This document shows positions 1 to 64,000 of a stretch of DNA of 64,000 nucleotides, one piece after another (position 1 is the first letter of the stretch; every line of letters starts with the position of its first letter). Position numbers and translations under genes: made by a program. This DNA comes from an uncultured bacterium. Lineage in GTDB: Bacteria > Patescibacteriota > JABMPQ01 > CAVVCK01. A model generated the notes under the pieces. The model had not been told where the DNA came from, did not search any database, and saw nothing but the letters and a program-made list of their open reading frames with translations. Location: positions 339,050-403,049 of the forward strand of contig CAVVCK010000001.1 in the NCBI GenBank assembly GCA_963746775.1. Reading direction: 5' to 3'.

Positions 1-708
1 ATAAGTCATAATTTTCAAACCATCTGTGATTTGTGCCAGATACTCAAAATCCATCCCACCCGCCCAATCTATGGCCGGTGTAGAAATTGTTACTTTTGAT
101 CCAGTAATATTATTGTGAATTGTATTAGTTAGATCATGCATGAAATCATTGAATTCCTCCTTTTCAGCTTTTCCAACATATTCAAAGTCAATATTTACGC
201 CATCGCAATTAGTACTTTGCACTTCCTTTAATATATTAGAAATGGCATTCTGCCTGTTAGTTTTACTTCCCAAGAGTTCTACTATTTGATCCGAATCAAA
301 GTTCATAATACTTAAAACAACTCTTACTCCATTAGAATGTGCCTTATTAATTAATTTTATATAAGGCCAGCCATGCCTATCTGTAATCTCACCCCTTTGG
401 TCTATAACTATGGCATGAAAGGCAATATCGGTTAAAAGTTCGTAATCATAATCTAAGTACGAATCAGAGCCCCAATAAGGATAAAAACCAAATACAGTCT
501 TTTTAACCCTTGGACTCTCTGAAGTCGAGAGAGAAATTATTTTTTCACTAGATTCAAACTCAGCAGCTTTAACACCCTCATTTTTCTCTGAATCAATTTG
601 ATGAACACTTTTATAATTTGAAATATCGGCTGCAAAAATATTATTTCCATAAATTAAAAAAGACAGAACTAACAAGAAACTTGATATGATTTTTGTTTTT
701 TGTTTCAT
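1..708 (-). CDS. Secreted glycoside hydrolase family 18-like protein, partial (C-terminus beyond window start). N-terminal signal peptide MKQKTKIISSFLLVLSFLIYG.
   Basis: Hand translation of the minus strand from the ATG at 706-708. It contains FGFYPYWG and the catalytic-type motif DGVNIDFEY (DxxDxDxE variant with N at the second Asp). It is not in the ORF track because it runs off the window edge. Confidence 0.55.
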   Translation of the reverse strand, partial: MKQKTKIISSFLLVLSFLIYGNNIFAADISNYKSVHQIDSEKNEGVKAAEFESSEKIISLSTSESPRVKKTVFGFYPYWGSDSYLDYDYELLTDIAFHAIVIDQRGEITDRHGWPYIKLINKAHSNGVRVVLSIMNFDSDQIVELLGSKTNRQNAISNILKEVQSTNCDGVNIDFEYVGKAEKEEFNDFMHDLTNTIHNNITGSKVTISTPAIDWAGGMDFEYLAQITDGLKIMTY

Positions 709-710
709 TA

Positions 711-1838
711 TTATAAATTTGGTTTAATATATTCTATTTCTCTAAAATCATCTTCTTCCCACTTTTCTTTGTCTTCTTCTAAATTAACTATAGCCATCTT
801 GGGAGTTTCAACTTTATTTTTATAATGACTCAATTTACTATTATTTCCCCCGCTAGAAAAAATCGTTACCAGTTGATTATTAAATATAATGTCCGCACCA
901 TTTTCTTTTGGCTCATGGCTTCTTAACATAACTCTAGCTCCAATTTGACTCATAAATTTTTTAAAAGCCCCTTCTCCGAATTCAACAAATTCAGCTTCTT
1001 CTGGTTTATCTTTTTTTTCAGGCTCTCTATCAATATTAGGGATTGTTTCTGCGCTTTTAAACCCCGGGTCATTCCAGCGCATTTGTTCTAATATTCTCTC
1101 ATTATTTAGTTGCCGCAAAGTATCTACTCCTTTGTTGGGAATACCACCATGAACTGCCGCTATTCCACTAGCAGTTAAAACTATTCCGGGCAGTTCTTTA
1201 AATAAATCAACATATTCTGACAGAAGCTCCAGGCCTTTAACACGATTATTATGCTCCCTTCTTGGATAAACCTCTTTAAGTATAGATTTAAATAAGCAAT
1301 TATATCCATATATTGTTCCCAGCATGCTTTGATCCATCCCTTCATGATTCCCCCTCATTAAAATAACATTTTCTGGGTATCTTTCCTTGAGCTTTAGTAC
1401 CAATCCTAATGCTCCGATGCTATCTTCCCCTCGATTAGCATAATCACCTTCGAAAATTAAAACTTTTTCTTGATCACCTCTTTCCATGCCCTCAATAAAA
1501 CCACTCTGCTCAACAGCTGAAATAACAGCCTCTGAATCACCATGAATATCACCAATAAAAATACCTTCCCCCCGACGCGGCAAATAAGCTACCTTGCCAT
1601 CAACAAAATATTCACTACCATAAGGACCATTTTCAATTTCTGAAATTTTTTTATTATCAGCCAAAAAACCTTTTCCCTTTTCTCGTTCTTTTTCTAATAT
1701 TCCCCTAATATTAGTTATTAATTCTTTTATTTTTTCTGGCCTTCTTTCGCTGGCCATTTCATAAATTTCCCTCTTTGCACCAATGATATGTTGTTCTAGT
1801 TCAATTTCCTCCTGTTCTTCTGATCCTCTTTCTGTCAT
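711..1838 (-). CDS. PPP-family Ser/Thr protein phosphatase (calcineurin-like metallophosphoesterase)
   Basis: Metallophosphoesterase motifs GDIHGD, GDYANRGEDS and RGNHE. Confidence 0.8.
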   Translation of the reverse strand: MTERGSEEQEEIELEQHIIGAKREIYEMASERRPEKIKELITNIRGILEKEREKGKGFLADNKKISEIENGPYGSEYFVDGKVAYLPRRGEGIFIGDIHGDSEAVISAVEQSGFIEGMERGDQEKVLIFEGDYANRGEDSIGALGLVLKLKERYPENVILMRGNHEGMDQSMLGTIYGYNCLFKSILKEVYPRREHNNRVKGLELLSEYVDLFKELPGIVLTASGIAAVHGGIPNKGVDTLRQLNNERILEQMRWNDPGFKSAETIPNIDREPEKKDKPEEAEFVEFGEGAFKKFMSQIGARVMLRSHEPKENGADIIFNNQLVTIFSSGGNNSKLSHYKNKVETPKMAIVNLEEDKEKWEEDDFREIEYIKPNL

Positions 1839-1861
1839 ACAATTTTTATTAATTAATTGAC

Positions 1862-2563
1862 TTACTCTTTACGACTCGCCTCCATCTTATCTTTAATTTC
1901 CTGCAAACGAGAAAGCCGTTCTGTTATAAATTGAGGTCCCCTGTCATTTGATATTTTTCCTATCTCTTCCATTAAATCATAGAATTCATTCATCTTTCTG
2001 CCATAAGGAGTATCAAGCATTTCTTCCCGAAATCCTTCAGCCTCTCTTTCTGCTCTTTCTAAATCTTCCTCCAAGACTTTTTTGTTTCCCTCTTTGGGAA
2101 CATTTATTTTTCTTTTTATTTCCTTAATTCTTCCCAAGGCTACTTCGTAATATTTGCTTAAATCTAAACAAATTTCATAACCATTTGAATCATCTTCTTT
2201 AGATTTTTCTCTCTCGCTAATAAGCTTGCTTATTCGCTTTAAAATTCCCCGATACTCACTGATCTCATCATCTATAAAAGATTTTATTAAATTTTTACTA
2301 TCTTTATTATCTTCTCTTTCTAAAATAACTTTTAAAATATCTTCTTTAAATATCTCTTCTCTTCCATCATTAGAAAATTTGGACAAATATAAATCTTTGC
2401 TTCTATCACCTGCCAAGGGAACTTCCGAATATAATCTTTCTCTTTCTTGAAGTTCATTCTTAATTTCATGAGCATAATTTAAGATATCGTCTTTCGGGTA
2501 TCTTTCTAACTCGGGATTATCCCATCTAAAATCGTTAGGACCCTCCCTATTAAATTCTCCCAT
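1862..2563 (-). CDS. Hypothetical charged/coiled-coil protein, co-directional with the phosphatase
   Basis: Long ORF with K/E-rich low-complexity sequence and no recognisable motif. Confidence 0.5.
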   Translation of the reverse strand: MGEFNREGPNDFRWDNPELERYPKDDILNYAHEIKNELQERERLYSEVPLAGDRSKDLYLSKFSNDGREEIFKEDILKVILEREDNKDSKNLIKSFIDDEISEYRGILKRISKLISEREKSKEDDSNGYEICLDLSKYYEVALGRIKEIKRKINVPKEGNKKVLEEDLERAEREAEGFREEMLDTPYGRKMNEFYDLMEEIGKISNDRGPQFITERLSRLQEIKDKMEASRKE

Positions 2564-2578
2564 AAATTTACTTTTTTA

Positions 2579-3469
2579 TTAAATTTTTATTCCTCTTAGA
2601 TTCTTAATCCGATCTTCAACCAAAGGATGGGTAGAAAAAAGCTTATTCATAAAACCTTTTTTTCGAAAAGGATTACTAATATAGAGATGAGCCGTTGCTT
2701 TATTAGCTCGAATGACACTAGAATTCTGGGAAATCTTTTCCAAAGCAGAAGCTAAACCTTCTGGATAACGAGTTAAAAGCGCTCCATCAGCATCTGCTAG
2801 AAATTCTCTTTTTCGAGATAAAGCGGCCTGCATAACAGCAGCAACAATAGGAGATAATATTGATAAAACTATAGCCGCAATCATCATAATCATACCAAAT
2901 TGCCCCGAATCTCTATCTTTTCCTCTGCGGCCAAAAAAACTCCAGCGCATAAACCAATCAGCAAGTAGAGTTACGAAACCCACTAAAACAACAATGACTG
3001 TTGATAACAAAATATCGCGATTGCCAATATGAGATAATTCATGAGCAATTACCCCCTCTAATTCTGATTTTTCTAAAGAATTTACTAATCCAGAAGTCAA
3101 AGCTATAACGGAGTGTTCCGGATTTCTGCCAGTGGCAAAAGCATTCATGCCGCTATCTTCTATTATATAAATTTTAGGGACAGATAGCCCCGCTGTAATG
3201 CATAAATTTTCCACCAAATGATAAATTTCTTTGTTATTTTCATGATTAATTTCATAAGCACCGCTCATCAATAAAACAATTTTATCCGACCACCAATAGC
3301 TAACAAAACTCATAATAACACTAAAAAAGACAGCCAAAAACAAAACTCCTTGGCTATCCATAACATAACTAAAAATATATCCGACTCCTATGACAAATAT
3401 AAAAAATAAAGTCATTAAAAGCCAAGTTTTTCTTATATTTGAATCTTTATGAGTATAGAGTGTGGCCAT
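2579..3469 (-). CDS. htpX: Zinc metalloprotease HtpX (M48 family)
   Basis: HELSH zinc motif, four TM segments and an HtpX-like N-terminus. Confidence 0.85.
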   Translation of the reverse strand: MATLYTHKDSNIRKTWLLMTLFFIFVIGVGYIFSYVMDSQGVLFLAVFFSVIMSFVSYWWSDKIVLLMSGAYEINHENNKEIYHLVENLCITAGLSVPKIYIIEDSGMNAFATGRNPEHSVIALTSGLVNSLEKSELEGVIAHELSHIGNRDILLSTVIVVLVGFVTLLADWFMRWSFFGRRGKDRDSGQFGMIMMIAAIVLSILSPIVAAVMQAALSRKREFLADADGALLTRYPEGLASALEKISQNSSVIRANKATAHLYISNPFRKKGFMNKLFSTHPLVEDRIKNLRGIKI

Positions 3470-3549
3470 AGATCAATATAACAAGATAACAAAATAACAA
3501 TAAAAAACAAGTTTTATAAAAATTGTTATTTTGTTTTTATGTTCTTGCG

Positions 3550-4125
3550 TTATTTTGATTCACTAAAATCAACCTTAGGTGCTTCTTTTTCCCCTTCTTC
3601 TATTTCAAAGAAATCAGCCGGCTTGAAACCAAACATAGAAGCAATTAAATTAGTTGGAAATTGCTCCTGTTTAGTATTGTAATCTCTAGTGTTACCATTA
3701 TAAAATCTTCTTGATGCTTGAATTTTGTTTTCTGTATCAGACAGTTCCTGCTGTAAAGCTAAAAAATTCTGATTAGCTTTTAAATCAGGATAAGCTTCAG
3801 ATACAGCGAATAATGATTTTAAAGCTCCCGACAACATATTTTCAGCTTGAGCACTTTCTGCTGCATTACCAGATTTTTCTGCCTGCATAGCTTTTGATCT
3901 AGCTTCAGTTACTTCCTGAAAAACTTTATTCTCATGCCCAGCATAACCTTTTACAGTTTCAATTAAATTTGGAATTAAGTCATAGCGCCTCTTTAACTGG
4001 ACATCAATGTCCGACCAGGCTTCCTTGACTCGGTTACGCATTTTTACCAGACCATTATAGGTAGCAATAAGCCAAGCTACCACTACTGCAATCGCACCCA
4101 TAAAAACGAAGAAAATAATACCCAT
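3550..4125 (-). CDS. LemA family membrane protein
   Basis: N-terminal TM segment plus the LemA signature (DVQLKRRYDLIPNL). LemA and HtpX are a common gene pair. Confidence 0.8.
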   Translation of the reverse strand: MGIIFFVFMGAIAVVVAWLIATYNGLVKMRNRVKEAWSDIDVQLKRRYDLIPNLIETVKGYAGHENKVFQEVTEARSKAMQAEKSGNAAESAQAENMLSGALKSLFAVSEAYPDLKANQNFLALQQELSDTENKIQASRRFYNGNTRDYNTKQEQFPTNLIASMFGFKPADFFEIEEGEKEAPKVDFSESK

Positions 4126-4157
4126 AGTTTTTATTTTAATTAATAAATTATATTATA

Positions 4158-4838
4158 TTATATTTTATCATTTATTAGTCCATCTTTCAATCTAATTGTC
4201 TTTTTGGCATATTCGGCAATTTCTTCTTCATGGGTTACCATAATGATTGTTTTACCAGCTTTATTTAAATTTTTTAAAATTTCCATTATTTCTAGCCCTT
4301 TTCGGGTATCAAGATTTCCCGTAGGTTCATCAGCTAATATAATTGAAGGACTATTAATTAAAGCTCTGGCTATAGCAATTCTTTGTTGCTCTCCTCCGGA
4401 TATCTCATTGGGCTTATGTTTCGTGCGATGAAATAAACCTACTTCTTTCAAGGCCTTTTCGGCTTTTCTTTTTCTATTTTTATAACTAATCCTCTTTTTA
4501 TTATACGACAAAGGCAGCATTACATTTTCGAGAGCACTATGGCGTGATAATAAATTAAACATTTGAAAAACGAATCCTATTTTGTTATTTCTAATTCGAG
4601 CAAGCTCTTTCTTACTTTTCTGGTCTACTCTTTTACCACTCAACAAATAACCGCCTGCGGTAGGAGTATCCAGAAGTCCTATCAAATTCATTAAAGTTGT
4701 TTTACCACTACCTGATGGCCCCATTAAGGCTATAAAATCTCCTTTCTCAACCTCCAAAGAGATATTCTGCAAAGCTTCAACTTTAACTTTGCCCAAGCTA
4801 TAAGTTTTCTTTATATTTTTTAATTCTATTAAGGGCAT
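4158..4838 (-). CDS. ABC transporter ATP-binding protein (MacB/LolD-type)
   Basis: Walker A GPSGSGKTT, ABC signature LSGGEQQRIAIARAL and Walker B ILADEPT. Confidence 0.9.
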   Translation of the reverse strand: MPLIELKNIKKTYSLGKVKVEALQNISLEVEKGDFIALMGPSGSGKTTLMNLIGLLDTPTAGGYLLSGKRVDQKSKKELARIRNNKIGFVFQMFNLLSRHSALENVMLPLSYNKKRISYKNRKRKAEKALKEVGLFHRTKHKPNEISGGEQQRIAIARALINSPSIILADEPTGNLDTRKGLEIMEILKNLNKAGKTIIMVTHEEEIAEYAKKTIRLKDGLINDKI

Positions 4839-4900
4839 ATTTAAATTTAATTAACTTTTTTATATTAAATAATTACACGCGGATTTAAAATTTATATTTT

Positions 4901-4962
4901 ATACATACAGGTTTGAAACCTAAACATATTTTGTACATACAGGTTTGAAACCTGTATCTACC
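4901..4962 (-). repeat. REP-like palindromic repeat family 1, two tandem units (ACATACAGGTTTGAAACCTGTAT) fused to the stop codon of the LCP gene
   Basis: Same ~26-bp unit is seen at 14801-14880, 22568-22652, 59694-59718 and 63343-63420. The last unit ends ...CCTGTATCTACC and overlaps the TAG stop. On the minus strand each unit starts with GTAG. Confidence 0.8.
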
Positions 4963-5996
4963 TACCTCAAATACTTCTCTACCATCTTCTCCTTCCCCTC
5001 TTCATCAATCACCCAAAAATACAAATTCTTTCCAAAATTTTCTACATACAAGGTTTCCCCATGTCCCGGAACAAAATCAGTTTTTATATCGCCTAAACTT
5101 AATTTTCCAAATCTTCTCACAAAAGTTGTCGCTCCAAACATTCCTGCTCTGGCAAAATCAATATTGATTTCAGCGTTATCACTTTCTTTCAAGTAATTAT
5201 AAACTTTCTGCGCAGTATCTTTATTTTTCATTTGACTTAAAACTGCTCTAAATACTTTCCTTTGATCATCAGTTCTAGCAAAGTCCCCTCCAGCTCTATA
5301 TCGATCACGCACCTGAGCTAGCGCTTTTTCCCCATCATAATACCCGTCATCAGTCCACACTCCACCTACCATATCCACAACATCTTTAAAGCTCTCAAAA
5401 GTAAATTCTACTGTGCCATTAATTTTTATACCTAAAAAATCTTCAATAGTCTTTTGGGTTAATTTAATATTACCAATACTAGATTTATCAGTTAAATCTC
5501 CATAAATATAAGCATGGGTAATTTTATCCAAACCATGTCCTTCAATATTTACCCGGCTATCTCTTGGAATGGTAATTAGGCTGGTTGGTTTACTAGGATT
5601 CTTGGGAATAGAAAAAATCATTAAAACATCAGAACGTGCCCGCTCCTCTCCCCTTCTATCACAACCTACAATTAAAATATTATATCGATCAGGCATTAGC
5701 GCATAAACAATTCCAAATAATAAAATTGGGATAATTATAATTAGAGGTAGGATTATTTTTAGGAATATTCGTCTTTTCTTTTTTTTCCCTTTGCCCGCCG
5801 TAGCTGCCTCCTTCGCCGAAGTAGCTACGGAGGCCGAGTTGGCGGAGGAGGGTTTGTCCGCCGAAGTTTTAACGAAGGATTTACCCGCTGTAGTTTTAAC
5901 AGAAGTAGACTTGTCCGCCACAGATTTGTCAAAAATAGATTCTTTTTTATTTATATTTTCTTCACTAACTTTTCCAAGCTTTATGATTTTTGGCAT
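4962..5996 (-). CDS. LytR-CpsA-Psr (LCP) family cell-envelope phosphotransferase
   Basis: N-terminal K/S-rich region, a TM segment, then the LCP core (ILIVGCDRRGEERARSDVLMIFSI...ITIPRDSRV). Confidence 0.8.
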   Translation of the reverse strand: MPKIIKLGKVSEENINKKESIFDKSVADKSTSVKTTAGKSFVKTSADKPSSANSASVATSAKEAATAGKGKKKKRRIFLKIILPLIIIIPILLFGIVYALMPDRYNILIVGCDRRGEERARSDVLMIFSIPKNPSKPTSLITIPRDSRVNIEGHGLDKITHAYIYGDLTDKSSIGNIKLTQKTIEDFLGIKINGTVEFTFESFKDVVDMVGGVWTDDGYYDGEKALAQVRDRYRAGGDFARTDDQRKVFRAVLSQMKNKDTAQKVYNYLKESDNAEINIDFARAGMFGATTFVRRFGKLSLGDIKTDFVPGHGETLYVENFGKNLYFWVIDEEGKEKMVEKYLR

Positions 5997-6026
5997 ATGT
6001 TTATATTATATTTTATTCTCTTCTGT

Positions 6027-6090
6027 AGGTTGGTTTAAGTGAAACGAACCTAACATTCAATTGTTGGGTTTCTTAACTTCAACCCAACCT
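6027..6090. repeat. REP-like palindrome family 2, long variant (GTAGGTTGG...CCCAACCTAC)
   Basis: Inverted termini GTAGGTTGG and CCAACCTAC flank ~45 bp. It is related to the short family-2 copies at 49358, 51890 and 59626. Confidence 0.6.
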
Positions 6091-6931
6091 ACTTTATTTT
6101 TTTTGATTTTGATCCTATTTTAAAATTTTGTCCACTTACTACTTTTTTACCTGTTTTCTTTTCTAATTCCAAACGCGCATTTTTAGCTACTCTGCCACCC
6201 TTCTTAGCTGGACCTTTATTTTCTTTTAAACCTTTTGCCTCTACGGTTTCTGCGATTTGACGAGTAGAGAGTTCAGCTAAAGCAGTAAAAACTAATTCTG
6301 CATCGGTCATATGGTCACGCAAATTTTCTCTTTTTAGATTTTTTAAATTCTTATGTTCCCTGACTGATAATTCGCTCCATTCTCGATGAATAATATTAGT
6401 CAAAATAGCATATTCGTCTTTTTCCTTAACCTCATTATCTTTCCAATAATCCGTTAGTTTATTTCTGATTTCTTGTCCCATCATTCTTTGTTGAACCCAT
6501 TTCTTGCTTCTGCCCATTTTTTGCCAATAATCTCGAGAACGATTTAGGGCTTTTTCCGGATCATTTATTTCTTCTATGCGCTCATAACCTACCCTAGCTA
6601 ACCATAATTTTACCGGTTCGGCTTTAGGGCTGGGGATAGATTGAATTAGACGTAGTAGAGTTTCTGTATCGGCTGTATCAGTTTCACGCATTTTTCCATC
6701 TTCTGCTACCATTTTCAACCGGTGACATTTTGTCACCGCTTCACTTCCCTCTTTTTTAAGCCTTTCTGATAGTTTATTCCAATATTTTCTGACAGTTTGA
6801 TAATTAGGTTGTTCAATTAAAATCTGAACAATATCAATAATAGAAAAATACCATTTTTCTTTTTTCTCATCCCAAATCCGCCTAATTTTTTTATCTTTAA
6901 ATATGGCTAATTTTTGAGATTGTTTTTTCAT
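6089..6931 (-). CDS. DNA-damage-inducible protein D (DinD/Bro-N-like) family protein
   Basis: Strong resemblance to the DinD family (YFSIIDIVQIL, HRLKMVAEDGKMRETDTADTETLLRLIQSIPSPKAEPVKLWLARVGYERIEEI). Confidence 0.7.
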   Translation of the reverse strand: MKKQSQKLAIFKDKKIRRIWDEKKEKWYFSIIDIVQILIEQPNYQTVRKYWNKLSERLKKEGSEAVTKCHRLKMVAEDGKMRETDTADTETLLRLIQSIPSPKAEPVKLWLARVGYERIEEINDPEKALNRSRDYWQKMGRSKKWVQQRMMGQEIRNKLTDYWKDNEVKEKDEYAILTNIIHREWSELSVREHKNLKNLKRENLRDHMTDAELVFTALAELSTRQIAETVEAKGLKENKGPAKKGGRVAKNARLELEKKTGKKVVSGQNFKIGSKSKKIK

Positions 6932-6943
6932 GACTTTTTTTGA

Positions 6944-7489
6944 TTAACTATTAGATTCCGATAGTTCAGCGTAATTCACATGTATTTTTCTATATTTTTC
7001 TTTATAAATTTCAATAACACTCCTTTTGTCATGTTTGCTTGAATCAATGCCAAATTCTTGTAAAAATTTATCAACCTTTCTTTTATCTGATAAATTAAAT
7101 TTTACTTCCAAAAACATTCCTAGTTCCTTTGTAGTATCAAGATCAAAACGAATAAACTCATTTTTCCAAGTTTGGCGATATTTATGAAAGGTAAAAATTG
7201 GCAAATATCCCAGTCTCTCAAGAATAGACTGAACTTGATCAGCTCTTTGTATATCCGACTCAAAATGTTCCCACTCACCAGTTTTATTATCACGAATTTT
7301 CATATCTAATTTTTGTACACCTTGAGACTTCTTAATTCGCAAGATTGAATAAAAATTATCATTAGTATTTGGAACTTCAAAATATATATACGCATATTTA
7401 ACAGCAGGACCAAACTCAACATTTTTTACTTTTACCTTATTTTTAAAATCATCTTCTACCTGAAATTTATATTGAACTTTCTTTTCCAT
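6944..7489 (-). CDS. CYTH-domain protein (CyaB/thiamine-triphosphatase-like). Start re-called at the internal Met MEKKVQYKF.
   Basis: The ORF-track N-terminal extension is R-rich and overlaps the upstream terminator hairpin. Downstream of Met52 the protein shows an EVKFNL-type CYTH beta-barrel pattern. Confidence 0.45.
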   Translation of the reverse strand: MEKKVQYKFQVEDDFKNKVKVKNVEFGPAVKYAYIYFEVPNTNDNFYSILRIKKSQGVQKLDMKIRDNKTGEWEHFESDIQRADQVQSILERLGYLPIFTFHKYRQTWKNEFIRFDLDTTKELGMFLEVKFNLSDKRKVDKFLQEFGIDSSKHDKRSVIEIYKEKYRKIHVNYAELSESNS

Positions 7490-7577
7490 AAAATATTTGT
7501 TATTTATACTCAAAATCACAAGAACATTGTGAAAACCCCTCCTACCTCCCCTTGGTAAGGGGAGAATTAAAATTATT

Positions 7578-8804
7578 CTATTCATACCGCAGCGCCTCAA
7601 TCGGATTCTTTCTCGCTGCCTTAACTGCCGGAGCCACTCCAAATATTATACCTACTAAAACTGAAATAGAAAAAGCCAAAACCAAAGCATATAAAGTAAT
7701 TTGTGGCTCAATTGGTGAATATTTCGATATAAAGAATGATCCTACATAAGCAAGCCCTACTCCCAATCCTCCACCTATTAAACTTATCACTGTGGCTTCA
7801 ATTAAAAACTGAACCATGATATTGCCAGACGTTGCACCCAAAGCTTTTCTAATGCCAATCTCTCGAGTACGTTCTGTAACAGATACCAACATAATATTCA
7901 TAATACCAATGCCGCCAACCAATAAAGATATAGCGGCAATACCAGAAAGCAAAGTGGTAATTAAGCTAATTATTTGCTCAAACATAGCTAACATATCTTG
8001 TTGAGTCATCACAGAAAAATCTTCATTGCCTTCATGTCTTTCCAATAATAATTCTTTGATTTGATTTTGTACGCTGCCAACTTCATCTTTATTACGTGCT
8101 TGCATAGTAATACGATTCAATTTATTAGTTTCAAACATCTCCTCAGCTACTGTAATCGGAATTACCGCCATTAAATTAGCATCGATTCCTATGCTACTTA
8201 ATCCTTCAGTTTTCATAGTACCTACTACTTCAAATTCTTCTTTATTTATTTCTATCTTTTTTTCCAAAGGGTCTTCTTCTCCAAATAAATCTTTTACTAT
8301 AGTATCACCTATTACCACAATTTTATTTTTATCATTCATGTCTTGATCATCAATAAATCTTCCTCTATTTAAATTATAAAATCCAATGAACTGCAATGTA
8401 GGCTCAGACCCTACTAGCATAGGTACTGCTTTTTTGCCCTCATAAATAAAATTGCCACCCACAAACATAATAGAAGAAACATTTTCTACCCCCTCAATCT
8501 TTTCTTCAATAGATTTTTTATCATCCAAAGTTAAAGTGGAAATACCAGCCACTCCGGCCATAGAAGACATACCGCCGCCATTACCATCATTATTGCCAGC
8601 TACTTGTCCCGGTAATACTATTATTAAATTAGACCCAATAGCTTCAATTTCAGAAGCTACTCCCTTTTTAACTCCTTCACCCATAGCTAGCAAAGTAATT
8701 ACGGAAGTAACTCCGATAATAATGCCAAGCATAGTCAAAAAAGCTCTAATTTTGTTAGATAGAATTGACTTTACAGCTATTTTTAGATTTTCTAATATAA
8801 GCAT
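7578..8804 (-). CDS. ABC transporter permease (MacB/FtsX family)
   Basis: N-terminal TM segment, a large periplasmic domain, then a C-terminal 3-TM FtsX domain. Confidence 0.85.
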   Translation of the reverse strand: MLILENLKIAVKSILSNKIRAFLTMLGIIIGVTSVITLLAMGEGVKKGVASEIEAIGSNLIIVLPGQVAGNNDGNGGGMSSMAGVAGISTLTLDDKKSIEEKIEGVENVSSIMFVGGNFIYEGKKAVPMLVGSEPTLQFIGFYNLNRGRFIDDQDMNDKNKIVVIGDTIVKDLFGEEDPLEKKIEINKEEFEVVGTMKTEGLSSIGIDANLMAVIPITVAEEMFETNKLNRITMQARNKDEVGSVQNQIKELLLERHEGNEDFSVMTQQDMLAMFEQIISLITTLLSGIAAISLLVGGIGIMNIMLVSVTERTREIGIRKALGATSGNIMVQFLIEATVISLIGGGLGVGLAYVGSFFISKYSPIEPQITLYALVLAFSISVLVGIIFGVAPAVKAARKNPIEALRYE

Positions 8805-8873
8805 GATAAGCTAGTATATAATTATTGTATTGTTATTATATCTAATAACTGCAAATCAAACAACCATCTAAAA

Positions 8874-9548
8874 ATGACATCAGAACGCCTCCAAAAAATA
8901 ATCGCCCAATCAGGACTTTGTTCCAGAAGATCCGCTGAAAAATTAATCGCTCAGGGCAAAGTTACTATAAATAATAAAATAGCTAAGCTTGGTGATAAAG
9001 CCACAAACCAGGATATTATTAAAGTTGAGAATAAAATTATTAAATCTCAAGAAGAAAAAATTTATATCGCACTAAATAAACCAGCCAGCTACACTACTAC
9101 TAATAAAGATAGGTTTGCCGAGAAAAAAGTTATTGATTTAATCAATATTCCTCAAAGAATTTTCCCAGTTGGACGATTAGACAAAGATACGGAAGGATTA
9201 ATATTCCTAACTAATGATGGTAATTGGACTAATAAAATTACCCATCCTAAGTTCGAGAAAGAAAAAGAATATTACGTCGAGCTAAATAAAATTTTAAAAA
9301 AAGAAATTTTAAATGAAATAAATAAAGGCTTTACATTAGAAGATGGATATATAAAACCTTTGGTAAAAATAATTTCCAATAAATCTTATTTAATTATAAT
9401 TCACGAAGGAAAAAATAGAATTGTGAAAAGGATATTTAGAAATTTTGGCTATCATGTAAAAAGACTTGTTCGAGTTAGAATTGGAAAATTTGAATTAGGT
9501 GATTTAGAATCAGGAAGATGGAAATATATTAAACCAAACTCTATCTAA
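8874..9548 (+). CDS. Pseudouridine synthase, RsuA/RluB family
   Basis: S4 domain (GLCSRRSAEKLI) and the catalytic motif GRLDKDTEGL. Confidence 0.85.
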   Translation: MTSERLQKIIAQSGLCSRRSAEKLIAQGKVTINNKIAKLGDKATNQDIIKVENKIIKSQEEKIYIALNKPASYTTTNKDRFAEKKVIDLINIPQRIFPVGRLDKDTEGLIFLTNDGNWTNKITHPKFEKEKEYYVELNKILKKEILNEINKGFTLEDGYIKPLVKIISNKSYLIIIHEGKNRIVKRIFRNFGYHVKRLVRVRIGKFELGDLESGRWKYIKPNSI

Positions 9549-9550
9549 CA

Positions 9551-9582
9551 GAAGTCCAGCTCCCTATAGGGAGCTGGACTTC
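9551..9582 (+). terminator. Perfect 14-bp-stem palindrome (GAAGTCCAGCTCCC TATA GGGAGCTGGACTTC) downstream of the pseudouridine synthase gene; likely terminator
   Basis: Perfect inverted repeat immediately after the stop codon, followed by TTATATT. It shares the CCCTATAGGG centre with family-4 palindromes. Confidence 0.5.
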
Positions 9583-9608
9583 TTATATTAACGATTTAGT
9601 TATTTTTT

Positions 9609-9670
9609 ATTCGTAACATTAGTACTCATTCGTATACATCTCTCGAGTATTCTCGAAAGATTGGCATTAT
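9609..9670. promoter_or_regulatory. ATTCGTAT direct-repeat element (copy 3, diverged) with a TTGGCATTAT tail
   Basis: ATTCGTAACATTAGTACTCATTCGTATA at 9609-9636 plus TTGGCATTAT at 9661-9670. Related to the elements at 48463-48499 and 55848-55883. Confidence 0.5.
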
Positions 9671-10509
9671 TATTTTATCAAGAAAAACAAAGCTCCCAAT
9701 AAAACCAAAACAATTCCCATCCCCAGCTTCATTTCCTTCTGCCTTTTCTCTTGCCATTCTTTTAAATCTGCGATTCTTTTGCCTAAAATAATTAAAATAT
9801 AAATAATTACTAAAGGCATTACGAACAACAAGTTGTAAATAAAAAGATAAGCAATCACATGCCCTCGTCCTAAGTTTTCATATAGAAGACTAATTGACCC
9901 GACATATAAAGGAAGTGAACAAGGCAGTTCAAAAAGCGTTACTATTATTCCTAAAATTATAGTAGCCGGTACAGAAGCTTTCTGCACAAATTTAGTTAAT
10001 TTCATTCTTTGAGACTGCGGAATCTGTAAAGAGAATCCTTTGCCATACCAAAAAAAGTCTTTAATATTTATCAGTCCGGCAATGATAATTATAGTGCCTA
10101 AAATATATTCAATAATTTTCGAAACATCACGATAATAAGGCTGAGAAACTAGCACGCTAATAAATTTATAAAAAATTATGCCAATAGAAAAATAAGTCAG
10201 AAAAATAGTAATAATATAAACAGCTCCAATTTTGGGTACTTGCTCTTTTTTCTTGGCAAAAACAATCATATAACCAAGCAGCAAAATCATCATGCCAATA
10301 GCGCAGGGATTAATACCATCAATCATTCCCGCCACCACAATAACCGGCAAAGTAAAATTAGATAAAGTGGTATTAAAAATAGAGCTTCGTCCGCAATTTA
10401 TTTCTGATTGAATGCCATTAATTTGACAATTTAAATCATCTGCAAAAGCAAAATTCGTAATAGAAAATAAACAAAGAAAAATAAACAAAAATATTACAAT
10501 TCTATTCAT
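9670..10509 (-). CDS. CcdA/DsbD-family thiol-disulfide transporter membrane protein with an N-terminal Cys-containing secreted extension
   Basis: Two conserved TM cysteines (GINPCAIGMM and FELPCSLPLY) typical of the CcdA/DsbD core. The adjacent gene is thioredoxin-like. Confidence 0.6.
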   Translation of the reverse strand: MNRIVIFLFIFLCLFSITNFAFADDLNCQINGIQSEINCGRSSIFNTTLSNFTLPVIVVAGMIDGINPCAIGMMILLLGYMIVFAKKKEQVPKIGAVYIITIFLTYFSIGIIFYKFISVLVSQPYYRDVSKIIEYILGTIIIIAGLINIKDFFWYGKGFSLQIPQSQRMKLTKFVQKASVPATIILGIIVTLFELPCSLPLYVGSISLLYENLGRGHVIAYLFIYNLLFVMPLVIIYILIILGKRIADLKEWQEKRQKEMKLGMGIVLVLLGALFFLIK

Positions 10510-10647
10510 TGTTTTAAAATTAATAAGTAGAAATTAGCCAGTAGTCAGTAGAAATAAATAATATTCTCTACTAACTACTAGCTAATCACTATTCTCTAAA
10601 ATAAAATTATATCACTTCCAAAAAATAAAAAAACCTTTTATCTATAA

Positions 10648-10679
10648 GAAATCCGAAACCCTATAGGATTTCGGATTCC
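10648..10679. repeat. Palindrome family 4 (AATCCGAAACCCTATAGGrTTTCGGATT)
   Basis: Near-perfect 32-bp palindrome between the DsbA-like and CcdA-like genes. A second copy is at 54621-54652. Confidence 0.7.
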
Positions 10680-10753
10680 CGCACTCACCTCCTCAAAAAA
10701 TAAAAAGTCCTGCTTTATTAGCAGGACAATTGTTAGCAATAATTAATATTTTA

Positions 10754-11383
10754 TTACTTTAATTCTTTCTCTATCATTCCAACTAATTCATCCCAAGTTT
10801 TATAATTTTGTAATTTCTTGCCATTCAAATAAAATGTTGGGGTAGCACTTATTTTCAATGCTTGAGCTTTTAATATTTTTTCATTTACATAAGATTTTTT
10901 CTCACCTGAATCTAGAGATTTATTAAATTGTTCGGTATTTAGGCCTAAACTTTTAGCATATTCTTTAAAATGTTTTATAGCTTCTTTTTCATTTAAAGAT
11001 TGTCCCCAGATACTTTGATTTTGAAACAATAAATCATGGTATTCCCAATATTTTCCTTGATCATTAGCACACTGAGCTGCCTCAGAAGCTAATATTGAAT
11101 ATTTATGAAAAGGTGTATCTTGGAAAACTACTTCTAGCTTATTAGGATATTTATCTTTTAACTCATCAACTATTTGTGAAGCTTGAGCACAAGCCGGGCA
11201 TTGAAAATCACTATATTCTTCTAAAACCACTTTCCCGTTATTGCTTTCCAAAGGTTTGGCTATTTCTCCTTCTAAACTTTCGTTTTTATTCTTAAAAGAA
11301 GCATTGGCATATATTAAAATCCCAGCAAATATCACTAAGATTCCTAATCCAATTATTATTTGTGTTTTATTTATTTTATTCAT
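10754..11383 (-). CDS. DsbA/BdbD-like thiol:disulfide oxidoreductase (thioredoxin fold, CPAC)
   Basis: N-terminal TM segment and the CxxC motif FQCPACAQ. Confidence 0.8.
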   Translation of the reverse strand: MNKINKTQIIIGLGILVIFAGILIYANASFKNKNESLEGEIAKPLESNNGKVVLEEYSDFQCPACAQASQIVDELKDKYPNKLEVVFQDTPFHKYSILASEAAQCANDQGKYWEYHDLLFQNQSIWGQSLNEKEAIKHFKEYAKSLGLNTEQFNKSLDSGEKKSYVNEKILKAQALKISATPTFYLNGKKLQNYKTWDELVGMIEKELK

Positions 11384-11476
11384 TAAATTATAATTATTTT
11401 TTATTACCTTAAAAGATACTAAAAAAGAAAATAAAAATCAACCCAGAATTACAGGGTTGATTTTTTAAATATTTTT

Positions 11477-11710
11477 TTAATCCTTATCCTTTCTACGAAA
11501 AGATATCATTCCTTTTTCTCTGTCTACTTCCATTTCTAATTTTCCTTCACTTTGTTTTGGTTTTGGTGGATAAGGATAACGTTCAACATTCCCACCCTTT
11601 ATAATTCTCGATCTAAAAAAACTTTTTTTTAATGGCGGTTTTCCTTCTTGATCCTTTCCTGATGTTTCTGGAATTTCTTCTGGCTTCGGAAAACCTTTTT
11701 CTCCTTCCAT
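11477..11710 (-). CDS. Hypothetical small basic protein
   Basis: ORF only. It is co-directional with and at the end of a three-gene unknown operon. Confidence 0.35.
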   Translation of the reverse strand: MEGEKGFPKPEEIPETSGKDQEGKPPLKKSFFRSRIIKGGNVERYPYPPKPKQSEGKLEMEVDREKGMISFRRKDKD

Positions 11711-11741
11711 ATTTTTTTGATTAATTAATAAGCTTTTATTT

Positions 11742-12455
11742 TTAAATATTGATCTTGATTTTCTCTAATCTTTCCATTTCTTTTTCTGAAGATTCAATTT
11801 TTCCTTTCAGTTCTTCCCTCTCTCTTGCTGATTGCTCATCTCTTTCTACAATTTTTTCTGCACTACTTTTTAAAACTATAAGCTTTCGCATAACCGCCTT
11901 ACCAGATTCTTTTTCTGCTTTAGTTTTGTTAGCTAAATGTTCCCCGGCTAATTCCACAACCTTTCCCCATTGTTCTAACTCAGCTCTATTCATTTCGATC
12001 TTTCCTTCTATTCCTTCCGCTCGTTGTTTCAGTTCTTCTATGTTTATTCTAACTTCTTCCTTTTTACTATCTAAAAAAGCTTGGGCTATTTCTTGATCAA
12101 TTACATTCCCTCCTTCATCTAAAGCCATACCTACCACTATATCAGCATCATCAACCACATTTGTTGTTAATATCAATTCTTTTAGTGTTTCAATGCTTTT
12201 TTCTTTTGTTTGTCCAGGATATGTCCTGTCAATAAATCTACCTAGGCTATCATCGTTAGAATCTCCTGATCTTCTTCCTAATATTTCTCTCATTTTATCG
12301 CTTGGCCTTCTAGAACTCATTATCACTTTTTTGCGTTTACTTTCTTTTGCTTTTCTTTCTGCAACAAAATCAATTACCTCTTTAAAATAAACCTGAGAAT
12401 CATAATTTTCTCCTCCCTCTCTAGCTCCTTCTGGTATTGGTTTATCAACTGACAT
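11742..12455 (-). CDS. Hypothetical coiled-coil protein
   Basis: E/K-rich C-terminal coiled coil. There is a 11-bp gap to the upstream 439-aa ORF. Confidence 0.5.
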   Translation of the reverse strand: MSVDKPIPEGAREGGENYDSQVYFKEVIDFVAERKAKESKRKKVIMSSRRPSDKMREILGRRSGDSNDDSLGRFIDRTYPGQTKEKSIETLKELILTTNVVDDADIVVGMALDEGGNVIDQEIAQAFLDSKKEEVRINIEELKQRAEGIEGKIEMNRAELEQWGKVVELAGEHLANKTKAEKESGKAVMRKLIVLKSSAEKIVERDEQSAREREELKGKIESSEKEMERLEKIKINI

Positions 12456-12466
12456 ATATTTTTAAA

Positions 12467-13786
12467 TTAATTAATAAATTTTTCTATCTCTTCCTTTGTA
12501 ATATATCCCTTATAAAAATTATCAATAATTAACTTTTCTATAGCTTCCTTTCCAAAATATTCGATAAATATTTTATTCCACATAGCTTCTTGGTGATGAT
12601 ATAAATACTTAATCATTTCCTTTTCTTTAACCAAAGACATCACGCTATCAATCAAATTCATACTGACCAAGCTCTCTATCTCCCCATTTTTTTTTATTAT
12701 TTTATTTTCCATTGTTCCATTAACATGTTTCCCTTCTCCCTTAAAAAAATCACCTACAAAATTTAGATTTTTCCAAAAAGTAAAATCTAAATCAGAATCA
12801 ATAGCATCGAGCTTGGAAATATCATTTTCTGCTTTATCCCAATGAATTGTTTCGGGATTTACGTGTGACTCTATTAATCTAAAATCGTTAGCATTATCTT
12901 TGGCTAAATATCTTTGTACGATTCGCCAACTACCCTGTGGTATATTTTTTTGATCAGAAACATCGCCGCGTAAGGCTGAAATTAATTTTTCTAAAAAATT
13001 TTCTTGTTTGGAATAATTTTCAATAATTTTTGAATAAAAATCAATCTCATGCAAATAATGTAAAAGTAAAGAAAAAACTCTTAAGGTCTCACCAGACGAA
13101 TTAATTTGTAGAGGTATAACAAATATAATTCCCAATTCTTTTAGATGACTGACATTGTGATATTTCTTTTTTATAAATTTCTCTGCTACCTTAAGCCATT
13201 TGTTATTTAAAATCAAAACTTTTATTTCTCGCCTTTCAAAATCTGAGACCTTTATATCACGATACCCCTTACTTAAAAATTCAGTCATCCATTCCTCACT
13301 TTCCACGAAACGCAAAGAAGAATACACTTCGTCAAAATCTTCTTTAGCTAGAAGATCTCCTACGTTTTTATAGCCTAAAGCTTTTATAATATTTTGCGGC
13401 GGATGCTTTTCTAGTATTTCCTTAGCTTTCTCTTTTTTTAAAAAAAACCCATCTCTAATATTAGCTATTTCCTTAGCTTTAGAAATTATTTCCCCGCAAT
13501 GATCCTGCGTTTTACAAGTAGGCTTTCCTAAAATTTCAAAAAGATCACTATCATCATTTTTTAATTTAGAGATTATAGCTCTATATACTTCCTCACTAGA
13601 AGAATTTTTAGAAAGTTTTAAATAACCTAATATTTCTTTAACTTTAAAATCGTTTTCAGCAATTATTTGATCTAAAATGCCAGATGTATCACACATCTTA
13701 TCCAAAGAAAGACAAAGCTTTTGTAAATATTCTGGTTTTGTTCTTAATATTTTAGATATTTTTTCTATCGCGTATAGATGTTCCAT
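12467..13786 (-). CDS. Hypothetical 439-aa protein; start abuts the stop of the PfkB kinase gene
   Basis: Long ORF with no recognisable motif. Confidence 0.55.
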   Translation of the reverse strand: MEHLYAIEKISKILRTKPEYLQKLCLSLDKMCDTSGILDQIIAENDFKVKEILGYLKLSKNSSSEEVYRAIISKLKNDDSDLFEILGKPTCKTQDHCGEIISKAKEIANIRDGFFLKKEKAKEILEKHPPQNIIKALGYKNVGDLLAKEDFDEVYSSLRFVESEEWMTEFLSKGYRDIKVSDFERREIKVLILNNKWLKVAEKFIKKKYHNVSHLKELGIIFVIPLQINSSGETLRVFSLLLHYLHEIDFYSKIIENYSKQENFLEKLISALRGDVSDQKNIPQGSWRIVQRYLAKDNANDFRLIESHVNPETIHWDKAENDISKLDAIDSDLDFTFWKNLNFVGDFFKGEGKHVNGTMENKIIKKNGEIESLVSMNLIDSVMSLVKEKEMIKYLYHHQEAMWNKIFIEYFGKEAIEKLIIDNFYKGYITKEEIEKFIN

Positions 13787-14755
13787 TTATTTCTTGTTTA
13801 CTTCTACTTTTTCAAAATTATTTAAATCTTTTTTATTCAATAATCCATTCTTGGCCCCAATTTTCTGAATTACCGAAGTAGCATTGGCCGATCCTAATTG
13901 GATAGCATAGGAAATATCATTTTTTAAAATCATACCGGATACAAATCCAGATCCAAAAGCGTCCCCTGCTCCAGTTCGTTCAATGCCTTCTCCACCCAAA
14001 GAAGGGGCATTATAAATTATACGGTTATCAGCTACCCTAACCCCTTTATTCCCCCTAGTCATAACTACTACATTCGGTACTAGACTATCTAATTTATTTA
14101 AAATTTCTTTTTCTTTCTCAGTATTTTCTCCGATTAGACTTGCTGCTTCTTCCTGATTTAAAATTAAAATATCAGTCTTGTTTAATAATGGCTTTAATTG
14201 CTCATCTTTTATTTCTTTAGAACCAGGATTAAAAGCTATTTTTGTATTATTTTCCTGAGCCTGTTCAAATATTTTATTAAGCAATTCAAAATTACCATTA
14301 GTTGAAGCAATATAAAACCACTTAGCTTTTAATTTATCCCAATCTATTTTTTCCGGATTGATATGGCTAGATGCTCCACGATAAACTAATATGGTCCGAC
14401 CTTCGTATTTAGACGACAGAATAACTGAATAGGCAGTTTTTTCTTTTCCATCTTTCATCACGAAAGATGTATCAACGCCATTTTCTTTTAACTCCTCTAT
14501 TATGTATTTTCCCGATAAATCTTCTCCGATTTGTGCAACACAAATGGTCTCAAACCCTAATCCAGCAAAAGATACTGCTGTATTCGTACCTCCACCACCA
14601 GTTGTAAAAACTACATTATCTATCTCAACCTTCGATCCCAAGTCCATAGCCAAAGCTTTGCCTGATAAAAATTCTTTATTTTCTAAAATTTTAAAATCAG
14701 GGCTATAGAAAAAGGCGTCCCTGGTGGCTGATCCAAATGTAATTACATCGTACAT
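13787..14755 (-). CDS. PfkB-family carbohydrate kinase (ribokinase-like)
   Basis: GGGGTNTAVSFAGLG N-terminal motif and the C-terminal TGAGDAFGSGF anion-hole motif. Confidence 0.85.
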   Translation of the reverse strand: MYDVITFGSATRDAFFYSPDFKILENKEFLSGKALAMDLGSKVEIDNVVFTTGGGGTNTAVSFAGLGFETICVAQIGEDLSGKYIIEELKENGVDTSFVMKDGKEKTAYSVILSSKYEGRTILVYRGASSHINPEKIDWDKLKAKWFYIASTNGNFELLNKIFEQAQENNTKIAFNPGSKEIKDEQLKPLLNKTDILILNQEEAASLIGENTEKEKEILNKLDSLVPNVVVMTRGNKGVRVADNRIIYNAPSLGGEGIERTGAGDAFGSGFVSGMILKNDISYAIQLGSANATSVIQKIGAKNGLLNKKDLNNFEKVEVNKK

Positions 14756-14800
14756 ATTTTATATTTATTCGCGAATTGATTTTATTTAAATTCATCTCTG

Positions 14801-14880
14801 GCACATACAGGTTTTAAACCTGCCTTGTACATACAGGTTTTAAACCTGCCTTGTACATACAGGTTTTAAACCTGTATCTA
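14801..14880 (-). repeat. REP-like family 1, three tandem units, fused to the gap stop codon
   Basis: ACATACAGGTTTTAAACCTG(CCTTGT) three times. The last unit ends CCTGTATCTAC. Confidence 0.8.
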
Positions 14881-15882
14881 CACCTTAATTCTACTCGCCT
14901 TTAATATATGCTCCAATAAAGTCCAAGAATATCCCATTTCGTTATCATACCAAGCTAAAATTTTTACCAAATCTCCATCTACAACATTGGTAAATTCACT
15001 ATCAACTATGGAAGGGCATTTATTTCCTACGATATCAGAAGAAACTAGAGGTACCCCAGATACTTTTATAATATTTTTCCATCTTGTTTCTTGTGATGCT
15101 TCTTCTAAAATTTTATTAACTTCTTCTTTGGATGTTTTCCTCTTAGCTATAAATGTAACATCAGCTATCGATCCACAAATATTAGGAACCCGAAGAGCTA
15201 GACCATCAAATAAATTTTCCAAAGATGTAACTACTTTCGTAACAGCAATAGCAGCGCCGGTTGTCGATGGAATAATATTTTCTGCTGCTGCTCTGCCACG
15301 ACGCATATCTTTTTTCTCCGAAGGACTATCAACCAAGCTTTGGGTTGCTGTATAGGCATGAACGGTATTGAGAATGGCTTTTTTTACACCTAATTTTTCC
15401 GATAAAATATCCATCACCGGTGCTACTGCATTAGTTGTACAAGAACCATTATTAGTAATTATATTGTCCTTTAATTTTTCTTCATTAATTCCTAATAGCA
15501 CTGTCTGCGCATCTTTAGAAGGAGCAGAAATAATTACTCTCTTTGCTCCTGCTCTAACATGTTTTTCCGCATCAGCTTTCTTGGTAAATACTCCTGTTGA
15601 TTCAATAACTACATCTATACCTAAATCTTTCCAAGGTAGCTTCTCCGGTTCTCTTTCTTGGCAAAATAATATTTCCTTGCCATCAACCATTAATTTGCCA
15701 TCACGGGTTTTAACATCTCCCTCATATTCCCCATAAACAGTATCGTAATCTAGAAGATAAGCTAAATTTTCTAAGTCTCCCAAATCATTTATACCAACAA
15801 TTTCTATTTCCGGATGCTGAAAAGCAAGACGAAAAAAGCCTCTTCCTATACGACCAAAGCCATTTATAGCTACTTTTATCAT
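14878..15882 (-). CDS. gap: Glyceraldehyde-3-phosphate dehydrogenase
   Basis: NAD-binding NGFGRIGR motif and the catalytic SCTTN motif. Confidence 0.9.
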   Translation of the reverse strand: MIKVAINGFGRIGRGFFRLAFQHPEIEIVGINDLGDLENLAYLLDYDTVYGEYEGDVKTRDGKLMVDGKEILFCQEREPEKLPWKDLGIDVVIESTGVFTKKADAEKHVRAGAKRVIISAPSKDAQTVLLGINEEKLKDNIITNNGSCTTNAVAPVMDILSEKLGVKKAILNTVHAYTATQSLVDSPSEKKDMRRGRAAAENIIPSTTGAAIAVTKVVTSLENLFDGLALRVPNICGSIADVTFIAKRKTSKEEVNKILEEASQETRWKNIIKVSGVPLVSSDIVGNKCPSIVDSEFTNVVDGDLVKILAWYDNEMGYSWTLLEHILKASRIKV

Positions 15883-15958
15883 ATGTTTTTTGTTTTATTG
15901 AAAAAATTAAAGACTATTATCTCTTTTATATATTATAGCATATTTTTGCCTTTAACAA

Positions 15959-15988
15959 AAGTAGGGAACAAAAATTTTTGTTCCTTAC
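15959..15988. repeat. GTAGG-headed palindrome (GTAGGGAACAAAAATTTTTGTTCCTTAC) upstream of gap
   Basis: 14-bp arms with one mismatch. Confidence 0.5.
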
Positions 15989-16132
15989 TAATACATAAAC
16001 AAGGTTTTATAAAAAGTGTAATTTGGGGGAAGCAGCCATCAATTTTTAATAAGCTACGATTATTAGGAAGGTTTGGTTAGTTTTCATACCATTCATTGCC
16101 GCTATTCCGGAAAACAGTAGCCCAACCAATAG

Positions 16133-17210
16133 TTACCGTTTAGAATCTGGTTGGTATTTAGAAATAATTTCAGGCATATTGGCCTGTTTTTTAATTGTTA
16201 ATTCAAGGGGATATTTACCATTTAGATATTTGAATTTCTGACTACAATCAGTATATTTTTTTGTTCTTCTACGGATTAAATAAGCATTAAGAAATCTTTC
16301 AGCATTCTTAAATGATTTGAATCCTTTAATACTTGTTAGTCTAGCGTTTAAATGTGAATTGAATAGTTCTATTAGATTAGTATCTCTAGGACAGTGGGGT
16401 ATATTTTGGTAAGTGAATAGGTTTTCTTCTTTCTTGTAGATATCTATTAGAACACTTTGTCTTAATAAATTCTTTCTCGCATACTTGGTAAATATATTAT
16501 GTAAAGATTTGTTTAATTCTTCTTTAGTTTTTTTCTCCTCTACTTTACTTTTAAAAATATATTCATTAAGCTTGTGAAAAAATAGTAGGTGTTGTTCTTC
16601 CGTCCTTATTCTTGTTTTTTGTCTTATGTTTTCTAGATAATGATTGTGGCAAAGCTGTATTTTGGCTTTAGGATAATAGTACAAAAGCCCTGGTTTTAGG
16701 GCAGGCAGTATATCGTCACAGATAACTACTTGTAGTGGATAGTTACAAGTCTTTAATAATCTAAAGTATCTTCTAAAGGCTTCTTCATTCTCTGAAGGAG
16801 AAAGTATTCCTACAGGAAGATCATGCTTTAGATAATCAATACCGTAAATGAACGGTATTTTTTTATGGTAGCCTTTTACTTTTATGAACTTACCATCAAC
16901 TACAATAACACCTGAGAAGCGATTGCAATAGCTCATTGTTAGCCAAGTGTTATTAGATAAGCTATTCATTTCTTCTTCTACCTGAAGAAAAACTTTAGCA
17001 GGAGATATATTATTCTCATCAGCTAGTTTTCTAAAAGATATTCCATCAACATGTTAAATCCATAACTTTTTCTTTTTACTCCGATGATCAATTGAAAATG
17101 AGCTTTTACATATTTTACAATAATATCTTTTCCTACCATCTCTGCTACCCCATTTAATAGTTCTTTTACTTTTACACTTAGGACACTTTAATTTACGTTT
17201 TTTTTGTCAT
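16133..17210 (-). pseudogene. IS1-family transposase (InsA-like Zn-finger N-terminus plus InsB-like DDE domain), disrupted
   Basis: The 278-aa ORF carries TNLIELFNSHLNARLTSIKGFKSFKNAERFLNAYL (compare IS1 InsB [27 protein letters not shown]...YL). Upstream in the same frame, the reading is continuous across a TAA at 17054-17056. A Zn-finger segment (KLKCPKCKSKRTIKWGSRDGRKRYYCKICKSSF) lies further 5' and is only in frame with the ATG at 17208-17210 if the A8 run at 17198-17205 is read as A7. Confidence 0.65.
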
Positions 17211-17297
17211 GTTTTGCTTAATTAACTAGTTAAATCAGTATATTTTAACTAAATTAAGCTTTAAAATCAAGATTTACCAACCGAAATCTAAACGGTA
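16134..17297 (-). mobile_element. IS1-family insertion sequence (~1.16 kb) with 23-bp imperfect terminal inverted repeats and a 10-bp target-site duplication
   Basis: Left IR is TACCGTTTAGAATCTGGTTGGTA (16134-16156) and right IR is TACCAACCGAAATCTAAACGGTA (17275-17297), matching at 20 of 23 positions. Flanking direct repeats CCAACCAATA lie at 16122-16131 and 17299-17308. The internal transposase has the IS1 InsB-type signature. Confidence 0.8.
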
Positions 17298-17550
17298 TCC
17301 AACCAATACGAAACTGAGCATTCCCCGCTCTAGCCGGACCTTGATGATCGGTCTCTGTCCTCTGACAGTAGACACGGCCTCCATGACTTTCCGGACAATG
17401 TTGTAATTCACTATCCCCAGAAGTTTCAGCCACCATCACAGGCTCTGCATCTCCTTCTCTTCCAATCTTTAGCCCAAGCCTAACACCGTCTCCTATCGAA
17501 AAACCGGTATCAACCACATGATCTCCTTTTCCCATCTTCACGTCACTCAT
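17254..17550 (-). CDS. Small GC-rich hypothetical protein whose last ~21 codons were replaced by the IS insertion
   Basis: Joining the flanks at the target-site duplication reconstructs an uninterrupted C-terminus ...AQFRIGWATVFRNSGNEWYEN*. The current ORF instead reads into the IS right end (...RIGWIPFRFRLVNLDFKA*). Local GC is ~50% against ~30% background. Confidence 0.4.
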   Translation of the reverse strand: MSDVKMGKGDHVVDTGFSIGDGVRLGLKIGREGDAEPVMVAETSGDSELQHCPESHGGRVYCQRTETDHQGPARAGNAQFRIGWIPFRFRLVNLDFKA

Positions 17551-17671
17551 CCTTCCCTTCCTTTCGTTATCCCCCTCAAAAAAATGTGCAAGTTTATATA
17601 ATAATTATATTTTAGACCTAGTCAAATAAAAAAGACTCCGATAAGGTCTTTTTTATAAAATTCAAAGATAC

Positions 17672-19180
17672 TTAAACCAAACTCTCTCCTGTCATCTCCT
17701 TCGGCTTTTCTAAATTCAACATCTTCAATATAGTCGGTGCCACATCCTGCAACCCTCCTTTATTTCTCAAAATTTTAGAATATTTATTACTTATTAATAT
17801 AAACGGCACAGGATTGGTCGTATGAGCAGTCATAGGTTCGCCTGTTTCCATATCTACCATTTCCTCAGCATTACCATGATCAGCTGTAATTATAATATGA
17901 TAGTTTTTCTTCAATCCTTCCCGAACGATATCACCAATTGCTTTATCTATAGTCTCCACCCCTTTAATAATTGGTTTAGGATTAGCTGTATGCCCCACCA
18001 TATCTCCATTACATAAATTGGTAAAAATTACTTCATGTGCTTCGTCTCTAGTATCTTGTATAATTTCACGAGCAATATCCGGAGTACGCATTTCTGGTTT
18101 TTCATCATGGGTTTTTATATCGGAGTACGAATCCAACATTATCCTATCCTCACCTTCCAAGGCCTTCATTTTTTTACAATTTAGAAAATAGGTTAAATGG
18201 TTAAATTTTTCTGTCTCCGTTACACGTAATTGTTTTAAACCTGCTTGAGATATTATTTCACCTAAAGTATTTATAATCTTCTCCGGCTGGAAGGCAACCT
18301 CGCAGTCAAATTCTTCTCTATATTGTGTCATAGTCACATATTTTAAATTCTTTATTTTTGATTTTAAAAATTTATCCGTCATTTGTACTGCTCTATCTGA
18401 TCTAAAGTTTACAAATATTACTGCATCGTTAGATTTAATACAGCCCTCTTCACCTTCACCAATTTCAATATGGCAGGGCCGTATAAATTCATCAGTCTCG
18501 CCTGATTTATAAGCATCATCAATAGCTTCGCAAGCATCTTTATATTTTTTTCCCTCTTTACCAACTAAAATATTGAAGGACTTATCCAAGCGGTCATAAT
18601 TATTATCTCTATCCATAGCATAATATCTGCCCGCAATTGAGGCTATTTTGCCAAATTCAATTTTATCAATATAGTCTTGCAGTTCTCCTACATATTTCTT
18701 AGCGCTCTTAGGTAATGTATCCCGTCCATCCGTAAAAACATGCACTAAAACATTTTTAACACCCATCTTTTTAGCTAAATCCAAAAGAGCATAAAAATGT
18801 TCCTGATGAGAATGTACTCCGCCCGGACTTACCAAACCCTTCAAATGCAAAGTGCTGTTATTTTTCTTAACATGTTCTATAGCTCCTAAAATCGCTTTAT
18901 TTTTTTCAATATCCTTAGATTCAATTGCCTTTTTTATTTTTAATAAATCTTGAAAAATAATTCGGCCTGCACCAATAGTCATATGATTTACTTCCGATGT
19001 ACCCATTTGGCCAACTGGCAACCCCACACTTTCTCCCGAAGCATTTAAAATTGCATAGGGATATTTTTTTAGAAATTTATCATAATTAGGGGTATTGGCT
19101 TGTGCTATAGCGTTATTTTCTGCTTCCTCTAAATAACCCCAGCCATCTAGAATTATTAAAATTAGTCTATCTTTGGTCAT
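17672..19180 (-). CDS. gpmI: 2,3-bisphosphoglycerate-independent phosphoglycerate mutase
   Basis: iPGM N-terminus (LIILDGWGY) and full length ~500 aa. Confidence 0.9.
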   Translation of the reverse strand: MTKDRLILIILDGWGYLEEAENNAIAQANTPNYDKFLKKYPYAILNASGESVGLPVGQMGTSEVNHMTIGAGRIIFQDLLKIKKAIESKDIEKNKAILGAIEHVKKNNSTLHLKGLVSPGGVHSHQEHFYALLDLAKKMGVKNVLVHVFTDGRDTLPKSAKKYVGELQDYIDKIEFGKIASIAGRYYAMDRDNNYDRLDKSFNILVGKEGKKYKDACEAIDDAYKSGETDEFIRPCHIEIGEGEEGCIKSNDAVIFVNFRSDRAVQMTDKFLKSKIKNLKYVTMTQYREEFDCEVAFQPEKIINTLGEIISQAGLKQLRVTETEKFNHLTYFLNCKKMKALEGEDRIMLDSYSDIKTHDEKPEMRTPDIAREIIQDTRDEAHEVIFTNLCNGDMVGHTANPKPIIKGVETIDKAIGDIVREGLKKNYHIIITADHGNAEEMVDMETGEPMTAHTTNPVPFILISNKYSKILRNKGGLQDVAPTILKMLNLEKPKEMTGESLV

Positions 19181-19306
19181 TTTCTATTATTATTAATTAT
19201 ATTCTAAGTATATAGTTTTTTATTAAATATTCAATAATTTCGAAAAGATAATTTTATTTTTTTTACCTTATTATAGCCAATTTTTGACTAGTTTACACTA
19301 AAATCC

Positions 19307-19335
19307 TTGACATAAATACAACTATATGCTATTAT
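19307..19335 (+). promoter_or_regulatory. Near-consensus sigma70 promoter (TTGACA-N17-TATTAT) driving the GC-rich ncRNA island
   Basis: TTGACA at 19307-19312, a 17-bp spacer, then TATTAT at 19330-19335. No protein gene lies downstream on the plus strand. Confidence 0.55.
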
Positions 19336-19389
19336 CTGCAAGTTATGCTTCCAAAATGCATATTTTTCTATTAAATTAGCATTTCATAG

Positions 19390-19787
19390 AAATAACGCAC
19401 ATTGGAAGGGAGGTGGCCGTGTTTTATTACGCGGTCCGGTTCGATTGACGAAGGGCCCTTGCGCCCAACACAAACGTCAAAGAGAAGAACCCGAAAACCA
19501 CAACCGGCTCTCGGCCATCGAGCGACGAACAGCCAGAGCCATAACTGTCCCTTTGGGACAAGGAAGGAAGGTAAAGCACCACCTGTTCTGACATACTCTG
19601 TCTGATCTGCCTGGTGAGCAGAGATGAAAGACAGAGAGAGCTCGTGCATCTGCGCGAGCTACCATCTCCTCCAAAAAAGGAGGTGGATCAGGCACGGTCA
19701 ATGGTGCTGGAGTTTTCTCTCGCAAGAGAGAAATACCCCGAAAAAAAGGGAGGTCACTGAGCTATTGCAGTTCAAACCTCCAGTCTC
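19390..19787 (+). ncRNA. Unclassified structured RNA in a GC-rich island (predicted mature RNA from roughly 19343 to the hammerhead cleavage site at 19787)
   Basis: ~52% GC against ~30% background. Multiple perfect helices are visible: AGCTCGTGC/GCGCGAGCT at 19640-19661, CTCTGTCT/AGACAGAG at 19606-19636, GGCTCT/AGAGCC, GTCCC/GGGAC, and GGAGGT...ACCTCC. Overlapping ORFs on both strands are short and mutually exclusive. The RNase P P4 motif (GGCTTA) and tmRNA termini were not found. Confidence 0.45.
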
Positions 19788-19844
19788 TCCCGCTAAAAGC
19801 GGGACTGATGAGTCCTGATTATACAATTTATAAGGACGAAAGAC
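19783..19844 (+). ncRNA. Candidate type III hammerhead ribozyme at the 3' end of the GC-rich RNA
   Basis: All core positions are present. Stem I is TCCCGC-TAAAA-GCGGGA (19788-19804), followed by CUGAUGA (19805-19811). Stem II is GTCCT...AGGAC (19812-19837) with the G10.1-C11.1 pair. GAAA is at 19838-19841. Stem III is GTC(19783-19785)/GAC(19842-19844) plus the A15.1-U16.1 pair. The cleavage triplet is CUC, with the cut between 19787 and 19788. Stem III is only 4 bp. Confidence 0.45.
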
Positions 19845-19847
19845 CAT

Positions 19848-19875
19848 AAAAAAGAATTTGGTAAAATCCAGGTTC
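19848..19875. terminator. Bidirectional terminator hairpin (AAAAAAGAA...TTCTTTTTT) between the ncRNA and ogt
   Basis: 9-bp A/T-rich stem with T-runs on both strands between convergent transcription units. Confidence 0.4.
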
Positions 19876-19879
19876 TTTT

Positions 19880-20176
19880 TTATTTGAAATTATACAGATA
19901 TTTATTTAAATCAATTTTGCCTGACTTAATTTCTACTCCCTCTTCTTTTAATTTCTCTTTTTTCTTCTTATGCCCCCACCTAAATCCACCTACAAACCCA
20001 TCAGATCTAACTACTCTGTGACAAGGAACCTGCTTACTTCTATTTTTATTCAAAGCATTGCCTACTGCTCGATATGCTTTTGGCATACCTAAAGCTCGAG
20101 CTATTTCTTTATAAGCAGAAACTTTTCCTCTAGGTATTTTTTGCGTAATTTCAAATACTTTTTCTTTAAAATTCAT
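19880..20176 (-). CDS. ogt: Methylated-DNA--protein-cysteine methyltransferase (Ogt/MGMT DNA-binding domain protein)
   Basis: Active-site PCHRVV motif. Confidence 0.85.
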   Translation of the reverse strand: MNFKEKVFEITQKIPRGKVSAYKEIARALGMPKAYRAVGNALNKNRSKQVPCHRVVRSDGFVGGFRWGHKKKKEKLKEEGVEIKSGKIDLNKYLYNFK

Positions 20177-20190
20177 ATGTTAATATAAAA

Positions 20191-20213
20191 GGCAGGATAA
20201 GATCCTGCCCTAC
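20191..20213 (-). terminator. Palindrome family 3 (GTAGGGCAGGATCTTATCCTGCC + T-run on the minus strand); terminator after dfx
   Basis: GC-rich 7-8-bp stem followed by TTTTAT on the minus strand. A second copy at 59662-59684 follows the RND gene. Confidence 0.65.
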
Positions 20214-20239
20214 ACTGTTTTTTATAGCAAAAACATATT

Positions 20240-20617
20240 TTATTCACTTTTCCACAATTCATGAATATTACAATATTCTCGAGCGCTAATATTATCAGCT
20301 TTTACACAAAATTCTGCTTCAGGACTATCACCGGGCTTTAGATATTTACGATAAGTTACTCCATCAGCCTCAATAGCAATCCATTCAATATAATGTTCCT
20401 CCTCCATAGGATGAAGAACTGAGCCAACCTTTACTTTCACGCCATTTTCTGTCTTCTCGATTACCGGCACATGTTTTTCATTGCCTTCGTCTTCACTCTT
20501 CTCTTTTTGCAACTTCATAGGCTCTCCACAACAAACTAATTCTCCTGCACCTCCATGTAATACCTCTACGATATTGCCACAAACTTCACATTTATAAACT
20601 TGTTTTTGTTCTGCCAT
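20240..20617 (-). CDS. dfx: Desulfoferrodoxin (2Fe superoxide reductase)
   Basis: N-terminal desulforedoxin Cys cluster (CEVCGN...VCCGEPM) plus the C-terminal SOR domain (HVPVIE, ...YCNIHELW). Confidence 0.85.
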
Positions 20618-20742
20618 TTTTTTTTATTTTATTCCTACGAAACCCGTAGGATTTATTAATATATTATTATATCAAAAAATCGATTAACATAAAATATGCT
20701 TCGTACTTCCCTTCGTTCAAGGGAGAGAGGTACGAACTCATA

Positions 20743-20871
20743 TTATTTGTCACACTGGCATTCACTTTTTACTTTACCACATTTTTCACATTTTTCTTCC
20801 ATGTTTTCTCCACAACACTCCTTCATCTCATCTGATTCGGTGTGACAATGTTTACATTTATATTTGTTCAT
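20743..20871 (-). CDS. Unannotated 42-aa Cys-rich small protein (MNKYKCKHCHTESDEMKECCGENMEEKCEKCGKVKSECQCDK)
   Basis: Not in the ORF track (under 60 aa). A strong RBS AAGGAGGTGAT lies 6 nt upstream of the ATG. It has 10 Cys in CxxC/CC/CxxC/CxC spacing, and a hairpin follows the stop. Confidence 0.55.
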   Translation of the reverse strand: MNKYKCKHCHTESDEMKECCGENMEEKCEKCGKVKSECQCDK

Positions 20872-20967
20872 TTTAATCACCTCCTTTGTCTGCCGAAACC
20901 TTAGTGTGAGTGGACATTGCCCACTTTAACTTCAGCCAGGGCTAATTTTTTATATCCCTTTATATAC

Positions 20968-21216
20968 TTAGTTAATTCCTAAAATTTCTGATATCTTTTC
21001 TTTATCAAAACCAATTATAATTTCTTCCTGGCCATCTTTTTCAATCATTATTACCGGCACTGACATTTGTTCTGTTTTTTTCACCATTTCTTCAGCTGCC
21101 TCTCTATTTTTCGCTACATTAATATCAGTATATTCTATCTTATTTTCATCAAAAAACTCTTTAACCATTATACAATAAGGACAAGTTGGAGTCGAATAAA
21201 TTTTTACTTTGAGCAT
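20968..21216 (-). CDS. Glutaredoxin-like protein (NrdH/Grx family, CPYC)
   Basis: TCPYC active site in an 82-aa thioredoxin fold. Confidence 0.8.
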   Translation of the reverse strand: MLKVKIYSTPTCPYCIMVKEFFDENKIEYTDINVAKNREAAEEMVKKTEQMSVPVIMIEKDGQEEIIIGFDKEKISEILGIN

Positions 21217-21242
21217 ATTATTTTTTAATTAATTTATAAATT

Positions 21243-21422
21243 CTATTTCTCCTTGAGTCTGCGACACGAAGGGCAATATTTATGAACATTACTTCTTATT
21301 TTAGCATCTCTTTCTTCCTCGTAATCAAAATCATTTACCCATGTTTCAAATTGTACTTTACACATATCACATTCTCTTTTTATTTTTTCCCCTACGGGAT
21401 TTGTAAAATTATCTTTTTTCAT
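21243..21422 (-). CDS. Unannotated 59-aa zinc-ribbon protein (CDMC...CPSC)
   Basis: Hand translation gives MKKDNFTNPVGEKIKRECDMCKVQFETWVNDFDYEEERDAKIRSNVHKYCPSCRRLKEK. It is one codon under the ORF-track cutoff. Confidence 0.45.
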   Translation of the reverse strand: MKKDNFTNPVGEKIKRECDMCKVQFETWVNDFDYEEERDAKIRSNVHKYCPSCRRLKEK

Positions 21423-21457
21423 ATTTTTATATTTTTAATTTTTTATATTTTTAAATC

Positions 21458-22051
21458 TTAAATTTTTCCTACTAAATTCAAACCTGGTTTTAGAGTCTTG
21501 CCTCCTGGTATCCAATTAACCGGGCAAGCATAACCTTTGTGCTCTGCTGTAAATTTAGCTGCCTGTAATTTTCTCAATATTTCTTCAATATTGCGTCCAA
21601 TATCATTATCATGTATTTCATAAGATTTGATTACACCATGAGGATCAACTATTATAGTGGTACGCAATGACACGCCTTCTTCTTTCAAATAAGTACCCAA
21701 GGCTCTACACATCTTGCCAGCCGGATCTGCCAGCATAGGATATTTAATTTTCTTAATAGCTTCTGAATTATCATGCCAAGCCTTATGGACAAAAACCGTA
21801 TCTGTACTAATACTCACAATTTCCGCTCCCTCGCTTTTAAATTTATTATAATTTTCAGCTGCTGCTTCTAATTCTGTTGGACAAACAAAGGTAAAATCTG
21901 CGGGATAAAATAGCATTATAAGCCACTTGCTTCTATAGTCTGATGGCTTAATCTTCCTAGTCTTACCTTTATAAAATGCTTCTAGCTCTATATCAGGCAC
22001 CATCTGCCCTATAATTGGAATATAATTTTCTTCAAAATATACTTCTTTCAT
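21458..22051 (-). CDS. Peroxiredoxin (AhpC/TSA family)
   Basis: Peroxidatic Cys motif FTFVCPTE. Confidence 0.9.
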   Translation of the reverse strand: MKEVYFEENYIPIIGQMVPDIELEAFYKGKTRKIKPSDYRSKWLIMLFYPADFTFVCPTELEAAAENYNKFKSEGAEIVSISTDTVFVHKAWHDNSEAIKKIKYPMLADPAGKMCRALGTYLKEEGVSLRTTIIVDPHGVIKSYEIHDNDIGRNIEEILRKLQAAKFTAEHKGYACPVNWIPGGKTLKPGLNLVGKI

Positions 22052-22085
22052 AAATTTTTTGTTAACCCCGTAGGGGTGTTTTTAA

Positions 22086-22457
22086 TTAATTATTTTTATT
22101 TTGGCATTTTTTACAAATACCATATAAATAAATTTGATAATTTTTAACTTTACCTACTTTTACACATTTACAATCCAACTTACAGAATTTTCCAAAAAGA
22201 TCATAAATTTTATTACATTTCTCACAAACAAAATGTCCATGAGGTGAAATATCAGCATCAAAATGTGAGATCTCAGTATTTATTTCACAAATCTCACCCT
22301 TTTCTTTAAAATTTTTTAATATTCTATAAACCGTCCCCTGACTGATCTGAGGTAATTTCTTTTTTACATTTTTATAAACCTCCTCAGCCGAAGGATGAGA
22401 TTCAACGCTCTTTAAATAATCAATGATCACTTTCTTTTGATTGGTTAATCTTTCCAT
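22086..22457 (-). CDS. Fur-family transcriptional regulator, PerR-like
   Basis: Winged-helix N-terminus, HFVCEKC...C metal-site motifs, and placement inside an oxidative-stress gene block. Confidence 0.7.
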   Translation of the reverse strand: MERLTNQKKVIIDYLKSVESHPSAEEVYKNVKKKLPQISQGTVYRILKNFKEKGEICEINTEISHFDADISPHGHFVCEKCNKIYDLFGKFCKLDCKCVKVGKVKNYQIYLYGICKKCQNKNN

Positions 22458-22567
22458 ATTTCTTATTAGTAATTATTACTAATTAAATATTATTACTATT
22501 AATATTTTATGTCAAGAAAATTTGTGGATAACTAAAAAATGGGTTATAAACCCATCTCTACGATATC

Positions 22568-22652
22568 GTACATGCAGGTTTGAAACCTGTATTCCCAAAT
22601 ATACGGGTTTTAAACCTGTATTCCTGTACATGCAGGTTTTAAACCTGCATCT
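22568..22652 (-). repeat. REP-like family 1, three tandem units, fused to the trxB stop codon
   Basis: TACATGCAGGTTTGAAACCTGTATTCC, ATACGGGTTTTAAACCTGTATTCC and TGTACATGCAGGTTTTAAACCTGCATCTACC. Confidence 0.8.
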
Positions 22653-23565
22653 ACCTCTTTCCCGCCAAATACCGCGCCACCTTCAACAAGGCCATACACC
22701 CCTGCCCCGCTGATATTACATATTGATATTCATGGCCTGAAGCAACATCACCAGCAGCATATATGCCTGGCACATTAGTTTGCATTTGACAATCAACTTG
22801 AATATGCCCATCTTCATCTAATTCTACTATATCTTTAAAAGACTCCGTATTGGGCCTACGGCCAATTTCTATAATTACTCCTCTAACATTTATCTCTTTT
22901 ACCACTCCTTCTTGTTCAAATTTTAAACCAGATACTATTTTTTCACCTAAAATTTCTTTGGTATCAACATTATATAATATTTCCACTTTAGGATCATTAA
23001 TTGTCCGTTCCATTAAATATTCATGGCCCATTAATTTATCATCACGTACTATCAAATAAATTTTGGAAGCAATATTTTTCATAAAATCAACTGCTTCCAT
23101 AGCTGAATTACCTCCACCAATCACAGCCACCGGCATATCAGGAAATAAGGGGCCATCGCAGATAGCACAATAAGTTACCCCCCGACGAGCAAATTTATCT
23201 TCTCCTGGCACATTTAATTTACGTGATTTAGATCCAGTCGTTATAATTATTGATTTTGTTCTATATTTACTTTTATCAGTAATAACTTCAAAATCTATCC
23301 CTTCTTTTCTGACACTTTTTACATATTCACTAACAATTTCTACTTGATTAATTTCCATTTGCTTCTTCATAATAGATCTCAATTCAATACCAGTCGTCTG
23401 GATAATGCCAGGATAATTTAATATTTCTCCACTAACTAGAAATTGACCACCAAAATCTGGTGCAATGATTTTATAATTCATTCTCTTGCGAGAAGCATAA
23501 ATAGCAGCCGTTAAGCCCGACATACCAGCACCAATAATAATTGTCTCTAATTTATTTTCTTTCAT
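22651..23565 (-). CDS. trxB: Thioredoxin-disulfide reductase
   Basis: FAD motif GAGMSGLTAA, redox-active CAICDG and NADPH-binding GGGNSA. Confidence 0.9.
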   Translation of the reverse strand: MKENKLETIIIGAGMSGLTAAIYASRKRMNYKIIAPDFGGQFLVSGEILNYPGIIQTTGIELRSIMKKQMEINQVEIVSEYVKSVRKEGIDFEVITDKSKYRTKSIIITTGSKSRKLNVPGEDKFARRGVTYCAICDGPLFPDMPVAVIGGGNSAMEAVDFMKNIASKIYLIVRDDKLMGHEYLMERTINDPKVEILYNVDTKEILGEKIVSGLKFEQEGVVKEINVRGVIIEIGRRPNTESFKDIVELDEDGHIQVDCQMQTNVPGIYAAGDVASGHEYQYVISAGQGCMALLKVARYLAGKR

Positions 23566-23653
23566 AAAGCCTTCTTAATTATTTTTTTAAAATATTTAGA
23601 TGAAATAAATTTCAACTTATTTCAATACCAAACCACTTCAACTTTTTCTAAAT

Positions 23654-24238
23654 TTAATAATTCTCACTCTTTAATTGATAATAGCTTCTGGGATGATCAC
23701 AAGAAGGACAAGTCTGAGGTGGTTCCTCACCAAAGTGAACATAACCACACTCCATACAAACCCACCATACTTTCTTTTCTTTTTTAAAAATAGTACCTGC
23801 TTCTATTTGCTCTAATAATTTTTTATATCTTCCTTCGTGGTGCCCTTCAGCCTTAGCAATAGATCTTAGCCGATCAGCTATTCTATTTAATCCATCTTCC
23901 TCTGCCTGCTTAGCAAAATCAGGGTACATTGTATTATATTCATAATTTTCTCCCTCGATAGCTGCTTTTAAATTATCAATAGTTTTGCCATATGTTAATG
24001 GTGCAGTTGCTTCTATTTTAATTTCTTTGAGGTCTTCCCCTAATTTTTTTTTCACTTCCTGAATATGCTCAAACAATCTTTTAGCATGTTCTTTTTCATT
24101 ATCGGCTGTGATTTGAAAAATTTCTCTAATTTGTTCATAGCCTTCTTTACTAGCTAATTTGGCATAAAAAGTATATCTATTACGAGCCTGACTCTCTCCT
24201 ATAAAAGCTTTGGTCAAATTTTCTAATGTTTCTTTCAT
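23654..24238 (-). CDS. rbr: Rubrerythrin
   Basis: Ferritin-like di-iron ExxH motifs plus a C-terminal rubredoxin CMECGY...CPSC. Confidence 0.9.
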   Translation of the reverse strand: MKETLENLTKAFIGESQARNRYTFYAKLASKEGYEQIREIFQITADNEKEHAKRLFEHIQEVKKKLGEDLKEIKIEATAPLTYGKTIDNLKAAIEGENYEYNTMYPDFAKQAEEDGLNRIADRLRSIAKAEGHHEGRYKKLLEQIEAGTIFKKEKKVWWVCMECGYVHFGEEPPQTCPSCDHPRSYYQLKSENY

Positions 24239-24260
24239 TTAATTGCTATTTAAAAAATAT

Positions 24261-25556
24261 TTATTCCCAAATATAGTTTGAAAATCCCCAATTTATCAAA
24301 TCCTCCATGGTCCTCTGTAAATCGCTATAACTATTATCTCCCATTATAACTCCAACGATTTCATGTCCTTCGCTATTTTTTGCCTTAATCATTAAATTAT
24401 AATTTATTCCACCCCAGGAATAAGGTAAATAGCCAGTTTTTCCACCTGTGATATAGAGACTAGAATTTAACAATTTATTAGTATTATTACAGTCCAAATA
24501 TCTACCTGAGTTAGTTGTATAAAATCCGTAGCTTTTAGTTGTGCTAGCTTGCAACATTTCCATTTTTCTATAGGCATAGCTAGATAATTCAGCATAATCT
24601 AGAGCTGAAGATTGATCACGGGAATCAAGTCCAGTCATTTCTACGAAACTAGTATTACTAAGACCCAACACGCTAGCTTTTTCATTCATTTTATTTACGA
24701 AATCTGTTGTTGACATTCCAGTTGACCGAGCCAATGCTTTAGCCGCATTATTTTTTGATCCTACTAATGTGGTATAAAATAAATCACCAGCCCTCACTAC
24801 CTCTCCAGCATAAAAACCTATGCGCGCTCCCTCAGCATCATCGTAAGGAGAAATCATTATTTCTTTATCAAAGCCTGGATTATTTTCCAAAAATATAGTA
24901 GCCGTCATTACTTTGGTCATACTAGCTAGTGGTAATTTTTGGCTACCATTCTTTTCCCATAATACCATGCCACTTTTACTATCTATTAGAGCAGCTGACA
25001 AAGCATTAACATTTATACCTCGGCTCTCACCAATTTTCTCCGGACCATTAGCATTATTTAGGTCTTCAAAAACAGCTACTTTAGAATAAGGAAAATGGAT
25101 ATAGGCTCTGGCTTCTTTATTATTATAATCAACCTGGGTAGGTATAGCTTGCCACTCATTCGTTACTCGATTATAAAAATTTATTTCTTTTTTATAAATA
25201 CTATCAGAATCATATTTTATCGCTAAAACAATCGGATCATCCAGCACATAAGGTTTATCCATGGAAATATTATATAAATAAAGATCACTAATTAATTTTT
25301 TTTCTTCGGGCATATTTTCTACTTCATTTTCATCTAATTTCTCTAGCTTTATGGAAGATTCCTCTTTAAAAACATTAGGAAATATACCTACTCGAAATTC
25401 CTGATCTAGCAAATCAACCGTATACCCTTTTACTATAGTTTTAGCATCTAAATGAATGCGGCGAGTTATGGTTTCAGCTGAAGATATTGAGGGAAATAAC
25501 AAAAATATACCCAAAATGACTAGACTTAAAATTTTTGATTTTCTTTTTATTTTCAT
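24261..25556 (-). CDS. D-alanyl-D-alanine carboxypeptidase (S11 family serine peptidase) with an N-terminal extra domain
   Basis: Signal peptide, SxxK motif ASMTK, SGN-like and KTG motifs. Confidence 0.7.
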   Translation of the reverse strand: MKIKRKSKILSLVILGIFLLFPSISSAETITRRIHLDAKTIVKGYTVDLLDQEFRVGIFPNVFKEESSIKLEKLDENEVENMPEEKKLISDLYLYNISMDKPYVLDDPIVLAIKYDSDSIYKKEINFYNRVTNEWQAIPTQVDYNNKEARAYIHFPYSKVAVFEDLNNANGPEKIGESRGINVNALSAALIDSKSGMVLWEKNGSQKLPLASMTKVMTATIFLENNPGFDKEIMISPYDDAEGARIGFYAGEVVRAGDLFYTTLVGSKNNAAKALARSTGMSTTDFVNKMNEKASVLGLSNTSFVEMTGLDSRDQSSALDYAELSSYAYRKMEMLQASTTKSYGFYTTNSGRYLDCNNTNKLLNSSLYITGGKTGYLPYSWGGINYNLMIKAKNSEGHEIVGVIMGDNSYSDLQRTMEDLINWGFSNYIWE

Positions 25557-25698
25557 ATTTTTAAAAAATTACTTTAAATACATAATAACACATTTTTACC
25601 AATATCCCCACCTTCTATTGTACTTTTAATATAAAGATGTATACTATATTTGAGGTAGGTTCATTCATTGAATCTCTTTTTTAGAAATCCAATAATGA

Positions 25699-26019
25699 GT
25701 GGTCGGCCTACAATTTAGTAATCAATATTCAAAAATGGAAAACAAGAAATTATACGTTGGAAATTTATCATACGACACTACTGAAGAAAGTTTAAAAACT
25801 ACTTTTTCAGAAGCAGGTACAGTTGAGACAGCAAACATCATTGTTGATAAATACACCAATCGTTCTAAAGGTTTTGGATTCGTTGAGATGTCTACTCCAG
25901 AAGAAGCTCAAAAAGCTATCGAATTATTCGATGGTAAAGAGCTTGATGGAAGAAATCTTAAAGTAAACGAAGCTAAGCCAATGGAAAAAAGAGCTCCTAG
26001 AGATGATTTTAATCGTTAA
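25699..26019 (+). CDS. RNA-binding protein (RRM domain)
   Basis: RNP2 LYVGNL and RNP1 KGFGFVEM. Confidence 0.85.
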   Translation: MVGLQFSNQYSKMENKKLYVGNLSYDTTEESLKTTFSEAGTVETANIIVDKYTNRSKGFGFVEMSTPEEAQKAIELFDGKELDGRNLKVNEAKPMEKRAPRDDFNR

Positions 26020-26080
26020 ACCTTTGCTTTTTAAGCTACGGTTTACTAAGTAAGGTTAAGATTTAAATAGGTAAGACTCA

Positions 26081-26108
26081 AAAACCCCGCTAATTGCGGG
26101 GTTTTTAT
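26081..26108 (+). terminator. Rho-independent terminator (CCCCGC TAATT GCGGGG TTTTT)
   Basis: GC-rich hairpin plus a T-run downstream of the RRM gene. Confidence 0.8.
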
Positions 26109-26239
26109 TATATACTCAATTATTTAAGTAAAGAAAAAGATATCCTATAGCTACTGTCTTTATTTAATTCAAATTCGGATAAAAAATAAACGTTTTTAAA
26201 ATATTAAAATTTAGAATTAAAAAAACGAAGGGGTATGAA

Positions 26240-27025
26240 TTATATATTTTTTAATGCTTTTAAAATTTTACTATGTATTAACCCATTAGAGCCCAAAATA
26301 TTTTCATCATTAATATTCCATTCTTGATTATCATAATTAGTTACCCTACCACCAGCTTCTCTAACAATTAAAGCTCCCGAGGCTACATCCCAAGGATTAG
26401 TTCCTTTGATCATAATAGAATCTATTCTTCCACAAGCAACCCAAGTGAATTCAACTACCGCACTACCCAAATGCCTTGTTTCAAAGCTATTCAATTTAAA
26501 GTGATTATAAATTTTAAGCAATTCCTTAACATGTGCTTGTTTATAACCATAACAAAAAGCTAAAAATGCTTTTTTTAAATCTTTCGTGTTTGATACTGCT
26601 ATTCTCTTATTATTTAAATAAGCACCCTTACCCTTCTCAGCCCAAAATAGTTCTTTAGAAAAAGGAATGTATATAACCCCTAAAACAATCTTATTTTTAC
26701 AAAGTAAAGCAATAGATACTCCAAATAAGGGATTTTTAGAAGAAAAATTTGTCGTCCCATCAAGGGGATCTATAACCCATAAGTAATCTGAATTTTTATT
26801 TTTTCCTAAACCTGCTTCTTCTGATAAAAATTGATGTGTAGGAAATTTTTTCTTGATTGCTCCTAAAATCATTTTTTCCGACTCATAATCATATTTGGTT
26901 ACAATTTCGTGCTTGCTTTTATGTTCATAATTTATTTTCAAATTATTCATAAAAACATCCCACAAATAATCACCTGATTCCTTAGCTAATTTTTTTGCTA
27001 ATAATAACTCCTTTGAAAAATCCAT
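26240..27025 (-). CDS. Inositol monophosphatase family protein (SuhB-like)
   Basis: WVIDPLDGTTNF motif. Confidence 0.85.
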   Translation of the reverse strand: MDFSKELLLAKKLAKESGDYLWDVFMNNLKINYEHKSKHEIVTKYDYESEKMILGAIKKKFPTHQFLSEEAGLGKNKNSDYLWVIDPLDGTTNFSSKNPLFGVSIALLCKNKIVLGVIYIPFSKELFWAEKGKGAYLNNKRIAVSNTKDLKKAFLAFCYGYKQAHVKELLKIYNHFKLNSFETRHLGSAVVEFTWVACGRIDSIMIKGTNPWDVASGALIVREAGGRVTNYDNQEWNINDENILGSNGLIHSKILKALKNI

Positions 27026-27092
27026 TTTTTGTACTTTATTTTTTAATATTTTTATTATGACCTTTTTATTTTAAATGGCAAACGAAAAATTT

Positions 27093-27114
27093 GTAGGGGC
27101 AGAACAGCCCCTAC
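27093..27114. repeat. Palindrome family 5, short form (GTAGGGGCAGAACAGCCCCTAC)
   Basis: 8-bp GC stem. The long form is at 30004-30032. Confidence 0.6.
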
Positions 27115-27192
27115 GTTAATAGGACTAATTTTCTTTGACTTTTGGACTAATAAAAACTATTATATTGCTACTAGTCTAAGCATATTTTGGAA

Positions 27193-27264
27193 TAGCGAAA
27201 TGAAACGAAGTGGAATTTCGCGCCAAACCACGAACGCGAAATTTCGCTCCGCTACATTTCGCTA
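27193..27264. promoter_or_regulatory. Nested inverted repeats with five ATTTCGC/GCGAAAT motifs immediately upstream of HMG-CoA reductase
   Basis: Outer IR TAGCGAAATG (27193-27202) pairs with CATTTCGCTA (27255-27264). Inner IR GGAATTTCGCG (27212-27222) pairs with CGCGAAATTTCG (27236-27247). Confidence 0.5.
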
Positions 27265-27281
27265 ATCCTTAATAAAAATCC

Positions 27282-28508
27282 ATGAAAAATATACTTAAAA
27301 AATTACAAGAAGGACACATTAAGTTTCACGAAATAGAAAAATATGCCTCAGCCAAAGAAGCATCTGAAATTAGATTACTTTTTATTGAAAAATTAGCTAA
27401 AAATAACTATTCCGAATTAAAAAACTATAATTTAGATCCTAAATTATTACAAAATAAAAATATAGAAAATTTTATAGGCTCAACTGAATTACCCCTAGGA
27501 ATTGCCGGACCGATTAAAGTCAAAGGAGAAAATTCCAATGGAGAATATTTTCTACCACTCGCAACAACCGAAGGCGCACTCGTTGCAAGTGTTAGTAGAG
27601 GCTGTAAAGTTGTAAATTTATCAGGAGGAACAAAAACTGATTTAGAATATATTGGCACCACCAGAGCACCGCTTTTTAGTGTTAAAGATTTAAAAACTGC
27701 CAGAGAATTTATAAATTGGGTTAATAAAAATATTGCTAAACTTAAAGAAGTCGTGGAAAAAGTTGATCCTTTTGTAAAATTAATCAAGATTGAACCATTT
27801 TCTTCCGGAAAAAATATTTGGCTTAGAATATATTTTAATACTTATGACGCTATGGGTATGAATATGGCTACCCAGGCTTCTCAGAAAATAGGAGAATATG
27901 CTGAAAAATATTTTAAATCCGTAAAATTAATTGCTACTTCAGGTAATTTGTGTGTTGATAAAAAAGCAAGTTCCATAAATGCTATCCTTAGCCGCGGCCG
28001 CAAGGTCCAAGCCGAATGTTTTATTAAAAATGAAGTTATAAAAAAATATTTACACACTACCCCAGAAAAATTAGTAGAAGTAAATCACAAAAAAACTTGG
28101 CAAGGAGCAGTTCTCTCTGGCAGCATCGCCGCCAATGCTCATATCGCTAATATTATTGCAGCTATCTTTATTGCCACTGGACAAGATGCCGCTCAATTAG
28201 TTGAATCCAGTTCAGGTAATACTACTTTTGAATTAGACAAAGATGGAGTTTATACTTGCGTCACCCTGCCTTCTTTAATGATCGGCACCGTTGGCGGTGG
28301 CACAGGTTTACCTAAACAAAGTGAAGCTATTAATTTAATGTTAAAGAATATAGGATCGTCCAAAGAAAAATCTAAATTAAATCGTACTAATAAATTAGCA
28401 GAAATTATAGCTAGTGCTTGTCTTGCAGGCGAGATAAGTTTGCATGGAGCCTTGGCTTCTGGACATTTGGCTTCTTCTCATATGAAGTTGGGGAAGGGAT
28501 TTAAATAA
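27282..28508 (+). CDS. hmgA: Hydroxymethylglutaryl-CoA reductase
   Basis: HMGR catalytic-domain motifs (EGALVASVSRGCK, DAMGMNM, GTVGGGT). Confidence 0.85.
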   Translation: MKNILKKLQEGHIKFHEIEKYASAKEASEIRLLFIEKLAKNNYSELKNYNLDPKLLQNKNIENFIGSTELPLGIAGPIKVKGENSNGEYFLPLATTEGALVASVSRGCKVVNLSGGTKTDLEYIGTTRAPLFSVKDLKTAREFINWVNKNIAKLKEVVEKVDPFVKLIKIEPFSSGKNIWLRIYFNTYDAMGMNMATQASQKIGEYAEKYFKSVKLIATSGNLCVDKKASSINAILSRGRKVQAECFIKNEVIKKYLHTTPEKLVEVNHKKTWQGAVLSGSIAANAHIANIIAAIFIATGQDAAQLVESSSGNTTFELDKDGVYTCVTLPSLMIGTVGGGTGLPKQSEAINLMLKNIGSSKEKSKLNRTNKLAEIIASACLAGEISLHGALASGHLASSHMKLGKGFK

Positions 28509-28916
28509 ATGAACAATATTATTGAGATAATTATATCCACTATAATAAGTACTGGAATTATTGCCGGAGTAATTAACTATTGGTTCGACAAAAAACTACG
28601 CACACACGAAATAAAACTTAAAAAATATATCGAATTAATAGAAGAGCTGGCTAAACTTATAGGAAGTGAAGCAAACTGGGATGATTTAAGGCCGCTACTT
28701 AATGAAGCTCTACTTTTTGCTTCCGATAATGTGGTCAAAGAAATATTGAAATTTAATATCCGGTTCAATGATAAAAGTAAAGATGCAAAAGAAGGTAAAT
28801 TTCAAATGACAGAGAAAGATATACAACCTTTAATTATTGCTATACGAGAAGAATTATATTTAAAATCAAAATCTATTAAAGAAAGTGGATTAACATTTTT
28901 TCGAAAAATAAATTGA
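28509..28916 (+). CDS. Hypothetical 135-aa protein (N-terminal TM) inserted between HMGR and HMGS
   Basis: ORF whose start overlaps the hmgA stop (TAAATG). Confidence 0.5.
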   Translation: MNNIIEIIISTIISTGIIAGVINYWFDKKLRTHEIKLKKYIELIEELAKLIGSEANWDDLRPLLNEALLFASDNVVKEILKFNIRFNDKSKDAKEGKFQMTEKDIQPLIIAIREELYLKSKSIKESGLTFFRKIN

Positions 28917-28917
28917 A

Positions 28918-29994
28918 ATGAAACCAAAAAACACCGTCGGCCTAATTTCCTACGGCACCGACATTCCTCAAAATAGAATAAAGATTAAAGATATAGCTCT
29001 CGCTTGGAATAAAGATCCTAAAGCAATAGAAGCTTCTTTAGGTGTGATTGAAAAAGCAATACCTTCTAAAGATGAAGACACTGTAACACTTGCTACTAAT
29101 GCAGCTCTTGAAGCAATGGAAAAATTAAAAAATAAACCAAATATAGGAGCAATTTATACCGGCTCAGAAAGTCATCCTTATGCAGTTAAATCCACTTCCT
29201 CAATAGTCGGTGAAGCCTTAGGTATTGGTAATAATTATACAGCCGCTGACCTAGAGTTTGCTTGCAAGGCTGGAACAGCTGGTGTACAAATGATAACAGG
29301 AATGGTCTCTTCTGGTATGATTGAATACGGAATAGCTATTGGAGCAGACACAGCTCAAAGTAAACCTGGCGATGCACTTGAATACGCTGCCGGTGCCGCC
29401 GGTGCATCATTTATTATTGGATCAAAGAAAGAAGAAATTATCGCTAAAATTTTATATACCGAAAGCTTTACATCCGATACTCCAGACTTCTGGCGCCGAG
29501 AACATCAAGTCTATCCTTCCCACGCTGGCCGCTTCTCCGGAGAGCCTGCGTACTTTAAACATATAATTAGAGCAGTTCAGAATACTTTAAAAAATACCAA
29601 ATCCCGAAGGGTCGCCGGAGAGGCGACAAAAATATCTGATTTTGATCATGTTGTTTTTCATATGCCTAATGCTGCCTTCCCCCGCAAAGCTGCTAAAATC
29701 TTAGGAGTTACAGATAAACAATTACAAGCAGGCTTTATCGGACCATATTTAGGAAATAGCTATTCTGCCTGTTCTTTGGTAGGTTTAGCCTCCGTTCTAG
29801 ACCAAGCTAAACCCAAAGATAAAATATTATTATGCTCATACGGATCAGGTAGTGGCAGTGATTGTTTTGTAATGGAAGTAACAGAGAATATTAAGAAGCT
29901 TAAGAAGACAAAAACAGTTCAAGATAAAATTGATAATAAAGAATATATTAGTTATACAGAATATTTAAAGAATATGGGGAAATTGAAGATGTAA
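28918..29994 (+). CDS. Hydroxymethylglutaryl-CoA synthase (archaeal-type)
   Basis: Active-site Cys context LEFACKAGTAG and the C-terminal SYGSGSG motif. Confidence 0.8.
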   Translation: MKPKNTVGLISYGTDIPQNRIKIKDIALAWNKDPKAIEASLGVIEKAIPSKDEDTVTLATNAALEAMEKLKNKPNIGAIYTGSESHPYAVKSTSSIVGEALGIGNNYTAADLEFACKAGTAGVQMITGMVSSGMIEYGIAIGADTAQSKPGDALEYAAGAAGASFIIGSKKEEIIAKILYTESFTSDTPDFWRREHQVYPSHAGRFSGEPAYFKHIIRAVQNTLKNTKSRRVAGEATKISDFDHVVFHMPNAAFPRKAAKILGVTDKQLQAGFIGPYLGNSYSACSLVGLASVLDQAKPKDKILLCSYGSGSGSDCFVMEVTENIKKLKKTKTVQDKIDNKEYISYTEYLKNMGKLKM

Positions 29995-30003
29995 ACGCTA
30001 GAT

Positions 30004-30032
30004 GTAGGGGCAGAACACTGTTCTGCCCCTAC
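30004..30032. repeat. Palindrome family 5, long form (GTAGGGGCAGAACA CTG TGTTCTGCCCCTAC)
   Basis: Perfect 13-bp arms between HMGS and the thiolase. Confidence 0.7.
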
Positions 30033-30046
30033 AATAAATAAAATCA

Positions 30047-31189
30047 ATGAAAGAAATCTACATAAAAGGCACCGGCCTAACAAAATTCGGTGAAGTTTGG
30101 AATAAAGATTTAAGAGATCTTGCTTTTGAGGCGGGAATAAAAGCTATTAAAGACGCTAAAATTGATTTGCAAGAAATCGATGCTATTTATGTTGCTAATA
30201 TGAAAGCCGGAGAATTCGCCGGACAAGATCACCTGGGAGCCTTAGTTTCAACTATTTTTAATTTAGATATACCAGCTTTCCATATAGAAGCTGCTTGTGC
30301 TTCCGGAGGTGTAGCTATAAACCAAGCCTATCTGAGTTTGCTATCTGGAAAATACAAAAATATCTTAGTCCTTGGAGTTGAGAAAATGACTGACCAAGAT
30401 GCAACCAATACTACTAAAGGATTAGCCGGAGCTGCTGACGAAGAATGGGAAGCACACTACGGCGCAACCTTCCCCTCCCTTTACGCCATGATCGCTCAAG
30501 AACATATGCGTAGATACAAAACCATCAGAAAAGATTTAGCTCTTATCGCTTGTAAAAATCATCACAACGCCACTTTTAATGAATACGCTCAATACCAAAA
30601 AGAAATAACCGTTGATAATGTCTTAAATGCTTCGCCCATCGCTGAACCTTTAGGATTGTTAGATTGCTCCCCTATCACTGATGGTGCTGCAGCAGTTATT
30701 TTGTCAAACAACAGAAAAAGTAAAGTTAAATTAATAGCCTCAGAAGTTACTACCAGTACTCTAGCCCTTCATGATAGAAAAGATATTACAACCCTAGATG
30801 CAGCCATTAAAGCTTCCCAGAAAGCTTATCAGTCCATCAATATTAAACCACAAGATATAGACATAGCCGAAGTACATGATTGTTTTACTATTGCCGAACT
30901 TCTAGCTTATGAAGATTTGGGCTTCTGTAAAAAAGGTGAAGGAGCAAAATTAATCAGATCAGGTAAATTAAATTTAGATGGATCACTACCTATCAATACT
31001 TCCGGTGGACTTAAAGCCTGTGGCCATCCAGTAGGTGCAACTGGTATTAAACAAGTCATAGAAATAGCTACTCAACTAGAAGGTAAAGCTGGAAAACGAC
31101 AAGTTAAGAAAAATTTAAAATACGGGCTAACACATAATATTGGTGGCAGTGGTGCCACAGCTGTAGTAAATATTTTAACCAAATCATAA
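30047..31189 (+). CDS. Archaeal-type thiolase (acetyl-CoA C-acetyltransferase / SCP-x-like)
   Basis: Thiolase fold with catalytic Cys context EAACASGG and the C-terminal GHPVGATG motif. Confidence 0.8.
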   Translation: MKEIYIKGTGLTKFGEVWNKDLRDLAFEAGIKAIKDAKIDLQEIDAIYVANMKAGEFAGQDHLGALVSTIFNLDIPAFHIEAACASGGVAINQAYLSLLSGKYKNILVLGVEKMTDQDATNTTKGLAGAADEEWEAHYGATFPSLYAMIAQEHMRRYKTIRKDLALIACKNHHNATFNEYAQYQKEITVDNVLNASPIAEPLGLLDCSPITDGAAAVILSNNRKSKVKLIASEVTTSTLALHDRKDITTLDAAIKASQKAYQSINIKPQDIDIAEVHDCFTIAELLAYEDLGFCKKGEGAKLIRSGKLNLDGSLPINTSGGLKACGHPVGATGIKQVIEIATQLEGKAGKRQVKKNLKYGLTHNIGGSGATAVVNILTKS

Positions 31190-31587
31190 TGTATAAAGGT
31201 TCATCGCCTAAATCCTGGCGAAAATATAAAACTAAATATAGACTACTGGGCAATCAAGGAACAAAATCAGGTAAAAAATATTATCCACCTGTTTTTGTAT
31301 CTAAAAAAAATCCCTCAGAAAAATTAAAAGAATATAAATTTAAACCAGAAGGAAAATTAATCACTTGGTCTATTGTTCACGGCGCACCTAAGGGCTATGA
31401 AGAATACGCACCCTATATCATTGGTATAATAGAACTAGAAGAGGGTGAACGAATAACCTCTCAAATAGTTAATGTAAAAAAATCACAATTAAAATACGGC
31501 CTTAAATTGAGAGCCGTCTTTAGAAAAATATATCAGGATGGTGATAAGGGAATTATTGATTATGGATTGAAGTTTACTTTAAAATAA
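31189..31587 (+). CDS. DUF35-family OB-fold protein (partner of archaeal thiolase/HMGCS complex); Zn-ribbon cysteines absent
   Basis: Start overlaps the thiolase stop (ATAATG). OB-fold-like core (GKLITWSIV...YIIGIIELEEGERITSQI). Confidence 0.55.
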   Translation: MYKGSSPKSWRKYKTKYRLLGNQGTKSGKKYYPPVFVSKKNPSEKLKEYKFKPEGKLITWSIVHGAPKGYEEYAPYIIGIIELEEGERITSQIVNVKKSQLKYGLKLRAVFRKIYQDGDKGIIDYGLKFTLK

Positions 31588-31671
31588 AATTAACAATCAT
31601 AAAAAGAGGCTAAACTTTTTTAAGTCTGAGTCTCTTTTTTATTCTTAATTTTTATTTCCTATTTTAAATTA

Positions 31672-33594
31672 TTAGTTCACACCATGCCAGTTTTCTATAA
31701 CTGCAATCCCTACTCCATTTCGAAGGGTAGGATCACCAAAAGCAAAGAAATTAGGAGTCGGTCTGAGGATACCTGAAGGCTCATAACCTAAGATATGAGG
31801 ACCATTAGAGCCTATAGGAGAAATAAGTAACTCTTGGGCTTCATCGGCAGGATCCAATTGAGCTGCTCGAATAGTAAAGTCTCCTCTAACTTGTTCTTCA
31901 TAGACCCACCAGAAATTCTTTCTTTCTCCCTCTTTGTCAAAGGCGTTTACTTGGGAAGAACCGTTATTAGGAGTAGTGTAGATCCTTTCTCCGGCACCGA
32001 CAGCAGTTAAACCTTGATTAATAGCTGTTTCATAAGCTAGAAAATGATTATACAATAATGACCCATCTGCTTTGTAAATATAGACGTAGGGATCAGCCGG
32101 ACCATGATTAGGGGTAACTAATATTTCATCAGCTCCATCATTGTATTGGAAAGTACCTAAATTACAGCCTACATCTTGAAAGGGTGCTTCAAATTCAGCA
32201 GACTTTACCCAGTTATCTATACCTGATACATCGGTATAAACTCGGACCAAAGGAGCCCTGTCACCAGTTAGACAAAAAGCAGCATCATCTTGAAAACCAT
32301 CATTATCAAAATCTCCTGATGTGGCCGATAATCCATCTCTAATAGATGAATCAAAGACAAACATTTGACCTAAAGAAGATAAAGAACTATCTTCTTTTAA
32401 CCCACGAACAAGAGCTTGAGGACCACCATTATTAATAGCAAATAATAAAAATTGATCTAAAACACCATTATTATTCTGATCTATAGGAATAATCCCTGCT
32501 CCACCTAGATATGATTCGGGAAAAAGATCGGTAATATCTTCTTCTAATAAAGAATTACTGCCATCCGTAGTTGCTTTGGAGTAAGCTTGAAGACGAGTTG
32601 GTTCGCCAGGACCAGAGGTTGTAAGAATTTTGGGAGAAATAGTTAGCCCTTCCGTCTCAGATTTTTCTTCGTCGGATTGTTCAGTGTTTGTAGCTACAAA
32701 ATAAGTGGCATGATCAACCGTAAAACTACATTGCTCCTCACTTACAGTACATTCAGTTTCATTGGCCCAAGCCTCCCCACCTTCTTCAAGTGACTGGATT
32801 CGCAAAGTCATACCTTCATATCCTGAACCAACATTTAGAGAAACAGTAACATTTTTACTAAAATTAAGGTTTAAACCAGGAATTCCTAATCTAATAGCTA
32901 AAACAGGATCACCTATTATATTAGTCGAAGGCAGATTATCAATATCGACAACCTGATTAACCATTCTATAAAATTCAAAGCTCCCTCCTTCACTACGTGT
33001 TACCACAGTATCTACAGGAAAAGTTACCGTCGTTCTATTTGAGCTAAATTCCCATTCTTCCTCAATAGTAACATTTGATGACTCGGCAGTATTAGCAATA
33101 GTTACCCCTTTAGCATCCGGTAGAGCAGCAAGTTCCTCAGGGGTATACCACTTTTGATTATTAAGCCTATCAGAAACAAGAAACCAGCCCACTTCCCAAA
33201 TCCCCACTTTAGACCATCTCGGAATAGTTGCTGTACCAGTATAAGTTCCAGATTTATCATCGCCCGAAACTCTTGTAATCTCAAAACTAGTATACTGCGT
33301 CCCAATCAACGCCTTTATAGCCAACCAAGGAGGACTTCCAACCTGAGTACCATCCCAATCACAGTCGTCATAGACACAAACCCCCGAAAGGTCATCAGAA
33401 ATAACAGCTTCAAAGGTAAGAGTTTGAGCGCTATCAGAAGTATTGATTTCTGCCGGCATTATACTAAATGACTCTATAACCGGAGGTGTTCGATCTTCTT
33501 CTGCCTTAACTTTCGGCACATTTATTGATAAAGTCAGAGAACAAAATACAATCATCAAAGCAACTACAATCAAATTACTTACTACTTTTTTCAT
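31672..33594 (-). CDS. Large secreted protein with FG-GAP/VCBS-like repeats
   Basis: Signal peptide and the motif SGDFDNDGFQDD. Confidence 0.5.
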   Translation of the reverse strand: MKKVVSNLIVVALMIVFCSLTLSINVPKVKAEEDRTPPVIESFSIMPAEINTSDSAQTLTFEAVISDDLSGVCVYDDCDWDGTQVGSPPWLAIKALIGTQYTSFEITRVSGDDKSGTYTGTATIPRWSKVGIWEVGWFLVSDRLNNQKWYTPEELAALPDAKGVTIANTAESSNVTIEEEWEFSSNRTTVTFPVDTVVTRSEGGSFEFYRMVNQVVDIDNLPSTNIIGDPVLAIRLGIPGLNLNFSKNVTVSLNVGSGYEGMTLRIQSLEEGGEAWANETECTVSEEQCSFTVDHATYFVATNTEQSDEEKSETEGLTISPKILTTSGPGEPTRLQAYSKATTDGSNSLLEEDITDLFPESYLGGAGIIPIDQNNNGVLDQFLLFAINNGGPQALVRGLKEDSSLSSLGQMFVFDSSIRDGLSATSGDFDNDGFQDDAAFCLTGDRAPLVRVYTDVSGIDNWVKSAEFEAPFQDVGCNLGTFQYNDGADEILVTPNHGPADPYVYIYKADGSLLYNHFLAYETAINQGLTAVGAGERIYTTPNNGSSQVNAFDKEGERKNFWWVYEEQVRGDFTIRAAQLDPADEAQELLISPIGSNGPHILGYEPSGILRPTPNFFAFGDPTLRNGVGIAVIENWHGVN

Positions 33595-33749
33595 TTTTAT
33601 AAATTAATTATTAAAAATAAAAAACCCGCATTAAAAAATACAGGTATCAATTAATCAAATCTATATAAACTTTTTTCATTTTGTTTTAATTTGTTTTTTT
33701 ATTATAGCATGAAAATATTATTTAACCAAATTATTTTTCGAGACTCCCT

Positions 33750-34739
33750 CTATCTAGTAATATTCACCCTATAAAAATCCATTTTATTCTCTTTTAAAAA
33801 ATTTTCTATCTTCTCCTGATCCCCACCAAAACAAATCAAAGCTCCACTCCCTTCACCTTTATGCGCTCCCGCCCCAGATACCTTTGTATGACCACCTAAA
33901 TTACTCAGATCATTAATTAACTTTTGCGTCTTAGAAGTTACAATCCCTAAATCAATTAGTTCTTCTCCTGCCATATCTATAATTTTATAAAATTTTTCTT
34001 TGTTATCTTCCTCCAAGGCATCAATTAAATCGTAAGTTAATTTTTCTAAATTCTTAAATATTTTCCCTGCTTTAGCAGGATCTTTTTTAATATTATTTTT
34101 AACAAATTCAACTACCTCGCCAGTCAAAGCTTCCGGATTTCCAGAATTTATTATTAAAATGTCATTCAAAATATCTGACTCTATTTCTAATTTCTCATAA
34201 TCAAATCCCTCTTTCTTCTTCCGATATTTCATCAACCCTCCATAAATTATAGCAATTTGATCTAGTCCACTGGACTTGTAACCATGAAATTTAGTCTCCA
34301 CTTCCATGGCAATCTTAAACAAATCTTCTTTGTTCAATTCTTTTTTAAAATTTTTTGATAAAGCCTTAGCCATGCTCACAATAACGCTAGTCGATACTCC
34401 GCATCCTCCAAGAGGTGCTTCTTTTTCAATCTCTATCACTATTGGTTGAACATCCTTAACCTTTAAATATTTTAAAACTACGTTTAAGCTAATTTTAAAA
34501 AGTTTATCCCTCTTATTATTATATTTAAAACTATCTCCTAGCTTTAAAATTTCTTTAATATTATATTCGCCCCTATAATTGTTCTCTTTGTCCTCAACAA
34601 TAATCATTTCTCCATTAAAAAGCTTAACTTCACAATAACAATACATATTTATCGCACAAACTAAAGCAGGCTTACCATACACAACACTATGCTCTCCTAT
34701 TAAAATTATTTTTGTTGGGGATTTTTCTCTTATAGGCAT
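33750..34739 (-). CDS. GHMP-family kinase, probable mevalonate kinase
   Basis: GHMP ATP-binding motif (APLGGCGVSTSV) and genomic proximity to HMGR/HMGS. Confidence 0.6.
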   Translation of the reverse strand: MPIREKSPTKIILIGEHSVVYGKPALVCAINMYCYCEVKLFNGEMIIVEDKENNYRGEYNIKEILKLGDSFKYNNKRDKLFKISLNVVLKYLKVKDVQPIVIEIEKEAPLGGCGVSTSVIVSMAKALSKNFKKELNKEDLFKIAMEVETKFHGYKSSGLDQIAIIYGGLMKYRKKKEGFDYEKLEIESDILNDILIINSGNPEALTGEVVEFVKNNIKKDPAKAGKIFKNLEKLTYDLIDALEEDNKEKFYKIIDMAGEELIDLGIVTSKTQKLINDLSNLGGHTKVSGAGAHKGEGSGALICFGGDQEKIENFLKENKMDFYRVNITR

Positions 34740-34741
34740 TG

Positions 34742-35491
34742 TTATATCTTTATTTCCATTAAATCTTTTGCCAAAACAATTTCCCCTTTAAATTCTTTTG
34801 CTGCTTCTTTTTTTATATTAATTTTTTCTACTTCTGGATAAAAATGAGTTAGAACTAATTTTTTCACATTAGCTTTATTCCCAATTTCCCCTGCCTGACT
34901 TGGAGTTAAGTGTCCGTCAAATTTAGTAGGCAGAGCTGCCTCAATTAAAAGTAAATTTGTATTTTTGGATAAATCTATAATATTTTTACAAGGACCAGTA
35001 TCACCAGCTATTACTACTGATTTATTATTATCTTTAAATCGATAAGCTGCTGTATTCATCCCTGGAACATGCTTTAAATATTTCACCCTAACTTTTCCAA
35101 AAGAAAATTTCTTAGATGCTTCGCTCATTTCGAAAACTTTTACGAATTTTATTTTCTTTAATAAACCAAAGGCTAATAGATATTTATTATAAAATTCCTT
35201 AAATCCCTTTGGTCCGATAATATTTAAAGTTTTTCTAGTTACACCCCATAATTCATCTACATAATATAGTTGTAAATAGACAATAAGATCAGACACGTGA
35301 TCAGGATGAATGTGGGTAATAAAAATATAATTTATTTTTTTATAATCAAAACCTGCATTATTGAAATTATTAAAAGTACCACAACCCATATCAACTAAAA
35401 TATTTTCTCTACCAATAGATAGAACATAACCTGGACTTTTTCTCTTTGGATTCGGCATACATGTACCTGAACCTAGGATTGTTAATTTCAT
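34742..35491 (-). CDS. MBL-fold metallo-hydrolase
   Basis: HxHxDH motif ITHIHPDHVSD. Confidence 0.75.
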   Translation of the reverse strand: MKLTILGSGTCMPNPKRKSPGYVLSIGRENILVDMGCGTFNNFNNAGFDYKKINYIFITHIHPDHVSDLIVYLQLYYVDELWGVTRKTLNIIGPKGFKEFYNKYLLAFGLLKKIKFVKVFEMSEASKKFSFGKVRVKYLKHVPGMNTAAYRFKDNNKSVVIAGDTGPCKNIIDLSKNTNLLLIEAALPTKFDGHLTPSQAGEIGNKANVKKLVLTHFYPEVEKINIKKEAAKEFKGEIVLAKDLMEIKI

Positions 35492-35504
35492 ATTTTATTT
35501 CTTA

Positions 35505-35545
35505 TTTTTTTGTACGTAGTACCGGCCTCTCCAGGCCGGTACACA
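35505..35545. repeat. GTAG-headed GC palindrome (GTAGTACCGGCC TCTCCA GGCCGGTAC)
   Basis: 9-bp GC-rich stem in an AT-rich spacer upstream of the MBL gene. Confidence 0.5.
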
Positions 35546-35827
35546 TTATTCACCAAACGAACTAATATCTATTTTTTTCAAATCATTTGGTTCTTTATTC
35601 AAACATAATTACCCAAGCATAATATGCAAAATGGAATTTATTTTTATAAAAATTTAAATTTTCTAAAATAATTTTACACAAAATTTGATCTTTAAAATAA
35701 GGGATTCTCTTATATGTACAAAAAGTTAAGAAATATATTTTTTTATTTAAAATTAATCTCAGTGGATGCATATATCTCATTAGCATACCAACCCTGGGGG
35801 GGTTGCTACTACGAAAACAAATAATAT

Positions 35828-36697
35828 TTATTTTCTCAATCCCTTTAAAACCTCCAAATCCTTCATTCTCTCCCTATCTCCCGGCGTTTCGATAACCATA
35901 TTAACATCTTTCAATCGACTATCTCCCACAATTGCTCTAAATCCTTCCAAACCTATTTTTCCCTTACCAATATGTTCATGCCTATCTTTCTTAGCATTAA
36001 AATCAACCATAGAATCATTGCCATGAATTAATTTTAAATATTTTAAACCTATTATTTTATCAAAATCATCAAAAGTTTTTTTGACTGTTTTTTTATCCTT
36101 TAGGTCATAACCAGAAGCAAAGGCATGCGCTGTATCAAAACAAACTCCAATTTTATTTTTAAAAATTTTTACCTTTTCTACTTCCTTGATAATATTAGCA
36201 ATCTCCTGAAAATCATCACCAATAATTTTCCCTGCTCCTGCCGCAATCTCTATTAAAAATTGTGTATTGCCTTTATAATTTTTTAAAACTTCACAAATTC
36301 CCTTAACTACTTTTTTAAAAGATTCTTTCTCACCTAAATCTTTGGCACTACCCAGGTGAGTCATTAAGTATTTAGCGCCTAACTTTGATCCTCGCTCTAA
36401 TTCTTCCTTTAAAACAGAAATAGAACCGTGATAGATTCTATTATTTTTCGATCCCAAATTAATATAGTAAGGAGTATGAATATAAAATTCCTTCTGTTTA
36501 TATTTTTTTAAATTATTTTTAAAATCTAAAACAACATCTGAAGTTAACTCTGGAGCCTTACCACCTCGAGGAGATCTAGAAAATATTTGAAAAACTTCAC
36601 AACCTAAATCCAAAGCTCGCTTGGGAGCATTTTGAATTCCTCCAGCTATTGAAACGTGAGCACCAAAATACATTTGAATTAAATTACTAATTTCCAA
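35828..36697 (-). CDS. nfo: Endonuclease IV (AP endonuclease family 2)
   Basis: Nfo-like N-terminus (GAHVSIAGG), TIM-barrel metal ligands HLGS and YLINL-type motifs. Confidence 0.8.
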   Translation of the reverse strand: MEISNLIQMYFGAHVSIAGGIQNAPKRALDLGCEVFQIFSRSPRGGKAPELTSDVVLDFKNNLKKYKQKEFYIHTPYYINLGSKNNRIYHGSISVLKEELERGSKLGAKYLMTHLGSAKDLGEKESFKKVVKGICEVLKNYKGNTQFLIEIAAGAGKIIGDDFQEIANIIKEVEKVKIFKNKIGVCFDTAHAFASGYDLKDKKTVKKTFDDFDKIIGLKYLKLIHGNDSMVDFNAKKDRHEHIGKGKIGLEGFRAIVGDSRLKDVNMVIETPGDRERMKDLEVLKGLRK

Positions 36698-36838
36698 TAC
36701 CCAATTTCCAATAAAAATTTTAATGTTAAATTACAAAAATAATTTAGACATTAGACATTTTGATTTTTATTAGAAATTAAAAATTATTAATTGGAAATTA
36801 TTCCGCCTTTTATAAATAACTTTTAACAAACTAAAAAA

Positions 36839-37285
36839 TTATTCCCTAATCAACAGCTTCACAATATCCGCTCTACTAACAATCCCCAATAATCTACCAT
36901 CTCTAACAACCGGTACTGGATTAATATGTTCTTCTTCAATTAAAGAAGCTACATCTTCTACGGAATAATCAGGATCTACCGTTACTACCTCAGCTGTCAT
37001 CAATTCACACGCTTTGGTCGCTAATATTTTCTCTAACTCGCTTTCAACTTCAGAAGGATCCTCTAAATAAAGAAAACTATTTAAAAGTTGAATATAACTA
37101 GGCATATGCAATTTTGCTTTTTGCATAATAAGATCTGCTTCAGTAACAATTCCCACAATTTCCTTACCTTTTACTACGGGTATGCCTGTTAAATTATTTT
37201 CAATCAAAAGTTTAGCCACTTCCTTTATAGAAGTATCTTCCCTACAGGTAATAACATTTTTCCTCATTATTTCCGATATTTTCAT
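36839..37285 (-). CDS. CBS-domain pair protein
   Basis: Two CBS motifs (GIPVVKGKEIVGIVTEADL and PVPVVRDGRLLGIVSRADI). Confidence 0.8.
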   Translation of the reverse strand: MKISEIMRKNVITCREDTSIKEVAKLLIENNLTGIPVVKGKEIVGIVTEADLIMQKAKLHMPSYIQLLNSFLYLEDPSEVESELEKILATKACELMTAEVVTVDPDYSVEDVASLIEEEHINPVPVVRDGRLLGIVSRADIVKLLIRE

Positions 37286-37387
37286 ATTTTTTATATTTAT
37301 TTTAATAATCGATACTAATATACAAATTTATACTAATAAATATTCATTTGTATAATTCGTATTCATTAGTATATTTGTATCGTGTAC

Positions 37388-38668
37388 TTATTTTACCATT
37401 TTCTTCACTAAATATTCAAATACTTTTCTGTTTTGTATTAATGTTCTTATATAATCCTCATACTCTGCTGATTTAATTTGTTCTATTATTTTTTTGTCAT
37501 ACGCATACCGAGCTAAAGTTTTATTTTTTTCTTCTTCAACTTCCTTGTTATTAGCTTCAATTTTTTCAATTTTAGCTATTTCTCTTAAAATTAATCCGTA
37601 TTTTGCCCGCTTAGAAGCTTTATCTTCAAATTCTTTTTTTAATTCTTCTTCTGTTTTTTTAATACTTTCTAAATATTTTTCATATTCACCACCTGAGGCA
37701 GCTACCATGTTTTTTAATTCAGCTATCATTTTATTTATTTCACCTTGAACTAAAACCTCTGGAAGTTCTAGCTCTGTTTTTTCAGCTATTTTTTCAAGCA
37801 TTGCTTCCTCTAATCTTGATTTTTCTTTTTGTTGTTCTTCTTTCTCTAAATTTTCTTTAAGCTTTGCTTTTAAATCTTCTAAATCCTTAAATTGTCCCAA
37901 AGATTTTATAAACTCATCATTTATTTCAGGTAAATTTCTTTCACTCACTTTTTTCATTTCTACTTTAAATTCAACATCCCTGTCTGCTAAATTATTTTGG
38001 TGATATTTCTTAGGAAATCTCACACTAAATTCCTTCTTGTCTCCAACTTTCATACCAATTAGATTATCTTCAAATCCTGGTACAAATTGTCCTTCGCCAA
38101 TTATTATGGGATGATTTTTACTCTCACCCTTATCTACGGGTACTTTATTTAAATAAGTCTTAAAATCAACCTCAACAACATCTCCTGATTTTGCTTCTCT
38201 TTTTACTTCAGAATTTTTAGCTCTGCTTTTTCTTAAATTTTCAATCATCTCCTCAACTTTTTTTTCCTCAACTTTTATTTCTTTCTTTTTAACACTAATT
38301 TTATCATATTCGGGTAATTTAAATTCAGATAAATAAGAAACTGTTGCCTTAAATTCAAAAGGATTGTCTGGAACTAATTTTTCCATCTTTATTTCTGGTT
38401 GAGCAATTGCTTCTATTTTATTCTCGGTTATCGCCTGAACATAAAATTTAACAATTGCCTTTCTGGAAGCTTGTTCCCAGAGACCAAAAGTTCCTACTTC
38501 TTTTTCCACAATATTACGTGGTACATGACCCTTTCTAAAGCCAGGAATACTTAAAGTATTAGAAATTTCTTTAGCCGCTTGTTCTAAAAAAGGTTCCATT
38601 TCTGAAACTTCTGCGGAAATATTTAATTCTACCTTACATTTAGGTAATTTTTTAACTTCTACTTGCAT
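37388..38668 (-). CDS. tig: Trigger factor
   Basis: Trigger-factor N-terminus, central FKBP-type PPIase, C-terminal domain, ~430 aa. Confidence 0.85.
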   Translation of the reverse strand: MQVEVKKLPKCKVELNISAEVSEMEPFLEQAAKEISNTLSIPGFRKGHVPRNIVEKEVGTFGLWEQASRKAIVKFYVQAITENKIEAIAQPEIKMEKLVPDNPFEFKATVSYLSEFKLPEYDKISVKKKEIKVEEKKVEEMIENLRKSRAKNSEVKREAKSGDVVEVDFKTYLNKVPVDKGESKNHPIIIGEGQFVPGFEDNLIGMKVGDKKEFSVRFPKKYHQNNLADRDVEFKVEMKKVSERNLPEINDEFIKSLGQFKDLEDLKAKLKENLEKEEQQKEKSRLEEAMLEKIAEKTELELPEVLVQGEINKMIAELKNMVAASGGEYEKYLESIKKTEEELKKEFEDKASKRAKYGLILREIAKIEKIEANNKEVEEEKNKTLARYAYDKKIIEQIKSAEYEDYIRTLIQNRKVFEYLVKKMVK

Positions 38669-38877
38669 AAATTCAATTTGTTAATAATTTAAATTTAACT
38701 AATTTTTTATTAATTAAGATACGTATTTTAAGAATATAATTTTTAAGTCATAAAATCAAGTCTAACTTGACAAAAGCATCTATAACCTTAAAATCTAGGC
38801 ATTGGAAGTCATTAGCCATTAATAATTCAAAATAACAGCTAATCTACTAATGACTAATTAACTAATTACTAAACTCT

Positions 38878-39453
38878 ATGGATTTAATACCCACTGTAAT
38901 AGAAAAATCAACTTATAGCGAACGTGCCTATGATATTTATTCCCGCCTTTTGAAAGAAAGGATTATTTTTTTAGGCGGTCCCATAGACGATAACGTTGCC
39001 AATACCATTATCGCCCAACTTCTTTTCTTGGAAAGTGAAGATAAACACAAAGACATTAAATTATATATTAATTCCCCTGGTGGATCAGTTACGGCTGGGT
39101 TAGCTATCTATGATACTATGCAATATGTTAAATCAAACGTCTCAACTATTTGTGTAGGTTTAGCTGCTTCTATGAGTGCAACTCTATTGGCCGCAGGAAC
39201 AAATGGTATGAGATATGCCCTGCCAAATTCGGAAATTATGATTCATCAGGTCATGGGTGGAGCCCAGGGACAAGCTACTGATGTAGCCATATCAGCCAGA
39301 CATATTATTAAAGTAAAAGAAAATTTAAACAAAATATTATCTAAGCATACCGGACAGAATATAGCCCGCGTAGAGAAGGATACTGACCGAGACAATTATA
39401 TGAATCCGCAAGATGCCAAAAAATATGGTATAATAGATCAAATTATTAAATAA
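38878..39453 (+). CDS. clpP: ATP-dependent Clp protease proteolytic subunit
   Basis: Catalytic Ser context [14 protein letters not shown] plus His and Asp motifs. Confidence 0.9.
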
Positions 39454-39538
39454 ATTATGCTTACTAATATACGAATTATAATTATATTAGTAATATTATT
39501 AGTATAATTCATACGTATTAGTATTGATATATTCACAT

Positions 39539-39688
39539 ATGACTAAAAAAGTTAAACAAAAAATAAAAAATGCTAAAACGAGACTTAAGAAAATTCCAAT
39601 AGCTATTATATCTCTAATATTCGGAACTTTTTTCTTTGCTTTTTTAGCTATTTTTATCAGAAAAAAAGGTAAAAATAAGAATAAATAA
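39539..39688 (+). CDS. Possible 49-aa single-TM small protein in the long clpP-rny spacer
   Basis: Unannotated small ORF MTKKVKQKIKNAKTRLKKIPIAIISLIFGTFFFAFLAIFIRKKGKNKNK. No other support. Confidence 0.25.
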   Translation: MTKKVKQKIKNAKTRLKKIPIAIISLIFGTFFFAFLAIFIRKKGKNKNK

Positions 39689-40107
39689 ACTACGTATGAA
39701 ATTCTGAATATATTAATATTAATTTTTTCTTTTAGAATAGTCCTGTTAACCAGAAAAAAGTGAACTTGTAAGCGTTAGAATTTAATACGTAGTAAATATC
39801 GTTGCAATTATTTCATAAACATGCTAGATTTTAAATAATCAATTTATTAAATAATAAATCGTAAACTTTCGTAGAAATTGAATTATCTTGAAATTATTAT
39901 GTTAGAAAACAATACTAAAATAAGAGAGCTTGGAGAAGATACAGTTAATTCTGTGGATTTTTTAAATTATCTTTCAAAAAAGACTATTAATTCTCTAATT
40001 AAGAAAAAGGCTATTAAAAAACTAGCTAAATCTCATATTTTAGTACTTTAAAATACTGTAATTCTTGATCAAAATTACGAAATTGCTTACGAAAGAAAGG
40101 CAAATAT

Positions 40108-41634
40108 ATGGAAATTTTAATTGTTGTTATTCCTATTGCAACTTTGTTAGGAGGACTGGGAACTGGATACTTCTTGCGTAAAAAACTTGCTATAAAACAA
40201 AAAGAGAGCGCTGAGTTCGATGCAGATAAAATCATTGGCGAAGCTAAAACTAAAGAAAAGGAAATTATTATCGCTGCCAAAGACCAAGCCCTAAAAATTA
40301 CTGCCGAGGGAAAATCCGAAGAACAAGAAAGAAAAAATAAAATATCTCATTTAGAAAATCGCTTAGAAAAACGCGAGGAGTTTTTAGATTCAAAACTTGA
40401 TGAAATAGAAAAAAATAGAAAAGACTTAGAAATCAGAGCTAAAAATGCTCAAAGAATAAAACAAGAATTAACCAGTATAAAAATAAAACAATTAGAAACT
40501 CTGGAAAAAGTAGCCGCTCTATCTAAAGAAAAAGCTAAAGAAGTATTATTAGAAATGGTAGAAAAAGACATGCAAGATCAGGTATTAGCTCGCATAGAGA
40601 AAGTAAAAAGAGTAACCAAGGAGAAAGCTGATGTTGAGGCTAGAAATATTATAGCCCAAGCAATACAGCGACAATCTCAATCTCAAGCATCTGAGACAAC
40701 CACCACAGTTGTAGCTCTTCCTTCTGATGAAATGAAAGGAAGGATTATTGGACGCGAAGGAAGAAATATTAAAAAACTTGAAGAAATGACTGGAGTAGAG
40801 ATTGTGGTTGATGATACTCCTGAAGCCATTGTTATTTCTGGATTTAACCCTATTAGACGCCACGTAGCTAAAATGACTTTAGAAAAATTAATTTTAGATG
40901 GCCGAATACATCCCGCCAGAATTGAAGAAAAAATAGAAGAATCAAAAAGAGAAATTGCTAAAAGTATTAAAGAAACAGGAGAAAACACAGTTTATGACTT
41001 AGGTATTGCCGACTTTGATCCTAAATTAGTTCAATTATTAGGAAGACTAAAATATAGAACTAGTTATGGACAAAATGTGTTACAACATTCTGTAGAAGTA
41101 GCTAACCTTTCGGCTATCATAGCCGAAGAGTTAGGTGCTAATGTTTCTGTAGCTAAAAGAGCAGGTATTATGCACGATATTGGTAAAGCGGTTGATCATG
41201 AAGTCGAAGGAACTCATATTGAAATTGGCCGAAATATTTTACAAAAATTCAAGGAATCACCAGAAGTTATTCATGCTATGGAATGTCACCATGATGATGT
41301 CGAACCAAGAACAGTTGAAGCAGTCATAGTTGATGCTGCCGATTCTATTTCAGGTGCCAGACCCGGAGCTCGTAAAGATACCTATGAAAATTATATAAAA
41401 AGACTTGAGGAACTAGAAAATATTGCTACTACTTTCAAAGGTGTTGAAAAATCATACGCCATTCAAGCTGGCCGAGAAGTAAGAGTTTTCGTTATGCCTA
41501 ATGAAATTGATGATTTAGCTGCTACCAAACTTGCCAAAAACATAGCTGATAAAATAGAAGCTGAACTTAAATATCCTGGTGAAATTAAGGTTAACGTTAT
41601 TAGAGAAACTAGAGCTATTGAATACGCTAGATAG
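40108..41634 (+). CDS. rny: Ribonuclease Y
   Basis: N-terminal TM, coiled coil, KH domain (GRIIGREGRNIK) and HD domain (MHDIGKA). Confidence 0.9.
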   Translation: MEILIVVIPIATLLGGLGTGYFLRKKLAIKQKESAEFDADKIIGEAKTKEKEIIIAAKDQALKITAEGKSEEQERKNKISHLENRLEKREEFLDSKLDEIEKNRKDLEIRAKNAQRIKQELTSIKIKQLETLEKVAALSKEKAKEVLLEMVEKDMQDQVLARIEKVKRVTKEKADVEARNIIAQAIQRQSQSQASETTTTVVALPSDEMKGRIIGREGRNIKKLEEMTGVEIVVDDTPEAIVISGFNPIRRHVAKMTLEKLILDGRIHPARIEEKIEESKREIAKSIKETGENTVYDLGIADFDPKLVQLLGRLKYRTSYGQNVLQHSVEVANLSAIIAEELGANVSVAKRAGIMHDIGKAVDHEVEGTHIEIGRNILQKFKESPEVIHAMECHHDDVEPRTVEAVIVDAADSISGARPGARKDTYENYIKRLEELENIATTFKGVEKSYAIQAGREVRVFVMPNEIDDLAATKLAKNIADKIEAELKYPGEIKVNVIRETRAIEYAR

Positions 41635-41760
41635 GGAATAAATCGAAATAAATTGAGATACAATAGAGATACATAAAAACTGATTATAATACATCTAAAA
41701 CAATGTATTTCTACAAATTTTAACTGTATTTCATTTTTTACTCTATATTAATATTAAGAG

Positions 41761-42555
41761 ATGAAAATAATTTTCTTCGGAGATGTGGTTGGCCAACCAG
41801 GCCGTAGCGCTCTTCGCCAAATAATCCCAGAAATTAAAGAGGAATACAACCCTGATGTAATTATTTGTAATGGTGAAAATTTAGCTCACGGTAAAGGTAT
41901 TACAGAAAAAACACTACAATCGATTATTGATGCTGGCATAGATGTAGTAACTTCTGGCAATCATATCTTTAAAAAGAAAGAAGGAATCGAAATTTTAATG
42001 CAGGAAAAATTACCTGTAATTAGACCAGCTAACTATCCCCCAGGAGTTCCGGGCAGAGGTTATATTTCTATAGATATTGGCACCGAAAAACTTCTAGTTA
42101 TTAACGTTATTGGACAAGCTTTTTTTGGAGAAGACTTTGATTCCCCTTTTAGAAAATTAGATGAAATTCTAGATTCGAAAGAAGCTTCAGGCGCTAATGC
42201 TATTCTTGTGGATGCCCATACGGAAGTAACTTCAGAAATTAAAGCTCTGGGATATTACTTAGATGGCCGAGTCTCCGCTTGTCTCGGCACCCATACTCAT
42301 ATTCCTACTGCTGACAGTAGAATTTTAAATAAAGGCACTGCCTATTTATCAGATGTCGGTATGGTTGGCATTAAAGATTCTGTTTTAGGTGTTAGAAAAG
42401 ATGAAGTTTTAGAAAAATTTCTAACTCAAATGCCCGCTAAATTTGAAATAGAAGATCATGGAATATGTGAAATTTCCGGTGTTTATATAGAAACTGAAGA
42501 AGGATCAATTAAAGCCAAAAAAATAGAACCAATATATAGGGAAGTGGAAGTCTAA
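41761..42555 (+). CDS. ymdB: YmdB-family metallophosphoesterase (2',3'-cyclic-nucleotide phosphodiesterase)
   Basis: N-terminus MKIIFFGDVVGQPGR and the conserved rny-ymdB gene pair. Confidence 0.85.
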   Translation: MKIIFFGDVVGQPGRSALRQIIPEIKEEYNPDVIICNGENLAHGKGITEKTLQSIIDAGIDVVTSGNHIFKKKEGIEILMQEKLPVIRPANYPPGVPGRGYISIDIGTEKLLVINVIGQAFFGEDFDSPFRKLDEILDSKEASGANAILVDAHTEVTSEIKALGYYLDGRVSACLGTHTHIPTADSRILNKGTAYLSDVGMVGIKDSVLGVRKDEVLEKFLTQMPAKFEIEDHGICEISGVYIETEEGSIKAKKIEPIYREVEV

Positions 42556-42686
42556 TAGTTTAAATTGTTAAATATTTTATTTTTAAAACCACTATTTAGG
42601 TTATCCACAATATAATTTGCTTAAATTTAAGTATTTGGCTATAATTAGGTAAATTTAAGATTCAATATTAATCTATAAGAAAGGGG

Positions 42687-42977
42687 GTGAGAAAAATGAA
42701 TAAAATGGAATTAGTTGCTGCCTTAGCTTCTAAGGCTGGCATTTCAAAGAGTGATGCTGAAAACTGTCTTAATGGTTTAGTTTCTATCGTTACTGAAAAA
42801 ATGAAAGCTGCAGAAAAAGTAGCTATTACAGGTTTTGGAACATTTGGCATTACTGACAGAAAAGCAAGAACAGGTGTTAACCCTCAGCATCCTTCACAAA
42901 AGATCCAAATCCCTGCTATGCGCGTACCTAAATTTACAGCTGGCAAGACCCTAAAAGATACTCTTAAGAACAAATAA
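42687..42977 (+). CDS. hup: HU-family DNA-binding protein (alternative start at the ATG at 42696)
   Basis: HU signature (MNKMELV...GFGTFGITDRKARTGVNPQ) with an RBS AAGGGGGTG upstream. Confidence 0.85.
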   Translation: MRKMNKMELVAALASKAGISKSDAENCLNGLVSIVTEKMKAAEKVAITGFGTFGITDRKARTGVNPQHPSQKIQIPAMRVPKFTAGKTLKDTLKNK

Positions 42978-43006
42978 GATAAATCTTTTATATAATAAAT
43001 AAGACC

Positions 43007-43040
43007 CATATTAATAGGGTCTTATTTATTTTACAAAATG
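43007..43040 (+). terminator. Rho-independent terminator after hup (AAGACCC ATATTAAT AGGGTCTT ATTTATTTT)
   Basis: Hairpin plus a T-rich tail. Confidence 0.7.
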
Positions 43041-43174
43041 TAAAATAAAAAATGATTATTTATCTTATCAGAGCACAGGGATTCTTCGCCTCCTCGGCGG
43101 ACCAGCCGACAGAGGCTGGGAACCCAGTACTTATTTTAAAAGGTTAAATTAAACAAAAATAATTGTTACATCTA

Positions 43175-43245
43175 TCGGGGCACAGGGATTCGAACCCAGG
43201 CTAAATCCTCCCAAAGGACTCGTGCTACCATTACACTATGCCCCG
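43175..43245 (-). tRNA. tRNA-Pro (anticodon UGG), no encoded CCA
   Basis: Hand-folded cloverleaf: C1-G72 acceptor (CGGGGCA/TGCCCCG), anticodon loop TTTGGGA, T-loop TTCGAAT, discriminator A. The T-stem has one U-U mismatch. Confidence 0.8.
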
Positions 43246-43477
43246 GATATATAGAAAATATAGGTCATAATTAATTCTCTGTCAATTAAACAAACATATT
43301 ACTAAAATTAAATGACTGCCTGACCTATTCACTATAATAATTCATCTAAGGTCTAATTCACCTAATAAAATAATCAAATCTTAAATTAATAATTAAAAAA
43401 ATATTTATTAATTTTGATATTTTATTATTTAACCTTTTATTAGGTGAATTAGATAAATTGTAATTTAGGTGAATTCA

Positions 43478-46417
43478 TTATTTATTTTTTAACTCATAAA
43501 TCCACTTTGGCAACAAAAAATAAGCAGTACATAGAAAAGAAAATATTAATAAAACAATCACATTCCCTCCGGCCTGAGGAATATTTCCGCCAATTTTATT
43601 TGTAATACTATCTAATATCCCTCCTTCTCCATTTCTTATATCGCTTTGATAACGAGGCAACACTCTATACCCGGAGGAAGTCTCACTCTCAATCCCTAAG
43701 ATTGTTATTTTATCACCCTTTTTCATTTCTGGTTTTTCTATACCAGTATTGGTATTAATATAAACCTTAGCCTGTCCGCTGCCATCATCTACATAAAAAA
43801 CATTGCCAGATGTTTTAGCTATTTCACCAGCAATTTTAATTAATTGTCCCTCATAATCTTCTTTTATGTCTCCTGTTTTAATTTCCCTAGGCTGCGGAGC
43901 AGATTTATGGCTAAAAATTTGAACATCTTCTTTGGCTGATACATTTATTTTCTTTTCATTACCACTTTCTGATGTTTTGCCAAAAACAGTTACTTCATCG
44001 CCTAATTCTAATTTGGGGAAATCTTCTTTAGAAAAATATATTTGCATACCAGCACTTGAATCCTGAATATAAAAAGTTTTCTTGCTAAATAATCCCGGCT
44101 CAGATATTACTGTGCCTTTTATTTTTACTTCTGTATTTTTTTCTTTAGCTCGGGCTTCTTTGATAGAAATAATACCTAAAGCATTACTATCTGACTGCTC
44201 ACTACTTTCTTCAGAATTAGTTGTTGTATTAGAAGTGTTATTACTATCTTCATTAGTAGCATCATTTTCTTCACTGTTTGTATCTTCATTACCCTCTTCA
44301 TCTTCATTTGAAATAATATTTTCTTTTCCTGGTGTCGGCGTGTTAGTCCACTCAAAATTATTTTCATCATTTAGAGCATAAGCATATCCTTCTTTGGCAC
44401 TTTCTTTATAATAAACTTCTGAAGCAATCTCACTATCAGGATAAATTAATCTTGCTTTCTCATCACTATTATTTAAGGAAAGTTTGGTTTCCCCTCTGTA
44501 AAACACTAAATATTCATTAGCTTTAATTGCTTTATCTGTGATAGTATATGGACTACTACCACCATCAGTATCATCAATTTGCCATGATTCTAAATCAACC
44601 TCTTCGCTTCCTTTATTATAAATTTCAATAAATTCTCCTTCGTCAGCTGTATCACTACCTGCTGGATTAGGTAATACTTCCGTTATAATTACATCCTTGG
44701 AAAAAGATTCAGAAATATTTTCTTCTGAATTTGTATTCGTGGTTGTATTAGAATCAGAACTTGGCGTTGTTTCATCTTCTGTTTCTGGCTCTATAATTTT
44801 AACTTTTAGAGTATCGCTATCTTCTCCTCCCCGGCTGTCACTAACAATAAGTTTAACTGTGAAACTGCCTGCCTTAGAATAGACATGCGTTGTTTTATTA
44901 CCTTCACCCTTATTTCCATCGCCGAAATCCCATTTGTAAGCTAATTCATCTCCATCAGAATCAGAGGATTTACTGCCATCAAAAGTAATTTTCTCATTAA
45001 TCTCTGCTTCCATATCGTTCCCTAATAAAGCTTCTGGATTATGATTTTCTGAAATTATTTGGTTCATTTGACCCGGAGTCGGCTCTATACTCCACTGCCA
45101 TAAACTTTCTAATAAATTATATGATTGCCCCTCGGGTGCTGATTCGGAATAAGTAACTGTGTCTAATAAATTACTATTGGGCTGATGCAAGTTTACGGTT
45201 TCCCCACCTGTATTATTTAGAGATATCCCACTAATATTTCTATAAATTATAAAATACCCCTGAGCAGCTATTGTTGTAGAAGTAAAATCATCACCAGAAA
45301 TAACATAATTTGTACTAGAATCACCCACTTGCCAATTCTTTAGATCAACTGCTTCATTGCTTTTATTATAAAGCTCAATATATTCTCCCTCGCTATCACT
45401 ACCAATTGGATTGGGTAAAATTTCATTAATTATTATCTGATCAGAATAAGTAGGTTCTATAATTTCAATTTCTATACTATCTTCTGCTTCATTAGAAGCG
45501 CTATCTATAACACTAATCGGTATTTCATAATTTCCAAAATTAATATTAACAGGTAGGCTATATTCATAGTTATAAATACCATCACTAGCCTCTATATCAC
45601 CATTAGTCCCATCATCAAACATTGATTGAGTATCACTGCCGCCTATGGCTGACAAATCAAGATTAACTGATTCAATATCGCTTAAACCATCTTCATCGGA
45701 AATTTCAGCTGTAAATAATATAGAATTTTCTTCACCTAAAATAAATGAATTGGGATTGGCTTCCAAAGATATTATTTCAGGCGATTCATTTACATATTCA
45801 TTAGAAATACCATAAGTTGGACTATTAAATTCTTGCCAATCACTAAGTTCATTGTTATCTTCACCATCAGCTATTAAACCTAAGGAATGTCCACTAGAAA
45901 TATCTTCTAAATATTCACCATCTTCCCAAATTCCAGCCAAAACTGCATTATTGTCATCCGTTCCGCTATCTCCACCCCAAGCCATAAAATCAACTATGGT
46001 TGTACTATCAAATACTGTTGAATTATTATAAATAGATACTTGATCTGAAGTATTAGCATAATGCGATTCATGTCCATAATTAGCATATATTATTCCTAAA
46101 CTATCGGAAAAATCTAAATCTTCTGTCCCACTATCTGATCTAATTATTAAAAAATTATTAGCTGGCAATATAACTGAGCATGTAAAAATATATTCAGGTG
46201 CTGCATCTTCATCTGTTATTGCCCAATCGTTTAAATCAACATCATCTGCTCCAGCATTATATAATTCCACCCACTCTACTCCATCTACCGGATCATACAT
46301 AACTTCATTAATTTTTATATTGAAATCAGCTGCTTTTATAACTTTCACCGGTAAAATAAAAAAATTTCCTAAAGAAATTAAGGAAATCATAAAGACATTA
46401 AAAAGTTTTTTGATCAT
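43478..46417 (-). CDS. Giant secreted protein with three lamin-tail (LTD) domains, a PKD domain, a C-terminal OB-fold and a TM anchor
   Basis: Signal peptide. LTD motifs are NIKINEVMYDP...EWVELYN, IIINEILPNP...EYIELYN and VIITEVLPNP...EFIEIYN. PKD motif is WDFGDGN. OB-fold is near FYIQDSSAGMQIYF. A hydrophobic C-terminus follows. Confidence 0.6.
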   Translation of the reverse strand: MIKKLFNVFMISLISLGNFFILPVKVIKAADFNIKINEVMYDPVDGVEWVELYNAGADDVDLNDWAITDEDAAPEYIFTCSVILPANNFLIIRSDSGTEDLDFSDSLGIIYANYGHESHYANTSDQVSIYNNSTVFDSTTIVDFMAWGGDSGTDDNNAVLAGIWEDGEYLEDISSGHSLGLIADGEDNNELSDWQEFNSPTYGISNEYVNESPEIISLEANPNSFILGEENSILFTAEISDEDGLSDIESVNLDLSAIGGSDTQSMFDDGTNGDIEASDGIYNYEYSLPVNINFGNYEIPISVIDSASNEAEDSIEIEIIEPTYSDQIIINEILPNPIGSDSEGEYIELYNKSNEAVDLKNWQVGDSSTNYVISGDDFTSTTIAAQGYFIIYRNISGISLNNTGGETVNLHQPNSNLLDTVTYSESAPEGQSYNLLESLWQWSIEPTPGQMNQIISENHNPEALLGNDMEAEINEKITFDGSKSSDSDGDELAYKWDFGDGNKGEGNKTTHVYSKAGSFTVKLIVSDSRGGEDSDTLKVKIIEPETEDETTPSSDSNTTTNTNSEENISESFSKDVIITEVLPNPAGSDTADEGEFIEIYNKGSEEVDLESWQIDDTDGGSSPYTITDKAIKANEYLVFYRGETKLSLNNSDEKARLIYPDSEIASEVYYKESAKEGYAYALNDENNFEWTNTPTPGKENIISNEDEEGNEDTNSEENDATNEDSNNTSNTTTNSEESSEQSDSNALGIISIKEARAKEKNTEVKIKGTVISEPGLFSKKTFYIQDSSAGMQIYFSKEDFPKLELGDEVTVFGKTSESGNEKKINVSAKEDVQIFSHKSAPQPREIKTGDIKEDYEGQLIKIAGEIAKTSGNVFYVDDGSGQAKVYINTNTGIEKPEMKKGDKITILGIESETSSGYRVLPRYQSDIRNGEGGILDSITNKIGGNIPQAGGNVIVLLIFSFLCTAYFLLPKWIYELKNK

Positions 46418-46605
46418 AGTAACCTCCTATTACTATTAATTAATTTTTATCTAAAATATTTATTTTATACACTTGGTTGACTAGGAAAAGGGTTAAAATT
46501 CTTTATTTCGGCAATATCTTCTTTTGATAATATTTTATTTCTACTGTGAATTTCAATTTCTTTATTCAGCTTATTATCCACCTTTTTAACTAAAGGTACT
46601 TGTTT

Positions 46606-46824
46606 TTAATCTTGCATTTTAGCGCTTAATCCATCAATCTTTTCTTCTAAATCTTCTTTTACTCCTCCTAAATCTTGTTTTACTCCTTCTAAATCTAGTC
46701 TTACTGTTTCCAAATCTGCTTTTGTAGCTAATTCTTCTAAGTCACTTTTTGTAGCTGTTTGATCAAAACCATTTTTAACCATAATAGCTAATTTTTCTAA
46801 TTCCTCTTTTGTTTCCTTATCCAT
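46606..46824 (-). CDS. Small coiled-coil protein with repeated xDLExxK motifs
   Basis: Internal repeats (KSDLEELATKADLETVRLDLEGVKQDLGGVKEDLEEK). Confidence 0.4.
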   Translation of the reverse strand: MDKETKEELEKLAIMVKNGFDQTATKSDLEELATKADLETVRLDLEGVKQDLGGVKEDLEEKIDGLSAKMQD

Positions 46825-46889
46825 ATAATTATAAATTTTTATTTTATATTCTCCATTTTAATACCTTCTAAATTCAAGTCAAAAAAATT

Positions 46890-47897
46890 TTAATCAGCCA
46901 TTTGTTTTTTAAAATCCTCTACCATAGCTACTGGTGTCGGATCCTGACCTGCTCCAATAGCTAAATAATAAGATACCCAATCAAATAAAATAAGAGCATT
47001 AAATATTTTTTCTAAATCATTTTCTTTATTCATATCTACTATAGTCACCTTCACTCCTTTTTCTTCCAATATTTTTGCAGTAATATCAAATCTTTTTAAA
47101 ATTCTTTCATGGTCCGCATAATCTCTAAAGATAATGACATGATAATTGCCATTTAACCTCGTATAACCCACCATTTCATTATGATTCATTTCTGGAAAAG
47201 CATTATAAAAAGCTTCAGTTTTAGAATTCTCATTTATTTTTATCTTACAAATCTGAGCTACAGACTTTCTATATTTTTCAGAAGCATAAATAATAGGTGT
47301 AAATCCATGCAAATCTTGAGCAATTTCCTTGCCACGTTCTTCCAGTTCTTCTGGCTTTAGAGATTCTGCTAATTCTTTTATTTCTTCATTAATATTATCA
47401 ATTACACCACAATTAGATAAAACTTTTATCATAGAAGTAAAAGAATAACCTAGGGCGCAACGAGGCTGAAAATCTGGTCCATCATTAGGATATTCTACAA
47501 AAGGCATGTTATAATTTTGACAAGCATTAGCTAATTTGCTGCCACCCCTAGCAAAGCCTACAGTTCTATAATTTTTACCCGTTAATTCTTTAAAACAAGA
47601 CAGTGGTTCTTCAGTGTTTCCTGAGTAAGATGAGGTAAATATTAAAGTTTTTTCATTTACCCCAACTGGCAGAGTATAATTACGATTAACTATCGCTGGA
47701 AAATCTATATTTTTATAATCTAAATAAGCTTTGACTAAATCACCTGGCAAAGCAGAGCCACCCATCCCGCAAACTACTAATTTATTAAATTCTCCTTCTA
47801 ATTTTTTATCTTTGGCAAAATCTAGTGCTTTTAAAAATTGATTAGGAAAATCTAAAATAACCTGTCTAAAATTTGATTTGTCGATTGGATTATTCAT
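46890..47897 (-). CDS. Bifunctional phosphoglucose/phosphomannose isomerase (archaeal-type SIS-domain PGI/PMI)
   Basis: SIS-domain N-terminus and length typical of the PGI_PMI family. Confidence 0.7.
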   Translation of the reverse strand: MNNPIDKSNFRQVILDFPNQFLKALDFAKDKKLEGEFNKLVVCGMGGSALPGDLVKAYLDYKNIDFPAIVNRNYTLPVGVNEKTLIFTSSYSGNTEEPLSCFKELTGKNYRTVGFARGGSKLANACQNYNMPFVEYPNDGPDFQPRCALGYSFTSMIKVLSNCGVIDNINEEIKELAESLKPEELEERGKEIAQDLHGFTPIIYASEKYRKSVAQICKIKINENSKTEAFYNAFPEMNHNEMVGYTRLNGNYHVIIFRDYADHERILKRFDITAKILEEKGVKVTIVDMNKENDLEKIFNALILFDWVSYYLAIGAGQDPTPVAMVEDFKKQMAD

Positions 47898-47994
47898 AAT
47901 TAATAGCTATATTTTAAAAAAATTTGAATTAGTGATTGAGTAGAATTTATTAGAACTTTAACCCTACTCTATATAAAGAAGTGCGAAAAAAGAA

Positions 47995-48228
47995 CTATCG
48001 CTTGTCATTCAATTCTACAGAAATTAAGAAATTTCCTTTTGACATTTGTTCATCCGGAGAAATAATAATCTTTTCTTCAAATCCTATACAAGTAATTTCA
48101 ACTCCATCTCTTCCCTCTAATAAGCAAACGAAAACTCCTCGCCCCACTGGTACATTAATACCGGTTTTCAAAGAAATATTCCGCTGCCTACCGGATCTTT
48201 TATCTTTGATTGTTAGCTCAGCTTCCAT
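47995..48228 (-). CDS. Hypothetical 77-aa protein (chosen over the overlapping plus-strand ORF 47981-48286)
   Basis: The minus-strand ORF has a balanced composition. The plus-strand overlap is S/L/F-rich AT-frame noise. Confidence 0.4.
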   Translation of the reverse strand: MEAELTIKDKRSGRQRNISLKTGINVPVGRGVFVCLLEGRDGVEITCIGFEEKIIISPDEQMSKGNFLISVELNDKR

Positions 48229-48310
48229 CTTCCTCTCCTCCTCTCAAGGAAACTCATTATTTAATAAAATAGTCTTTATTAAATAATTAATTTCCTTATA
48301 TTTCAAAAAA

Positions 48311-48392
48311 TGCCCAGGGTGGGACTCGAACCCACAAGAGTTGCCTCACTAGCTCCTAAGGCTAGCGTGTTTGCCAATTTCACCACCTGGGC
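48311..48392 (-). tRNA. tRNA-Leu (anticodon UAG), long variable arm, no encoded CCA
   Basis: Acceptor GCCCAGG/CCTGGGC, anticodon stem CTAGC/GCTAG with loop CTTAGGA, T-arm GTGGG-TTCGAGT-CCCAC. Confidence 0.85.
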
Positions 48393-48430
48393 TCAATATA
48401 ATACTAATCTGCCTCTAACGTCAGACATGT

Positions 48431-48499
48431 ATACGAATTATACCAATTATACTAATTATCTATTCGTATCATTAGTACCCATTCGTATATTGGCATTAT
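48431..48499 (-). promoter_or_regulatory. Conserved ~70-bp ATTCGTAT direct-repeat element upstream of tRNA-Leu (copy 1)
   Basis: ATTCGTATCATTAGTACCCATTCGTATATTGGCATTAT is preceded by TATACCAATTATACTAATT. Almost identical to 55811-55883. Confidence 0.6.
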
Positions 48500-48531
48500 A
48501 ATTATACTATCAAAATATTCACATTTGGCAA

Positions 48532-49302
48532 TTACTTTTTATCTTTTTTCTTTCTATTTAAAGGACTTCTAAATAAATTTAAAATCAATAAAACAATACT
48601 TCCAATAAAAAAATATTTAGTATACTTATAAATCTCTCTATAAATATCTTCTTTCTTTTTAATTATTTCAAAATCAGTCAAATATACCACTTCGCAGGCA
48701 TTATTACCTGTATCTAACCTAGTAGTGCTTGTACTGCGCTTAAATTGTCCGTCATTAGCAGAATATTCCACTAAATATCCTTTGAAATGAATTTGATCCC
48801 CTATCTCTACCGACATAATTTTTTTAGCAATTTCTTCATTATCAGCTAGCAAATGATTATTAGACAAATGACTAAAAGAAAATTTAGATTGTACTTCCTG
48901 TCCTGCTCCATTTTTACTTTCCATATAGCAAGTCCAGCTACCGCTTTTAAATTTCATTTGCTTATAAACTTCTGTATCAATATTACTCCCCCAAATAACA
49001 CAAACATCTTTCAAATTAATAAAATCATTCCATGCTTTATGATAATAGTCCCACCATTTATTGGCATTATGATAAGTTACCACTAAGCCATAAAGCTCAT
49101 AACTAGTTATTGGTTTTATATTATAAGTAACATCGCCTACCCTTTTTTCAAAAGACTCTTTGTCAGTATGCTCTTGTATCGGCTCCTGGAATAGCCTCTC
49201 ATCAATTTCTCCTTTCTCTGGTAATTGATCTTTTAGAAAATATGAAGTAATTAAAATAATAATGCTGAGCAGTAGAATAATTTGTAATATTCTTTTAAAC
49301 AT
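48532..49302 (-). CDS. Hypothetical membrane-anchored/secreted protein
   Basis: ORF with an N-terminal TM and a C-terminal TM plus basic tail. Confidence 0.5.
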   Translation of the reverse strand: MFKRILQIILLLSIIILITSYFLKDQLPEKGEIDERLFQEPIQEHTDKESFEKRVGDVTYNIKPITSYELYGLVVTYHNANKWWDYYHKAWNDFINLKDVCVIWGSNIDTEVYKQMKFKSGSWTCYMESKNGAGQEVQSKFSFSHLSNNHLLADNEEIAKKIMSVEIGDQIHFKGYLVEYSANDGQFKRSTSTTRLDTGNNACEVVYLTDFEIIKKKEDIYREIYKYTKYFFIGSIVLLILNLFRSPLNRKKKDKK

Positions 49303-49357
49303 GGTTTTATGGTAGGATTATAACATAAATTTTATAATTTTATTGATATTTTATATG

Positions 49358-49387
49358 TAGGTTGGGTTGAGTACTCGAAACCCAACA
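49358..49387. repeat. REP-like palindrome family 2 (GTAGGTTGGGTTGAGTACTCGAAACCCAAC)
   Basis: 8-bp stem GTTGGGTT/AACCCAAC. Copies are at 51890 and 59626. Confidence 0.75.
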
Positions 49388-49463
49388 TTAAATTAAAATA
49401 GACATTTTTCACCCCCAAATTACGTATAAATAATATATTTAAAATATTTTTAACTTAAACTCT

Positions 49464-50783
49464 TTGAAAACCATTACCGAAAAACTAAAAAAAAATCAAG
49501 GATGGATCCTTGTTATTCTACTCTCTATCATCCCCTTCCTGCTTTGGCTCACTACTTCTAAGCTTGATCCTCCCCTAGAAAATATTAAAACCCTTAGCGC
49601 TAGTTTAGGTGAAATATTAGGACTAACAGGTATTGTTTTGTTGTCACTAAATTTTATACTTGCTTCCCGCCTGCCTTTCATCGAAAAATTATTTTACGGA
49701 CTCAATAATGTTTACAAACAACATAACACAATAGGCCAACTGGCTTTTATTTTTTTACTTTTTCATCCTCTGCTGCTTATCGCCCGCTACGCAACTAATT
49801 CTACTGAGGCAGCTAAATTTTTATTGCCAAGCCAAATTTGGTCACGCGATTATGGCAATATTGCTCTTGGTGTAATGATTATATTAATTATTCTAACTCT
49901 TTACCTACAACCAAAATACAATATCTGGAAAATAACTCATAAATTTTTTGGTCTAGCTATTTTATTCGGTTCTCTCCATGCCTATTCAATTCCCGGATAT
50001 GTTATGAAAAATTTCTTTCTTAAAGGTTACATTATAATTATTACCCTGTTAGGAATTACCGCTTTCCTATATAAAGTTATTTTTGAAAAATTTTTATTAA
50101 AAAAATATAAATACCAAGTAGAAGAAATAAAAAAACTTAATGACTTCATCATTGAAATTACTCTCAAGCCTCTAGATAAAAAAATTAATTTTAGGCCCGG
50201 TCAATTTGTTTTTATTTCTTTTAATCAGAGAGGATTATCCAAAGAAAGTCATCCCTTTTCTATCACTTCTGCACCTTGGGAAAACAATTTGAAATTAGCT
50301 ACCAAAAAGCTTGGCGATTATACTAGCAATCTGCCTTATGATTTAGAGAAAGGCGCTCTCGCTCAAATAGAAGGACCTTTTGGAGTTTTTTCCTATACTA
50401 ATATCAATAATCAAAATCAAATTTGGATTGCCGGAGGTATTGGCATTACTCCTTTTATTAGCATGGCCAAGGATTTGCTAAATCAAAATTATCCTTATCA
50501 TATTCAATTATTTTATTGTACAAAGGATGAAAAAGAAGCTATCTATTTAGATTTTTTAAAGGAAATTCAGGCTAAATTTAGTAATAATTTTCAAGTTATT
50601 CCTTTTTTATCAAATACTAATGGCCATATTAATTTTGAAAAAATTAATAATTTAGTTACCAATCTACGTAGTAAAGATATATTAATTTGCGCCCCGCCAG
50701 TTATGATAAATGCCCTAAAAAATGATTTTATAAATCATGGATTAAATAAGGATAAGATGCATTCAGAAGAGTTTAATTTCTAA
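49464..50783 (+). CDS. Ferric-reductase-like transmembrane oxidoreductase (FRE/NOX family) with FAD/NAD(P)-binding domain
   Basis: Multi-TM heme domain with conserved His, HPFSI FAD motif, and GGIGITP NAD-binding motif. Confidence 0.75.
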   Translation: MKTITEKLKKNQGWILVILLSIIPFLLWLTTSKLDPPLENIKTLSASLGEILGLTGIVLLSLNFILASRLPFIEKLFYGLNNVYKQHNTIGQLAFIFLLFHPLLLIARYATNSTEAAKFLLPSQIWSRDYGNIALGVMIILIILTLYLQPKYNIWKITHKFFGLAILFGSLHAYSIPGYVMKNFFLKGYIIIITLLGITAFLYKVIFEKFLLKKYKYQVEEIKKLNDFIIEITLKPLDKKINFRPGQFVFISFNQRGLSKESHPFSITSAPWENNLKLATKKLGDYTSNLPYDLEKGALAQIEGPFGVFSYTNINNQNQIWIAGGIGITPFISMAKDLLNQNYPYHIQLFYCTKDEKEAIYLDFLKEIQAKFSNNFQVIPFLSNTNGHINFEKINNLVTNLRSKDILICAPPVMINALKNDFINHGLNKDKMHSEEFNF

Positions 50784-50789
50784 AAAACT

Positions 50790-51209
50790 ATGAAAAAAGT
50801 AACACTAATACTATTAATGATTTTCTTCGCCGTAAGCGGTTTAATATTTATTTTGGGATCTCTGAACCGTCAAAATAATTCTAATACTGCTCTTAACCAA
50901 AACACGATTATTAATACTAATAGCTCATCTCAAACTAACACTTCTCCTACCACAAATACCCCCACCACAAATTCAACACCAACTTTTACGCTAGCTGATA
51001 TTTCAAGCCATAACATTAGAAGTAATTGTTACCTGGCTATCAATAACAATGTCTATGATGTTTCTTCTTACATTAGCTTTCATCCTGGCGGATCAAGTTC
51101 TATTACTTCAAATTGTGGAAAAGAAGTAACCGGAATATTCAGCAGAATTCATTCTAATAGAGCTTGGGATTTGCTGGCTAAATATAAAATAGGAGTTCTT
51201 AGTAATTAA
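50790..51209 (+). CDS. Secreted/anchored cytochrome b5-like heme-binding domain protein
   Basis: HPGG motif in a cyt-b5 fold, adjacent to the FRE gene. Confidence 0.75.
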   Translation: MKKVTLILLMIFFAVSGLIFILGSLNRQNNSNTALNQNTIINTNSSSQTNTSPTTNTPTTNSTPTFTLADISSHNIRSNCYLAINNNVYDVSSYISFHPGGSSSITSNCGKEVTGIFSRIHSNRAWDLLAKYKIGVLSN

Positions 51210-51321
51210 TGCCAGGAATTTTCCTTGATAAATAAAATAAATCTATAAAAAGGTTTATTTTTTTTAATTTAATTGCAATATTCCCTATTTAACTTAAAAT
51301 AATAAATAACATCATAAAAAT

Positions 51322-51846
51322 ATGAGAATGTTAAAATTTCCTTTATTTCGTCAAACAAAAAGCTACGACTGTGGTGCTATTACCACTCAAATGGTTTTGG
51401 CTTATTTTGGTATAAATATCAGGGGTGATATTATTATTAAAGAAGTTAAAACCAATAAATCGGGTACTAAAATTGAAAATATTATAAAAGTATTAAAAAA
51501 GTATAAATTAAAATATAAAGCAGGCCAATCAGACATCAAAAATCTAAAAAAATTTCTTAAAGAAAATAAGCCAATTATTATTCCCCTGCAAGCCTGGACA
51601 AACAAAAAGGAAATTAATTGGCAGAATGATTGGTCAGACGGACACTATGTTGTCGCTATAGGCTATGATAAAAATAAAATTTACTTTGCTGATCCTTCTT
51701 CTATTTATAAAACCTATTTAACTTATACTGATCTAGAAAAAAGATGGCATGATATAAGCGTAGATGGTAAAAAATATATTCATTTTGGAATTGCTGTTTC
51801 AGGCAAAAGAAAATATACTCGTCATAAAATAATACATATTGATTAA
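51322..51846 (+). CDS. Papain-like (C39-like) cysteine peptidase domain protein
   Basis: N-terminal QTKSYDCGAITTQM catalytic Cys context and a downstream His (GHYVVAIGYD). Confidence 0.5.
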   Translation: MRMLKFPLFRQTKSYDCGAITTQMVLAYFGINIRGDIIIKEVKTNKSGTKIENIIKVLKKYKLKYKAGQSDIKNLKKFLKENKPIIIPLQAWTNKKEINWQNDWSDGHYVVAIGYDKNKIYFADPSSIYKTYLTYTDLEKRWHDISVDGKKYIHFGIAVSGKRKYTRHKIIHID

Positions 51847-51889
51847 TATGCATAGTTTAATTTTAATATTTGTTGGTGAAGTAAATAAA

Positions 51890-51919
51890 GTAGGTTGGGT
51901 TGAGTATTCGAAACCCAAC
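51890..51919. repeat. REP-like palindrome family 2 copy
   Basis: GTAGGTTGGGTTGAGTATTCGAAACCCAAC. Confidence 0.75.
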
Positions 51920-51947
51920 CATTAAAATATATTAATAAAAAATAATT

Positions 51948-52310
51948 ATGCCAGAAACACCACCAGAAAATAGACCAAATGAACAAATTGAAAAATCAAA
52001 AGAAATAAATCTTGCAGAATTAAGTTTTGAGGAATTAGAGAAATTACTTAAAGAAACTAAAGAATTAGCTAGAAAAACATTTAAACAAGTAGAAAATGGA
52101 TTTGTTAACGCTAAAGGAGAGGGTATTTATATTGGTAAAGTATATGATCAATATAAAATAAGTGAAGCCTCTAAATCAATACCTGAATTTCATCGTTTTC
52201 TAGAAAATAATACTAATCCAATCTTAACCAGAGGTTCTTCTAATAAAGAAGAAATGATGCAAGCATTAAAAGAAATGATTGAGGAGTTAGAATTTAGAAT
52301 AATTAAATAA
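51948..52310 (+). CDS. Hypothetical 120-aa protein
   Basis: ORF only. Confidence 0.45.
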   Translation: MPETPPENRPNEQIEKSKEINLAELSFEELEKLLKETKELARKTFKQVENGFVNAKGEGIYIGKVYDQYKISEASKSIPEFHRFLENNTNPILTRGSSNKEEMMQALKEMIEELEFRIIK

Positions 52311-52320
52311 ATATTCTTTA

Positions 52321-53040
52321 ATGAACATTACCCCCATCAAAACCCGCAAAATAAATCCTCCTCAAGATGATTTATATAAAATATTAGACAAATATTGCCC
52401 TAAATTAGAAGAGGGCGATATTCTTTTAATTACTTCGAAAATTTTAGCTATACATCAAGGTCAATGCTTTCCTATGAAAGAGGTAAAAGATAAAGATAAG
52501 TTAATTAAATCTGAAGCAGACATTTCTATTCCCCGTAAAGAATGCCCAGGAGAATATGCTATGTTAACTATTAAAAATAACACCCTTATCCCCTCGGCCG
52601 GCATTGATGAAAGCAATGCTAATGGCTATTATATTCTATGGCCCAAAAGTCCCGAAAAAGAAGCTAAATTAATTTGCCAATATTTAAAAAAGAAATTTAA
52701 AATTAAAAAATTAGCAGTTATAATTACTGACAGTCATACTACTCCACTGCGTTCAGGAACACAGGGTATTTCCATCGGTTTTTATGGCCTGAAACCATTG
52801 CGAGACTACAGAGGCAAATTAGATTTATTCGGTAGAAAATTAGAAGTATCTCAAATAAATATTGTCGACTCGCTAGCTTCTATAGGAACTCTAGCTATGG
52901 GTGAAGGGAAAGAATGTACACCCCTAGCTCTAGTTAGAGAAGCTAGAGTTCAATTTACCAATAAAGAAACTTTTAAAGATCTATTTATTCCTTTTAAAGA
53001 AGATATTTATTACCCTTTATTAAAATATTTTAAACAATAA
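52321..53040 (+). CDS. CofE-like F420-0:gamma-glutamyl ligase family protein
   Basis: Motifs SAGIDESNANG, VIITDSHTTPLRSG and GEGKECTPLALVR. Confidence 0.65.
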   Translation: MNITPIKTRKINPPQDDLYKILDKYCPKLEEGDILLITSKILAIHQGQCFPMKEVKDKDKLIKSEADISIPRKECPGEYAMLTIKNNTLIPSAGIDESNANGYYILWPKSPEKEAKLICQYLKKKFKIKKLAVIITDSHTTPLRSGTQGISIGFYGLKPLRDYRGKLDLFGRKLEVSQINIVDSLASIGTLAMGEGKECTPLALVREARVQFTNKETFKDLFIPFKEDIYYPLLKYFKQ

Positions 53041-53125
53041 TTCTTTTATATAAATGACAGGTATGCTTGTCATCTATAAAAATATTTAAGAAGATTTGGA
53101 TTAAATTTAAAAAATAGTCAAAACT

Positions 53126-54568
53126 ATGCCTATAAAAAAAACCTCCACCATCCATGACCTTATCCATAATCAAGACATGCATTATTTTGAATCTAAAAGA
53201 AAAAATCGCAGCCGCTATACTGTGCTTGGCAATCCTAAAAAAATTAGAAGAATTTTGATCCATAAAGCAAGATTCGTTATCACTGTTAATAAAGATGATC
53301 GTTTGAAAATTTTGCCAGATTACTCTATTTATATCATCAACGGCCGCATTAAAGAAGTTTTTCCTGGAGATAAGAGTAAAATTTCCATTAATGACATAGA
53401 TTTAATTTATGATGCTTCTAAGAGAGGCGGTATAGTTATTACTCCTGGCTTTATTAATGCCCATACCCATCCGCCTATGTATATGCTCCGCTCTTCTATG
53501 ACTCTTGATAAAGGATCTATAGAGAAGCAAGTAGAAAAAATGGCTAGATTGGAAAATAAGATGAATGACGATGATTTTTTTCTTGGTGCAGTTGGTGATC
53601 TAACCGAAGAACAAAAAAACGGCATTACCACTACCCTAAGCCATTACGGAACATTTGAACCCGTTGAAAAAGCAGCCAAACTTATTAAACAAAACGTAAT
53701 TAATGCTATTTCAGCTGTATCAAATTCTCATCCTCAAAATTCACCAGAAATGGTAGAAAAAATATTAAATAATAAAAAGAAATATTATACAACCCCGGCT
53801 ATCGCTATCCACTATTTGCATAAAGCTGATAGAAATCAAATAGAAAAAATAAAGAAATTAATTAAAAAACACAATGTGCTTTTCACTATGCATGCAGCTG
53901 AGAGTGAAAAATGGGCGCAAGAGTGCGTTAAAAAGTTTGGCAAAAGAACAGTCGAGGCAGCCGTTGACTTAGGCATTGCTAACTCTAATTTATTATTATC
54001 ACATTGCGTTCACTTCAGTGAAGAAGAAATAAAATTAGTTAGAAAACATAAAATTGGCATAGTACATCTCCCTACCTCCAATAGAATTCATAATACCGGG
54101 GATTTTAAATATCCTGAATTTGCTGCTATCGGTGCTAATAAACAAATTTGCCTGGGAACTGATAGTGTTATCTCTAAAAATAGTCTAGATCTATTAACCG
54201 AAGCTCTACAAACTAGAATTGTCCACATAAATAAAATGAGAGTTCTGTACGAAGACCTATTTAAAATGATGACTTCCCAGGCAGCTCATATTTTAAAGTT
54301 GGGTCGGGTGGGTAAAATTATGGCTAATCATCGAGCAGATTTGTCTTTCTGGAAATTAAAAGATAGAGGTTTTCTCCCTTATAATGAGAAAGAACCCTTG
54401 AGTTTGGTTGGCAATATGATAACCCATGGCGGACGCAATATTAGAGACCTAATGATTAACGGCGAGTTCGTTATTTCTAATAGAATGCATAATTTAATTA
54501 ATGAAAGTGAACTTTTAATTAAACTTCAGGAATCTCATATGAAATTAAGGAAAAGAGCTAGAATATAG
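53126..54568 (+). CDS. Amidohydrolase-superfamily metal-dependent deaminase/hydrolase
   Basis: N-terminal metal ligands INAHTHPPM (HxH), central His and C-terminal Asp. Confidence 0.75.
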   Translation: MPIKKTSTIHDLIHNQDMHYFESKRKNRSRYTVLGNPKKIRRILIHKARFVITVNKDDRLKILPDYSIYIINGRIKEVFPGDKSKISINDIDLIYDASKRGGIVITPGFINAHTHPPMYMLRSSMTLDKGSIEKQVEKMARLENKMNDDDFFLGAVGDLTEEQKNGITTTLSHYGTFEPVEKAAKLIKQNVINAISAVSNSHPQNSPEMVEKILNNKKKYYTTPAIAIHYLHKADRNQIEKIKKLIKKHNVLFTMHAAESEKWAQECVKKFGKRTVEAAVDLGIANSNLLLSHCVHFSEEEIKLVRKHKIGIVHLPTSNRIHNTGDFKYPEFAAIGANKQICLGTDSVISKNSLDLLTEALQTRIVHINKMRVLYEDLFKMMTSQAAHILKLGRVGKIMANHRADLSFWKLKDRGFLPYNEKEPLSLVGNMITHGGRNIRDLMINGEFVISNRMHNLINESELLIKLQESHMKLRKRARI

Positions 54569-54620
54569 AAAATAGAGATTAGAAATTAGTTATCAAATTT
54601 CCATACACCAATTATAAAAA

Positions 54621-54652
54621 GGAATCCGAAACCCTATAGGGTTTCGGATTCC
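54621..54652. terminator. Palindrome family 4 (perfect 32-bp GGAATCCGAAACCCTATAGGGTTTCGGATTCC) between convergent genes; probable bidirectional terminator
   Basis: Perfect 15-bp stem. Second copy at 10648-10679. Confidence 0.6.
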
Positions 54653-54693
54653 TGCATCAAATTTCTTTAGTTTTCAACAATTTAACAATTTAT

Positions 54694-55764
54694 TCAATAA
54701 TTCGGCGCCTTCTCTACCCTCCCTAAATCATGCGGATGACTCTCTTTCAATCCCGCATTAGTAATTTTTACAAACACCGCTTTCCTCCATAAATCTTTAA
54801 TATCTCTAGCCCCACAATAACCTAAGCCCTGTTTTAATCCACCTACTAATTGTTTTATAATTTCTATTACACTGCCTTTATATTCATTATAGCCTACTAC
54901 CCCTTCAGCAGTCATATCTCTTTTATTCTTCTTATCACTTTGCATGTATCTATCACTGGACCCTTTTTGCATAGCCTCTATTGATCCCATACCTCTATAT
55001 ATTTTATATTTTTTTCCTTTGTAAAGTAAAATTTTACCTGGTGCCTCATCTGTTCCAGATAAAAGTCCACCAAGCATTACGCAACTTGCCCCAGCCGCCA
55101 AAGCTTTTACTATATCACCAGAATATTTAATCCCTCCATCAGCAATGATAGGAGTTTTTGTTTTTTGGGCTACTTTAACTGCTTCCATGACTGCAGTTAA
55201 TTGAGGTACGCCAATACCAGCAATAATTCTGGTCGTACAAATGGAGCCAGGCCCTACTCCTACTTTAACAATGTCTGCGCCAGCTTTAACTAAATCATTA
55301 GTTGCCTTGCCTGTAGCTACATTTCCTCCAACTATTAAGACTTTTGATCCATATTTTTTCTTCAGTTTTTTTATAATTTCCTGTACTTTATAATAATGGC
55401 CATGAGCTACGTCTATAATTAATAAATCCACACCTGCCTCAACTAATAAATCTGCTCTCTCTAATGAATCTTTGCCTACCGATATAGCTGCTCCACATTT
55501 TAAATTTTCTGATTTTACTTTTTTTACTTCTTCCGCTTGCTTTTCCGGTGGTAAATTTTTATGTATTACGCCTAGTGCTCCCATTTTTCCCAATTCGATG
55601 GCCATTTTACTTTCAGTTACAGTGTCCATAGCAGCTGACAAGATTGGCACTTCTAATTCTAAATTTTTACCTAATCTTGTTTTTGTACTTACCTTGCTGG
55701 GTGAATATTTTGATGCTTGAGGTACTAATAATACATCGTCGAAGGTTAGAGCTTCTTTTATCAT
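54694..55764 (-). CDS. guaB: IMP dehydrogenase (CBS-less short form) / GMP-reductase-like
   Basis: IMPDH catalytic loop [11 protein letters not shown], phosphate-binding [17 protein letters not shown], adjacent to guaA. Confidence 0.8.
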
Positions 55765-55810
55765 ATTGTTTTATTTAAATATTTTTACTGTTTGTATAAT
55801 GCTAATATAC

Positions 55811-55883
55811 TAATCTATACCAATAATACTAATTGACAGTAGGACAATTCGTATCATTGTAAACATTCGTATATTGGCATTAT
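55811..55883 (-). promoter_or_regulatory. Conserved ~70-bp ATTCGTAT direct-repeat element upstream of guaB (copy 2)
   Basis: ATTCGTATCATTGTAAACATTCGTATATTGGCATTAT plus CTATACCAATAATACTAATT. Confidence 0.6.
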
Positions 55884-55941
55884 TGATCTTTATTTTACCT
55901 AAAAACTCAGCTATAATCAATATACTATTTTTTAAAAATTT

Positions 55942-57741
55942 ATGACCAATCAAATAGCCATTCTAGACTTCGGCTCTCAATATACCCATCTTATTACCCG
56001 TCGAATAAGGGAACTAGGAGTTTTTTCGAAAATTTTCCTACCCAATATTAAATTATCTGATTTAAAAGACGTAAAAGGAATTATTTTGTCTGGAGGACCA
56101 CAAAGTATAGGAAACCAAAAAATTAAATTCAACGGAGATATATTTAATTTAAATATCCCTATTCTGGGACTTTGCTATGGCCACCAATTAATCGCCCATC
56201 ATTTTGGAGGAAAAGTAAAAAGTGGCCAGACAAAAGAATATGGCCTCGCTCAAATTAATATTTCAAAAGATAATGGATTATTTAAAAATCTAAAAAAAAG
56301 TGAGCAAGTCTGGATGAGCCATGGTGATTCTGTTATAAAATTACCCAAAAATTTTCAAGCAACCTCCAAAACTTCTAACTGCCCTATTGCCTCTATAGCT
56401 AACATTGAAAAAAATATTTATGGTTTGCAATTTCATCCTGAAGTAACTCATACTGTAAATGGATTAAAAATTATAGAAAATTTTGTCTTTAATATTTGTA
56501 AGTGCCAAAAAAATTGGTCTACGAATCAATATTGGATTGAGCTAGAAAAAAATATTAAAAAGCAAGTCGGAAACAAAAATGTATTTTTGTTAGTCTCTGG
56601 CGGAGTAGACTCAACAGTTTGTTTTGCTCTTTTAGAAAAAGTATTAGGTAAAAAAAGAGTTTTTGGTCTTCATATAGATAATGGATTTTTAAGACACCGA
56701 GAATCTAAATGGGTTAAAAAAAGCCTATCTAGAGCCGGCTTTAGCGATTTAACCGTAATCGATGCCTCCAGGGAATTTCTTAAAAACACTGCCAAGATAA
56801 CTGATCCAGAAAAAAAGCGAGCCATAATCGGTAAAACATTTTTATATATCAAAGATAAGATAATGAAAGGAAATAAAATGAAACAAGATGATTGGATACT
56901 CGCTCAAGGCACTATTTATCCAGATACCATAGAGAGCGGATCAACTAAGCATGCCGATAAAATTAAAACTCATCACAATAGAGTTAAGGAAATTTTAAAA
57001 TTAATGAAGGCTAGAAAATTAATAGAACCTTTATCAGAATTATATAAAGATGAAGTAAGAGATTTAGGGAAAAAATTAAAATTACCCAAAAAATTATTAG
57101 CAAGACATCCTTTCCCTGGCCCAGGACTTGGCATTAGAACGCTCTGTAGTAATGGTAGAAATACGATTAAAAATAAATCCAATCTTGATAAAAAATTAAA
57201 GAAATTTGTTGGATCTAAAATAAATATTACTGCCCTCCCCATAAAAAGCGTAGGCGTACAAGGAGATAATCGTACTTACAATCATCCTACTTTAATTTCT
57301 GGAAACTTGAATTGGAAAAAGCTATCAGAACTTTCTCCTAAAATAACTAATAAATTCAAAGAAATTAATAGGGTCGTTTATTTAATAGCACCTAGCAAAA
57401 TAAACTTTAAAAAAATAAGGATAAAAGAAGCATATTTAACTGAAAAACGCTTAAATTTGCTAAGAAAAGTAGATAAGATTATTATGGATGAAACTAAAAA
57501 ATATAAAATATATAAAGATATATGGCAATTTCCAGTAGTGCTTGCTCCTCTTTCTATTAATTCCGGCGAAACTATAATCTTGCGACCCATACAATCCAAA
57601 GAAGCCATGACTATTAATTTTTACCAAATGAATAAGAAAATTTTAAATTCTATAGCTTCTAAAATTATGAAAATTCCTGGAATTGATATGGCTTTATACG
57701 ATATCACTAATAAACCACCGGGTACTATTGAGTGGGAATAA
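55942..57741 (+). CDS. guaA: GMP synthase (glutamine-hydrolysing), 599 aa with extra inserts in the C-terminal dimerisation region
   Basis: GATase catalytic GLCYGHQL, PP-loop SGGVDS, C-terminal KPPGTIEWE. Confidence 0.9.
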   Translation: MTNQIAILDFGSQYTHLITRRIRELGVFSKIFLPNIKLSDLKDVKGIILSGGPQSIGNQKIKFNGDIFNLNIPILGLCYGHQLIAHHFGGKVKSGQTKEYGLAQINISKDNGLFKNLKKSEQVWMSHGDSVIKLPKNFQATSKTSNCPIASIANIEKNIYGLQFHPEVTHTVNGLKIIENFVFNICKCQKNWSTNQYWIELEKNIKKQVGNKNVFLLVSGGVDSTVCFALLEKVLGKKRVFGLHIDNGFLRHRESKWVKKSLSRAGFSDLTVIDASREFLKNTAKITDPEKKRAIIGKTFLYIKDKIMKGNKMKQDDWILAQGTIYPDTIESGSTKHADKIKTHHNRVKEILKLMKARKLIEPLSELYKDEVRDLGKKLKLPKKLLARHPFPGPGLGIRTLCSNGRNTIKNKSNLDKKLKKFVGSKINITALPIKSVGVQGDNRTYNHPTLISGNLNWKKLSELSPKITNKFKEINRVVYLIAPSKINFKKIRIKEAYLTEKRLNLLRKVDKIIMDETKKYKIYKDIWQFPVVLAPLSINSGETIILRPIQSKEAMTINFYQMNKKILNSIASKIMKIPGIDMALYDITNKPPGTIEWE

Positions 57742-57745
57742 TTTT

Positions 57746-58660
57746 ATGACTAAAAACAAAGAAAAAACAGGAACAATTTTAATAATTTTAAGCACAGCTA
57801 TTTGGGGTATGTTTCCAGTACTCACAAATTATGGTACAAAAAATATTTCTCCCCTAACTTTTGCTGCTCTAACTACTTTAGTATCTAGTATTGCTACTTT
57901 TCTCTACATGATTTCAGAGAAAAAGTTCTACCAGCTAAAGGAAAGAAAAACACATTTCCCTCTTTTAATGATCACCATTTGCATCGTAATAATTCCCTAT
58001 ACTCTTTTGTTTATAGGTTCAAGTATGACTTCCGGTATAAATACTTCACTTTTGCTTTTGTCTGAAGTCGTTTTTACTCTTATTTTCACCCCTTTCATAG
58101 GCGAGAGAACTACTGGCTACAAATTATTAGGCGCAGGAGGAATATTCTTTGGTGCTTTATTTATACTTTATAATGGAACACTGGCTATAAATACTGGCGA
58201 CTTGCTTATTATTCTAAGCACTTTAACCTATCCTATTGGTAATTTTTATGCTAAAAAAGCACTAAATACTCTATCACCTTCTGTAATATTATTTGTTCGT
58301 TTTCTTTTTGGTGGATTATTTATATTATTTTTATCAATTATATTTGAAAAAGACGCCAATATAATTCATATTTTTATTAATTTCTGGCCCATAATCATTA
58401 TAACTGGATTTCTTGTCTTAGGTTTAAATAAAATAATCTGGTATGAAGGTCTAAAAAGAATAGATATTTCTAAATCAATATCCCTAGGAGCTACCTCACC
58501 TATATTTAGTTTAATAGTCTTAATATTATTTTTCGGAGAAAAAATATCTATATATCAAACTATAGGCATATTCATTATGGCTATCGGAGTCTATTTTTCT
58601 ATAAAGAGAAAATCAGTAGACAAGAAAATAACTAAATATGCCCAAAGTATTGATAATTAA
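57746..58660 (+). CDS. EamA/DMT-family transporter (start re-called at MTKNKEK to avoid overlap with guaA)
   Basis: Ten predicted TM segments in two EamA repeats. Confidence 0.7.
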   Translation: MTKNKEKTGTILIILSTAIWGMFPVLTNYGTKNISPLTFAALTTLVSSIATFLYMISEKKFYQLKERKTHFPLLMITICIVIIPYTLLFIGSSMTSGINTSLLLLSEVVFTLIFTPFIGERTTGYKLLGAGGIFFGALFILYNGTLAINTGDLLIILSTLTYPIGNFYAKKALNTLSPSVILFVRFLFGGLFILFLSIIFEKDANIIHIFINFWPIIIITGFLVLGLNKIIWYEGLKRIDISKSISLGATSPIFSLIVLILFFGEKISIYQTIGIFIMAIGVYFSIKRKSVDKKITKYAQSIDN

Positions 58661-58785
58661 ACTTATTAATAATATAATTAAGTCTCTCCTAAAGAATAGT
58701 TATTTAAAAATTTAATATTTTCTTGGCAAATGAAAGTTTTGGACAATAGAGGTGAAAAACTTCCGTATGCTAAGAAACATTTTAA

Positions 58786-58828
58786 ACTTAAAAAGACCGC
58801 ATTAATATGGAACTATGCGGTCTTTTTT
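58786..58828 (+). terminator. Rho-independent terminator (AAGACCGCA...TGCGGTCTT TTTTGG) ~130 bp after the EamA gene
   Basis: 9-bp GC-containing stem plus a T-run. It lies inside ORF 58730-59038, which argues that ORF is spurious. Confidence 0.6.
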
Positions 58829-59099
58829 GGTTTGAGGAAACGGAGGAAGAAAGATGGCTCTTTGGTCAAAGTTATGGTCGTACCTGTATTCTCTAGAAAT
58901 AAGAGCTCAAATAAAATACTGGAAAAGACTTGGCGAAGAGCTCAAAAAATAGGTTATGATGATGTTAATATTCATAACCTAAATAGGCTTCATAGAGGAA
59001 TAATCAGGCACATCCAAATAAAAATCGCTTCTGGGTAGCAATCTTATCCGGAATCAGCTGGATAATCATCTTCCTTTCCACCCACGTTTATTAGTTCCA

Positions 59100-59135
59100 A
59101 CTAAAAAGGAACACAAATTTCTCGCCCGTGTTCCC
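59100..59135 (-). terminator. Rho-independent terminator for msrB (GGAACAC...GTGTTCC + TTTTTAG on the minus strand)
   Basis: 7-bp stem followed by a T-run on the minus strand just after the msrB stop. Confidence 0.65.
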
Positions 59136-59159
59136 TAAAATTTTGTCTAAAATTATTTT

Positions 59160-59579
59160 TTAATCAAATAACTTTTTATATTCCCCATACCCTTCTTTTT
59201 CTAAATCCTCTTTGGAAATAAATCTCAATGAAGCAGAATTAATACAGTATCTCGGCTGTCCTTTCGGCCCATCATCAAAGACATGGCCCAAATGTGATCC
59301 TGATTTTTTTGTTTTAACTTCTACTCTTTTCATGCCCAAACTGCTATCTTCTTTTTCCACTACGCTTTCTTTATTGATAGGTTTAGTAAAAGAAGGCCAG
59401 CCTGTACCGGAATCAAATTTGTGGTGAGAACTAAAGAGTGGCTCGCCGGAGACAACATCAACATATATTCCCTTTTTTTTATTATCCCAATATTCATTAT
59501 TAAAAGCAGGTTCAGTCCCACATTGCTGGGTTACTTTATATTGTATCGGTGTTAATTTTTTCTTTAAATCTTTTTTCAT
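59160..59579 (-). CDS. msrB: Peptide-methionine (R)-S-oxide reductase
   Basis: SelR motifs GTGWPSF and [10 protein letters not shown]. Confidence 0.9.
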
Positions 59580-59625
59580 ATGGTTAAAAATTATTTATTT
59601 ATATTTTTATTATAGCATAATTCAA

Positions 59626-59718
59626 GTAGGTTGGGTTGAGTACTCGAAACCCAACAAAAAAGGCAGGATACGATCCTGCCCTACAATATTGTTGTACATA
59701 CAGGTTTCAAACCTGTAT
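59626..59718 (-). repeat. Cluster of three different REP-like palindromes between the RND gene and msrB: family 2 (59626-59655), family 3 (59662-59684) and family 1 (59694-59718)
   Basis: GTAGGTTGGGTTGAGTACTCGAAACCCAAC, GGCAGGATACGATCCTGCCCTAC and GTACATACAGGTTTCAAACCTGTAT lie consecutively, 6 bp after the RND stop. Confidence 0.8.
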
Positions 59719-59724
59719 TTCTAA

Positions 59725-62700
59725 TTAGCCAACAACCTTCCTCCCAAACCTCCCCCTAAACCACCCAAATATTCTCTCCACCATATTAATTACAATCGGC
59801 AAAACTATCAAATTACCAATAGTGGCAAAAGTTAAACCGAAAATTACAGTTGTCCCCAATCCTCTCCAGAAAGGATCTTGAATTGTTAGGGGTACAATGG
59901 CGGCAATAGTAGTAATAGAAGTAGAAAAAATAGGTTTAAATCTCATCTTGCCAGTCTCAACTAGCGCTTCAGATAATTTTTGATTTTTATCTCTCTTTCT
60001 TAATCTATTGAAATAATCAATAAAGACAATGGCATCATTAACCACAATACCTACTAGAGTTATTACACCTAAACCGGAGATCATATCCAGTGAACTTCCT
60101 ACCGCATAAAGTGCTGGAAAAACACCAATCAAAGCCACTGGTACTGCCAACATAATCATTAAAGGCTGTAAGTAAGAATTAAATTGATAAGCTAAGATCA
60201 AAAAAACAGCTATAATAGCAATAATAAAGGTAACTAAAAGCTTGTTAAAGTCAGTAGCAATATCAGAAGCAAAGCCGCCGTAAGCAATACTATCTTCATC
60301 TAGACCAAAATCATTCAGTCTGTCTTTATTTAGATAATCTTGGATATCTTTTTGTACTTTAGTAATTTCAGCTGCCTTATCCTCATCAGCTACATCTAAA
60401 TATATTTGGTAAGAAACCGACCTTGCCCCATCAATAAAGTTAATCGATTGAGCCTTGTCCTCCGACTTTACTTCCGCTATATCAGACAATTTAATAGGCT
60501 TTATACCTTGCACTCCTACAATTAAATTTTTTATATCATCGATAGATTTTTTAGAATTTTCATTGAATAATAATTTTACTCCATCTTGCCTACCGCCTTC
60601 TCCAATAGTTACTTTGCCTAAATCAGATTCAGAAAAGACGCTATTTACAATCATAGAAGTAGTCAGCGGTGCAATACCATATTCTTCTATTTTATTTTTA
60701 TCAAAATTAATCTCTATAGAAGGAACTAAATTATCTTTTAGCTCATTGCTAATCTTATTAATTTTAAAATCTCCATTATCTTCTTTTCCTACAACAAAAC
60801 TGTCTAACCCCTCTATAGTTTTTTTAATAGCTTCTCCATCGGTATTTTTTACTTCTACAATAACATCATAAGAGGAAGAGGTTGGGCCATAGCCTTGAGC
60901 ACCAACACTAATAGTAGTATCTTGAGGTGCCCTATCTCTAATATAATTAATTTTTTCGTTCAAATTATCTACAATAGTATAGACTGTAGTATCTTTATCA
61001 TTTCTTCTTTTTGATGGATCAGTTATTAAAATAAATAGCTGCCCTTGCATCATAAATGAACCTTCGAAATACGGTACTTTTATGGCTTCTTTCATTAAAT
61101 CAGAAGTTATTTCTTTCTTTACTTCATTGCTTGTCCCTACTGGAAAATCCATGCTTATACTAAATTGCTGGGTATCAGTCATAGGAAATTGAGAAGATTT
61201 CACCTTGCCTGTTCCTACTAAAGACATACTATAAATAAATCCAGCCAATAGAATCAAAACTATAGCTAATTTATAAGTCCATTTTCTATAAACCCTAGAC
61301 ATAAATCGGCCATAAACTTCCACTAGTTTATCAATCATTTTCTGGCCATAAAAAACTATAGCTGGCAAAACTAAATATTTTTGTGATTTGGTTAATCTTC
61401 TTTCTTTTCTTTCTTCTTCTGTCTCTTTCTTTAAAATCCATTTACCTAGAAGTGGAGTAATACTAATGGCTAAAAAATAAGATACCACTAACATAATAAT
61501 CATAGTATAGGGAATATATTTCATAAATTCCCCTATAATTCCACCCATTCTGGCAGCCGGAATGAAAACTACCACTGTTGTCGCTGTAGCTGAAGTTACC
61601 GCCGGACCTAAATCGCGAATAGTACTCAGTGCTGCTTTTAATTTGCTGTCTCCGTACTTACTCATGCGATGCTGCATACCTTCAGCAATAACAATAGCAT
61701 TATCAACTATAATACCTAGGGTCAAAATCATAGCAAAGGTTGTCAGAATATTAATAGTAAAGCCCAGCTCGTAGAGAATAAATAAAGTTATTAAGAAAGA
61801 AAAAGGGACAATCAGTGATACTACTAAGCCTGCCCTAATATCAATAAAAAACATAAAGACAACCAATATAATAATTAAACCAAAAATCCCATTGCGAAGC
61901 AGCGTTGATATTTGAGTCTCTACATAGGTTGAAGAATCATAAGTTAAATCGATATTAATATTTTCATCTAGAATATTTTTATCATAAATTTTATCTATGG
62001 CCGCCGTAATATCTTTTTTCATCTTAATAACATCTCCCTTGTCTTGTTTAATCAACATTAGATATACTGCCTGATCACTATATTGAGGCTGCCCATCTCT
62101 TAAAAATCCAGCTGCCAATTGAGTATCACCTGACTTCGCTTCTTCCGTTATCTCGGCTATTTCCGATAATTTAGAACCATCAGCCAAAGTTATATTTTTA
62201 ATATCGTCTATTTGGCTTACAGGATTATTAATAGTAATTTGCTTAGAAATATTAGTCTCCTCATCTGTAATGCTTCCTCCAGGCAAGACCTGTAAATTAG
62301 CTTGGATAATTTGCTTTACAGTATTTACATCCAATCTTTTCTCCTGAAGCGCTTTGGCATCAAGCTTGATTTTTACATCAAAATCAGTTTCTGGCATTAC
62401 CTGCACTTCTTTGATTTCTTTACTTTCTTTTTCTAAATATTCTTTTACCTTGGGTGCTTTTTTAATTATTTCATTGTAGGAAATTTTATCACTAGATAAA
62501 ACGTAAACCAAAGAAGGACCAGCTGCATCCTCTGTACCCACATTAATATCCACACCATCCGGCAAGCTAGCTTTATTAGCTAGCTCATTAAATTCAGTAA
62601 TAGTTTTATTAATAGTTTCTTTATCAAAACTCTTAGTCTCGATTACTACGCTTCCATAATTAGCATAAGCTGATGATCTCATCTTTGCTACTTCCTTATG

Positions 62701-62961
62701 ACCCTTGATTTGGTTCTCTATAGGTTTGATAACATCAGAACCTATTACTTCTGGACTAGCACCAGGATAAGTGGCTGATACAAAAATATAATTAATAGGA
62801 ATAGAAGGAAAATCCTGCCTTTGGTTATTACTTGCTCCGAAAAGCCCCAAAATAACTAAAGCAATTAGTAAAATAATGGTTAATTTATATTTTGTAATAA
62901 AAAATTTAGCCCATTTGCTAAAAAAGTTTAGTTTTTCTTCTTTTATATTATTATTTCTCAT
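59725..62961 (-). CDS. RND-superfamily efflux/exporter permease (AcrB/MMPL-like, 12 TM)
   Basis: Two large periplasmic loops each followed by TM bundles, ~1080 aa. Confidence 0.7.
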   Translation of the reverse strand: MRNNNIKEEKLNFFSKWAKFFITKYKLTIILLIALVILGLFGASNNQRQDFPSIPINYIFVSATYPGASPEVIGSDVIKPIENQIKGHKEVAKMRSSAYANYGSVVIETKSFDKETINKTITEFNELANKASLPDGVDINVGTEDAAGPSLVYVLSSDKISYNEIIKKAPKVKEYLEKESKEIKEVQVMPETDFDVKIKLDAKALQEKRLDVNTVKQIIQANLQVLPGGSITDEETNISKQITINNPVSQIDDIKNITLADGSKLSEIAEITEEAKSGDTQLAAGFLRDGQPQYSDQAVYLMLIKQDKGDVIKMKKDITAAIDKIYDKNILDENINIDLTYDSSTYVETQISTLLRNGIFGLIIILVVFMFFIDIRAGLVVSLIVPFSFLITLFILYELGFTINILTTFAMILTLGIIVDNAIVIAEGMQHRMSKYGDSKLKAALSTIRDLGPAVTSATATTVVVFIPAARMGGIIGEFMKYIPYTMIIMLVVSYFLAISITPLLGKWILKKETEEERKERRLTKSQKYLVLPAIVFYGQKMIDKLVEVYGRFMSRVYRKWTYKLAIVLILLAGFIYSMSLVGTGKVKSSQFPMTDTQQFSISMDFPVGTSNEVKKEITSDLMKEAIKVPYFEGSFMMQGQLFILITDPSKRRNDKDTTVYTIVDNLNEKINYIRDRAPQDTTISVGAQGYGPTSSSYDVIVEVKNTDGEAIKKTIEGLDSFVVGKEDNGDFKINKISNELKDNLVPSIEINFDKNKIEEYGIAPLTTSMIVNSVFSESDLGKVTIGEGGRQDGVKLLFNENSKKSIDDIKNLIVGVQGIKPIKLSDIAEVKSEDKAQSINFIDGARSVSYQIYLDVADEDKAAEITKVQKDIQDYLNKDRLNDFGLDEDSIAYGGFASDIATDFNKLLVTFIIAIIAVFLILAYQFNSYLQPLMIMLAVPVALIGVFPALYAVGSSLDMISGLGVITLVGIVVNDAIVFIDYFNRLRKRDKNQKLSEALVETGKMRFKPIFSTSITTIAAIVPLTIQDPFWRGLGTTVIFGLTFATIGNLIVLPIVINMVERIFGWFRGRFGRKVVG

Positions 62962-63034
62962 CTATTTTTATATTTAAAATTAATAAAAAAAATCCCTTCC
63001 AATAATTTAAGGAATAAATAAATTGAATTACTAT

Positions 63035-63262
63035 TTACTCGTCTTGCTCTATCCCAAGCATTCTTCTAACTTCTTCTTCGATTGCACCTAGTCTTTCGCT
63101 AAAATCATCAAATTTAAAATCACTACCCAATTTTTTCTGAGCAGCTAATAATTCTTGTTGCAATCTATAAACCACGCTGGTTGCAATCTCTTTTTTTCTA
63201 TCCTCTATGCTTTTTTCTGATTGACCGCTCTCTTTTTCAAATTGATTTAACATTTCCGACAT
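63035..63262 (-). CDS. Hypothetical small coiled-coil protein
   Basis: ORF only. Confidence 0.35.
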   Translation of the reverse strand: MSEMLNQFEKESGQSEKSIEDRKKEIATSVVYRLQQELLAAQKKLGSDFKFDDFSERLGAIEEEVRRMLGIEQDE

Positions 63263-63342
63263 AAAATTGTATTTATTACTATCTCTATTTAATTATTTTT
63301 TAATGTTTGTGTCAATTTTAAAATCTTCGAAACCACATTCTT

Positions 63343-63420
63343 ATACATGCAGGTTTTAAATCTGTATTCCAATATATAACCTATATTCCAATATATACAG
63401 GTTTCAAACCTGTATCTACC
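63343..63420 (-). repeat. REP-like family 1, two units with a degenerate middle unit, fused to the rlmN stop codon
   Basis: ATACATGCAGGTTTTAAATCTGTATTCC ... ATATACAGGTTTCAAACCTGTATCTACC. The overlapping ORF 63289-63498 is rejected. Confidence 0.75.
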
Positions 63421-64000
63421 GTTCTCCTGCCAATTGCCCGCAAGCTCCTTTAATATTTTGCCCAAATTTATATCTCTCCACAACTGTAATATTTTCATTT
63501 TCTAATATTCTTTTAAATTTTCCTATCTGATCAGGATAAGATGATTTGAATTTACCAGTTTCATTATAATTAATTAAATTTACAAAAAATAAATGTTTTA
63601 AATTATCTTTCAAAAGATTAGCTAGCTCCCTGGCCATATCTTGCGAATCATTTATATCCCGAAGCATTACATATTCTATCATTACTTTTCTATTGGTTTC
63701 TTTTATATATTCTTTGACCGCCTTTAATACTTTTTCTATAGGATAATTGGTATTAACAGGCATTAATTGGCTGCGTAATCTACCATTTGGTGCATGCAAT
63801 GATAGAGCTAAATTAATCTGCTTGCCCTCGCTAATCAATCTCCTAATCCCCTCAGGAATACCACAAGTAGAAATAGATATTCTACGTGACCCTATATTAA
63901 ACTTTTCTTTATCATTTAAAATATGAATAGCTTTTATTACTTCTTCATAATTAAGTAATGGCTCACCCATTCCCATAAAGACAACGTTATCTATTTTCTC
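63416..64000 (-). CDS. rlmN: Radical-SAM 23S rRNA/tRNA methyltransferase RlmN/Cfr family, C-terminal part (N-terminus beyond window end)
   Basis: GMGEPLLN motif, and the ORF runs off the window. Confidence 0.75.
   Translation of the reverse strand, partial: EKIDNVVFMGMGEPLLNYEEVIKAIHILNDKEKFNIGSRRISISTCGIPEGIRRLISEGKQINLALSLHAPNGRLRSQLMPVNTNYPIEKVLKAVKEYIKETNRKVMIEYVMLRDINDSQDMARELANLLKDNLKHLFFVNLINYNETGKFKSSYPDQIGKFKRILENENITVVERYKFGQNIKGACGQLAGER

Follow-up and report, generated by a model that had tools for sequence, protein, structure and literature searches.

The window, the whole 64-kb stretch of DNA that was analysed, carries a short palindromic repeat, designated family 1, in five clusters, every one of which lies directly 3' of a minus-strand gene: an LCP gene, gap, trxB, an RND pump gene and rlmN (Table 1). 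The genes upstream of the clusters were identified by Pfam, which confirmed the assignments made in an earlier sequence-only reading, and the coordinates of the five loci agree with those given there. The core ACAGGTTTNAAACCTGT, with up to two mismatches allowed, gave 11 matches in the five clusters, and none of 100 shuffled windows reached that number (mean 0.01). The 21-mer ATACAGGTTTNAAACCTGTAT, with up to three mismatches, returned the identical 11 sites. The family 1 repeat is thereby confirmed as real and above chance. The five clusters have unrelated flanking sequences and are thus not one larger duplicated segment. In addition, the junction of the gap stop codon with its unit was recovered in a separate Logan assembly (L011), which then ends inside the array.

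Table 1. Repeat clusters, units and neighbouring signals in the 64-kb window (sequences on the strand given)
Feature	Position	Strand	Description
LCP cluster	4901-4962	-	2 units
LCP head unit	4933..4961	-	GTAG-ATACAGGTTT-C-AAACCTGTAT-GTAC; -14.9 kcal/mol, z -5.5
LCP stop TAG	4962-4964	-	directly abuts GTAG of head unit, junction TAGGTAGAT
LCP second (distal) unit	4901..4932	-	degenerate TTAGGTTT-C-AAACCTGT, without GTAG
gap cluster	14801-14881	-	3 units, period 26
gap head unit	14853..14881	-	TAG of GTAG (14878-14880) is the gap stop codon
gap interior units, two	14801..14852	-	period 26, mutually 100% identical, CAAGG replacing GTAGAT
trxB cluster	22568-22654	-	3 units, period 29
trxB head unit	22626..22654	-	GTAG-ATGCAGGTTT-A-AAACCTGCAT-GTAC, compensatory G-C pair
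trxB interior units, two	22568..22625	-	period 29, GGAAT 5' flank, one mismatch each
Native trxB terminator	22533..22561	-	GTAGAG-ATGGGTT-TAT-AACCCAT-TTTTTT, downstream of array
fur promoter	22515-22487	-	TTGACA-17-TAATAT, after trxB terminator
RND cluster	59694-59718	-	1 unit
RND single unit	59694..59718	-	perfect stem, AGAAAT not GTAG, end ...CCTGTATTTCTAATTA
rlmN cluster	63343-63419	-	2 units and internally deleted remnant
rlmN head unit	63391..63419	-	TAG of GTAG (63416-63418) is the rlmN stop
rlmN distal unit and remnant	63343..63390	-	ACAGATTT-A-AAACCTGC; internally deleted remnant GGAATATAGGTTATATATT
Family 2 copy	6063..6092	-	GTAG-GTTGGGTT-N10-AACCCAAC
Family 2 copy	49357..49386	+	GTAG-GTTGGGTT-GAGTACTCGA-AACCCAAC, divergent intergenic region
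Family 2 copy	51890..51920	+	43 nt past TAA stop of Peptidase_C39 gene (51322-51846)
Family 2 copy	59626..59655	+	antisense to RND-msrB transcription unit, adjoins RND terminator
Family 3, RND terminator	59660..59684	-	GTAG-GGCAGGAT-CGT-ATCCTGCC-TTTTTT
Family 3, desulfoferrodoxin terminator	20191..20213	-	GTAG-GGCAGGAT-CTT-ATCCTGCC-TTTTAT
Family 4 copy	27093..27114	both	GTAG on both strands; palindrome GTAGGGGC-AGAACA-GCCCCTAC
Family 4 copy	30003..30033		palindrome TGTAGGGGCAGAAC-ACT-GTTCTGCCCCTACA, between HMG-CoA synthase and thiolase genes

Structure of the family 1 unit

On the coding strand the consensus of the head unit, the unit nearest the upstream gene, is GTAG-AT(A/G)CAGGTTT-N-AAACCTG(T/C)AT-(G/A)TA(C/T), as derived from four clusters. 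Head units form a perfect stem of 9 bp with a 3-nt loop and three more pairs past a G/G mismatch, where a 7-bp stem had been described. GTAG had also been placed at the start of each unit. It is present only on the gene-proximal unit of an array (4 of the 11 units overall) and in four of the five clusters it stands 0 nt from the stem of the head unit. Interior units have GGAAT, AGAAAT or CAAGG in the position of the tag, and their sequence is more degenerate. The end ...CCTG(T/C)ATCTAC that had been assigned to every terminal copy was found at four of the five loci, the RND unit being the exception. All units within an array are head-to-tail, short linkers of about 9-30 nt, themselves partly repeated, separate the hairpin cores, and no array exceeds three units. 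As judged from their sequences, the head copies are shown to be perfect-stemmed, and the interior and distal copies to be untagged and decaying. Interior units may be local duplications that excluded the tag, and those of the gap array are evidently a recent local tandem duplication.

The head units fold at -12.5 to -16.9 kcal/mol, with z-scores of -4.6 to -6.1, and the z-scores for family 1 overall range from -3.8 to -8.8. In the predicted fold the G-U-A of the tag pairs with the U-A-C of the tail across the G/G mismatch, and whole arrays are predicted to be able to fold as one nested hairpin (-25 to -51 kcal/mol). Two compensatory pairs were seen, a degree of covariation that 27-37 of 500 shuffles equal and that is too weak to separate RNA-level from DNA-level selection. 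The degenerate copies have no G-U bias on the transcribed strand, and an RNA-level function of the units is thus putative.

Placement relative to stop codons and neighbouring genes

The five clusters all lie between unidirectional genes and 0-6 nt from the upstream stop. In all four tagged clusters the GTAG end faces that stop; the TAG of the tag is itself the stop codon of gap, trxB and rlmN, and it abuts the stop of the LCP gene. The proposed overlap or abutment with the stop codon thus holds for these four loci and fails for the RND gene, where the unit, without GTAG, starts 6 nt past the TAA stop (59725-59727). The four independent junctions carry an identical G-TAG-AT join. All five TAG stops fused to a hairpin are preceded by G, compared with 5 of 48 TAA stops, and half of the 10 TAG stops in the window are supplied or directly abutted by a GTAG hairpin. 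The stop of trxB (22651-22653), donated by the tag of its head unit, is at the native C-terminal position. Further stops occur within the loops: an in-frame TAA in the gap head unit (TAG ATA CAG GTT TAA), an in-frame TGA in that of rlmN, and in the RND unit a TGA in frame with the upstream stop.

The distance from a cluster to the downstream start is variable. It is about 46-115 nt at four loci, and at the remaining one a small ORF follows after about 90 nt. Some intercistronic gaps in apparent operons (LCP-ABC, gap-pfkB) are tripled or more by the units. All five clusters follow minus-strand genes, as the sequence-only reading had noted, but this is weak on its own, since 40 of the 60 genes in the window are on the minus strand. 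Because GC skew is also uniform across the window, the direction of transcription is confounded with that of replication.

Several other identities were considered for the units. An intrinsic terminator is a G+C-rich hairpin with a U-tract right behind it; on the transcribed strand the scan called none of the units terminator-like, and none has a U-tract. A separate canonical terminator after the RND array (59682-59660) was called by the scan, and the hairpin and T6 terminator that follow the trxB array were read directly from the sequence; at the LCP and gap loci the scan found neither a promoter-like nor a terminator-like site. A CRISPR array, in which repeats of 24-48 nt alternate with unique spacers of regular size, usually beside a leader and cas genes, does not fit units which decay, number at most three and are not separated by unique spacers, in a window with no cas domain. 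The earlier judgement that the repeats, having no T-run, are not terminators of the classical type, and that they are not CRISPR arrays either, therefore stands. Integron attC sites were rejected, as the flanking genes are syntenic housekeeping genes. A tRNA-like identity, in which the loop of the unit would read as an anticodon UNA, was rejected as well. ARAGORN called a tRNA-Ser(tga) at 59655-59742, which spans the RND unit and the neighbouring terminator, but it has no match to Rfam RF00005 (matched in the window by Pro and Leu tRNAs only) and its putative T-loop, ATCGTAT, is non-canonical.

Orthologous sites in syntenic relatives

At most of the loci the units are absent from relatives. 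The gap unit is missing in L013 (85% amino acid identity), where the gap-pfkB spacer is 37 nt, and also in L015 and L016. The LCP unit is missing in L015, in which the protein ends at an equal C-terminal residue position with a TAA stop and a 16-nt spacer, and the rlmN and RND units are missing in L033. The trxB site differs: units are present in L028 (84%) and in L024/L025 (76%), with junctions ATG-TAG-C-TATAGG... and GCG-TAG-ATACAGG..., and absent in L029/L030, L026 and L032. Units are thus found at trxB in two of five relative lineages, with differing copy numbers. TrxB ends at one position in all relatives compared, and three lineages retain a G ahead of the TAG despite a differing last amino acid. 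In L024 a second unit occupies the site of the native terminator of the window, which is itself orthologous to a terminator in L028. Taken together, comparison of the sequences shows that units have been gained downstream of genes whose orthologues in syntenic relatives have compact 3' ends free of the repeat.

Wider searches added no members. An HMM built from the 11 units and run over the loci of the relatives found no further diverged copies beyond those in L024/L025 and L028. A scan of species-representative genomes with ATRCAGGTTTNAAACCTGYAT returned 10 singletons in unrelated taxa, about chance level, and a scan of metagenome contigs with GTACATRCAGGTTTNAAACCTG returned one match (L012), which was taken as chance; this contig encodes flagellin and a Germane-domain protein and is not a CPR relative. 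Viral contigs gave five singletons with mismatched stems, which were also taken as chance.

Other GTAG-headed hairpins in the window

The tag is not confined to family 1, as 16 of 42 hairpins in the window carry GTAG compared with 1.7 expected. Among the others are two repeated sets without orthologues in the relatives compared, one of which donates a TAG stop. Family 2 has GTAG on four of four copies, in both orientations, and its tag has no complement for pairing. One copy is at a stop codon, its TAG (6089-6091) being the stop of a BRO-N gene (6089-6931). Family 3, by comparison, comprises orthologously conserved terminators, and some GTAG hairpins are therefore old fixtures and not mobile copies. 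For example, the RND terminator is orthologous to a GTAG-headed terminator in L033, and the desulfoferrodoxin terminator has an orthologous hairpin without GTAG in L024.

No Y1/RAYT (PF01797-type) transposase was found by Pfam among about 53 ORFs in the window, nor did the Pfam labels for the relatives' loci, about 150 kb in all, include a PF01797-type match. A pair of genes (408 aa and 135 aa) between two GTAGGGGCAG hairpins was tried as a RAYT/TnpB candidate and rejected, as it encodes HMG-CoA reductase and an unknown protein of a mevalonate operon.

Comparison with known systems

The mycobacterial interspersed repetitive units (MIRUs) are 46-100 bp, are not palindromic, and overlap both the upstream stop and the downstream start codon. 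Family 1 shares with them a tandem, intercistronic arrangement oriented with transcription and overlapping the upstream stop, but its distance to the downstream start is variable.

REPs are defined as palindromes of 20-50 nt with a stem of 5-13 bp (or 7-20 bp fully paired) and a loop of 2-5 nt, at most 20 (PMC6006769; PMC3733652, Table 1). The stem-loop of the family 1 head units falls within these ranges, and in four of the five clusters GTAG lies in the position required of a REP tag (GTAG or GTGG, 0-2 nt 5' of the stem). Also as expected of REPs, the repeat is multi-copy, dispersed and extragenic, with five clusters near upstream 3' ends in 64 kb, and it is present or absent at orthologous sites. 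The closest known systems include the GTAG REP superfamily (Di Nocera, De Gregorio & Rocco 2013, PMC3733652) and the "group 3" REPs, which are short and perfectly palindromic and occur, for example, in Pseudomonas and Stenotrophomonas (PMC8266576). The superfamily resembles family 1 in its tagged short stem-loop and its stem and loop ranges, in having several families per genome, in lying flush with the 3' end of the upstream ORF at a variable distance from the downstream gene and between unidirectional genes, and in its tandem clusters and lineage-specific presence or absence. In this superfamily the GTAG terminus frequently supplies a TAG stop, uni-REPs sit tight against the 3' end of the ORF before them, and tandemly reiterated clusters are common (PMC3733652). 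The fixed phase relative to stop codons, which the sequence-only reading had taken as unusual, is thus already published.

Family 1 differs from published REPs in several respects. Its host is a CPR/Patescibacteria bacterium of 31% GC, its stem is AT-rich and no RAYT gene is associated with it among the window ORFs, unlike RAYT-linked REPs, which typically flank their cognate RAYT gene and form a REPtron with it. The tag is confined to head units, 4 of 11 in what is a small sample, whereas more than 90% of the members carry it in published families. In addition, the predicted fold lets G-T-A of the tag pair with the tail, while the tag of the superfamily is described as unpaired. The arrays are exclusively head-to-tail, an arrangement rare in published REP families, where HH/TT dimers predominate. 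BIMEs are likewise intergenic clusters of REP units with short linkers, but they alternate REP and inverted REP, and the single-orientation arrays of family 1 are therefore not BIMEs. Of the REP/BIME-type element originally proposed, the REP part is upheld at the sequence level (tag, stem-loop, copy number, extragenic position, and presence or absence in relatives) and the BIME part is not.

The ends of IS200/IS605 elements likewise have a sub-terminal hairpin after a 4-nt motif, and the strand-specific single orientation of family 1 is compatible with ssDNA transposition. By the same logic, repeated insertion beside a retained tetranucleotide would give polar head-to-tail arrays. In family 1, unlike these elements, the left and right ends are not distinct, no transposase gene was found in the window, and the unit is only about 30 nt. 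The stop-proximal REPs of E. coli, within 15 nt of a stop codon (as described in PMC12306157), similarly place a stable hairpin close to the upstream stop inside the transcript; in family 1 it starts 0-6 nt after that stop. In the account given there the effect is experimental, whereas the present units are known from sequence, with the same predicted consequences (stalling, altered mRNA fate). In family 1, unlike these REPs, the stop codon is part of the element and is able to enter the base of the stem.

Origin and spread of the units

Family 1 is probably a lineage-specific, GTAG-tagged, REP-type family of non-autonomous repeats in a Parcubacteria/Paceibacterota (CPR) genome, for which spread driven by a RAYT is proposed. 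GTAG is a recognition or guide motif for TnpAREP (PMC8266576). The units would be spread as single-stranded hairpins processed by an HUH/Y1 transposase (RAYT/TnpAREP) reading GTAG, whose gene would lie outside the window or may have disappeared since, and the arrays would then grow by slippage or unequal exchange. Fusion to stop codons would arise because the tag itself contains TAG, and with spacers of 16-37 nt only stop-flush insertions would spare the ORF upstream as well as the ribosome-binding site of the next gene.

It is rather unlikely that the units are instead hairpins derived from terminators, spreading without a dedicated transposase from an ancestral 3' hairpin of trxB, copied by microhomology-mediated template switching or by recombination at TAG/TA and multiplied by slippage, with GTAG kept only for its stop codon. 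Such an origin would suit the trxB site, which is the oldest and common to three lineages, the second unit of L024 in the place of the native terminator, the similarity of that terminator (GTAGAG-ATGGGTTTATAACCCAT) to the unit, the conserved GTAG-headed terminators of family 3, the plain tandem duplication of the gap interior copies, and the window's lack of a RAYT gene. However, GTAG is retained by all four family 2 copies, of which three lie on the other strand and only one coincides with a stop codon, and thus the tag is not kept merely as a stop. The recurrence of one G-TAG-AT join at four independent junctions looks site-specific, and the units are without the T-run of a terminator. We regard as distinctly improbable a further reading, in which the amber stop is the docking site: GTAG would be both recognition or guide tag and host stop, and each insertion would regenerate G-TAG, which could happen in a minimal CPR genome with no RAYT. 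Successive insertions would then build polar head-to-tail arrays with the newest, perfect copy by the stop and older copies decaying distally, and REP spread targeted to stop codons would be coupled to translation termination through UAG at the base of the hairpin and a back-up UAA or UGA in its loop.

Readings that assign the palindrome to another class fare worse. A classical MITE, that is, a miniature derivative of a DDE-type IS with two terminal inverted repeats and TA/TAG-like targets, is very unlikely. The unit does consist of two 10-nt inverted arms, several arrays have GTA on both flanks (GTAG ... GTAC/GTAT), and a truncated IS256/Mutator transposase lies at 16133-16969. However, a unit of about 30 nt with a 1-3 nt centre is far below known MITE size, GTA and TAC at the flanks prolong the palindrome as complementary arms and are not direct target duplications, the single RND unit has no matching flanks, and the half-site ACAGGTTT occurs only twice elsewhere in the window, both times inside genes, with no matching IS end seen. 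The same half-site forms with AAACCTGT the perfect operator-like palindrome ACAGGTTT-N-AAACCTGT, which, together with redox-related neighbours (trxB, fur, msrB, rubrerythrin), could suggest a 17-bp operator of a dimeric regulator acting on the downstream genes (ABC ATPase, pfkB kinase, fur, msrB and the small ORF with the RND pump). This is highly improbable, as the position is fixed to the upstream stop (0 nt; RND 6 nt) and variable to the downstream start, the sites are absent from the orthologous promoters of relatives, the units are tandem and decay within arrays, and at trxB-fur a separate terminator stands between the array and the fur promoter. Paired motifs resembling DNA uptake sequences can almost be dismissed. 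The inverted pairs of Neisseria DUS double as terminators, and inverted 8-mers downstream of genes resemble such pairs, but the half-sites ACAGGTTT and AAACCTGT show no enrichment of their own in the window, where outside palindromes they occur only at 28302 and 42828, and the family is absent from close relatives.

Significance

Almost all work on REPs has concerned Proteobacteria and a handful of other phyla. CPR/Patescibacteria are not mentioned in three REP surveys (PMC3733652, PMC6006769, PMC12306157). A GTAG REP that donates a stop codon has already been published, so the gain is incremental and the present case is a new example in a CPR host. It is unusual in its CPR host, its AT-rich stems, its strictly head-to-tail arrays and its head-only GTAG. 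Selfish hairpins would be expected to be purged from ultra-small genomes with intergenic spacers of 16-37 nt. In practical terms, the units break short-read assemblies, as in L011, and cause a false tRNA call, and their presence or absence makes them potential strain-level markers.

In mRNA, each head unit would form a hairpin of -12 to -17 kcal/mol from the stop codon on. By analogy with E. coli REPs, this hairpin would block 3'-5' exonucleases and stabilise the upstream cistron. In E. coli, translation is down-regulated by REPs that lie no more than 15 nt from a stop (Liang, Rudd & Deutscher 2015, as cited in PMC12306157), and a hairpin so close to the stop may likewise delay ribosomes at termination and modulate how strongly the upstream gene is expressed. 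Both 3'-end protection and ribosome pausing by the units are plausible by this analogy. Should the effects on RNA established for E. coli hold here too, the relative expression of core genes, among them those for GAPDH and thioredoxin reductase, could be set by the units.

Copies and context of the repeat

With up to two mismatches, the core ACAGGTTTNAAACCTGT occurs 11 times in the window, against 0.01 expected from dinucleotide-preserving shuffles, and a 21-nt version with up to three mismatches recovers the identical 11 sites. The sequence reading and the ORF listing both place a minus-strand gene directly 5' of each of the five clusters formed by these copies (family 1). By Pfam, these genes encode a LytR_cpsA_psr protein (LCP), GAPDH (gap), a thioredoxin-reductase-type flavoprotein (trxB), an AcrB-type RND pump (RND) and a radical-SAM RlmN fragment (rlmN). 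The repeat proposed by the sequence-only reading was confirmed, with corrections. The flanks of all five clusters are unrelated, and a separate Logan assembly (L011, ERR11571143) reproduces the gap-stop/unit junction; thus the repeat is not produced by misassembly and does not go back to a single duplicated segment. The contig of this short-read assembly, which is of the same organism, breaks off within the array, 33 nt past the gap stop codon. Thus, family 1 arrays fragment assemblies of this lineage, and such breakage may be the reason why the closest relatives appear only as 1-7 kb contigs. Because all clusters follow minus-strand genes and GC skew is uniform across the window, orientation with transcription is confounded with orientation with replication.

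The tag end of the units faces the stop codon. At gap, trxB and rlmN the stop is the TAG within the unit's GTAG; at LCP, GTAG directly follows a TAG stop (TAGGTAGAT); and at RND the stop is TAA, AGAAAT replaces GTAGAT and the unit begins 6 nt past the stop. The earlier statement that the terminal copy always ends in ...ATCTACC therefore holds at four of five loci and fails at RND, which has no GTAG. Fused units read TAG ATA CAG GTT TAA or TGA in frame, which places a second in-frame stop in the loop, and the RND unit shares this frame. Across the window, the base before the stop is G at all five hairpin-fused TAG stops but at only 5 of 48 TAA stops, and a GTAG hairpin supplies or directly adjoins five of the 10 TAG stops.

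Features of the window by position (Tandem Repeats Finder values for the two largest family 1 arrays)
Feature	Position	Strand	Observation
BRO-N and CYTH-domain genes	6089-7642	-	Between FtsX/MacB permease and LCP gene
Shorter hairpin	10650-10677		Related to the terminator at 54620
Family 1 array	14803-14874		Period 26, 2.8 copies, 100% matches
Truncated IS256/Mutator-family transposase	16133-16969	-	Profile positions 203-369 of 379; between iPGM and gap; unrelated 179-aa ORF at this position in relative L015
Family 1 array	22570-22647		Period 29, 2.7 copies, 79% matches
Thioredoxin-reductase-like protein	22651-23565	-	60-68% identical to DPANN-labelled proteins (Aenigmarchaeota, Woesearchaeota, Nanoarchaeota)
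GTAGGGGCAGAAC palindromes	27093, 30003		Flank and interrupt mevalonate block
Mevalonate-pathway block	27282-31587	+	Opposite strand to most genes; GC 0.36; HMG-CoA reductase, 135-aa unknown protein, HMG-CoA synthase-like, thiolase, OB-fold protein (Pfam OB_ChsH2_C); syntenic in L026 and L029
979-aa protein	43478-46417	-	Three lamin-tail domains, PKD domain, OB-fold/BOF domain; typical large CPR surface protein, no relation to repeats
Long palindromic terminator	54620-54653		AGGAATCCGAAACCC-TATA-GGGTTTCGGATTCCT; near base-for-base match in L013 7145-7178
ARAGORN tRNA-Ser(tga) call	59655-59742	-	Across RND unit and adjacent terminator; overlaps RND gene 3' end
ORF of ~70 aa	~62980-63190	-	Between rlmN and RND pump; no Pfam family; below the 80-aa ORF cut-off; position conserved in L033 5649-5870 (1-Mb relative)

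Unit structure and alternative readings

On the transcribed (minus) strand the head unit, which is the gene-proximal unit of a cluster, reads GTAG-AT(A/G)CAGGTTT-N-AAACCTG(T/C)AT-(G/A)TA(C/T). It is predicted to fold into a stable, perfect 9-bp stem with a 3-nt loop, to which three further pairs (GUA with UAC) are added beyond a G/G mismatch; energies range from -12.5 to -16.9 kcal/mol and z-scores from -4.6 to -6.1. GTAG is confined to head units, and interior and distal units carry GGAAT, AGAAAT or CAAGG instead. All stem mismatches lie in these decaying interior and distal units, the head units being perfect in five of five clusters. The gap array contains a recent local duplication. Since each unit is self-complementary, whole arrays could alternatively fold into one nested hairpin with UAG at its base (predicted, -25 to -51 kcal/mol). 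Covariation support for the pairing is weak, with two compensatory pairs and observed values equalled in 27-37 of 500 shuffles. In the degenerate copies, G-U pairs do not favour either strand, so RNA-level and DNA-level selection are indistinguishable.

Several other readings of the units were rejected or judged unlikely. Intrinsic terminators would carry a U-tract, which the units lack, and no terminator was called at the units on the transcribed strand; canonical terminators lie downstream of the trxB and RND arrays. The LCP-ABC and gap-pfkB gaps contain no predicted promoter or terminator, and relatives keep both pairs closely linked, so the LCP and gap arrays are probably intercistronic. 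An operator for the downstream gene is argued against by the spacing of the clusters, which is fixed to the upstream stop and variable to the downstream start, and uptake sequences by half-sites that are not enriched alone. The tRNA-Ser(tga) call at RND matched no Rfam tRNA model and is probably spurious, produced by two hairpins that lie side by side; it could enter records through automatic annotation.

Other hairpins in the window

A screen of the window for perfect hairpins (stem of 7 bp or more) gave 42, of which 16 carry GTAG at the 5' foot, against 1.7 expected at random positions. Family 2 (GTAG-GTTGGGTT-N10-AACCCAAC) has four copies, all tagged, of which three lie on the plus strand; the fourth, on the minus strand, provides the BRO-N gene with its TAG stop. 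The permease and LCP genes are adjacent in relative L015, so the BRO-N/CYTH pair looks like a two-gene insertion. Family 3 (GTAG-GGCAGGAT-N3-ATCCTGCC plus a T-run) consists of two true terminators, both orthologously conserved in relatives, and family 4 (GTAGGGGCAGAAC) has two copies. The AGGAATCCGAAACCC-TATA-GGGTTTCGGATTCCT hairpins may represent a further repeated family without GTAG.

Orthologous gene ends in relatives

The window (31% GC) derives from a contig of 547,309 bp, and the nearest named relatives of its GAPDH, TrxB and RND proteins are Parcubacteria/Paceibacterota/Patescibacteria MAGs. Exact-pattern scans of GTDB species representatives, JGI metagenomes and IMG/VR gave chance-level singletons only, so family 1 is lineage-restricted. 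The sole metagenome match (L012) encodes flagellin and was rejected as unrelated.

Units have been gained and lost at orthologous gene ends. The gap site is empty in L013 (85% amino acid identity; TAG, 37 nt, then the pfkB start), L015 (72%) and L016 (83%). The LCP site is empty in L015, where the C-terminal residue position is the same and TAA is followed by the ABC gene after a 16-nt spacer, and the rlmN and RND sites are empty in L033 (RND 68%). At trxB, L028 (84%) has a single unit flush at the stop (ATG TAG C TATAGGTTTCAAACCTGTA) followed by the orthologous native terminator, L024/L025 (76%) have a decayed head (GCG TAG ATACAGGTTTAAAA...) plus a perfect GACAGGTTTCAAACCTGTC, and L029/L030, L026 and L032 are empty. 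In the alignment, every TrxB protein stops at one shared column, which places the element precisely on the native stop codon. The three filled lineages have AGG, ATG or GCG before the stop; these codons encode different amino acids but all end in G, and thus G-TAG is conserved across lineages. A unit can slightly displace the C-terminus, since RlmN in the window ends GER*, one residue short of the relative's GEDK*, and the window GAPDH is longer by two residues.

The motif TGTAGAAT, which resembles an extended -10 promoter element, occurs just past the stops of gap (L013 2471) and trxB (L026 ~10916), both empty sites; GTAG beside these stops is therefore possible without a hairpin. For the thioredoxin-reductase-like protein, DPANN-labelled matches come after a handful of CPR relatives, which suggests CPR-DPANN exchange of this gene.

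Relation to known REPs

The GTAG-tagged REP superfamily was defined by Di Nocera et al. with stems of 5-13 bp and loops of 2-20 nt; clusters are frequent and a genome may hold several families (PMC3733652). Between unidirectional genes these REPs keep near the 3' end of the upstream ORF, and their distance to the downstream ORF varies (PMC3733652), exactly as in the family 1 clusters. Fusion to stop codons, which had been regarded as unusual, is a known property of GTAG REPs. In an operational definition, the stem is fully paired and 7-20 nt long, the loop has 2-5 nt, and GTAG or GTGG stands 0-2 nt 5' of the stem (PMC6006769); the head units fall within this definition, which supports the earlier REP-type interpretation at the sequence level. 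However, family 1 differs from published GTAG REPs in that only 4 of 11 units are tagged, the tag can partly pair with the tail, the stems are AT-rich and the host is a CPR bacterium. In addition, its arrays are purely head-to-tail, an arrangement that is rare among REPs (Di Nocera et al., PMC3733652), so they are not the BIMEs that had been suggested. CPR phyla are unmentioned in three REP surveys (PMC3733652, PMC6006769 and PMC12306157), and a literature search gave nothing relevant.

The REP-associated Y1 transposase (RAYT) recognises GTAG, which is thought to work like the IS200/IS605 guide sequence (PMC8266576). Family 1 may have spread as single-stranded DNA hairpins through a RAYT-type enzyme encoded elsewhere; no Y1/RAYT gene was found among the ~53 window ORFs or in the Pfam labels of the relatives' loci. 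Stop-flush placement would follow from the TAG within the tag, and in spacers of 16-37 nt it would be the sole position that damages neither the ORF nor the ribosome-binding site downstream. Repeated insertion beside a retained GTAG would likewise account for array polarity, with its perfect tagged head and decayed tail, but the inter-unit linkers are at odds with this model in its simple form, and it is less likely. At the mRNA level, the hairpins might act as a barrier to 3' exonucleases or slow termination; E. coli REPs that lie no more than 15 nt from a stop codon are described as causing ribosome stalling and lower expression (Liang et al. 2015, as cited in PMC12306157). Overall, sequence comparison supports family 1 as a GTAG REP-type repeat in an unusual host.

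What the first reader, a model, noticed from the sequence alone, without database searches (positions are those of the whole stretch)
16122..17308. IS1-family element with intact termini and target duplication, a doubly disrupted transposase, inserted into the 3' end of a GC-rich small gene
The insertion is textbook: 23-bp imperfect inverted repeats matching at 20 of 23 positions, a 10-bp direct repeat CCAACCAATA on both sides, and an internal ORF with the IS1 InsB signature (TNLIELFN...FKSFKNAERFLNAYL). An InsA-like C4 zinc-finger segment lies upstream.

The transposase cannot be made as one protein. An in-frame TAA (17054-17056) separates the Zn-finger part from the DDE part. The only ATG is out of frame by one A in an A8 run (17198-17205). 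Either this is a recently decayed copy, or expression needs recoding or slippage. IS1 is known for programmed frameshifting on an A-run, but here the stop is in-frame, which differs from the classical -1 A6C mechanism.

Joining the flanks restores the C-terminus of the disrupted small protein (...RIGWATVFRNSGNEWYEN). That gene is ~50% GC and is itself compositionally foreign.
Basis: partly seen in the sequence, partly recalled or inferred. Interest (0 to 1): 0.6.

Follow-up and report, generated by a model that had tools for sequence, protein, structure and literature searches.

The report
IS256-type element with conserved slippery start
This is a real, recently inserted mobile element, but of the IS256/Mutator type rather than IS1: its in-frame stop codon is a private killing mutation, while its "frameshift" in a run of eight A's just after the start codon is shared by most relatives across the Patescibacteria and looks like a built-in way of keeping transposase production low.

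Summary
A 1168-bp insertion sequence lies at 16132-17299 on the minus strand. It has 25-bp terminal inverted repeats (21/25) and a 9-bp target duplication, with a tenth matching base by coincidence. It cuts the last 14 codons from a small conserved gene. A related genome has the uninterrupted site.

The family assignment is wrong. The catalytic domain is Mutator/IS256-type. Only the N-terminal zinc ribbon resembles IS1.

The two lesions differ in nature.
- **TAA (17054-17056):** private to this locus. The closest relatives have CAA or AAG, so this is decay.
- **A8 run (17198-17205):** not decay. Of 145 related loci, almost all from Patescibacteria, 122 have the ATG out of frame across an A6-A8 run at codons 3-5. 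In 115 of those the ~345-codon ORF is otherwise intact. At 80% identity that is 64 of 78 lineages.

The start-less zinc-finger part has dN/dS of 0.06-0.18. Out-of-frame elements sit at many different sites. Both shift directions occur. Together this points to programmed slippage, most likely by RNA polymerase, acting as an attenuator with no upstream regulatory ORF. I found no description of this for IS256-type elements.

This copy is probably non-autonomous.

The parts
16132..17299 (-). Whole insertion sequence, 1168 bp, 29.3% GC, IS256/Mutator-type with an IS1-like N-terminal zinc ribbon
   Evidence: The ends are defined by the family-conserved termini GATACCGTT... and ...AACGGTAAC.
17300..17308 (.). 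Target-site duplication, copy next to the left (transposase 5') end: CAACCAATA on the + strand
   Evidence: D15. The 9-bp length is inferred from the family termini and from the 9-bp duplication of sister copy L002/L003.
16123..16131 (.). Target-site duplication, copy next to the right end
   Evidence: D15. The uninterrupted homologous site in L158/L159 reads AAGTGGTTGG.
17275..17299 (-). Left terminal inverted repeat GATACCGTTTAGATTTCGGTTGGTA
   Evidence: It matches the right end at 21 of 25 positions (read). The terminus is conserved across the family 89 nt upstream of the ATG.
16132..16156 (+). Right terminal inverted repeat GTTACCGTTTAGAATCTGGTTGGTA. It contains the transposase stop codon at 16133-16135.
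17242..17270 (-). Transposase promoter-like site TTGATT-17-TAAAAT
   Evidence: The consensus scan finds it. That scan alone is not above chance in this AT-rich DNA. However, the same -35/-10 arrangement is conserved at the same position in relatives that are only 50-60% identical.
17222..17233 (-). Perfect palindrome TTAACTAGTTAA in the predicted 5' leader. Possible operator or transposase-binding site (inferred).
   Evidence: It is conserved about 10 nt upstream of the ATG across the family. The arms change together: TTGAC..GTCAA, TTAACCGGTTAA.
17193..17210 (-). Start codon ATG (17208-17210) and its 5-codon dead-end reading frame ATG ACA AAA AAA ACG TAA
   Evidence: The same 30 nt are invariant in 8 aligned copies. 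Leader frames in relatives are short and not conserved.
17198..17205 (-). A8 slippery run. Loss of one A, or gain of two, in the mRNA joins the ATG to the transposase frame and gives MTKKRKLKCPKC...
   Evidence: The resulting N-terminus matches in-frame homologues, M-x-K-K-x-N-P-x-C-P.
17057..17197 (-). Zinc ribbon (CPKC...CKIC) and start of the helix-turn-helix, in the +1 frame relative to the ATG
   Evidence: NF050000 scores 39.2 bits (cut-off 28) and NF048018 scores 37.8 bits (cut-off 27). dN/dS is 0.17-0.32 against sister copies.
17054..17056 (-). Private nonsense codon TAA (codon 52 of the reconstructed protein)
   Evidence: The 95%-identical copies L001-L005 have CAA and L006/L007 have AAG. 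More distant homologues have mostly P, some E or Q. It is also present in the independent assembly L157 of the same locus.
16133..17053 (-). Rest of the transposase frame: helix-turn-helix and the Mutator-type DDE domain. The annotated 278-aa ORF at 16133-16969 starts at an internal Met.
   Evidence: (invariant D105, D165, E281, C187, H190)
17300..17550 (-). 5' part (84 codons) of the interrupted small gene, a lineage-restricted 98-aa protein
   Evidence: Only one other cluster exists among 1.84 billion representatives, P0122 at 62% identity. Differences by codon position are 26/16/52, and dN/dS is about 0.15.
16077..16122 (-). Displaced 3' end of the small gene, encoding ATVFRNSGNEWYEN*
17598..17625 (-). 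Promoter-like site TTGACT-16-TATTAT upstream of the small gene
   Evidence: The TTGACT block is conserved in L158/L159.

Best explanation
**What it is.** The element is a 1168-bp insertion sequence. Its transposase has a Mutator/IS256-type DDE domain behind an IS1-like C4 zinc ribbon and a helix-turn-helix. It belongs to a large clade found almost only in Patescibacteria (CPR) genomes. The host here is a Parcubacteria-like genome.

**What it did.** It inserted with a 9-bp duplication into the 3' end of a small accessory gene. The last 14 residues of that protein are replaced by element-encoded ones.

**How the transposase is expressed in this clade.**
- A conserved promoter drives the gene. 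The ATG is followed after 5 nt by a run of (usually) eight A's.
- The zinc-finger/DDE frame is out of phase with the ATG by one nucleotide.
- Standard decoding gives only a short, non-conserved peptide (MTKKT* here).
- Full-length transposase is made only from the minority of messages or translations that shift by one nucleotide within the A run.
- I think the shift is most likely RNA-polymerase slippage (programmed transcriptional realignment): A8 to A7, or A8 to A10.
- The result is a built-in attenuator. Unlike IS1 and IS3, it makes no upstream regulatory protein.

**Status of this copy.** It also carries a private CAA-to-TAA nonsense mutation at codon 52. It can no longer make transposase even after slippage. 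It is a freshly inactivated, at best trans-mobilisable, copy.

**Shown versus inferred.**
- Shown: anatomy, family assignment, conservation of the out-of-frame A run, purifying selection on the start-less N-terminus, spread of out-of-frame copies, and the private nature of the TAA.
- Inferred: that the shift happens at the RNA level and during transcription, its low efficiency, the operator role of the palindrome, and copy-out/paste-in transposition by analogy with IS256-family ISCth4.

**Confidence by step.** The stated figure is for the whole account.

| Step | Confidence |
|---|---|
| Family assignment | about 0.9 |
| A run is a conserved functional feature rather than decay | about 0.85 |
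| TAA is private decay | about 0.9 |
| RNA-polymerase slippage as the specific mechanism | about 0.55-0.6 |
For: **Family**
- PF00872 scores 24.7 bits against a gathering score of 21. NF048019 aligns full-length (E 1.6e-13) and NF033543 gives E 7e-12. The IS1 model covers only residues 9-74.
- All 17 aligned homologues hit the IS256 model, and 16 of 17 hit PF00872. The PDB hit is 6xg8, a Mutator-family transposase.

**A run**
- ATGACAAAAAAAACGTAAATTAAAGTGTCC is invariant in the window, in five 95%-identical copies and in two 84%-identical copies, while flanking codons vary.
- Among 145 usable loci, 122 have an out-of-frame ATG, and 115 of these keep an ORF of at least 320 codons. All 16 in-frame loci have runs of A7 or shorter.
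- At 80% clustering there are 78 lineages: 51 at offset +1 (42 of them A8), 13 at offset -1, and 7 in frame. Only 1 of 17 multi-member 95% clusters varies in state.
- Removing or adding one A regenerates the M-x-K-K-x-N-P-x-C-P N-terminus of in-frame homologues.

**Selection and activity**
- dN/dS of the zinc-ribbon/HTH segment is 0.06-0.18, at dS 0.6-1.9, between pairs that both carry the out-of-frame run. This equals the DDE part.
- Out-of-frame elements occupy many different flanks in short-read assemblies, including three sites in one Saccharibacteria MAG.
- No database protein at least 80% identical to this copy starts at the ATG.

**Mechanism**
- Both shift directions occur among orthologues. 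Antonov et al. 2013 (PMC3711429) use that pattern, together with homopolymers of 8 nt or more, as the signature of transcriptional realignment.
- IS1447 slips about 16% in each direction on an A9 run, and seven A's suffice (PMC6211511).
- There is no conserved stop or rare codon after the run, and leader frames are variable.

**TAA**
- Relatives have CAA or AAG at that codon, and other homologues have mostly P, some E or Q.
- Other decayed copies carry different lesions, for example L103 with a W-to-stop change.

**Insertion**
- An uninterrupted syntenic site exists in L158/L159.
- The independent assembly L157 shows the same junction, the same A8 and the same TAA.
Against: - No RNA or protein data were available, so the level at which the shift occurs is not observed.
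- Consensus assemblies hide minority A7 alleles, so DNA-level switching is not excluded.
- The host's ordinary genes contain 12 sense-strand A8/A9 runs in 50 kb. Slippage at A8 therefore cannot be very efficient in this organism, or those genes tolerate it.
- An A8 run is at the lower edge of what drives slippage in E. coli RNA polymerase (my own knowledge).
- The HMM scores to IS256 models are far below NCBI's naming cut-offs (about 50 against 150 bits). The clade is a distant relative rather than a typical IS256.
- Some multi-copy genomes (L044-L052) come from what are probably long-read assemblies. Homopolymer lengths there are unreliable, so I did not rely on them.
- The literature search covered only the open-access library.
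Confidence: 0.65

Rival explanations
1. The same conserved attenuator exists, but the shift is made by the ribosome. Most lineages would use +1 frameshifting of Lys-tRNA on A_AAA_AAA_A three to four codons after initiation. The minority class would use -1 frameshifting on A_AAA_AAA or A_AAA_AAG.
For: - Runs of A are slippery for Lys-tRNA in both directions, and A_AAA_AAG and A_AAA_AAA are known -1 motifs (PMC3711429, PMC4066793).
- Some minority-class elements end the run in G, giving A_AAA_AAG-like strings.
- The host tolerates A8 runs in ordinary genes. That is easier to reconcile with a context-dependent ribosomal event close to initiation.
Against: - The shift direction is not conserved among orthologues (51 lineages +1, 13 lineages -1). 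Antonov et al. take that as evidence against ribosomal frameshifting.
- No conserved stop, rare codon or downstream structure follows the run.
- In the -1 class the heptamer is usually not in the phase needed for tandem slippage.
- The 2016 review states that no insertion sequence using +1 ribosomal frameshifting has been identified (PMC5009743).
Confidence: 0.15
2. The run is a DNA-level contingency switch. Replication slippage toggles the run between in-frame (ON) and out-of-frame (OFF) lengths. Hosts carrying OFF alleles dominate populations, and rare ON alleles supply transposase, possibly in trans.
For: - Homopolymer tracts near the 5' end of a gene are the classic architecture of phase-variable genes (my own knowledge; discussed in PMC3711429).
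- In-frame A7 or A6 relatives of out-of-frame lineages exist. Transitions between states occur within 4 of 25 multi-member 80% clusters.
Against: - Among 17 multi-member clusters at 95% identity only one varies in state, and that variation is between two in-frame forms.
- New copies made by an ON allele should be ON, yet the many recent insertions are uniformly out of frame with identical run lengths.
- In the main class the OFF state is almost always A8, never A6. Symmetric toggling around A7 does not predict this.
- No in-frame protein at least 80% identical to this copy was found in a 15-billion-protein collection.
Confidence: 0.1
3. Both lesions are plain decay. The element and its out-of-frame relatives are dead pseudogenes that carry a common homopolymer indel.
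For: - This particular copy does carry a genuine inactivating nonsense codon.
- Homopolymers are mutation hot spots.
- A few relatives have scattered stops and frameshifts.
Against: - 115 of 122 out-of-frame loci have no other lesion.
- The N-terminal region without a start codon shows dN/dS of 0.06-0.18 over dS up to about 1.9.
- The same frame offset persists across lineages only 50-60% identical.
- Out-of-frame copies are spread over many sites.
Confidence: 0.03
4. One reading: an IS1-family element in which the in-frame TAA is bypassed by some unusual recoding.
For: - The N-terminal zinc ribbon and HTH match IS1/IS1595-type models.
- The size, inverted-repeat length and 9-bp duplication fit IS1 as well.
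Against: - There is no IS1-type DDE domain in any of 17 family members.
- The TAA is absent from all 156 related loci apart from the same locus re-assembled.
- TAA is used as an ordinary stop by the element's own transposase gene and by the small gene.
- The window is densely covered by long ORFs under the standard bacterial code.
Confidence: 0.02

Closest known systems
IS256 family (Mutator superfamily), including NCBIfam NF048019 "IS256 family transposase, variant Zn-binding type" and the structurally solved ISCth4 (PDB 6xg8)
   Same: - Mutator-type DDE domain, with the Q-x-C-x-x-H...N and TN-x-IE-x-x-N signature blocks.
- Terminal inverted repeats of about 25 bp, a 9-bp target duplication, and one transposase gene that fills the element.
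   Different: - HMM scores are far below the family naming cut-offs (about 50 against 150 bits).
- The element is shorter (1168 bp).
- The clade is nearly confined to Patescibacteria.
- Most members need a one-nucleotide shift at codons 3-5 to express the transposase. I found no report of this for IS256.
IS1 family (insA/insB, -1 frameshift at A6C)
   Same: - N-terminal C4 zinc ribbon plus helix-turn-helix.
- Small size and a 9-bp duplication.
- An A run is used to limit transposase synthesis.
   Different: - The catalytic domain is not IS1-type.
- There is no InsA-like stand-alone product, because the upstream frame is only 5-25 non-conserved codons.
- The shift site is at the very start of the gene, not between two domains.
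- The required shift is mostly +1 rather than -1.
Insertion sequences expressed through programmed transcriptional realignment: Roseiflexus IS630, IS1447 (IS3 family), and IS5/IS630 groups in GeneTack clusters
   Same: - A conserved homopolymeric A run of about 8 nt at the frame junction.
- Both shift directions occur among orthologues.
- Transposase is made only from slipped messages.
   Different: - Those elements fuse two substantial ORFs, a DNA-binding regulator and a catalytic domain. Here the whole protein lies downstream of the shift.
- No stimulatory hairpin lies next to the run. The conserved palindrome ends 17 nt upstream of it.
- The position, less than 15 nt from the ATG, is one that frameshift scanners such as GeneTack do not examine (PMC3711429).
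ISMich2 group (prokaryotic Mutator-like transposases with a predicted -1 frameshift; Guerillot et al. 2014, PMC3942029)
   Same: It belongs to the Mutator superfamily and has a conserved frameshift taken as programmed regulation.
   Different: - ISMich2 has two ORFs joined by a -1 shift in mid-gene.
- It belongs to a different lineage (ISKra4-related) and has no start-proximal A run.

Membership tests
IS1 family | IS1-type DDE catalytic domain (InsB; Pfam DDE_Tnp_IS1, full-length match to NCBIfam NF033558) | tested here: not met
   There is no DDE_Tnp_IS1 hit at E<=1. NF033558 aligns only to residues 9-74 (30.8 bits, cut-off 100). The same holds for 17 homologues.
IS1 family | N-terminal C4 zinc ribbon followed by a helix-turn-helix (InsA-like) | tested here: met
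   NF050000, the IS1/IS1595 N-terminal zinc-binding domain, scores 39.2 bits against a cut-off of 28. The Cys residues are conserved in the alignment.
IS1 family | Two ORFs (insA, insB) fused by -1 ribosomal frameshifting at A6C in mid-gene | tested here: not met
   In-frame homologues are single ORFs of about 352 aa. The shift site is at codons 3-5 and is mostly +1.
IS256 family | Mutator-type DDE transposase (Pfam PF00872 at or above the gathering score) | tested here: met
   The score is 24.7 bits against 21. 16 of 17 homologues match, with a best E of 1.7e-10. The PDB profile hit is 6xg8, a Mutator-family transposase, at E 5e-4.
IS256 family | Score above NCBIfam equivalog cut-offs (NF033543 or NF048019, 150 bits) | tested here: not met
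   The scores are 44.9 and 50.6 bits. This makes it a distant subgroup rather than a typical member.
IS256 family | Invariant D...D...E triad with the C-x-x-H and TN-x-IE-x-x-N blocks | tested here: inconclusive
   D105, D165/D166, C187, H190 and E281 are invariant in 17 sequences, with spacing of 60 and 116 residues. I did not map them residue by residue onto a characterised IS256 transposase.
IS256 family | Terminal inverted repeats of about 20-40 bp and an 8-9-bp target duplication (feature list from my own knowledge of ISfinder) | tested here: met
   The inverted repeats are 25 bp (21/25) and the duplication is 9 bp. These features do not discriminate against IS1.
IS256 family | Copy-out/paste-in transposition through a circular intermediate | not testable with these tools
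   Inferred only by analogy with IS256 and ISCth4.
IS elements using programmed transcriptional realignment | A conserved homopolymer (about 8 nt or more) exactly at the junction of the two frames in orthologues | tested here: met
   At 80% identity, 42 of 78 lineages have A8 with offset +1. Runs of A6-A8 are present in all out-of-frame lineages.
IS elements using programmed transcriptional realignment | Shift direction not conserved among orthologues (criterion of Antonov et al. 2013) | tested here: met
   There are 51 lineages at +1 and 13 at -1. The criterion is quoted from PMC3711429.
IS elements using programmed transcriptional realignment | The downstream frame has no start codon of its own but evolves as coding sequence | tested here: met
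   dN/dS is 0.06-0.18 in the zinc-ribbon/HTH segment. The frame is closed by a stop or lacks a start upstream of the run.
IS elements using programmed transcriptional realignment | Run-length heterogeneity in mRNA but not in DNA | not testable with these tools
   No reads or transcriptomes are available here.
IS elements using programmed transcriptional realignment | An upstream ORF encoding a separate DNA-binding regulator | tested here: not met
   The leader frame is 5 codons here. Medians are 12 and 25 codons in the two classes, and the frames are not conserved.

The most novel reading that the evidence does not exclude
The shift is made by the ribosome, not by RNA polymerase. Lys-tRNA would slip +1 on A_AAA_AAA_A only three or four codons after initiation, with no stop codon or structure to stimulate it.

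That would make this Patescibacteria-wide clade the first insertion sequences known to depend on +1 ribosomal frameshifting. It would also point to unusual frame maintenance by CPR ribosomes early in elongation.

The less extreme reading is a family-wide, start-proximal, RNA-level recoding attenuator in IS256-type elements, overlooked because frameshift scanners ignore the first 50 nt. I rate that at about 0.8.
Probability: 0.12. Interest if true: 0.8.

Novelty: new variant of a known kind. Interest (0 to 1): 0.55.

Why it matters
**Annotation.** Gene callers annotate these elements as 274-278-aa "transposases" that lack their DNA-binding domain, or as pseudogenes. Recognising the slippery start corrects the annotation of one of the commonest mobile elements in Patescibacteria genomes.

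**Recoding biology.** Known cases in IS1, IS3, IS5 and IS630 use a frameshift to choose between a regulator and a regulator-transposase fusion. Here the shift is a pure throttle placed at codons 3-5. This is a different design in a family not known to use recoding.

**A natural reporter.** CPR bacteria are uncultivated and cannot be manipulated genetically. The element gives a ready-made reporter for RNA-polymerase or ribosome fidelity on A runs in these organisms. Any metatranscriptome that contains them can be checked for A7 or A10 messages.

**This genome.** The copy is a recent insertion that truncates a lineage-specific small protein, and it has itself just been inactivated.

Tried and rejected
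- **Target as a non-coding RNA.** I suspected that the GC-rich target was a structured RNA gene such as RNase P, tmRNA or SRP.
  - Rfam at gathering and at permissive thresholds found nothing, on the window and on the intact homologous loci. ARAGORN found no tmRNA.
  - The restored sequence folds only modestly better than shuffles, z = -2.1.
  - Substitutions against L158 are three-periodic with a 3-nt indel. I rejected the idea; it is a protein gene.
- **Alternative genetic code (TAA or TGA as sense).** Rejected. The window is densely covered by long ORFs under the standard bacterial code (table 11), and TAA terminates the transposase gene and the small gene.
- **Non-canonical start in the zinc-finger frame, or termination-reinitiation after the leader.** Rejected. 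That frame is closed by TGA or TAA right at the ATG in most lineages, and the leader stop is not conserved.
- **DDE-only protein from the internal Met as the real product.** This does not explain the purifying selection on the zinc-finger part.
- **Other copies in the window.** There are none.
- **Source genome.** The exact look-up of the 278-aa product failed. The species-representative genome scan did not return the source genome; its best match was 62% identical. Whether the genome holds intact copies elsewhere therefore remains unknown.
- **Multi-copy genomes L044-L052.** These first looked like the best evidence for activity. They probably come from long-read assemblies, so I replaced them with short-read cases.
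- **Stimulatory hairpin next to the run.** The only conserved palindrome ends 17 nt upstream of the run, which is too far for a terminator-like effect.
- **Side look at the hammerhead-bearing RNA.** Searches of phage records and viral contigs found nothing.
Full report
**1. The observation**

The element lies on the minus strand. The repeat finder returns two features:
- the direct repeat CCAACCAATA at 16122-16131 and 17299-17308;
- a 23-nt inverted repeat, 20/23, at 16134-16156 and 17275-17297.

A 21-nt terminal pattern occurs only at these two places in the 64-kb window, against 0 expected by chance. Read on the minus strand:
- the only ATG is at 17210-17208;
- it is followed by ACA AAA AAA ACG TAA;
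- the A8 run is at 17205-17198;
- the in-frame TAA is at 17056-17054.

The listed 278-aa ORF (16133-16969) starts at an internal Met. All stated coordinates are correct.

**2. Boundaries and target**

Relatives share the termini GA[TG]ACCGTT... and ...AACGGTAAC, with the left terminus 89 nt upstream of the ATG.
- The element is therefore 16132-17299, 1168 bp.
- The inverted repeats are 25 bp and match at 21 of 25 positions.
- The duplication is 9 bp, CAACCAATA. The tenth matching base is the element's own first G. Sister copy L002/L003 also shows a 9-bp duplication.

Joining the flanks restores a 98-codon ORF that ends ...RIGWATVFRNSGNEWYEN*. This protein has only one other cluster among 1.84 billion representatives, P0122 at 62% identity.

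P0122 is encoded on contigs L158/L159 in the same order, iPGM - small gene - GAPDH. The site there is uninterrupted, and the protein ends ...GWTAIFRQGRGEWYDN*. That is an empty site in a related genome.

The gene is protein-coding.
- Differences fall 26/16/52 by codon position, dN/dS is about 0.15, and the one indel is 3 nt.
- No RNA family matches.

Its 47.8% GC, against 32.0% for the window, comes from codon positions 1 and 2. GC3 is 0.36. Two further relatives, with iPGM 84-88% identical, hold unrelated genes in that slot. The gene is therefore an accessory gene in a variable position, but composition does not show it to be foreign.

An independent assembly of the same locus, L157, has the same junction, A8 and TAA.

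The host is a Patescibacteria genome, probably of the Parcubacteria group. The closest named iPGM relatives are 86% and 70% identical.

**3. Family**

- Pfam gives Transposase_mut (24.7 bits, gathering score 21) and a weak MULE match. There is no IS1 DDE domain.
- The best NCBIfam matches are NF048019 "IS256 family transposase, variant Zn-binding type" (residues 11-312 on model positions 2-300 of 304) and NF033543 IS256. Both are far below the 150-bit naming cut-offs.
- The IS1 model covers only residues 9-74. The N-terminal zinc domain passes the cut-offs of NF050000 (IS1/IS1595 type) and NF048018.
- The same picture holds for 17 homologues.
- A profile of them finds the Mutator-family transposase 6xg8 in the PDB.

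The element is thus a distant IS256/Mutator-type insertion sequence with an IS1-like zinc ribbon. It is not an IS1 member.

**4. The two lesions are different things**

I aligned the window copy with five 95%-identical copies (L001-L005) and two 84%-identical copies (L006/L007).
- The TAA codon is CAA in L001-L005 and AAG in L006/L007. More distant homologues have mostly Pro, some Glu or Gln there. The TAA is a private C-to-T nonsense mutation.
- Other decayed relatives carry different, scattered lesions.
- By contrast, the 30 nt ATGACAAAAAAAACGTAAATTAAAGTGTCC are invariant in all eight sequences, while neighbouring codons vary.

**5. The A run across the family**

I fetched 69 loci from species-representative genomes and 80 from metagenomes. 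The genome loci are almost all Patescibacteria: Saccharibacteria, Magasanikbacteria, Doudnabacteria, Kerfeldbacteria, Uhrbacteria, Yanofskybacteria, Woesebacteria, Levybacteria, Peribacteria/Peregrinibacteria, Gracilibacteria and WWE3.

For each locus I located the first Cys codon of the zinc ribbon, the A run upstream of it, and the nearest start codon. Of 145 usable loci:

| State | Loci | Detail |
|---|---|---|
| ATG out of frame | 122 | 115 keep at least 320 open codons or run off the contig |
| ATG in frame | 16 | run never longer than A7, often interrupted (ACC AAA AAA, AAA AGA) |

Clustered at 80% protein identity there are 78 lineages:

| Class | Lineages | Detail |
|---|---|---|
| Offset +1 | 51 | 42 have exactly A8 in the form ATG NNA AAA AAA A |
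| Offset -1 | 13 | mostly A7 |
| In frame | 7 | |
| Start not assigned | 7 | |

Removing one A in the +1 class, or adding one in the -1 class, regenerates M-x-K-K-[RH]-N-P-x-C-P. That is the N-terminus of the in-frame homologues.

Among 17 multi-member clusters at 95% identity only one varies, and it varies between two in-frame forms.

No database protein at least 80% identical to this copy begins at the ATG.

**6. The start-less part is translated, and out-of-frame copies move**

- Between pairs of elements that both carry the out-of-frame run, the zinc-ribbon/HTH segment has dN/dS of 0.06-0.18 at dS 0.6-1.9. This is the same as the DDE part.
- Elements with one and the same out-of-frame configuration sit in many different flanking sequences in short-read assemblies. 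Examples are at least seven sites for the L109-L121 type and three sites within one Saccharibacteria MAG.
- I did not use L044-L052, which probably come from long-read assemblies with unreliable homopolymer lengths.

**7. Mechanism**

A promoter-like TTGATT-17-TAAAAT site (17270-17242) is conserved in relatives. It is followed by the palindrome TTAACTAGTTAA (17233-17222), whose arms co-vary, then about 10 variable nucleotides with no clear ribosome-binding site, then the ATG.

The frame set by the ATG ends after 5 codons here. In the two classes the median is 12 and 25 codons, and no product is conserved. No conserved stop or rare codon follows the run.

The published criteria point to transcriptional realignment.
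- Both shift directions occur among orthologues, and the runs are about 8 nt. Antonov et al. 2013 use these features to call transcriptional realignment rather than ribosomal frameshifting (PMC3711429).
- IS1447 slips about 16% each way on A9, and seven A's suffice (PMC6211511).
- The 2016 review lists frameshift use in IS1, IS3, IS5 and IS630. It says no insertion sequence with +1 ribosomal frameshifting is known (PMC5009743).

I therefore favour RNA-polymerase slippage at about 0.55-0.6. Ribosomal frameshifting gets about 0.15 and DNA-level phase variation about 0.1.

The host carries 12 sense-strand A8/A9 runs in 50 kb of ordinary genes. Counts drop five-fold from A7 to A8, against about two-fold per step for shorter runs. 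This fits slippage that is real but of low efficiency, which is what an attenuator needs.

**8. Comparison with what is known**

Recoding at A runs is a known way of limiting transposase synthesis. Three things are new here.
- **The family.** It is IS256-type. In the Mutator superfamily only the ISMich2 group has a predicted mid-gene -1 shift (PMC3942029).
- **The position and design.** The shift is at codons 3-5 and makes no upstream regulatory protein, so it is a pure throttle.
- **The host range.** It spans the Patescibacteria.

GeneTack-type scans do not detect shifts closer than 50 nt to the start. That may explain why this was overlooked. Full-text searches found nothing on it, although the library covers only open-access papers.

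**9. Verdict**

- The insertion is real and recent.
- The element is IS256-type, not IS1.
- The A8 run is a conserved expression device of the whole clade.
- The TAA is a private lesion that has just killed this copy.
- As an individual locus it is ordinary. The family-wide slippery start it exposes is a moderately interesting and readily testable new variant of a known mechanism.

Noticed in passing
window 19395-19860 (+ strand): A GC-rich (~50%), ~450-nt non-coding block lies between an MGMT-like ORF and iPGM.
- It folds far better than shuffled sequence: -181 kcal/mol, z = -7.15.
- It ends in a hammerhead-like core, CTGATGAG...CGAAA, at 19805-19841. The motif is unique in the window.
- Rfam Hammerhead_3 scores 24 bits, E 0.013, below the gathering score.
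- The block is absent from the syntenic relative L158.
- Phage records and viral contigs gave no match.

It is possibly an unknown structured or mobile RNA.
   Followed up: partly
window 17222-17233 (- strand) and the same position in L001-L156: The perfect palindrome TTAACTAGTTAA lies just downstream of the element's conserved promoter, about 10 nt before the ATG. Across relatives that are 40-60% identical, the two arms change together: TTGAC..GTCAA, TTAACCGGTTAA. It could be an operator for the transposase's own DNA-binding domain, or a 5'-terminal hairpin.
   Followed up: partly
L157:2560-2600 versus window ~17165-17180: The independent Logan assembly of the same locus differs inside the zinc-finger region: AAAAGAACT becomes AAAGAATT, a 1-nt deletion plus a substitution. 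The contig also stops about 430 nt into the element. This suggests further, slightly different copies of the element in that sample.
   Followed up: no
window 16077-17625; L158, L159, L160, L161: The slot between iPGM and GAPDH is variable among close relatives. The 98-aa orphan gene is present only in this genome and in L158/L159. L160 and L161 carry unrelated 179-aa and 181-aa genes there. The orphan protein has only two clusters among 1.84 billion representatives.
   Followed up: partly
window 15960-15989: A 30-nt near-perfect palindrome, AGTAGGGAACAAAAATTTTTGTTCCCTACT, lies between the small gene and GAPDH. It is conserved in L158/L159 and gives only a weak chance-level Rfam match. It is probably a bidirectional terminator.
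   Followed up: no
whole window, coding regions: Sense-strand A runs in 50 kb of ordinary genes number A5 231, A6 115, A7 48, A8 9 and A9 3. The five-fold drop from A7 to A8, against about two-fold per step for shorter runs, hints at selection against runs of 8 or more in this host.
   Followed up: no
L009, L011, L022, L023, L026, L028, L035, L053, L061, L064, L066, L069, L076: Several third-party co-assembly MAGs labelled Gammaproteobacteria or Pseudomonadales carry this otherwise Patescibacteria-restricted element. One iPGM relative is likewise labelled Pseudomonadales. The taxonomic labels are probably wrong.
   Followed up: no

Follow-up and report, generated by a model that had tools for sequence, protein, structure and literature searches.

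A self-cleaving RNA in an mRNA 3' UTR or between cistrons sits past the functional portion of the transcript and would set its 3' end, as exemplified by the mammalian CLEC2 hammerhead. In engineered 3'-processing cassettes, a hammerhead or HDV ribozyme placed ahead of a terminator yields exact 3' ends. Type III hammerheads cut themselves at one specific site in an Mg2+-dependent manner, leaving a 2',3'-cyclic phosphate and a 5'-OH, and fast cleavage at physiological Mg2+ needs a tertiary contact between loops I and II. Transcripts of the hok type (type I toxin mRNAs) are highly structured and long-lived, have a sequestered Shine-Dalgarno (SD) sequence and become active after processing of their 3' end, which is exonucleolytic and not ribozymatic. 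Among bacterial self-cleaving ribozymes glmS is the only one that is well understood; for hammerhead and twister ribozymes a role in setting 3' ends, including hammerhead processing of mRNA 3' ends, has merely been "suggested" (PMC6765202).

The window analysed here, a stretch of 64,000 nucleotides from the genome of an uncultured member of the Patescibacteria (CPR), contains at positions 19307–19883 a single self-contained transcription unit made up of a promoter, a 5' hairpin, a hairpin-rich cargo, a terminal hairpin, a type III hammerhead ribozyme and an intrinsic terminator. We consider it probable that this unit as a whole is an autonomous ribozyme-terminated RNA gene. Like ribozymes in 3' UTRs or between cistrons, its hammerhead lies downstream of the presumably functional part and would set the 3' end; unlike them, it belongs to a stereotyped stand-alone unit, its module is common to unrelated cargoes, and the cargo in the window is a structured RNA. 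Layout and presumed logic (transcribe through, terminate, self-cleave, leave a 2',3'-cyclic phosphate) are those of the engineered cassettes, whereas the present unit is natural and conserved in several uncultured lineages.

Anatomy of the unit

The unit starts with a sigma-70-type promoter on the plus strand (19307–19335), in which TTGACA (19307–19312) and TATTAT (19330–19335) are separated by 17 nt and a TG precedes the -10 hexamer (extended -10, TGc-TATTAT). It has 11 of 12 matches and is the best promoter-like site that a promoter scan returned within 17000–20400. Its counterpart in L026, a related Parcubacteria MAG with two tandem units (A and B) at the same spot, reads TTAACA-N17-TGcTAGTAT (unit B). 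Judging from spacing alone, transcription is predicted to start near 19342. Folding places a long, imperfect, AT-rich 5' hairpin (19348–19408) about 6 nt past this predicted start, and L026 unit B shares its core, UUUCUAU/AUAGAAA, without change. Equivalent long 5' hairpins are present in the related units L007, L009, L010 and L012–14, where they were read from the sequence and, for L007, L009 and L012, also recovered as self-complementary BLAST matches.

The other end of the unit is formed by a bidirectional intrinsic terminator (19846–19883) composed of an A-tract, an 8-bp G/C-containing stem and a U-tract. It folds as a 16-bp A/U-flanked hairpin, is near-identical in L026 units A and B, and also ends the convergent MGMT-like gene on the minus strand (19880–20176). 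A simple terminator scan missed it, probably because pairing between its A and U tracts made them count as stem. The G+C content reaches 0.523 at 19501–19800, the top 300-nt bin, compared with 0.32 for the window overall. An earlier interpretation made without database searches (hereafter the sequence-only reading) had described a GC-rich island with a consensus promoter upstream and a bidirectional hairpin after a hammerhead, and all three features were recovered here. A separate sample (L001, ERR11571143) holds the unit with 100% sequence identity, covered only to 19739, with the hammerhead outside coverage.

The hammerhead ribozyme and its family

A complete hammerhead core had been proposed at 19783–19844, with cleavage between C19787 and U19788. 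Our own type III descriptor has one match in the window, at precisely this place, with stems of 7, 5 and 4 bp. As estimated from dinucleotide shuffles of the window, 0.003 matches per 64 kb are expected by chance under loose criteria, and none of 300 shuffles produced a match once the criteria were tightened to the level of the observed motif. The plus-strand motif comprises stem III (19783–19786 with 19841–19844), stem I (19788–19793 with 19799–19804, loop UAAAA), CUGAUGA (19805–19811), stem II (19812–19815 with 19834–19837) and GAAA (19838–19841). Its catalytic core is complete (C3-U4-G5-A6-N7-G8-A9, G12-A13-A14, the A15.1-U16.1 pair and C17 as H17), and the position of C17 in the motif (19787) leads to the same predicted cleavage position as before. 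Rfam Hammerhead_3 aligns with the whole motif at a sub-threshold 24 bits (gathering score 48.5), and our own model R1 scores it at 75.5 bits. When the whole transcript was folded, stems I and II formed as well; the three-way junction was not returned when the isolated 70-mer was folded with nearest-neighbour energies. Stem III of the window copy is the weakest of the family, with 4 bp compared with 5–7 bp in seven of the nine other copies, and has A·C and C·A at positions that pair in seven of these nine.

Ten copies from nine loci co-vary around an invariant core. In their alignment 95% of cells are paired and 12 of 16 pairs have compensatory changes, distributed over all three stems (I and II closed, III open); none of 500 shuffles reached any of the observed covariation measures, and slid-partner controls fell to 26–48% paired. 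CUGAUGA, GAA and C17 are identical in all ten copies, the one core exception being L026 unit A, in which the 15.1-16.1 pair is flipped. Five copies (L013, L014, L020 and both L026 units) were reached via protein searches and are therefore independent of the DNA pattern. On this comparative evidence, the hammerhead is to be regarded as genuine. A further candidate from a metagenome scan, L011, was discarded as a chance match (16 bits with model R1).

All copies measured score 24–38 bits and thus below the Rfam gathering score of 48.5 (37.8 and 24 bits for the two L026 copies), and L007, L009, L010 and L012–14 had no gathering-level Rfam matches. The gathering score is a curation cut-off and no biochemical criterion, and scores are reduced here because loop II is long and stem III short; loop II is also A-rich in most copies. 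The format of stem I is fixed in nine of the ten copies at 6 bp with a 5-nt loop of the pattern U-R-A-W-R, which may be an indirect hint of a loop I–loop II contact. The family agrees with the described type III hammerheads (RF00008, clan CL00010) in CUGAUGA, GAA, the A15.1-U16.1 pair, C17 and the arrangement of closed and open stems. It differs in its cleavage triplet, which is CUC in eight of ten copies where GUC is the common one, and in its fixed position directly past a hairpin and directly ahead of an intrinsic terminator. The stable hairpin lies 2–19 nt ahead of the cleavage site in every readable member.

A conserved chain of hairpins as cargo

The cargo of the window unit (19417–19781) is a GC-rich chain of local hairpins of about 365 nt, with 52% GC compared with 32% for the genome. 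Folding yields hairpins at 19547–19559, 19596–19636, 19639–19660, 19662–19686, 19692–19707 and 19709–19739, followed by the terminal hairpin GGAGG/CCUCC (19749–19781) that abuts the cleavage site; the individual helices listed in the sequence-only reading are all part of the fold. Fold z-scores are -8.2 for 19395–19850 and -7.8 for 19342–19787, and -8.6 for L026 unit B, the syntenic homologue of the window cargo. Cargo covariation was assessed on two sequences, the window and L026 unit B, between which RNAalifold counted 17 compensatory pairs among 104. Their independent folds have 31 column pairs in common (null 2.1±3.1) and six co-located hairpins (null 0.76±0.92), and 0 of 300 shuffles reached either value. 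In the helix at 19639–19660, which was not alignable by sequence in MAFFT and was compared pair by pair from the independent folds, seven of nine pairs have both partners replaced, and no pair has a change in just one partner. Stretches conserved at the sequence level are 19546–19575, 19590–19636 and 19692–19707. The comparison supports the cargo as a conserved structured RNA and no protein gene. A check for antisense targets found no meaningful complementarity of the GC-rich cargo elsewhere in the 64 kb, and a k-turn or C/D-like internal loop in 19596–19636 was rejected for lack of conservation in L026 unit B.

Coding potential

The ORFs in the island are short and overlap each other on both strands, and they have no match in Pfam, PHROGs, PADLOC or NCBIfam. 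Codon-position GC periodicity is flat in every frame, and indels relative to L026 unit B, 1–25 nt long, do not come in multiples of three. The 67-aa ORF of the island, searched against 1.84 billion representative proteins, returned one spurious match lacking an aligned stretch and no real homologue. The view that the island has no credible ORF is upheld by these results, with one small candidate remaining: an SD-like GGGAGGUG (19409–19416) and a GUG (19419), read from the sequence, would open a plus-strand mini-ORF of nine codons (MFYYAVRFD) with its stop at 19446–19448. L026 unit B retains the segment GGAGGUGnnCCGUGU, with a 14-codon mini-ORF (MYFYLIIAFLDSWA); owing to this conserved SD and GUG, the RNA may be other than purely non-coding.

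The unit could accordingly be read as an mRNA for this 9-codon peptide (14 codons in L026 unit B), with the hairpin chain as a stabilising 3' UTR that is trimmed by the hammerhead. Such a reading would account for the retention of GGAGGUGnnCCGUGU between two units whose flanking sequences diverge and for the shared beginning of both peptides, M-[FY]-[FY]-Y, and it has a parallel in L009, L010, L012–14 and L020, in which an SD and start codon at the equivalent position after the 5' hairpin open real ORFs. However, the two mini-ORFs differ in length and, past codon 4, in sequence, and L026 unit A has the SD-like motif without a start codon. CCGUGU is moreover one strand of a hairpin in the window, so that RNA structure could explain its conservation, and a run of some 340 nt of co-varying hairpins whose loops are conserved in sequence would be excessive as the 3' UTR of a 9-codon ORF. 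We regard an mRNA of this kind as unlikely and prefer a structured RNA that acts as such.

Distribution of the hammerhead-terminator module

The same module also ends small protein genes of extreme GC3 in other uncultured bacteria (GC3 0.68–0.93, compared with 0.2–0.65 for the other genes of those genomes). The cargo proteins have no match in Pfam, PHROGs, PADLOC or NCBIfam, those of L010 and L012 are unrelated, and the bodies of the hammerhead units have no nucleotide or protein similarity beyond the ribozyme module. Related cargo genes occur in L021–23 without a hammerhead. Since the module ends protein-coding units elsewhere, it appears to be a general 3'-end-forming device, of which the window copy carries a non-coding cargo. 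For protein-coding members such as L007, whose cargo is a 2-TM protein, hok-type mRNAs offer a possible functional analogy; in the window unit, by contrast, no hydrophobic toxin ORF or antisense promoter was found. Two of the uncultured bacteria belong to CPR lineages with very small genomes.

Presence of the unit varies among close relatives. Synteny searches via the iPGM gene did not find the island in L002–L006, L024 and L025, and gaps in L005 and L004 that were considered as candidate units contained instead a tRNA-like gene and a degraded MGMT gene. The lack of the unit in the close relatives L002 and L024 indicates that it is dispensable. Variable presence among relatives of similar divergence would also be expected of a mobile or selfish element, or of the DNA copy of a viroid-like or retrozyme-like RNA that uses its hammerhead for replication or circularisation. 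The two tandem units at one spot in L026, the different genomic contexts of the module (window, L007, EamA locus) and an 8-nt direct repeat, TAAAATCC, on both flanks of the unit point in the same direction. The right-hand copy of TAAAATCC sits inside the terminator loop, however, which makes a target-site duplication unlikely, and this interpretation of the repeat was dropped. Each unit has one hammerhead and no second ribozyme at its 5' end, and the flanking arrangement of retrozymes and viroid-like RNAs (two ribozymes, or ribozymes of both polarities) was not found. Neither long terminal repeats nor a recombinase or reverse transcriptase are located nearby. No copies were detected elsewhere in the window, in phages (BLAST with the island) or in viral contigs (strict hammerhead pattern); matches in viral contigs to a relaxed pattern and to one built on a cargo helix were all due to chance, with no model R1 match and only short BLAST matches. 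Finally, L012, L013, L014 and L020 are orthologues that occupy a single locus across 46–58% protein identity, which points to vertical inheritance. Taken together, a mobile or viroid-like origin is quite improbable.

Still less probable is that the window unit is a pseudogene, left over from a protein-coding hammerhead cassette that is decaying. This would be in line with the ORFs of other cassettes, the weak stem III of the window copy and the absence of the unit from close relatives, but decay yields no compensatory double changes that preserve nine-pair helices and would not leave six hairpins at their positions. Both the window and L026 unit B also have an intact promoter, 5' hairpin, hammerhead core and terminator, and no frame retains a leftover codon periodicity.

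Relation to known RNA families

Rfam searches of the whole window at the gathering threshold and of the island at E values up to 10 returned the sub-threshold Hammerhead_3 match only. RNase P, SRP, 6S, OLE, GOLLD, ROOL, raiA and HEARO had no match at E values up to 10 in the window and up to 5 in L026, and tmRNA was found neither by ARAGORN nor by Rfam at E values up to 10. This agrees with the failure of the sequence-only reading to match the body to RNase P, tmRNA or SRP RNA; tmRNA-like (GGUUCGA..., ACCUCCA) and SRP-like (GGAAGGAAGG) readings were likewise dropped for want of model support. A divergent tmRNA, RNase P, SRP, 6S, OLE, GOLLD, ROOL or raiA RNA that the models missed is highly improbable: size and GC enrichment resemble those of housekeeping RNAs, and a GGUUCGA close to the 5' end and GGAAGGAAGG, which recalls SRP domain IV, are loose likenesses, but Hammerhead_3 is the sole Rfam family on the island and its homologue, ARAGORN reports no tmRNA, absence from close relatives is unexpected for an essential RNA, and the string of local hairpins has none of the long-range helices of those families.

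The window RNA resembles OLE, GOLLD, ROOL and raiA in being long, strongly structured, GC-rich relative to its genome and equipped with its own promoter. It differs from them in the absence of a model match, in having a local hairpin chain and not a complex long-range fold, in its narrow occurrence so far (two genomes) and in a 3' end that would be made by a ribozyme. The earlier suggestion of a large ncRNA class, either one of these families or a new one, therefore stands in its second part, the listed families being excluded; "class" is a generous term for a cargo seen in two related genomes only.

Proposed mechanism

In the mechanism that we propose, transcription would start near 19342 from the near-consensus extended -10 promoter, and the transcript would first fold the long 5' hairpin and then present the conserved SD and GUG mini-ORF and the stable hairpin chain of about 365 nt. 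RNA polymerase would pass through the type III hammerhead and halt at the bidirectional terminator. The hammerhead would then fold and cut in cis after C19787, freeing an RNA of about 446 nt with the 3' end ...CCUCC-AGUCUC and a 2',3'-cyclic phosphate, six nucleotides past the last hairpin, while ribozyme, terminator hairpin and U-tail would be thrown away. From the anatomy of the unit, we infer that self-cleavage matures the 3' end, and that the product, capped by structure at both ends, is a long-lived RNA acting as RNA. Any action in trans would most likely proceed via the conserved stretches at 19546–19575, 19590–19636 and 19692–19707.

More tentatively, and with somewhat more doubt than confidence, we propose that these loci represent an undescribed kind of bacterial unit, "hammerhead-terminated", in which a type III hammerhead that follows a terminal hairpin and precedes an intrinsic terminator is the normal 3'-end maker and the cargo is interchangeable (a hairpin-array RNA or a small orphan high-GC3 protein gene).

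Implications

The role of nearly all bacterial self-cleaving ribozymes is without explanation. Here the place of the ribozyme is constant, past a hairpin and ahead of a terminator, and in combination with a strong promoter and swappable cargo this makes the purpose of a bacterial hammerhead directly testable. A new orphan structured RNA of CPR bacteria comes out of the analysis, as does a group of hammerheads that lie below the Rfam threshold and are thus invisible to standard annotation, and the analysis exposes a compositional oddity, namely cargo genes that are held at extreme GC3 over deep divergence. If the proposal is true, bacterial hammerheads would for the first time have a general and mechanistically clear role, the production of terminator-less RNAs with a 2',3'-cyclic phosphate cap, and the extreme GC content and hairpin armour would point to selection for unusual RNA persistence in these uncultured bacteria.

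Architecture of the window unit

Within the window, the island contains the 300-nt bin with the highest GC content (19501–19800; 0.523, whole window 0.32). The unit begins with the promoter TTGACA-N17-TATTAT (19307–19335), which has a TG before the −10 element, shows 11 of 12 matches and is the top-ranked site within 17000–20400. It ends with an A/U-flanked terminator hairpin of 16 bp (19846–19883); the MGMT-like gene runs convergently, and its stop codon overlaps this hairpin. No credible ORF is present on the island, only short ORFs that overlap one another and have no match in Pfam, PHROGs, PADLOC or NCBIfam. The helices listed in the sequence-only reading are present in the computed fold, and fold z-scores against dinucleotide shuffles are −8.2 (19395–19850) and −7.8 (19342–19787). 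A type III hammerhead descriptor returned a single match in the 64 kb, exactly at 19783–19844. Shuffled windows gave 0.003 matches under loose criteria; when the criteria were made as strict as the motif itself, 300 shuffles gave none. The first reading, which had described a GC-rich island with its own promoter, a complete hammerhead and a following hairpin, was confirmed in all particulars. In the Rfam comparison that it had proposed, Hammerhead_3 aligns to the whole motif but with 24 bits stays below the gathering score of 48.5. The window ribozyme agrees with type III hammerheads in all sequence and structure criteria applied, except for the Rfam score cut-off. Locus L001, from a separate sample, is 100% identical to the window unit up to 19739. 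Copies of the 8-nt direct repeat TAAAATCC lie on both sides of the unit, at 19299–19306 and 19862–19869; the repeat is probably due to chance and not a target-site duplication, because the right-hand copy is the terminator loop.

Copies and covariation of the hammerhead

A DNA pattern of stem II and the core of the window hammerhead was run on species-representative genomes and metagenomes. It recovered L007 (Magasanikiibacteriota), L008 and L009 from the former and L010 and L012 from the latter, with L012 being the same element as L008; a further match, L011, was discarded as a chance match. Independent of this pattern, L013, L014 and L020 were reached via homologues of the L012 cargo protein and two copies on L026 via an iPGM homologue. 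The family sample comprises nine loci, two from CPR MAGs and two labelled Gammaproteobacteria in the records.

CUGAUGA, GAA and C17 are invariant in the 10 distinct copies, and 95% of the pair cells hold standard pairs. Both sides have changed in 12 of 16 pairs, i.e. in 5/6 of stem I, 6/6 of stem III and 1/4 of stem II; the pattern fixed stem II and inner stem III in five copies, and it is the copies reached via proteins that vary there (GGUU/AACC in L020, GCCC/GGGC in the second L026 copy, L026-B). The observed values on five covariation measures were reached in none of 500 shuffles, and pairing fell to 26–48% when the 3′ partners were slid as a control. On the basis of these sequences, the hammerhead is real. 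No copy reaches the Rfam gathering score, and routine annotation is therefore blind to this hammerhead group.

Stem III of the window copy has four pairs; where it shows A·C and C·A, seven of the other nine copies are paired. When the 70-mer of this copy was folded in isolation, thermodynamic prediction did not return the three-way junction; stems I and II form in the full-transcript fold. The hammerhead of L026 unit A (3626–3563, minus strand) has U15.1-A16.1 instead of the conserved A15.1-U16.1, which makes the cleavage triplet CAC, while pairing in stem III is kept. Either this is a natural variant of a rare kind, or the copy is decaying.

A homologous cargo in a related genome

L026 is a Parcubacteria MAG (iPGM 86% identical) with two tandem hammerhead units between MGMT and iPGM, in the same place and orientation relative to iPGM as the window unit. 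Homology between unit B and the island extends from the promoter (TTAACA-N17-TGcTAGTAT in unit B) through the terminator, with 60% identity over the aligned cargo columns. Both share the 5′ hairpin core UUUCUAU/AUAGAAA, GGAGGUGnnCCGUGU, cargo blocks around 19546–19575, 19590–19636 and 19692–19707, and at the 3′ side an A-tract and then GG(A/G)GGUCACUG, as well as CAGUCUC↓U, hammerhead and terminator. Unit A has a different, shorter cargo and shares the 3′ module, consisting of an A-tract, GGGGGUCACUG...CCUCCA, the hammerhead and a near-identical terminator.

Indels between the window and L026-B of 1, 2, 3, 4, 8, 13 and 25 nt count against a coding function. In none of the six frames of the island does GC vary with codon position, in contrast to the strong GC3 > GC1 > GC2 order in ORFs of related units, and the longest sense ORF, searched exhaustively with HMMER, gave only one spurious entry without an aligned stretch. 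Cargo covariation was assessed on two sequences, plus a partial third. For the window and L026-B, RNAalifold predicted 104 consensus pairs, of which 17 show compensatory changes. Independent folds of the two share 31 coinciding alignment-column pairs (2.1 ± 3.1 in column-shuffled alignments) and six co-located hairpins of at least 5 bp (0.76 ± 0.92), values reached in none of 300 shuffles. Stems are rewritten in three of these six hairpins. The helix at 19639–19660 is AGCUCGUGC/GCGCGAGCU in the window and ACCCACGCA/UGUGUGGGU in L026-B, with both partners replaced in seven of the nine pairs and no pair changed in one partner alone. An internal loop in hairpin 19596–19636 (CUGA... opposite ...GAUGAA) looks like a k-turn or a box C/D motif; this candidate was rejected, as L026-B keeps the stems and the apical loop CUGGUGA but not this internal loop.

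The main rival explanation is that the product is a mini-ORF with SD and GUG (9 codons in the window, 14 in L026-B), of which the hairpin array would be the 3′ UTR; SD and GUG are conserved in both. Hairpin conservation together with the non-coding evidence argues for a body that is an RNA selected for structure and, in some stretches, for sequence. The sequence-only reading had suggested a large non-coding RNA class, known or new. Both homologues match no Rfam family except Hammerhead_3, and the cargo RNA is new to the libraries searched and a member of no Rfam family.

Genomic neighbourhood

Ordinary housekeeping genes surround the unit (iPGM, MGMT-like protein, desulfoferrodoxin, glutaredoxin, peroxiredoxin, Fur). 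The nearest named iPGM homologues are labelled Parcubacteria, Patescibacteria or Microgenomates, which places the organism among the CPR bacteria. Not all close relatives have the unit: it is missing from the MGMT-iPGM gaps of L002 (27 nt; iPGM 89% identical) and L024 (72 nt; 86%), and also from L003 and L004. In L004 (2330–2620, 2710–4095), an inserted DUF234/AAA ATPase gene separates iPGM from a degraded MGMT-like gene, and L026 has an extra ORF besides its two units, which makes this junction a variable spot.

A second GC-rich island (17254–17625, minus strand) has a promoter-like TTGACT-N16-TATTAT (17625–17598) and no Rfam match. It is read as a gene for a small orphan protein rather than for an RNA, because its 98-codon ORF is conserved in L002 (62% identity, 78% positives) with a host-like GC3 of 0.33. 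ARAGORN predicted a tRNA-Ser(UGA) at 59655–59742 (minus strand) that is absent from the Rfam gathering-threshold scan of the window. L005 has a tRNA-like gene (4770–4900, minus strand) in which a ~50-nt insert is followed by a second copy of the 3′ half (...GAAUCCCUCCGAGGGCA).

The wider family of hammerhead-ended units

All units have one architecture, i.e. a long 5′ hairpin, a cargo far GC-richer than the genome, a stable hairpin 2–19 nt 5′ of the cleavage site, the hammerhead and an intrinsic terminator. Outside the ~70–110-nt ribozyme module, no sequence similarity was found between units. The cargo is a small ORF of 73–153 codons in L007 (6693–6974), L009 (1809–2030), L010 (5994–6335, minus strand), L012 (9681–10124), L013 (2488–2946), L014 and L020 (1925–2380), with SD and ATG in most and clear coding periodicity in all. 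The encoded proteins are orphans and mutually unrelated, apart from L012, L013, L014 and L020, which form one orthologous family at a single locus upstream of an EamA-like gene. At this locus, L021 (1600–2480; also L022 and L023) encodes a 200-aa distant homologue (ORF 1764–2366; 33% identity to the L012 protein) in a unit with 5′ hairpin, SD, GC-rich ORF, 3′ hairpin and terminator but no hammerhead, and the ribozyme is thus an optional part. GC3 is 0.68–0.90 in the cargo ORFs of the hammerhead units and 0.68–0.93 with L021 included, compared to 0.19–0.65 in neighbouring genes. The EamA-locus family with L021 keeps 0.85–0.93 across 33–58% protein identity, and recent transfer therefore does not account for the high GC3.

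The window, L007, L010 and L026 have a promoter at the unit; L012–L014, L020 and L021 have instead a promoter with a terminator-ended leader. At the EamA locus, this ~200-nt leader (L013 2090–2310, L014 230–470, L012 ~9480–9550, L021 1430–1650) ends in an intrinsic terminator directly before the 5′ hairpin, with no obvious promoter between. L012–L014 gave no Rfam gathering-level matches. The leader may act as an attenuator or in the manner of a riboswitch, or it may be a small RNA in its own right. The 9-mer TAGTTCTTT lies at the 5′ side of several units (L007 6548; L010 6499, minus strand; L013 2324; L026 3838–3830, minus strand) and just after the cargo stop codon in L021 (2380). It is commoner than chance frequency predicts and could be a regulator site or boundary element.

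Proposed function

Placement of the cleavage site is constant, just 3′ of a hairpin and 5′ of the terminator. By established hammerhead chemistry, the predicted cut 3′ of C17 would leave a 2′,3′-cyclic phosphate and a 5′-OH. In the window, cleavage after C19787 would free a ~446-nt RNA without terminator hairpin and U-tail, with the ribozyme-terminator fragment as a by-product. Closed by the 5′ hairpin and by the 3′ hairpin with its cyclic phosphate, this product should resist exonucleases, and with such ends the unit looks designed to make a persistent RNA. Judging from sequence conservation, its likeliest functional sites are the hairpins 19547–19559 with the purine tract CAAGGAAGGAAGGU, 19596–19636 with the CUGGUGA loop, and 19692–19707. 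No antisense target of the cargo was found within the 64-kb window.

The unit would work in the same way as engineered ribozyme 3′-processing cassettes, and its mode of action may be like the 3′-UTR processing by bacterial hammerheads that has been suggested, not established (PMC6765202, section 13). Nothing relevant came up in literature searches on hammerheads in Patescibacteria or the candidate phyla radiation. The ribozyme class is already known; within the reach of these tools, the novelty lies in the stand-alone unit with its stereotyped layout, in the interchangeable cargo and in this structured RNA. Attached to mRNAs in some lineages and, in the lineage of the window, to a structured RNA, the hammerhead-terminator module is read as a portable 3′-end device.
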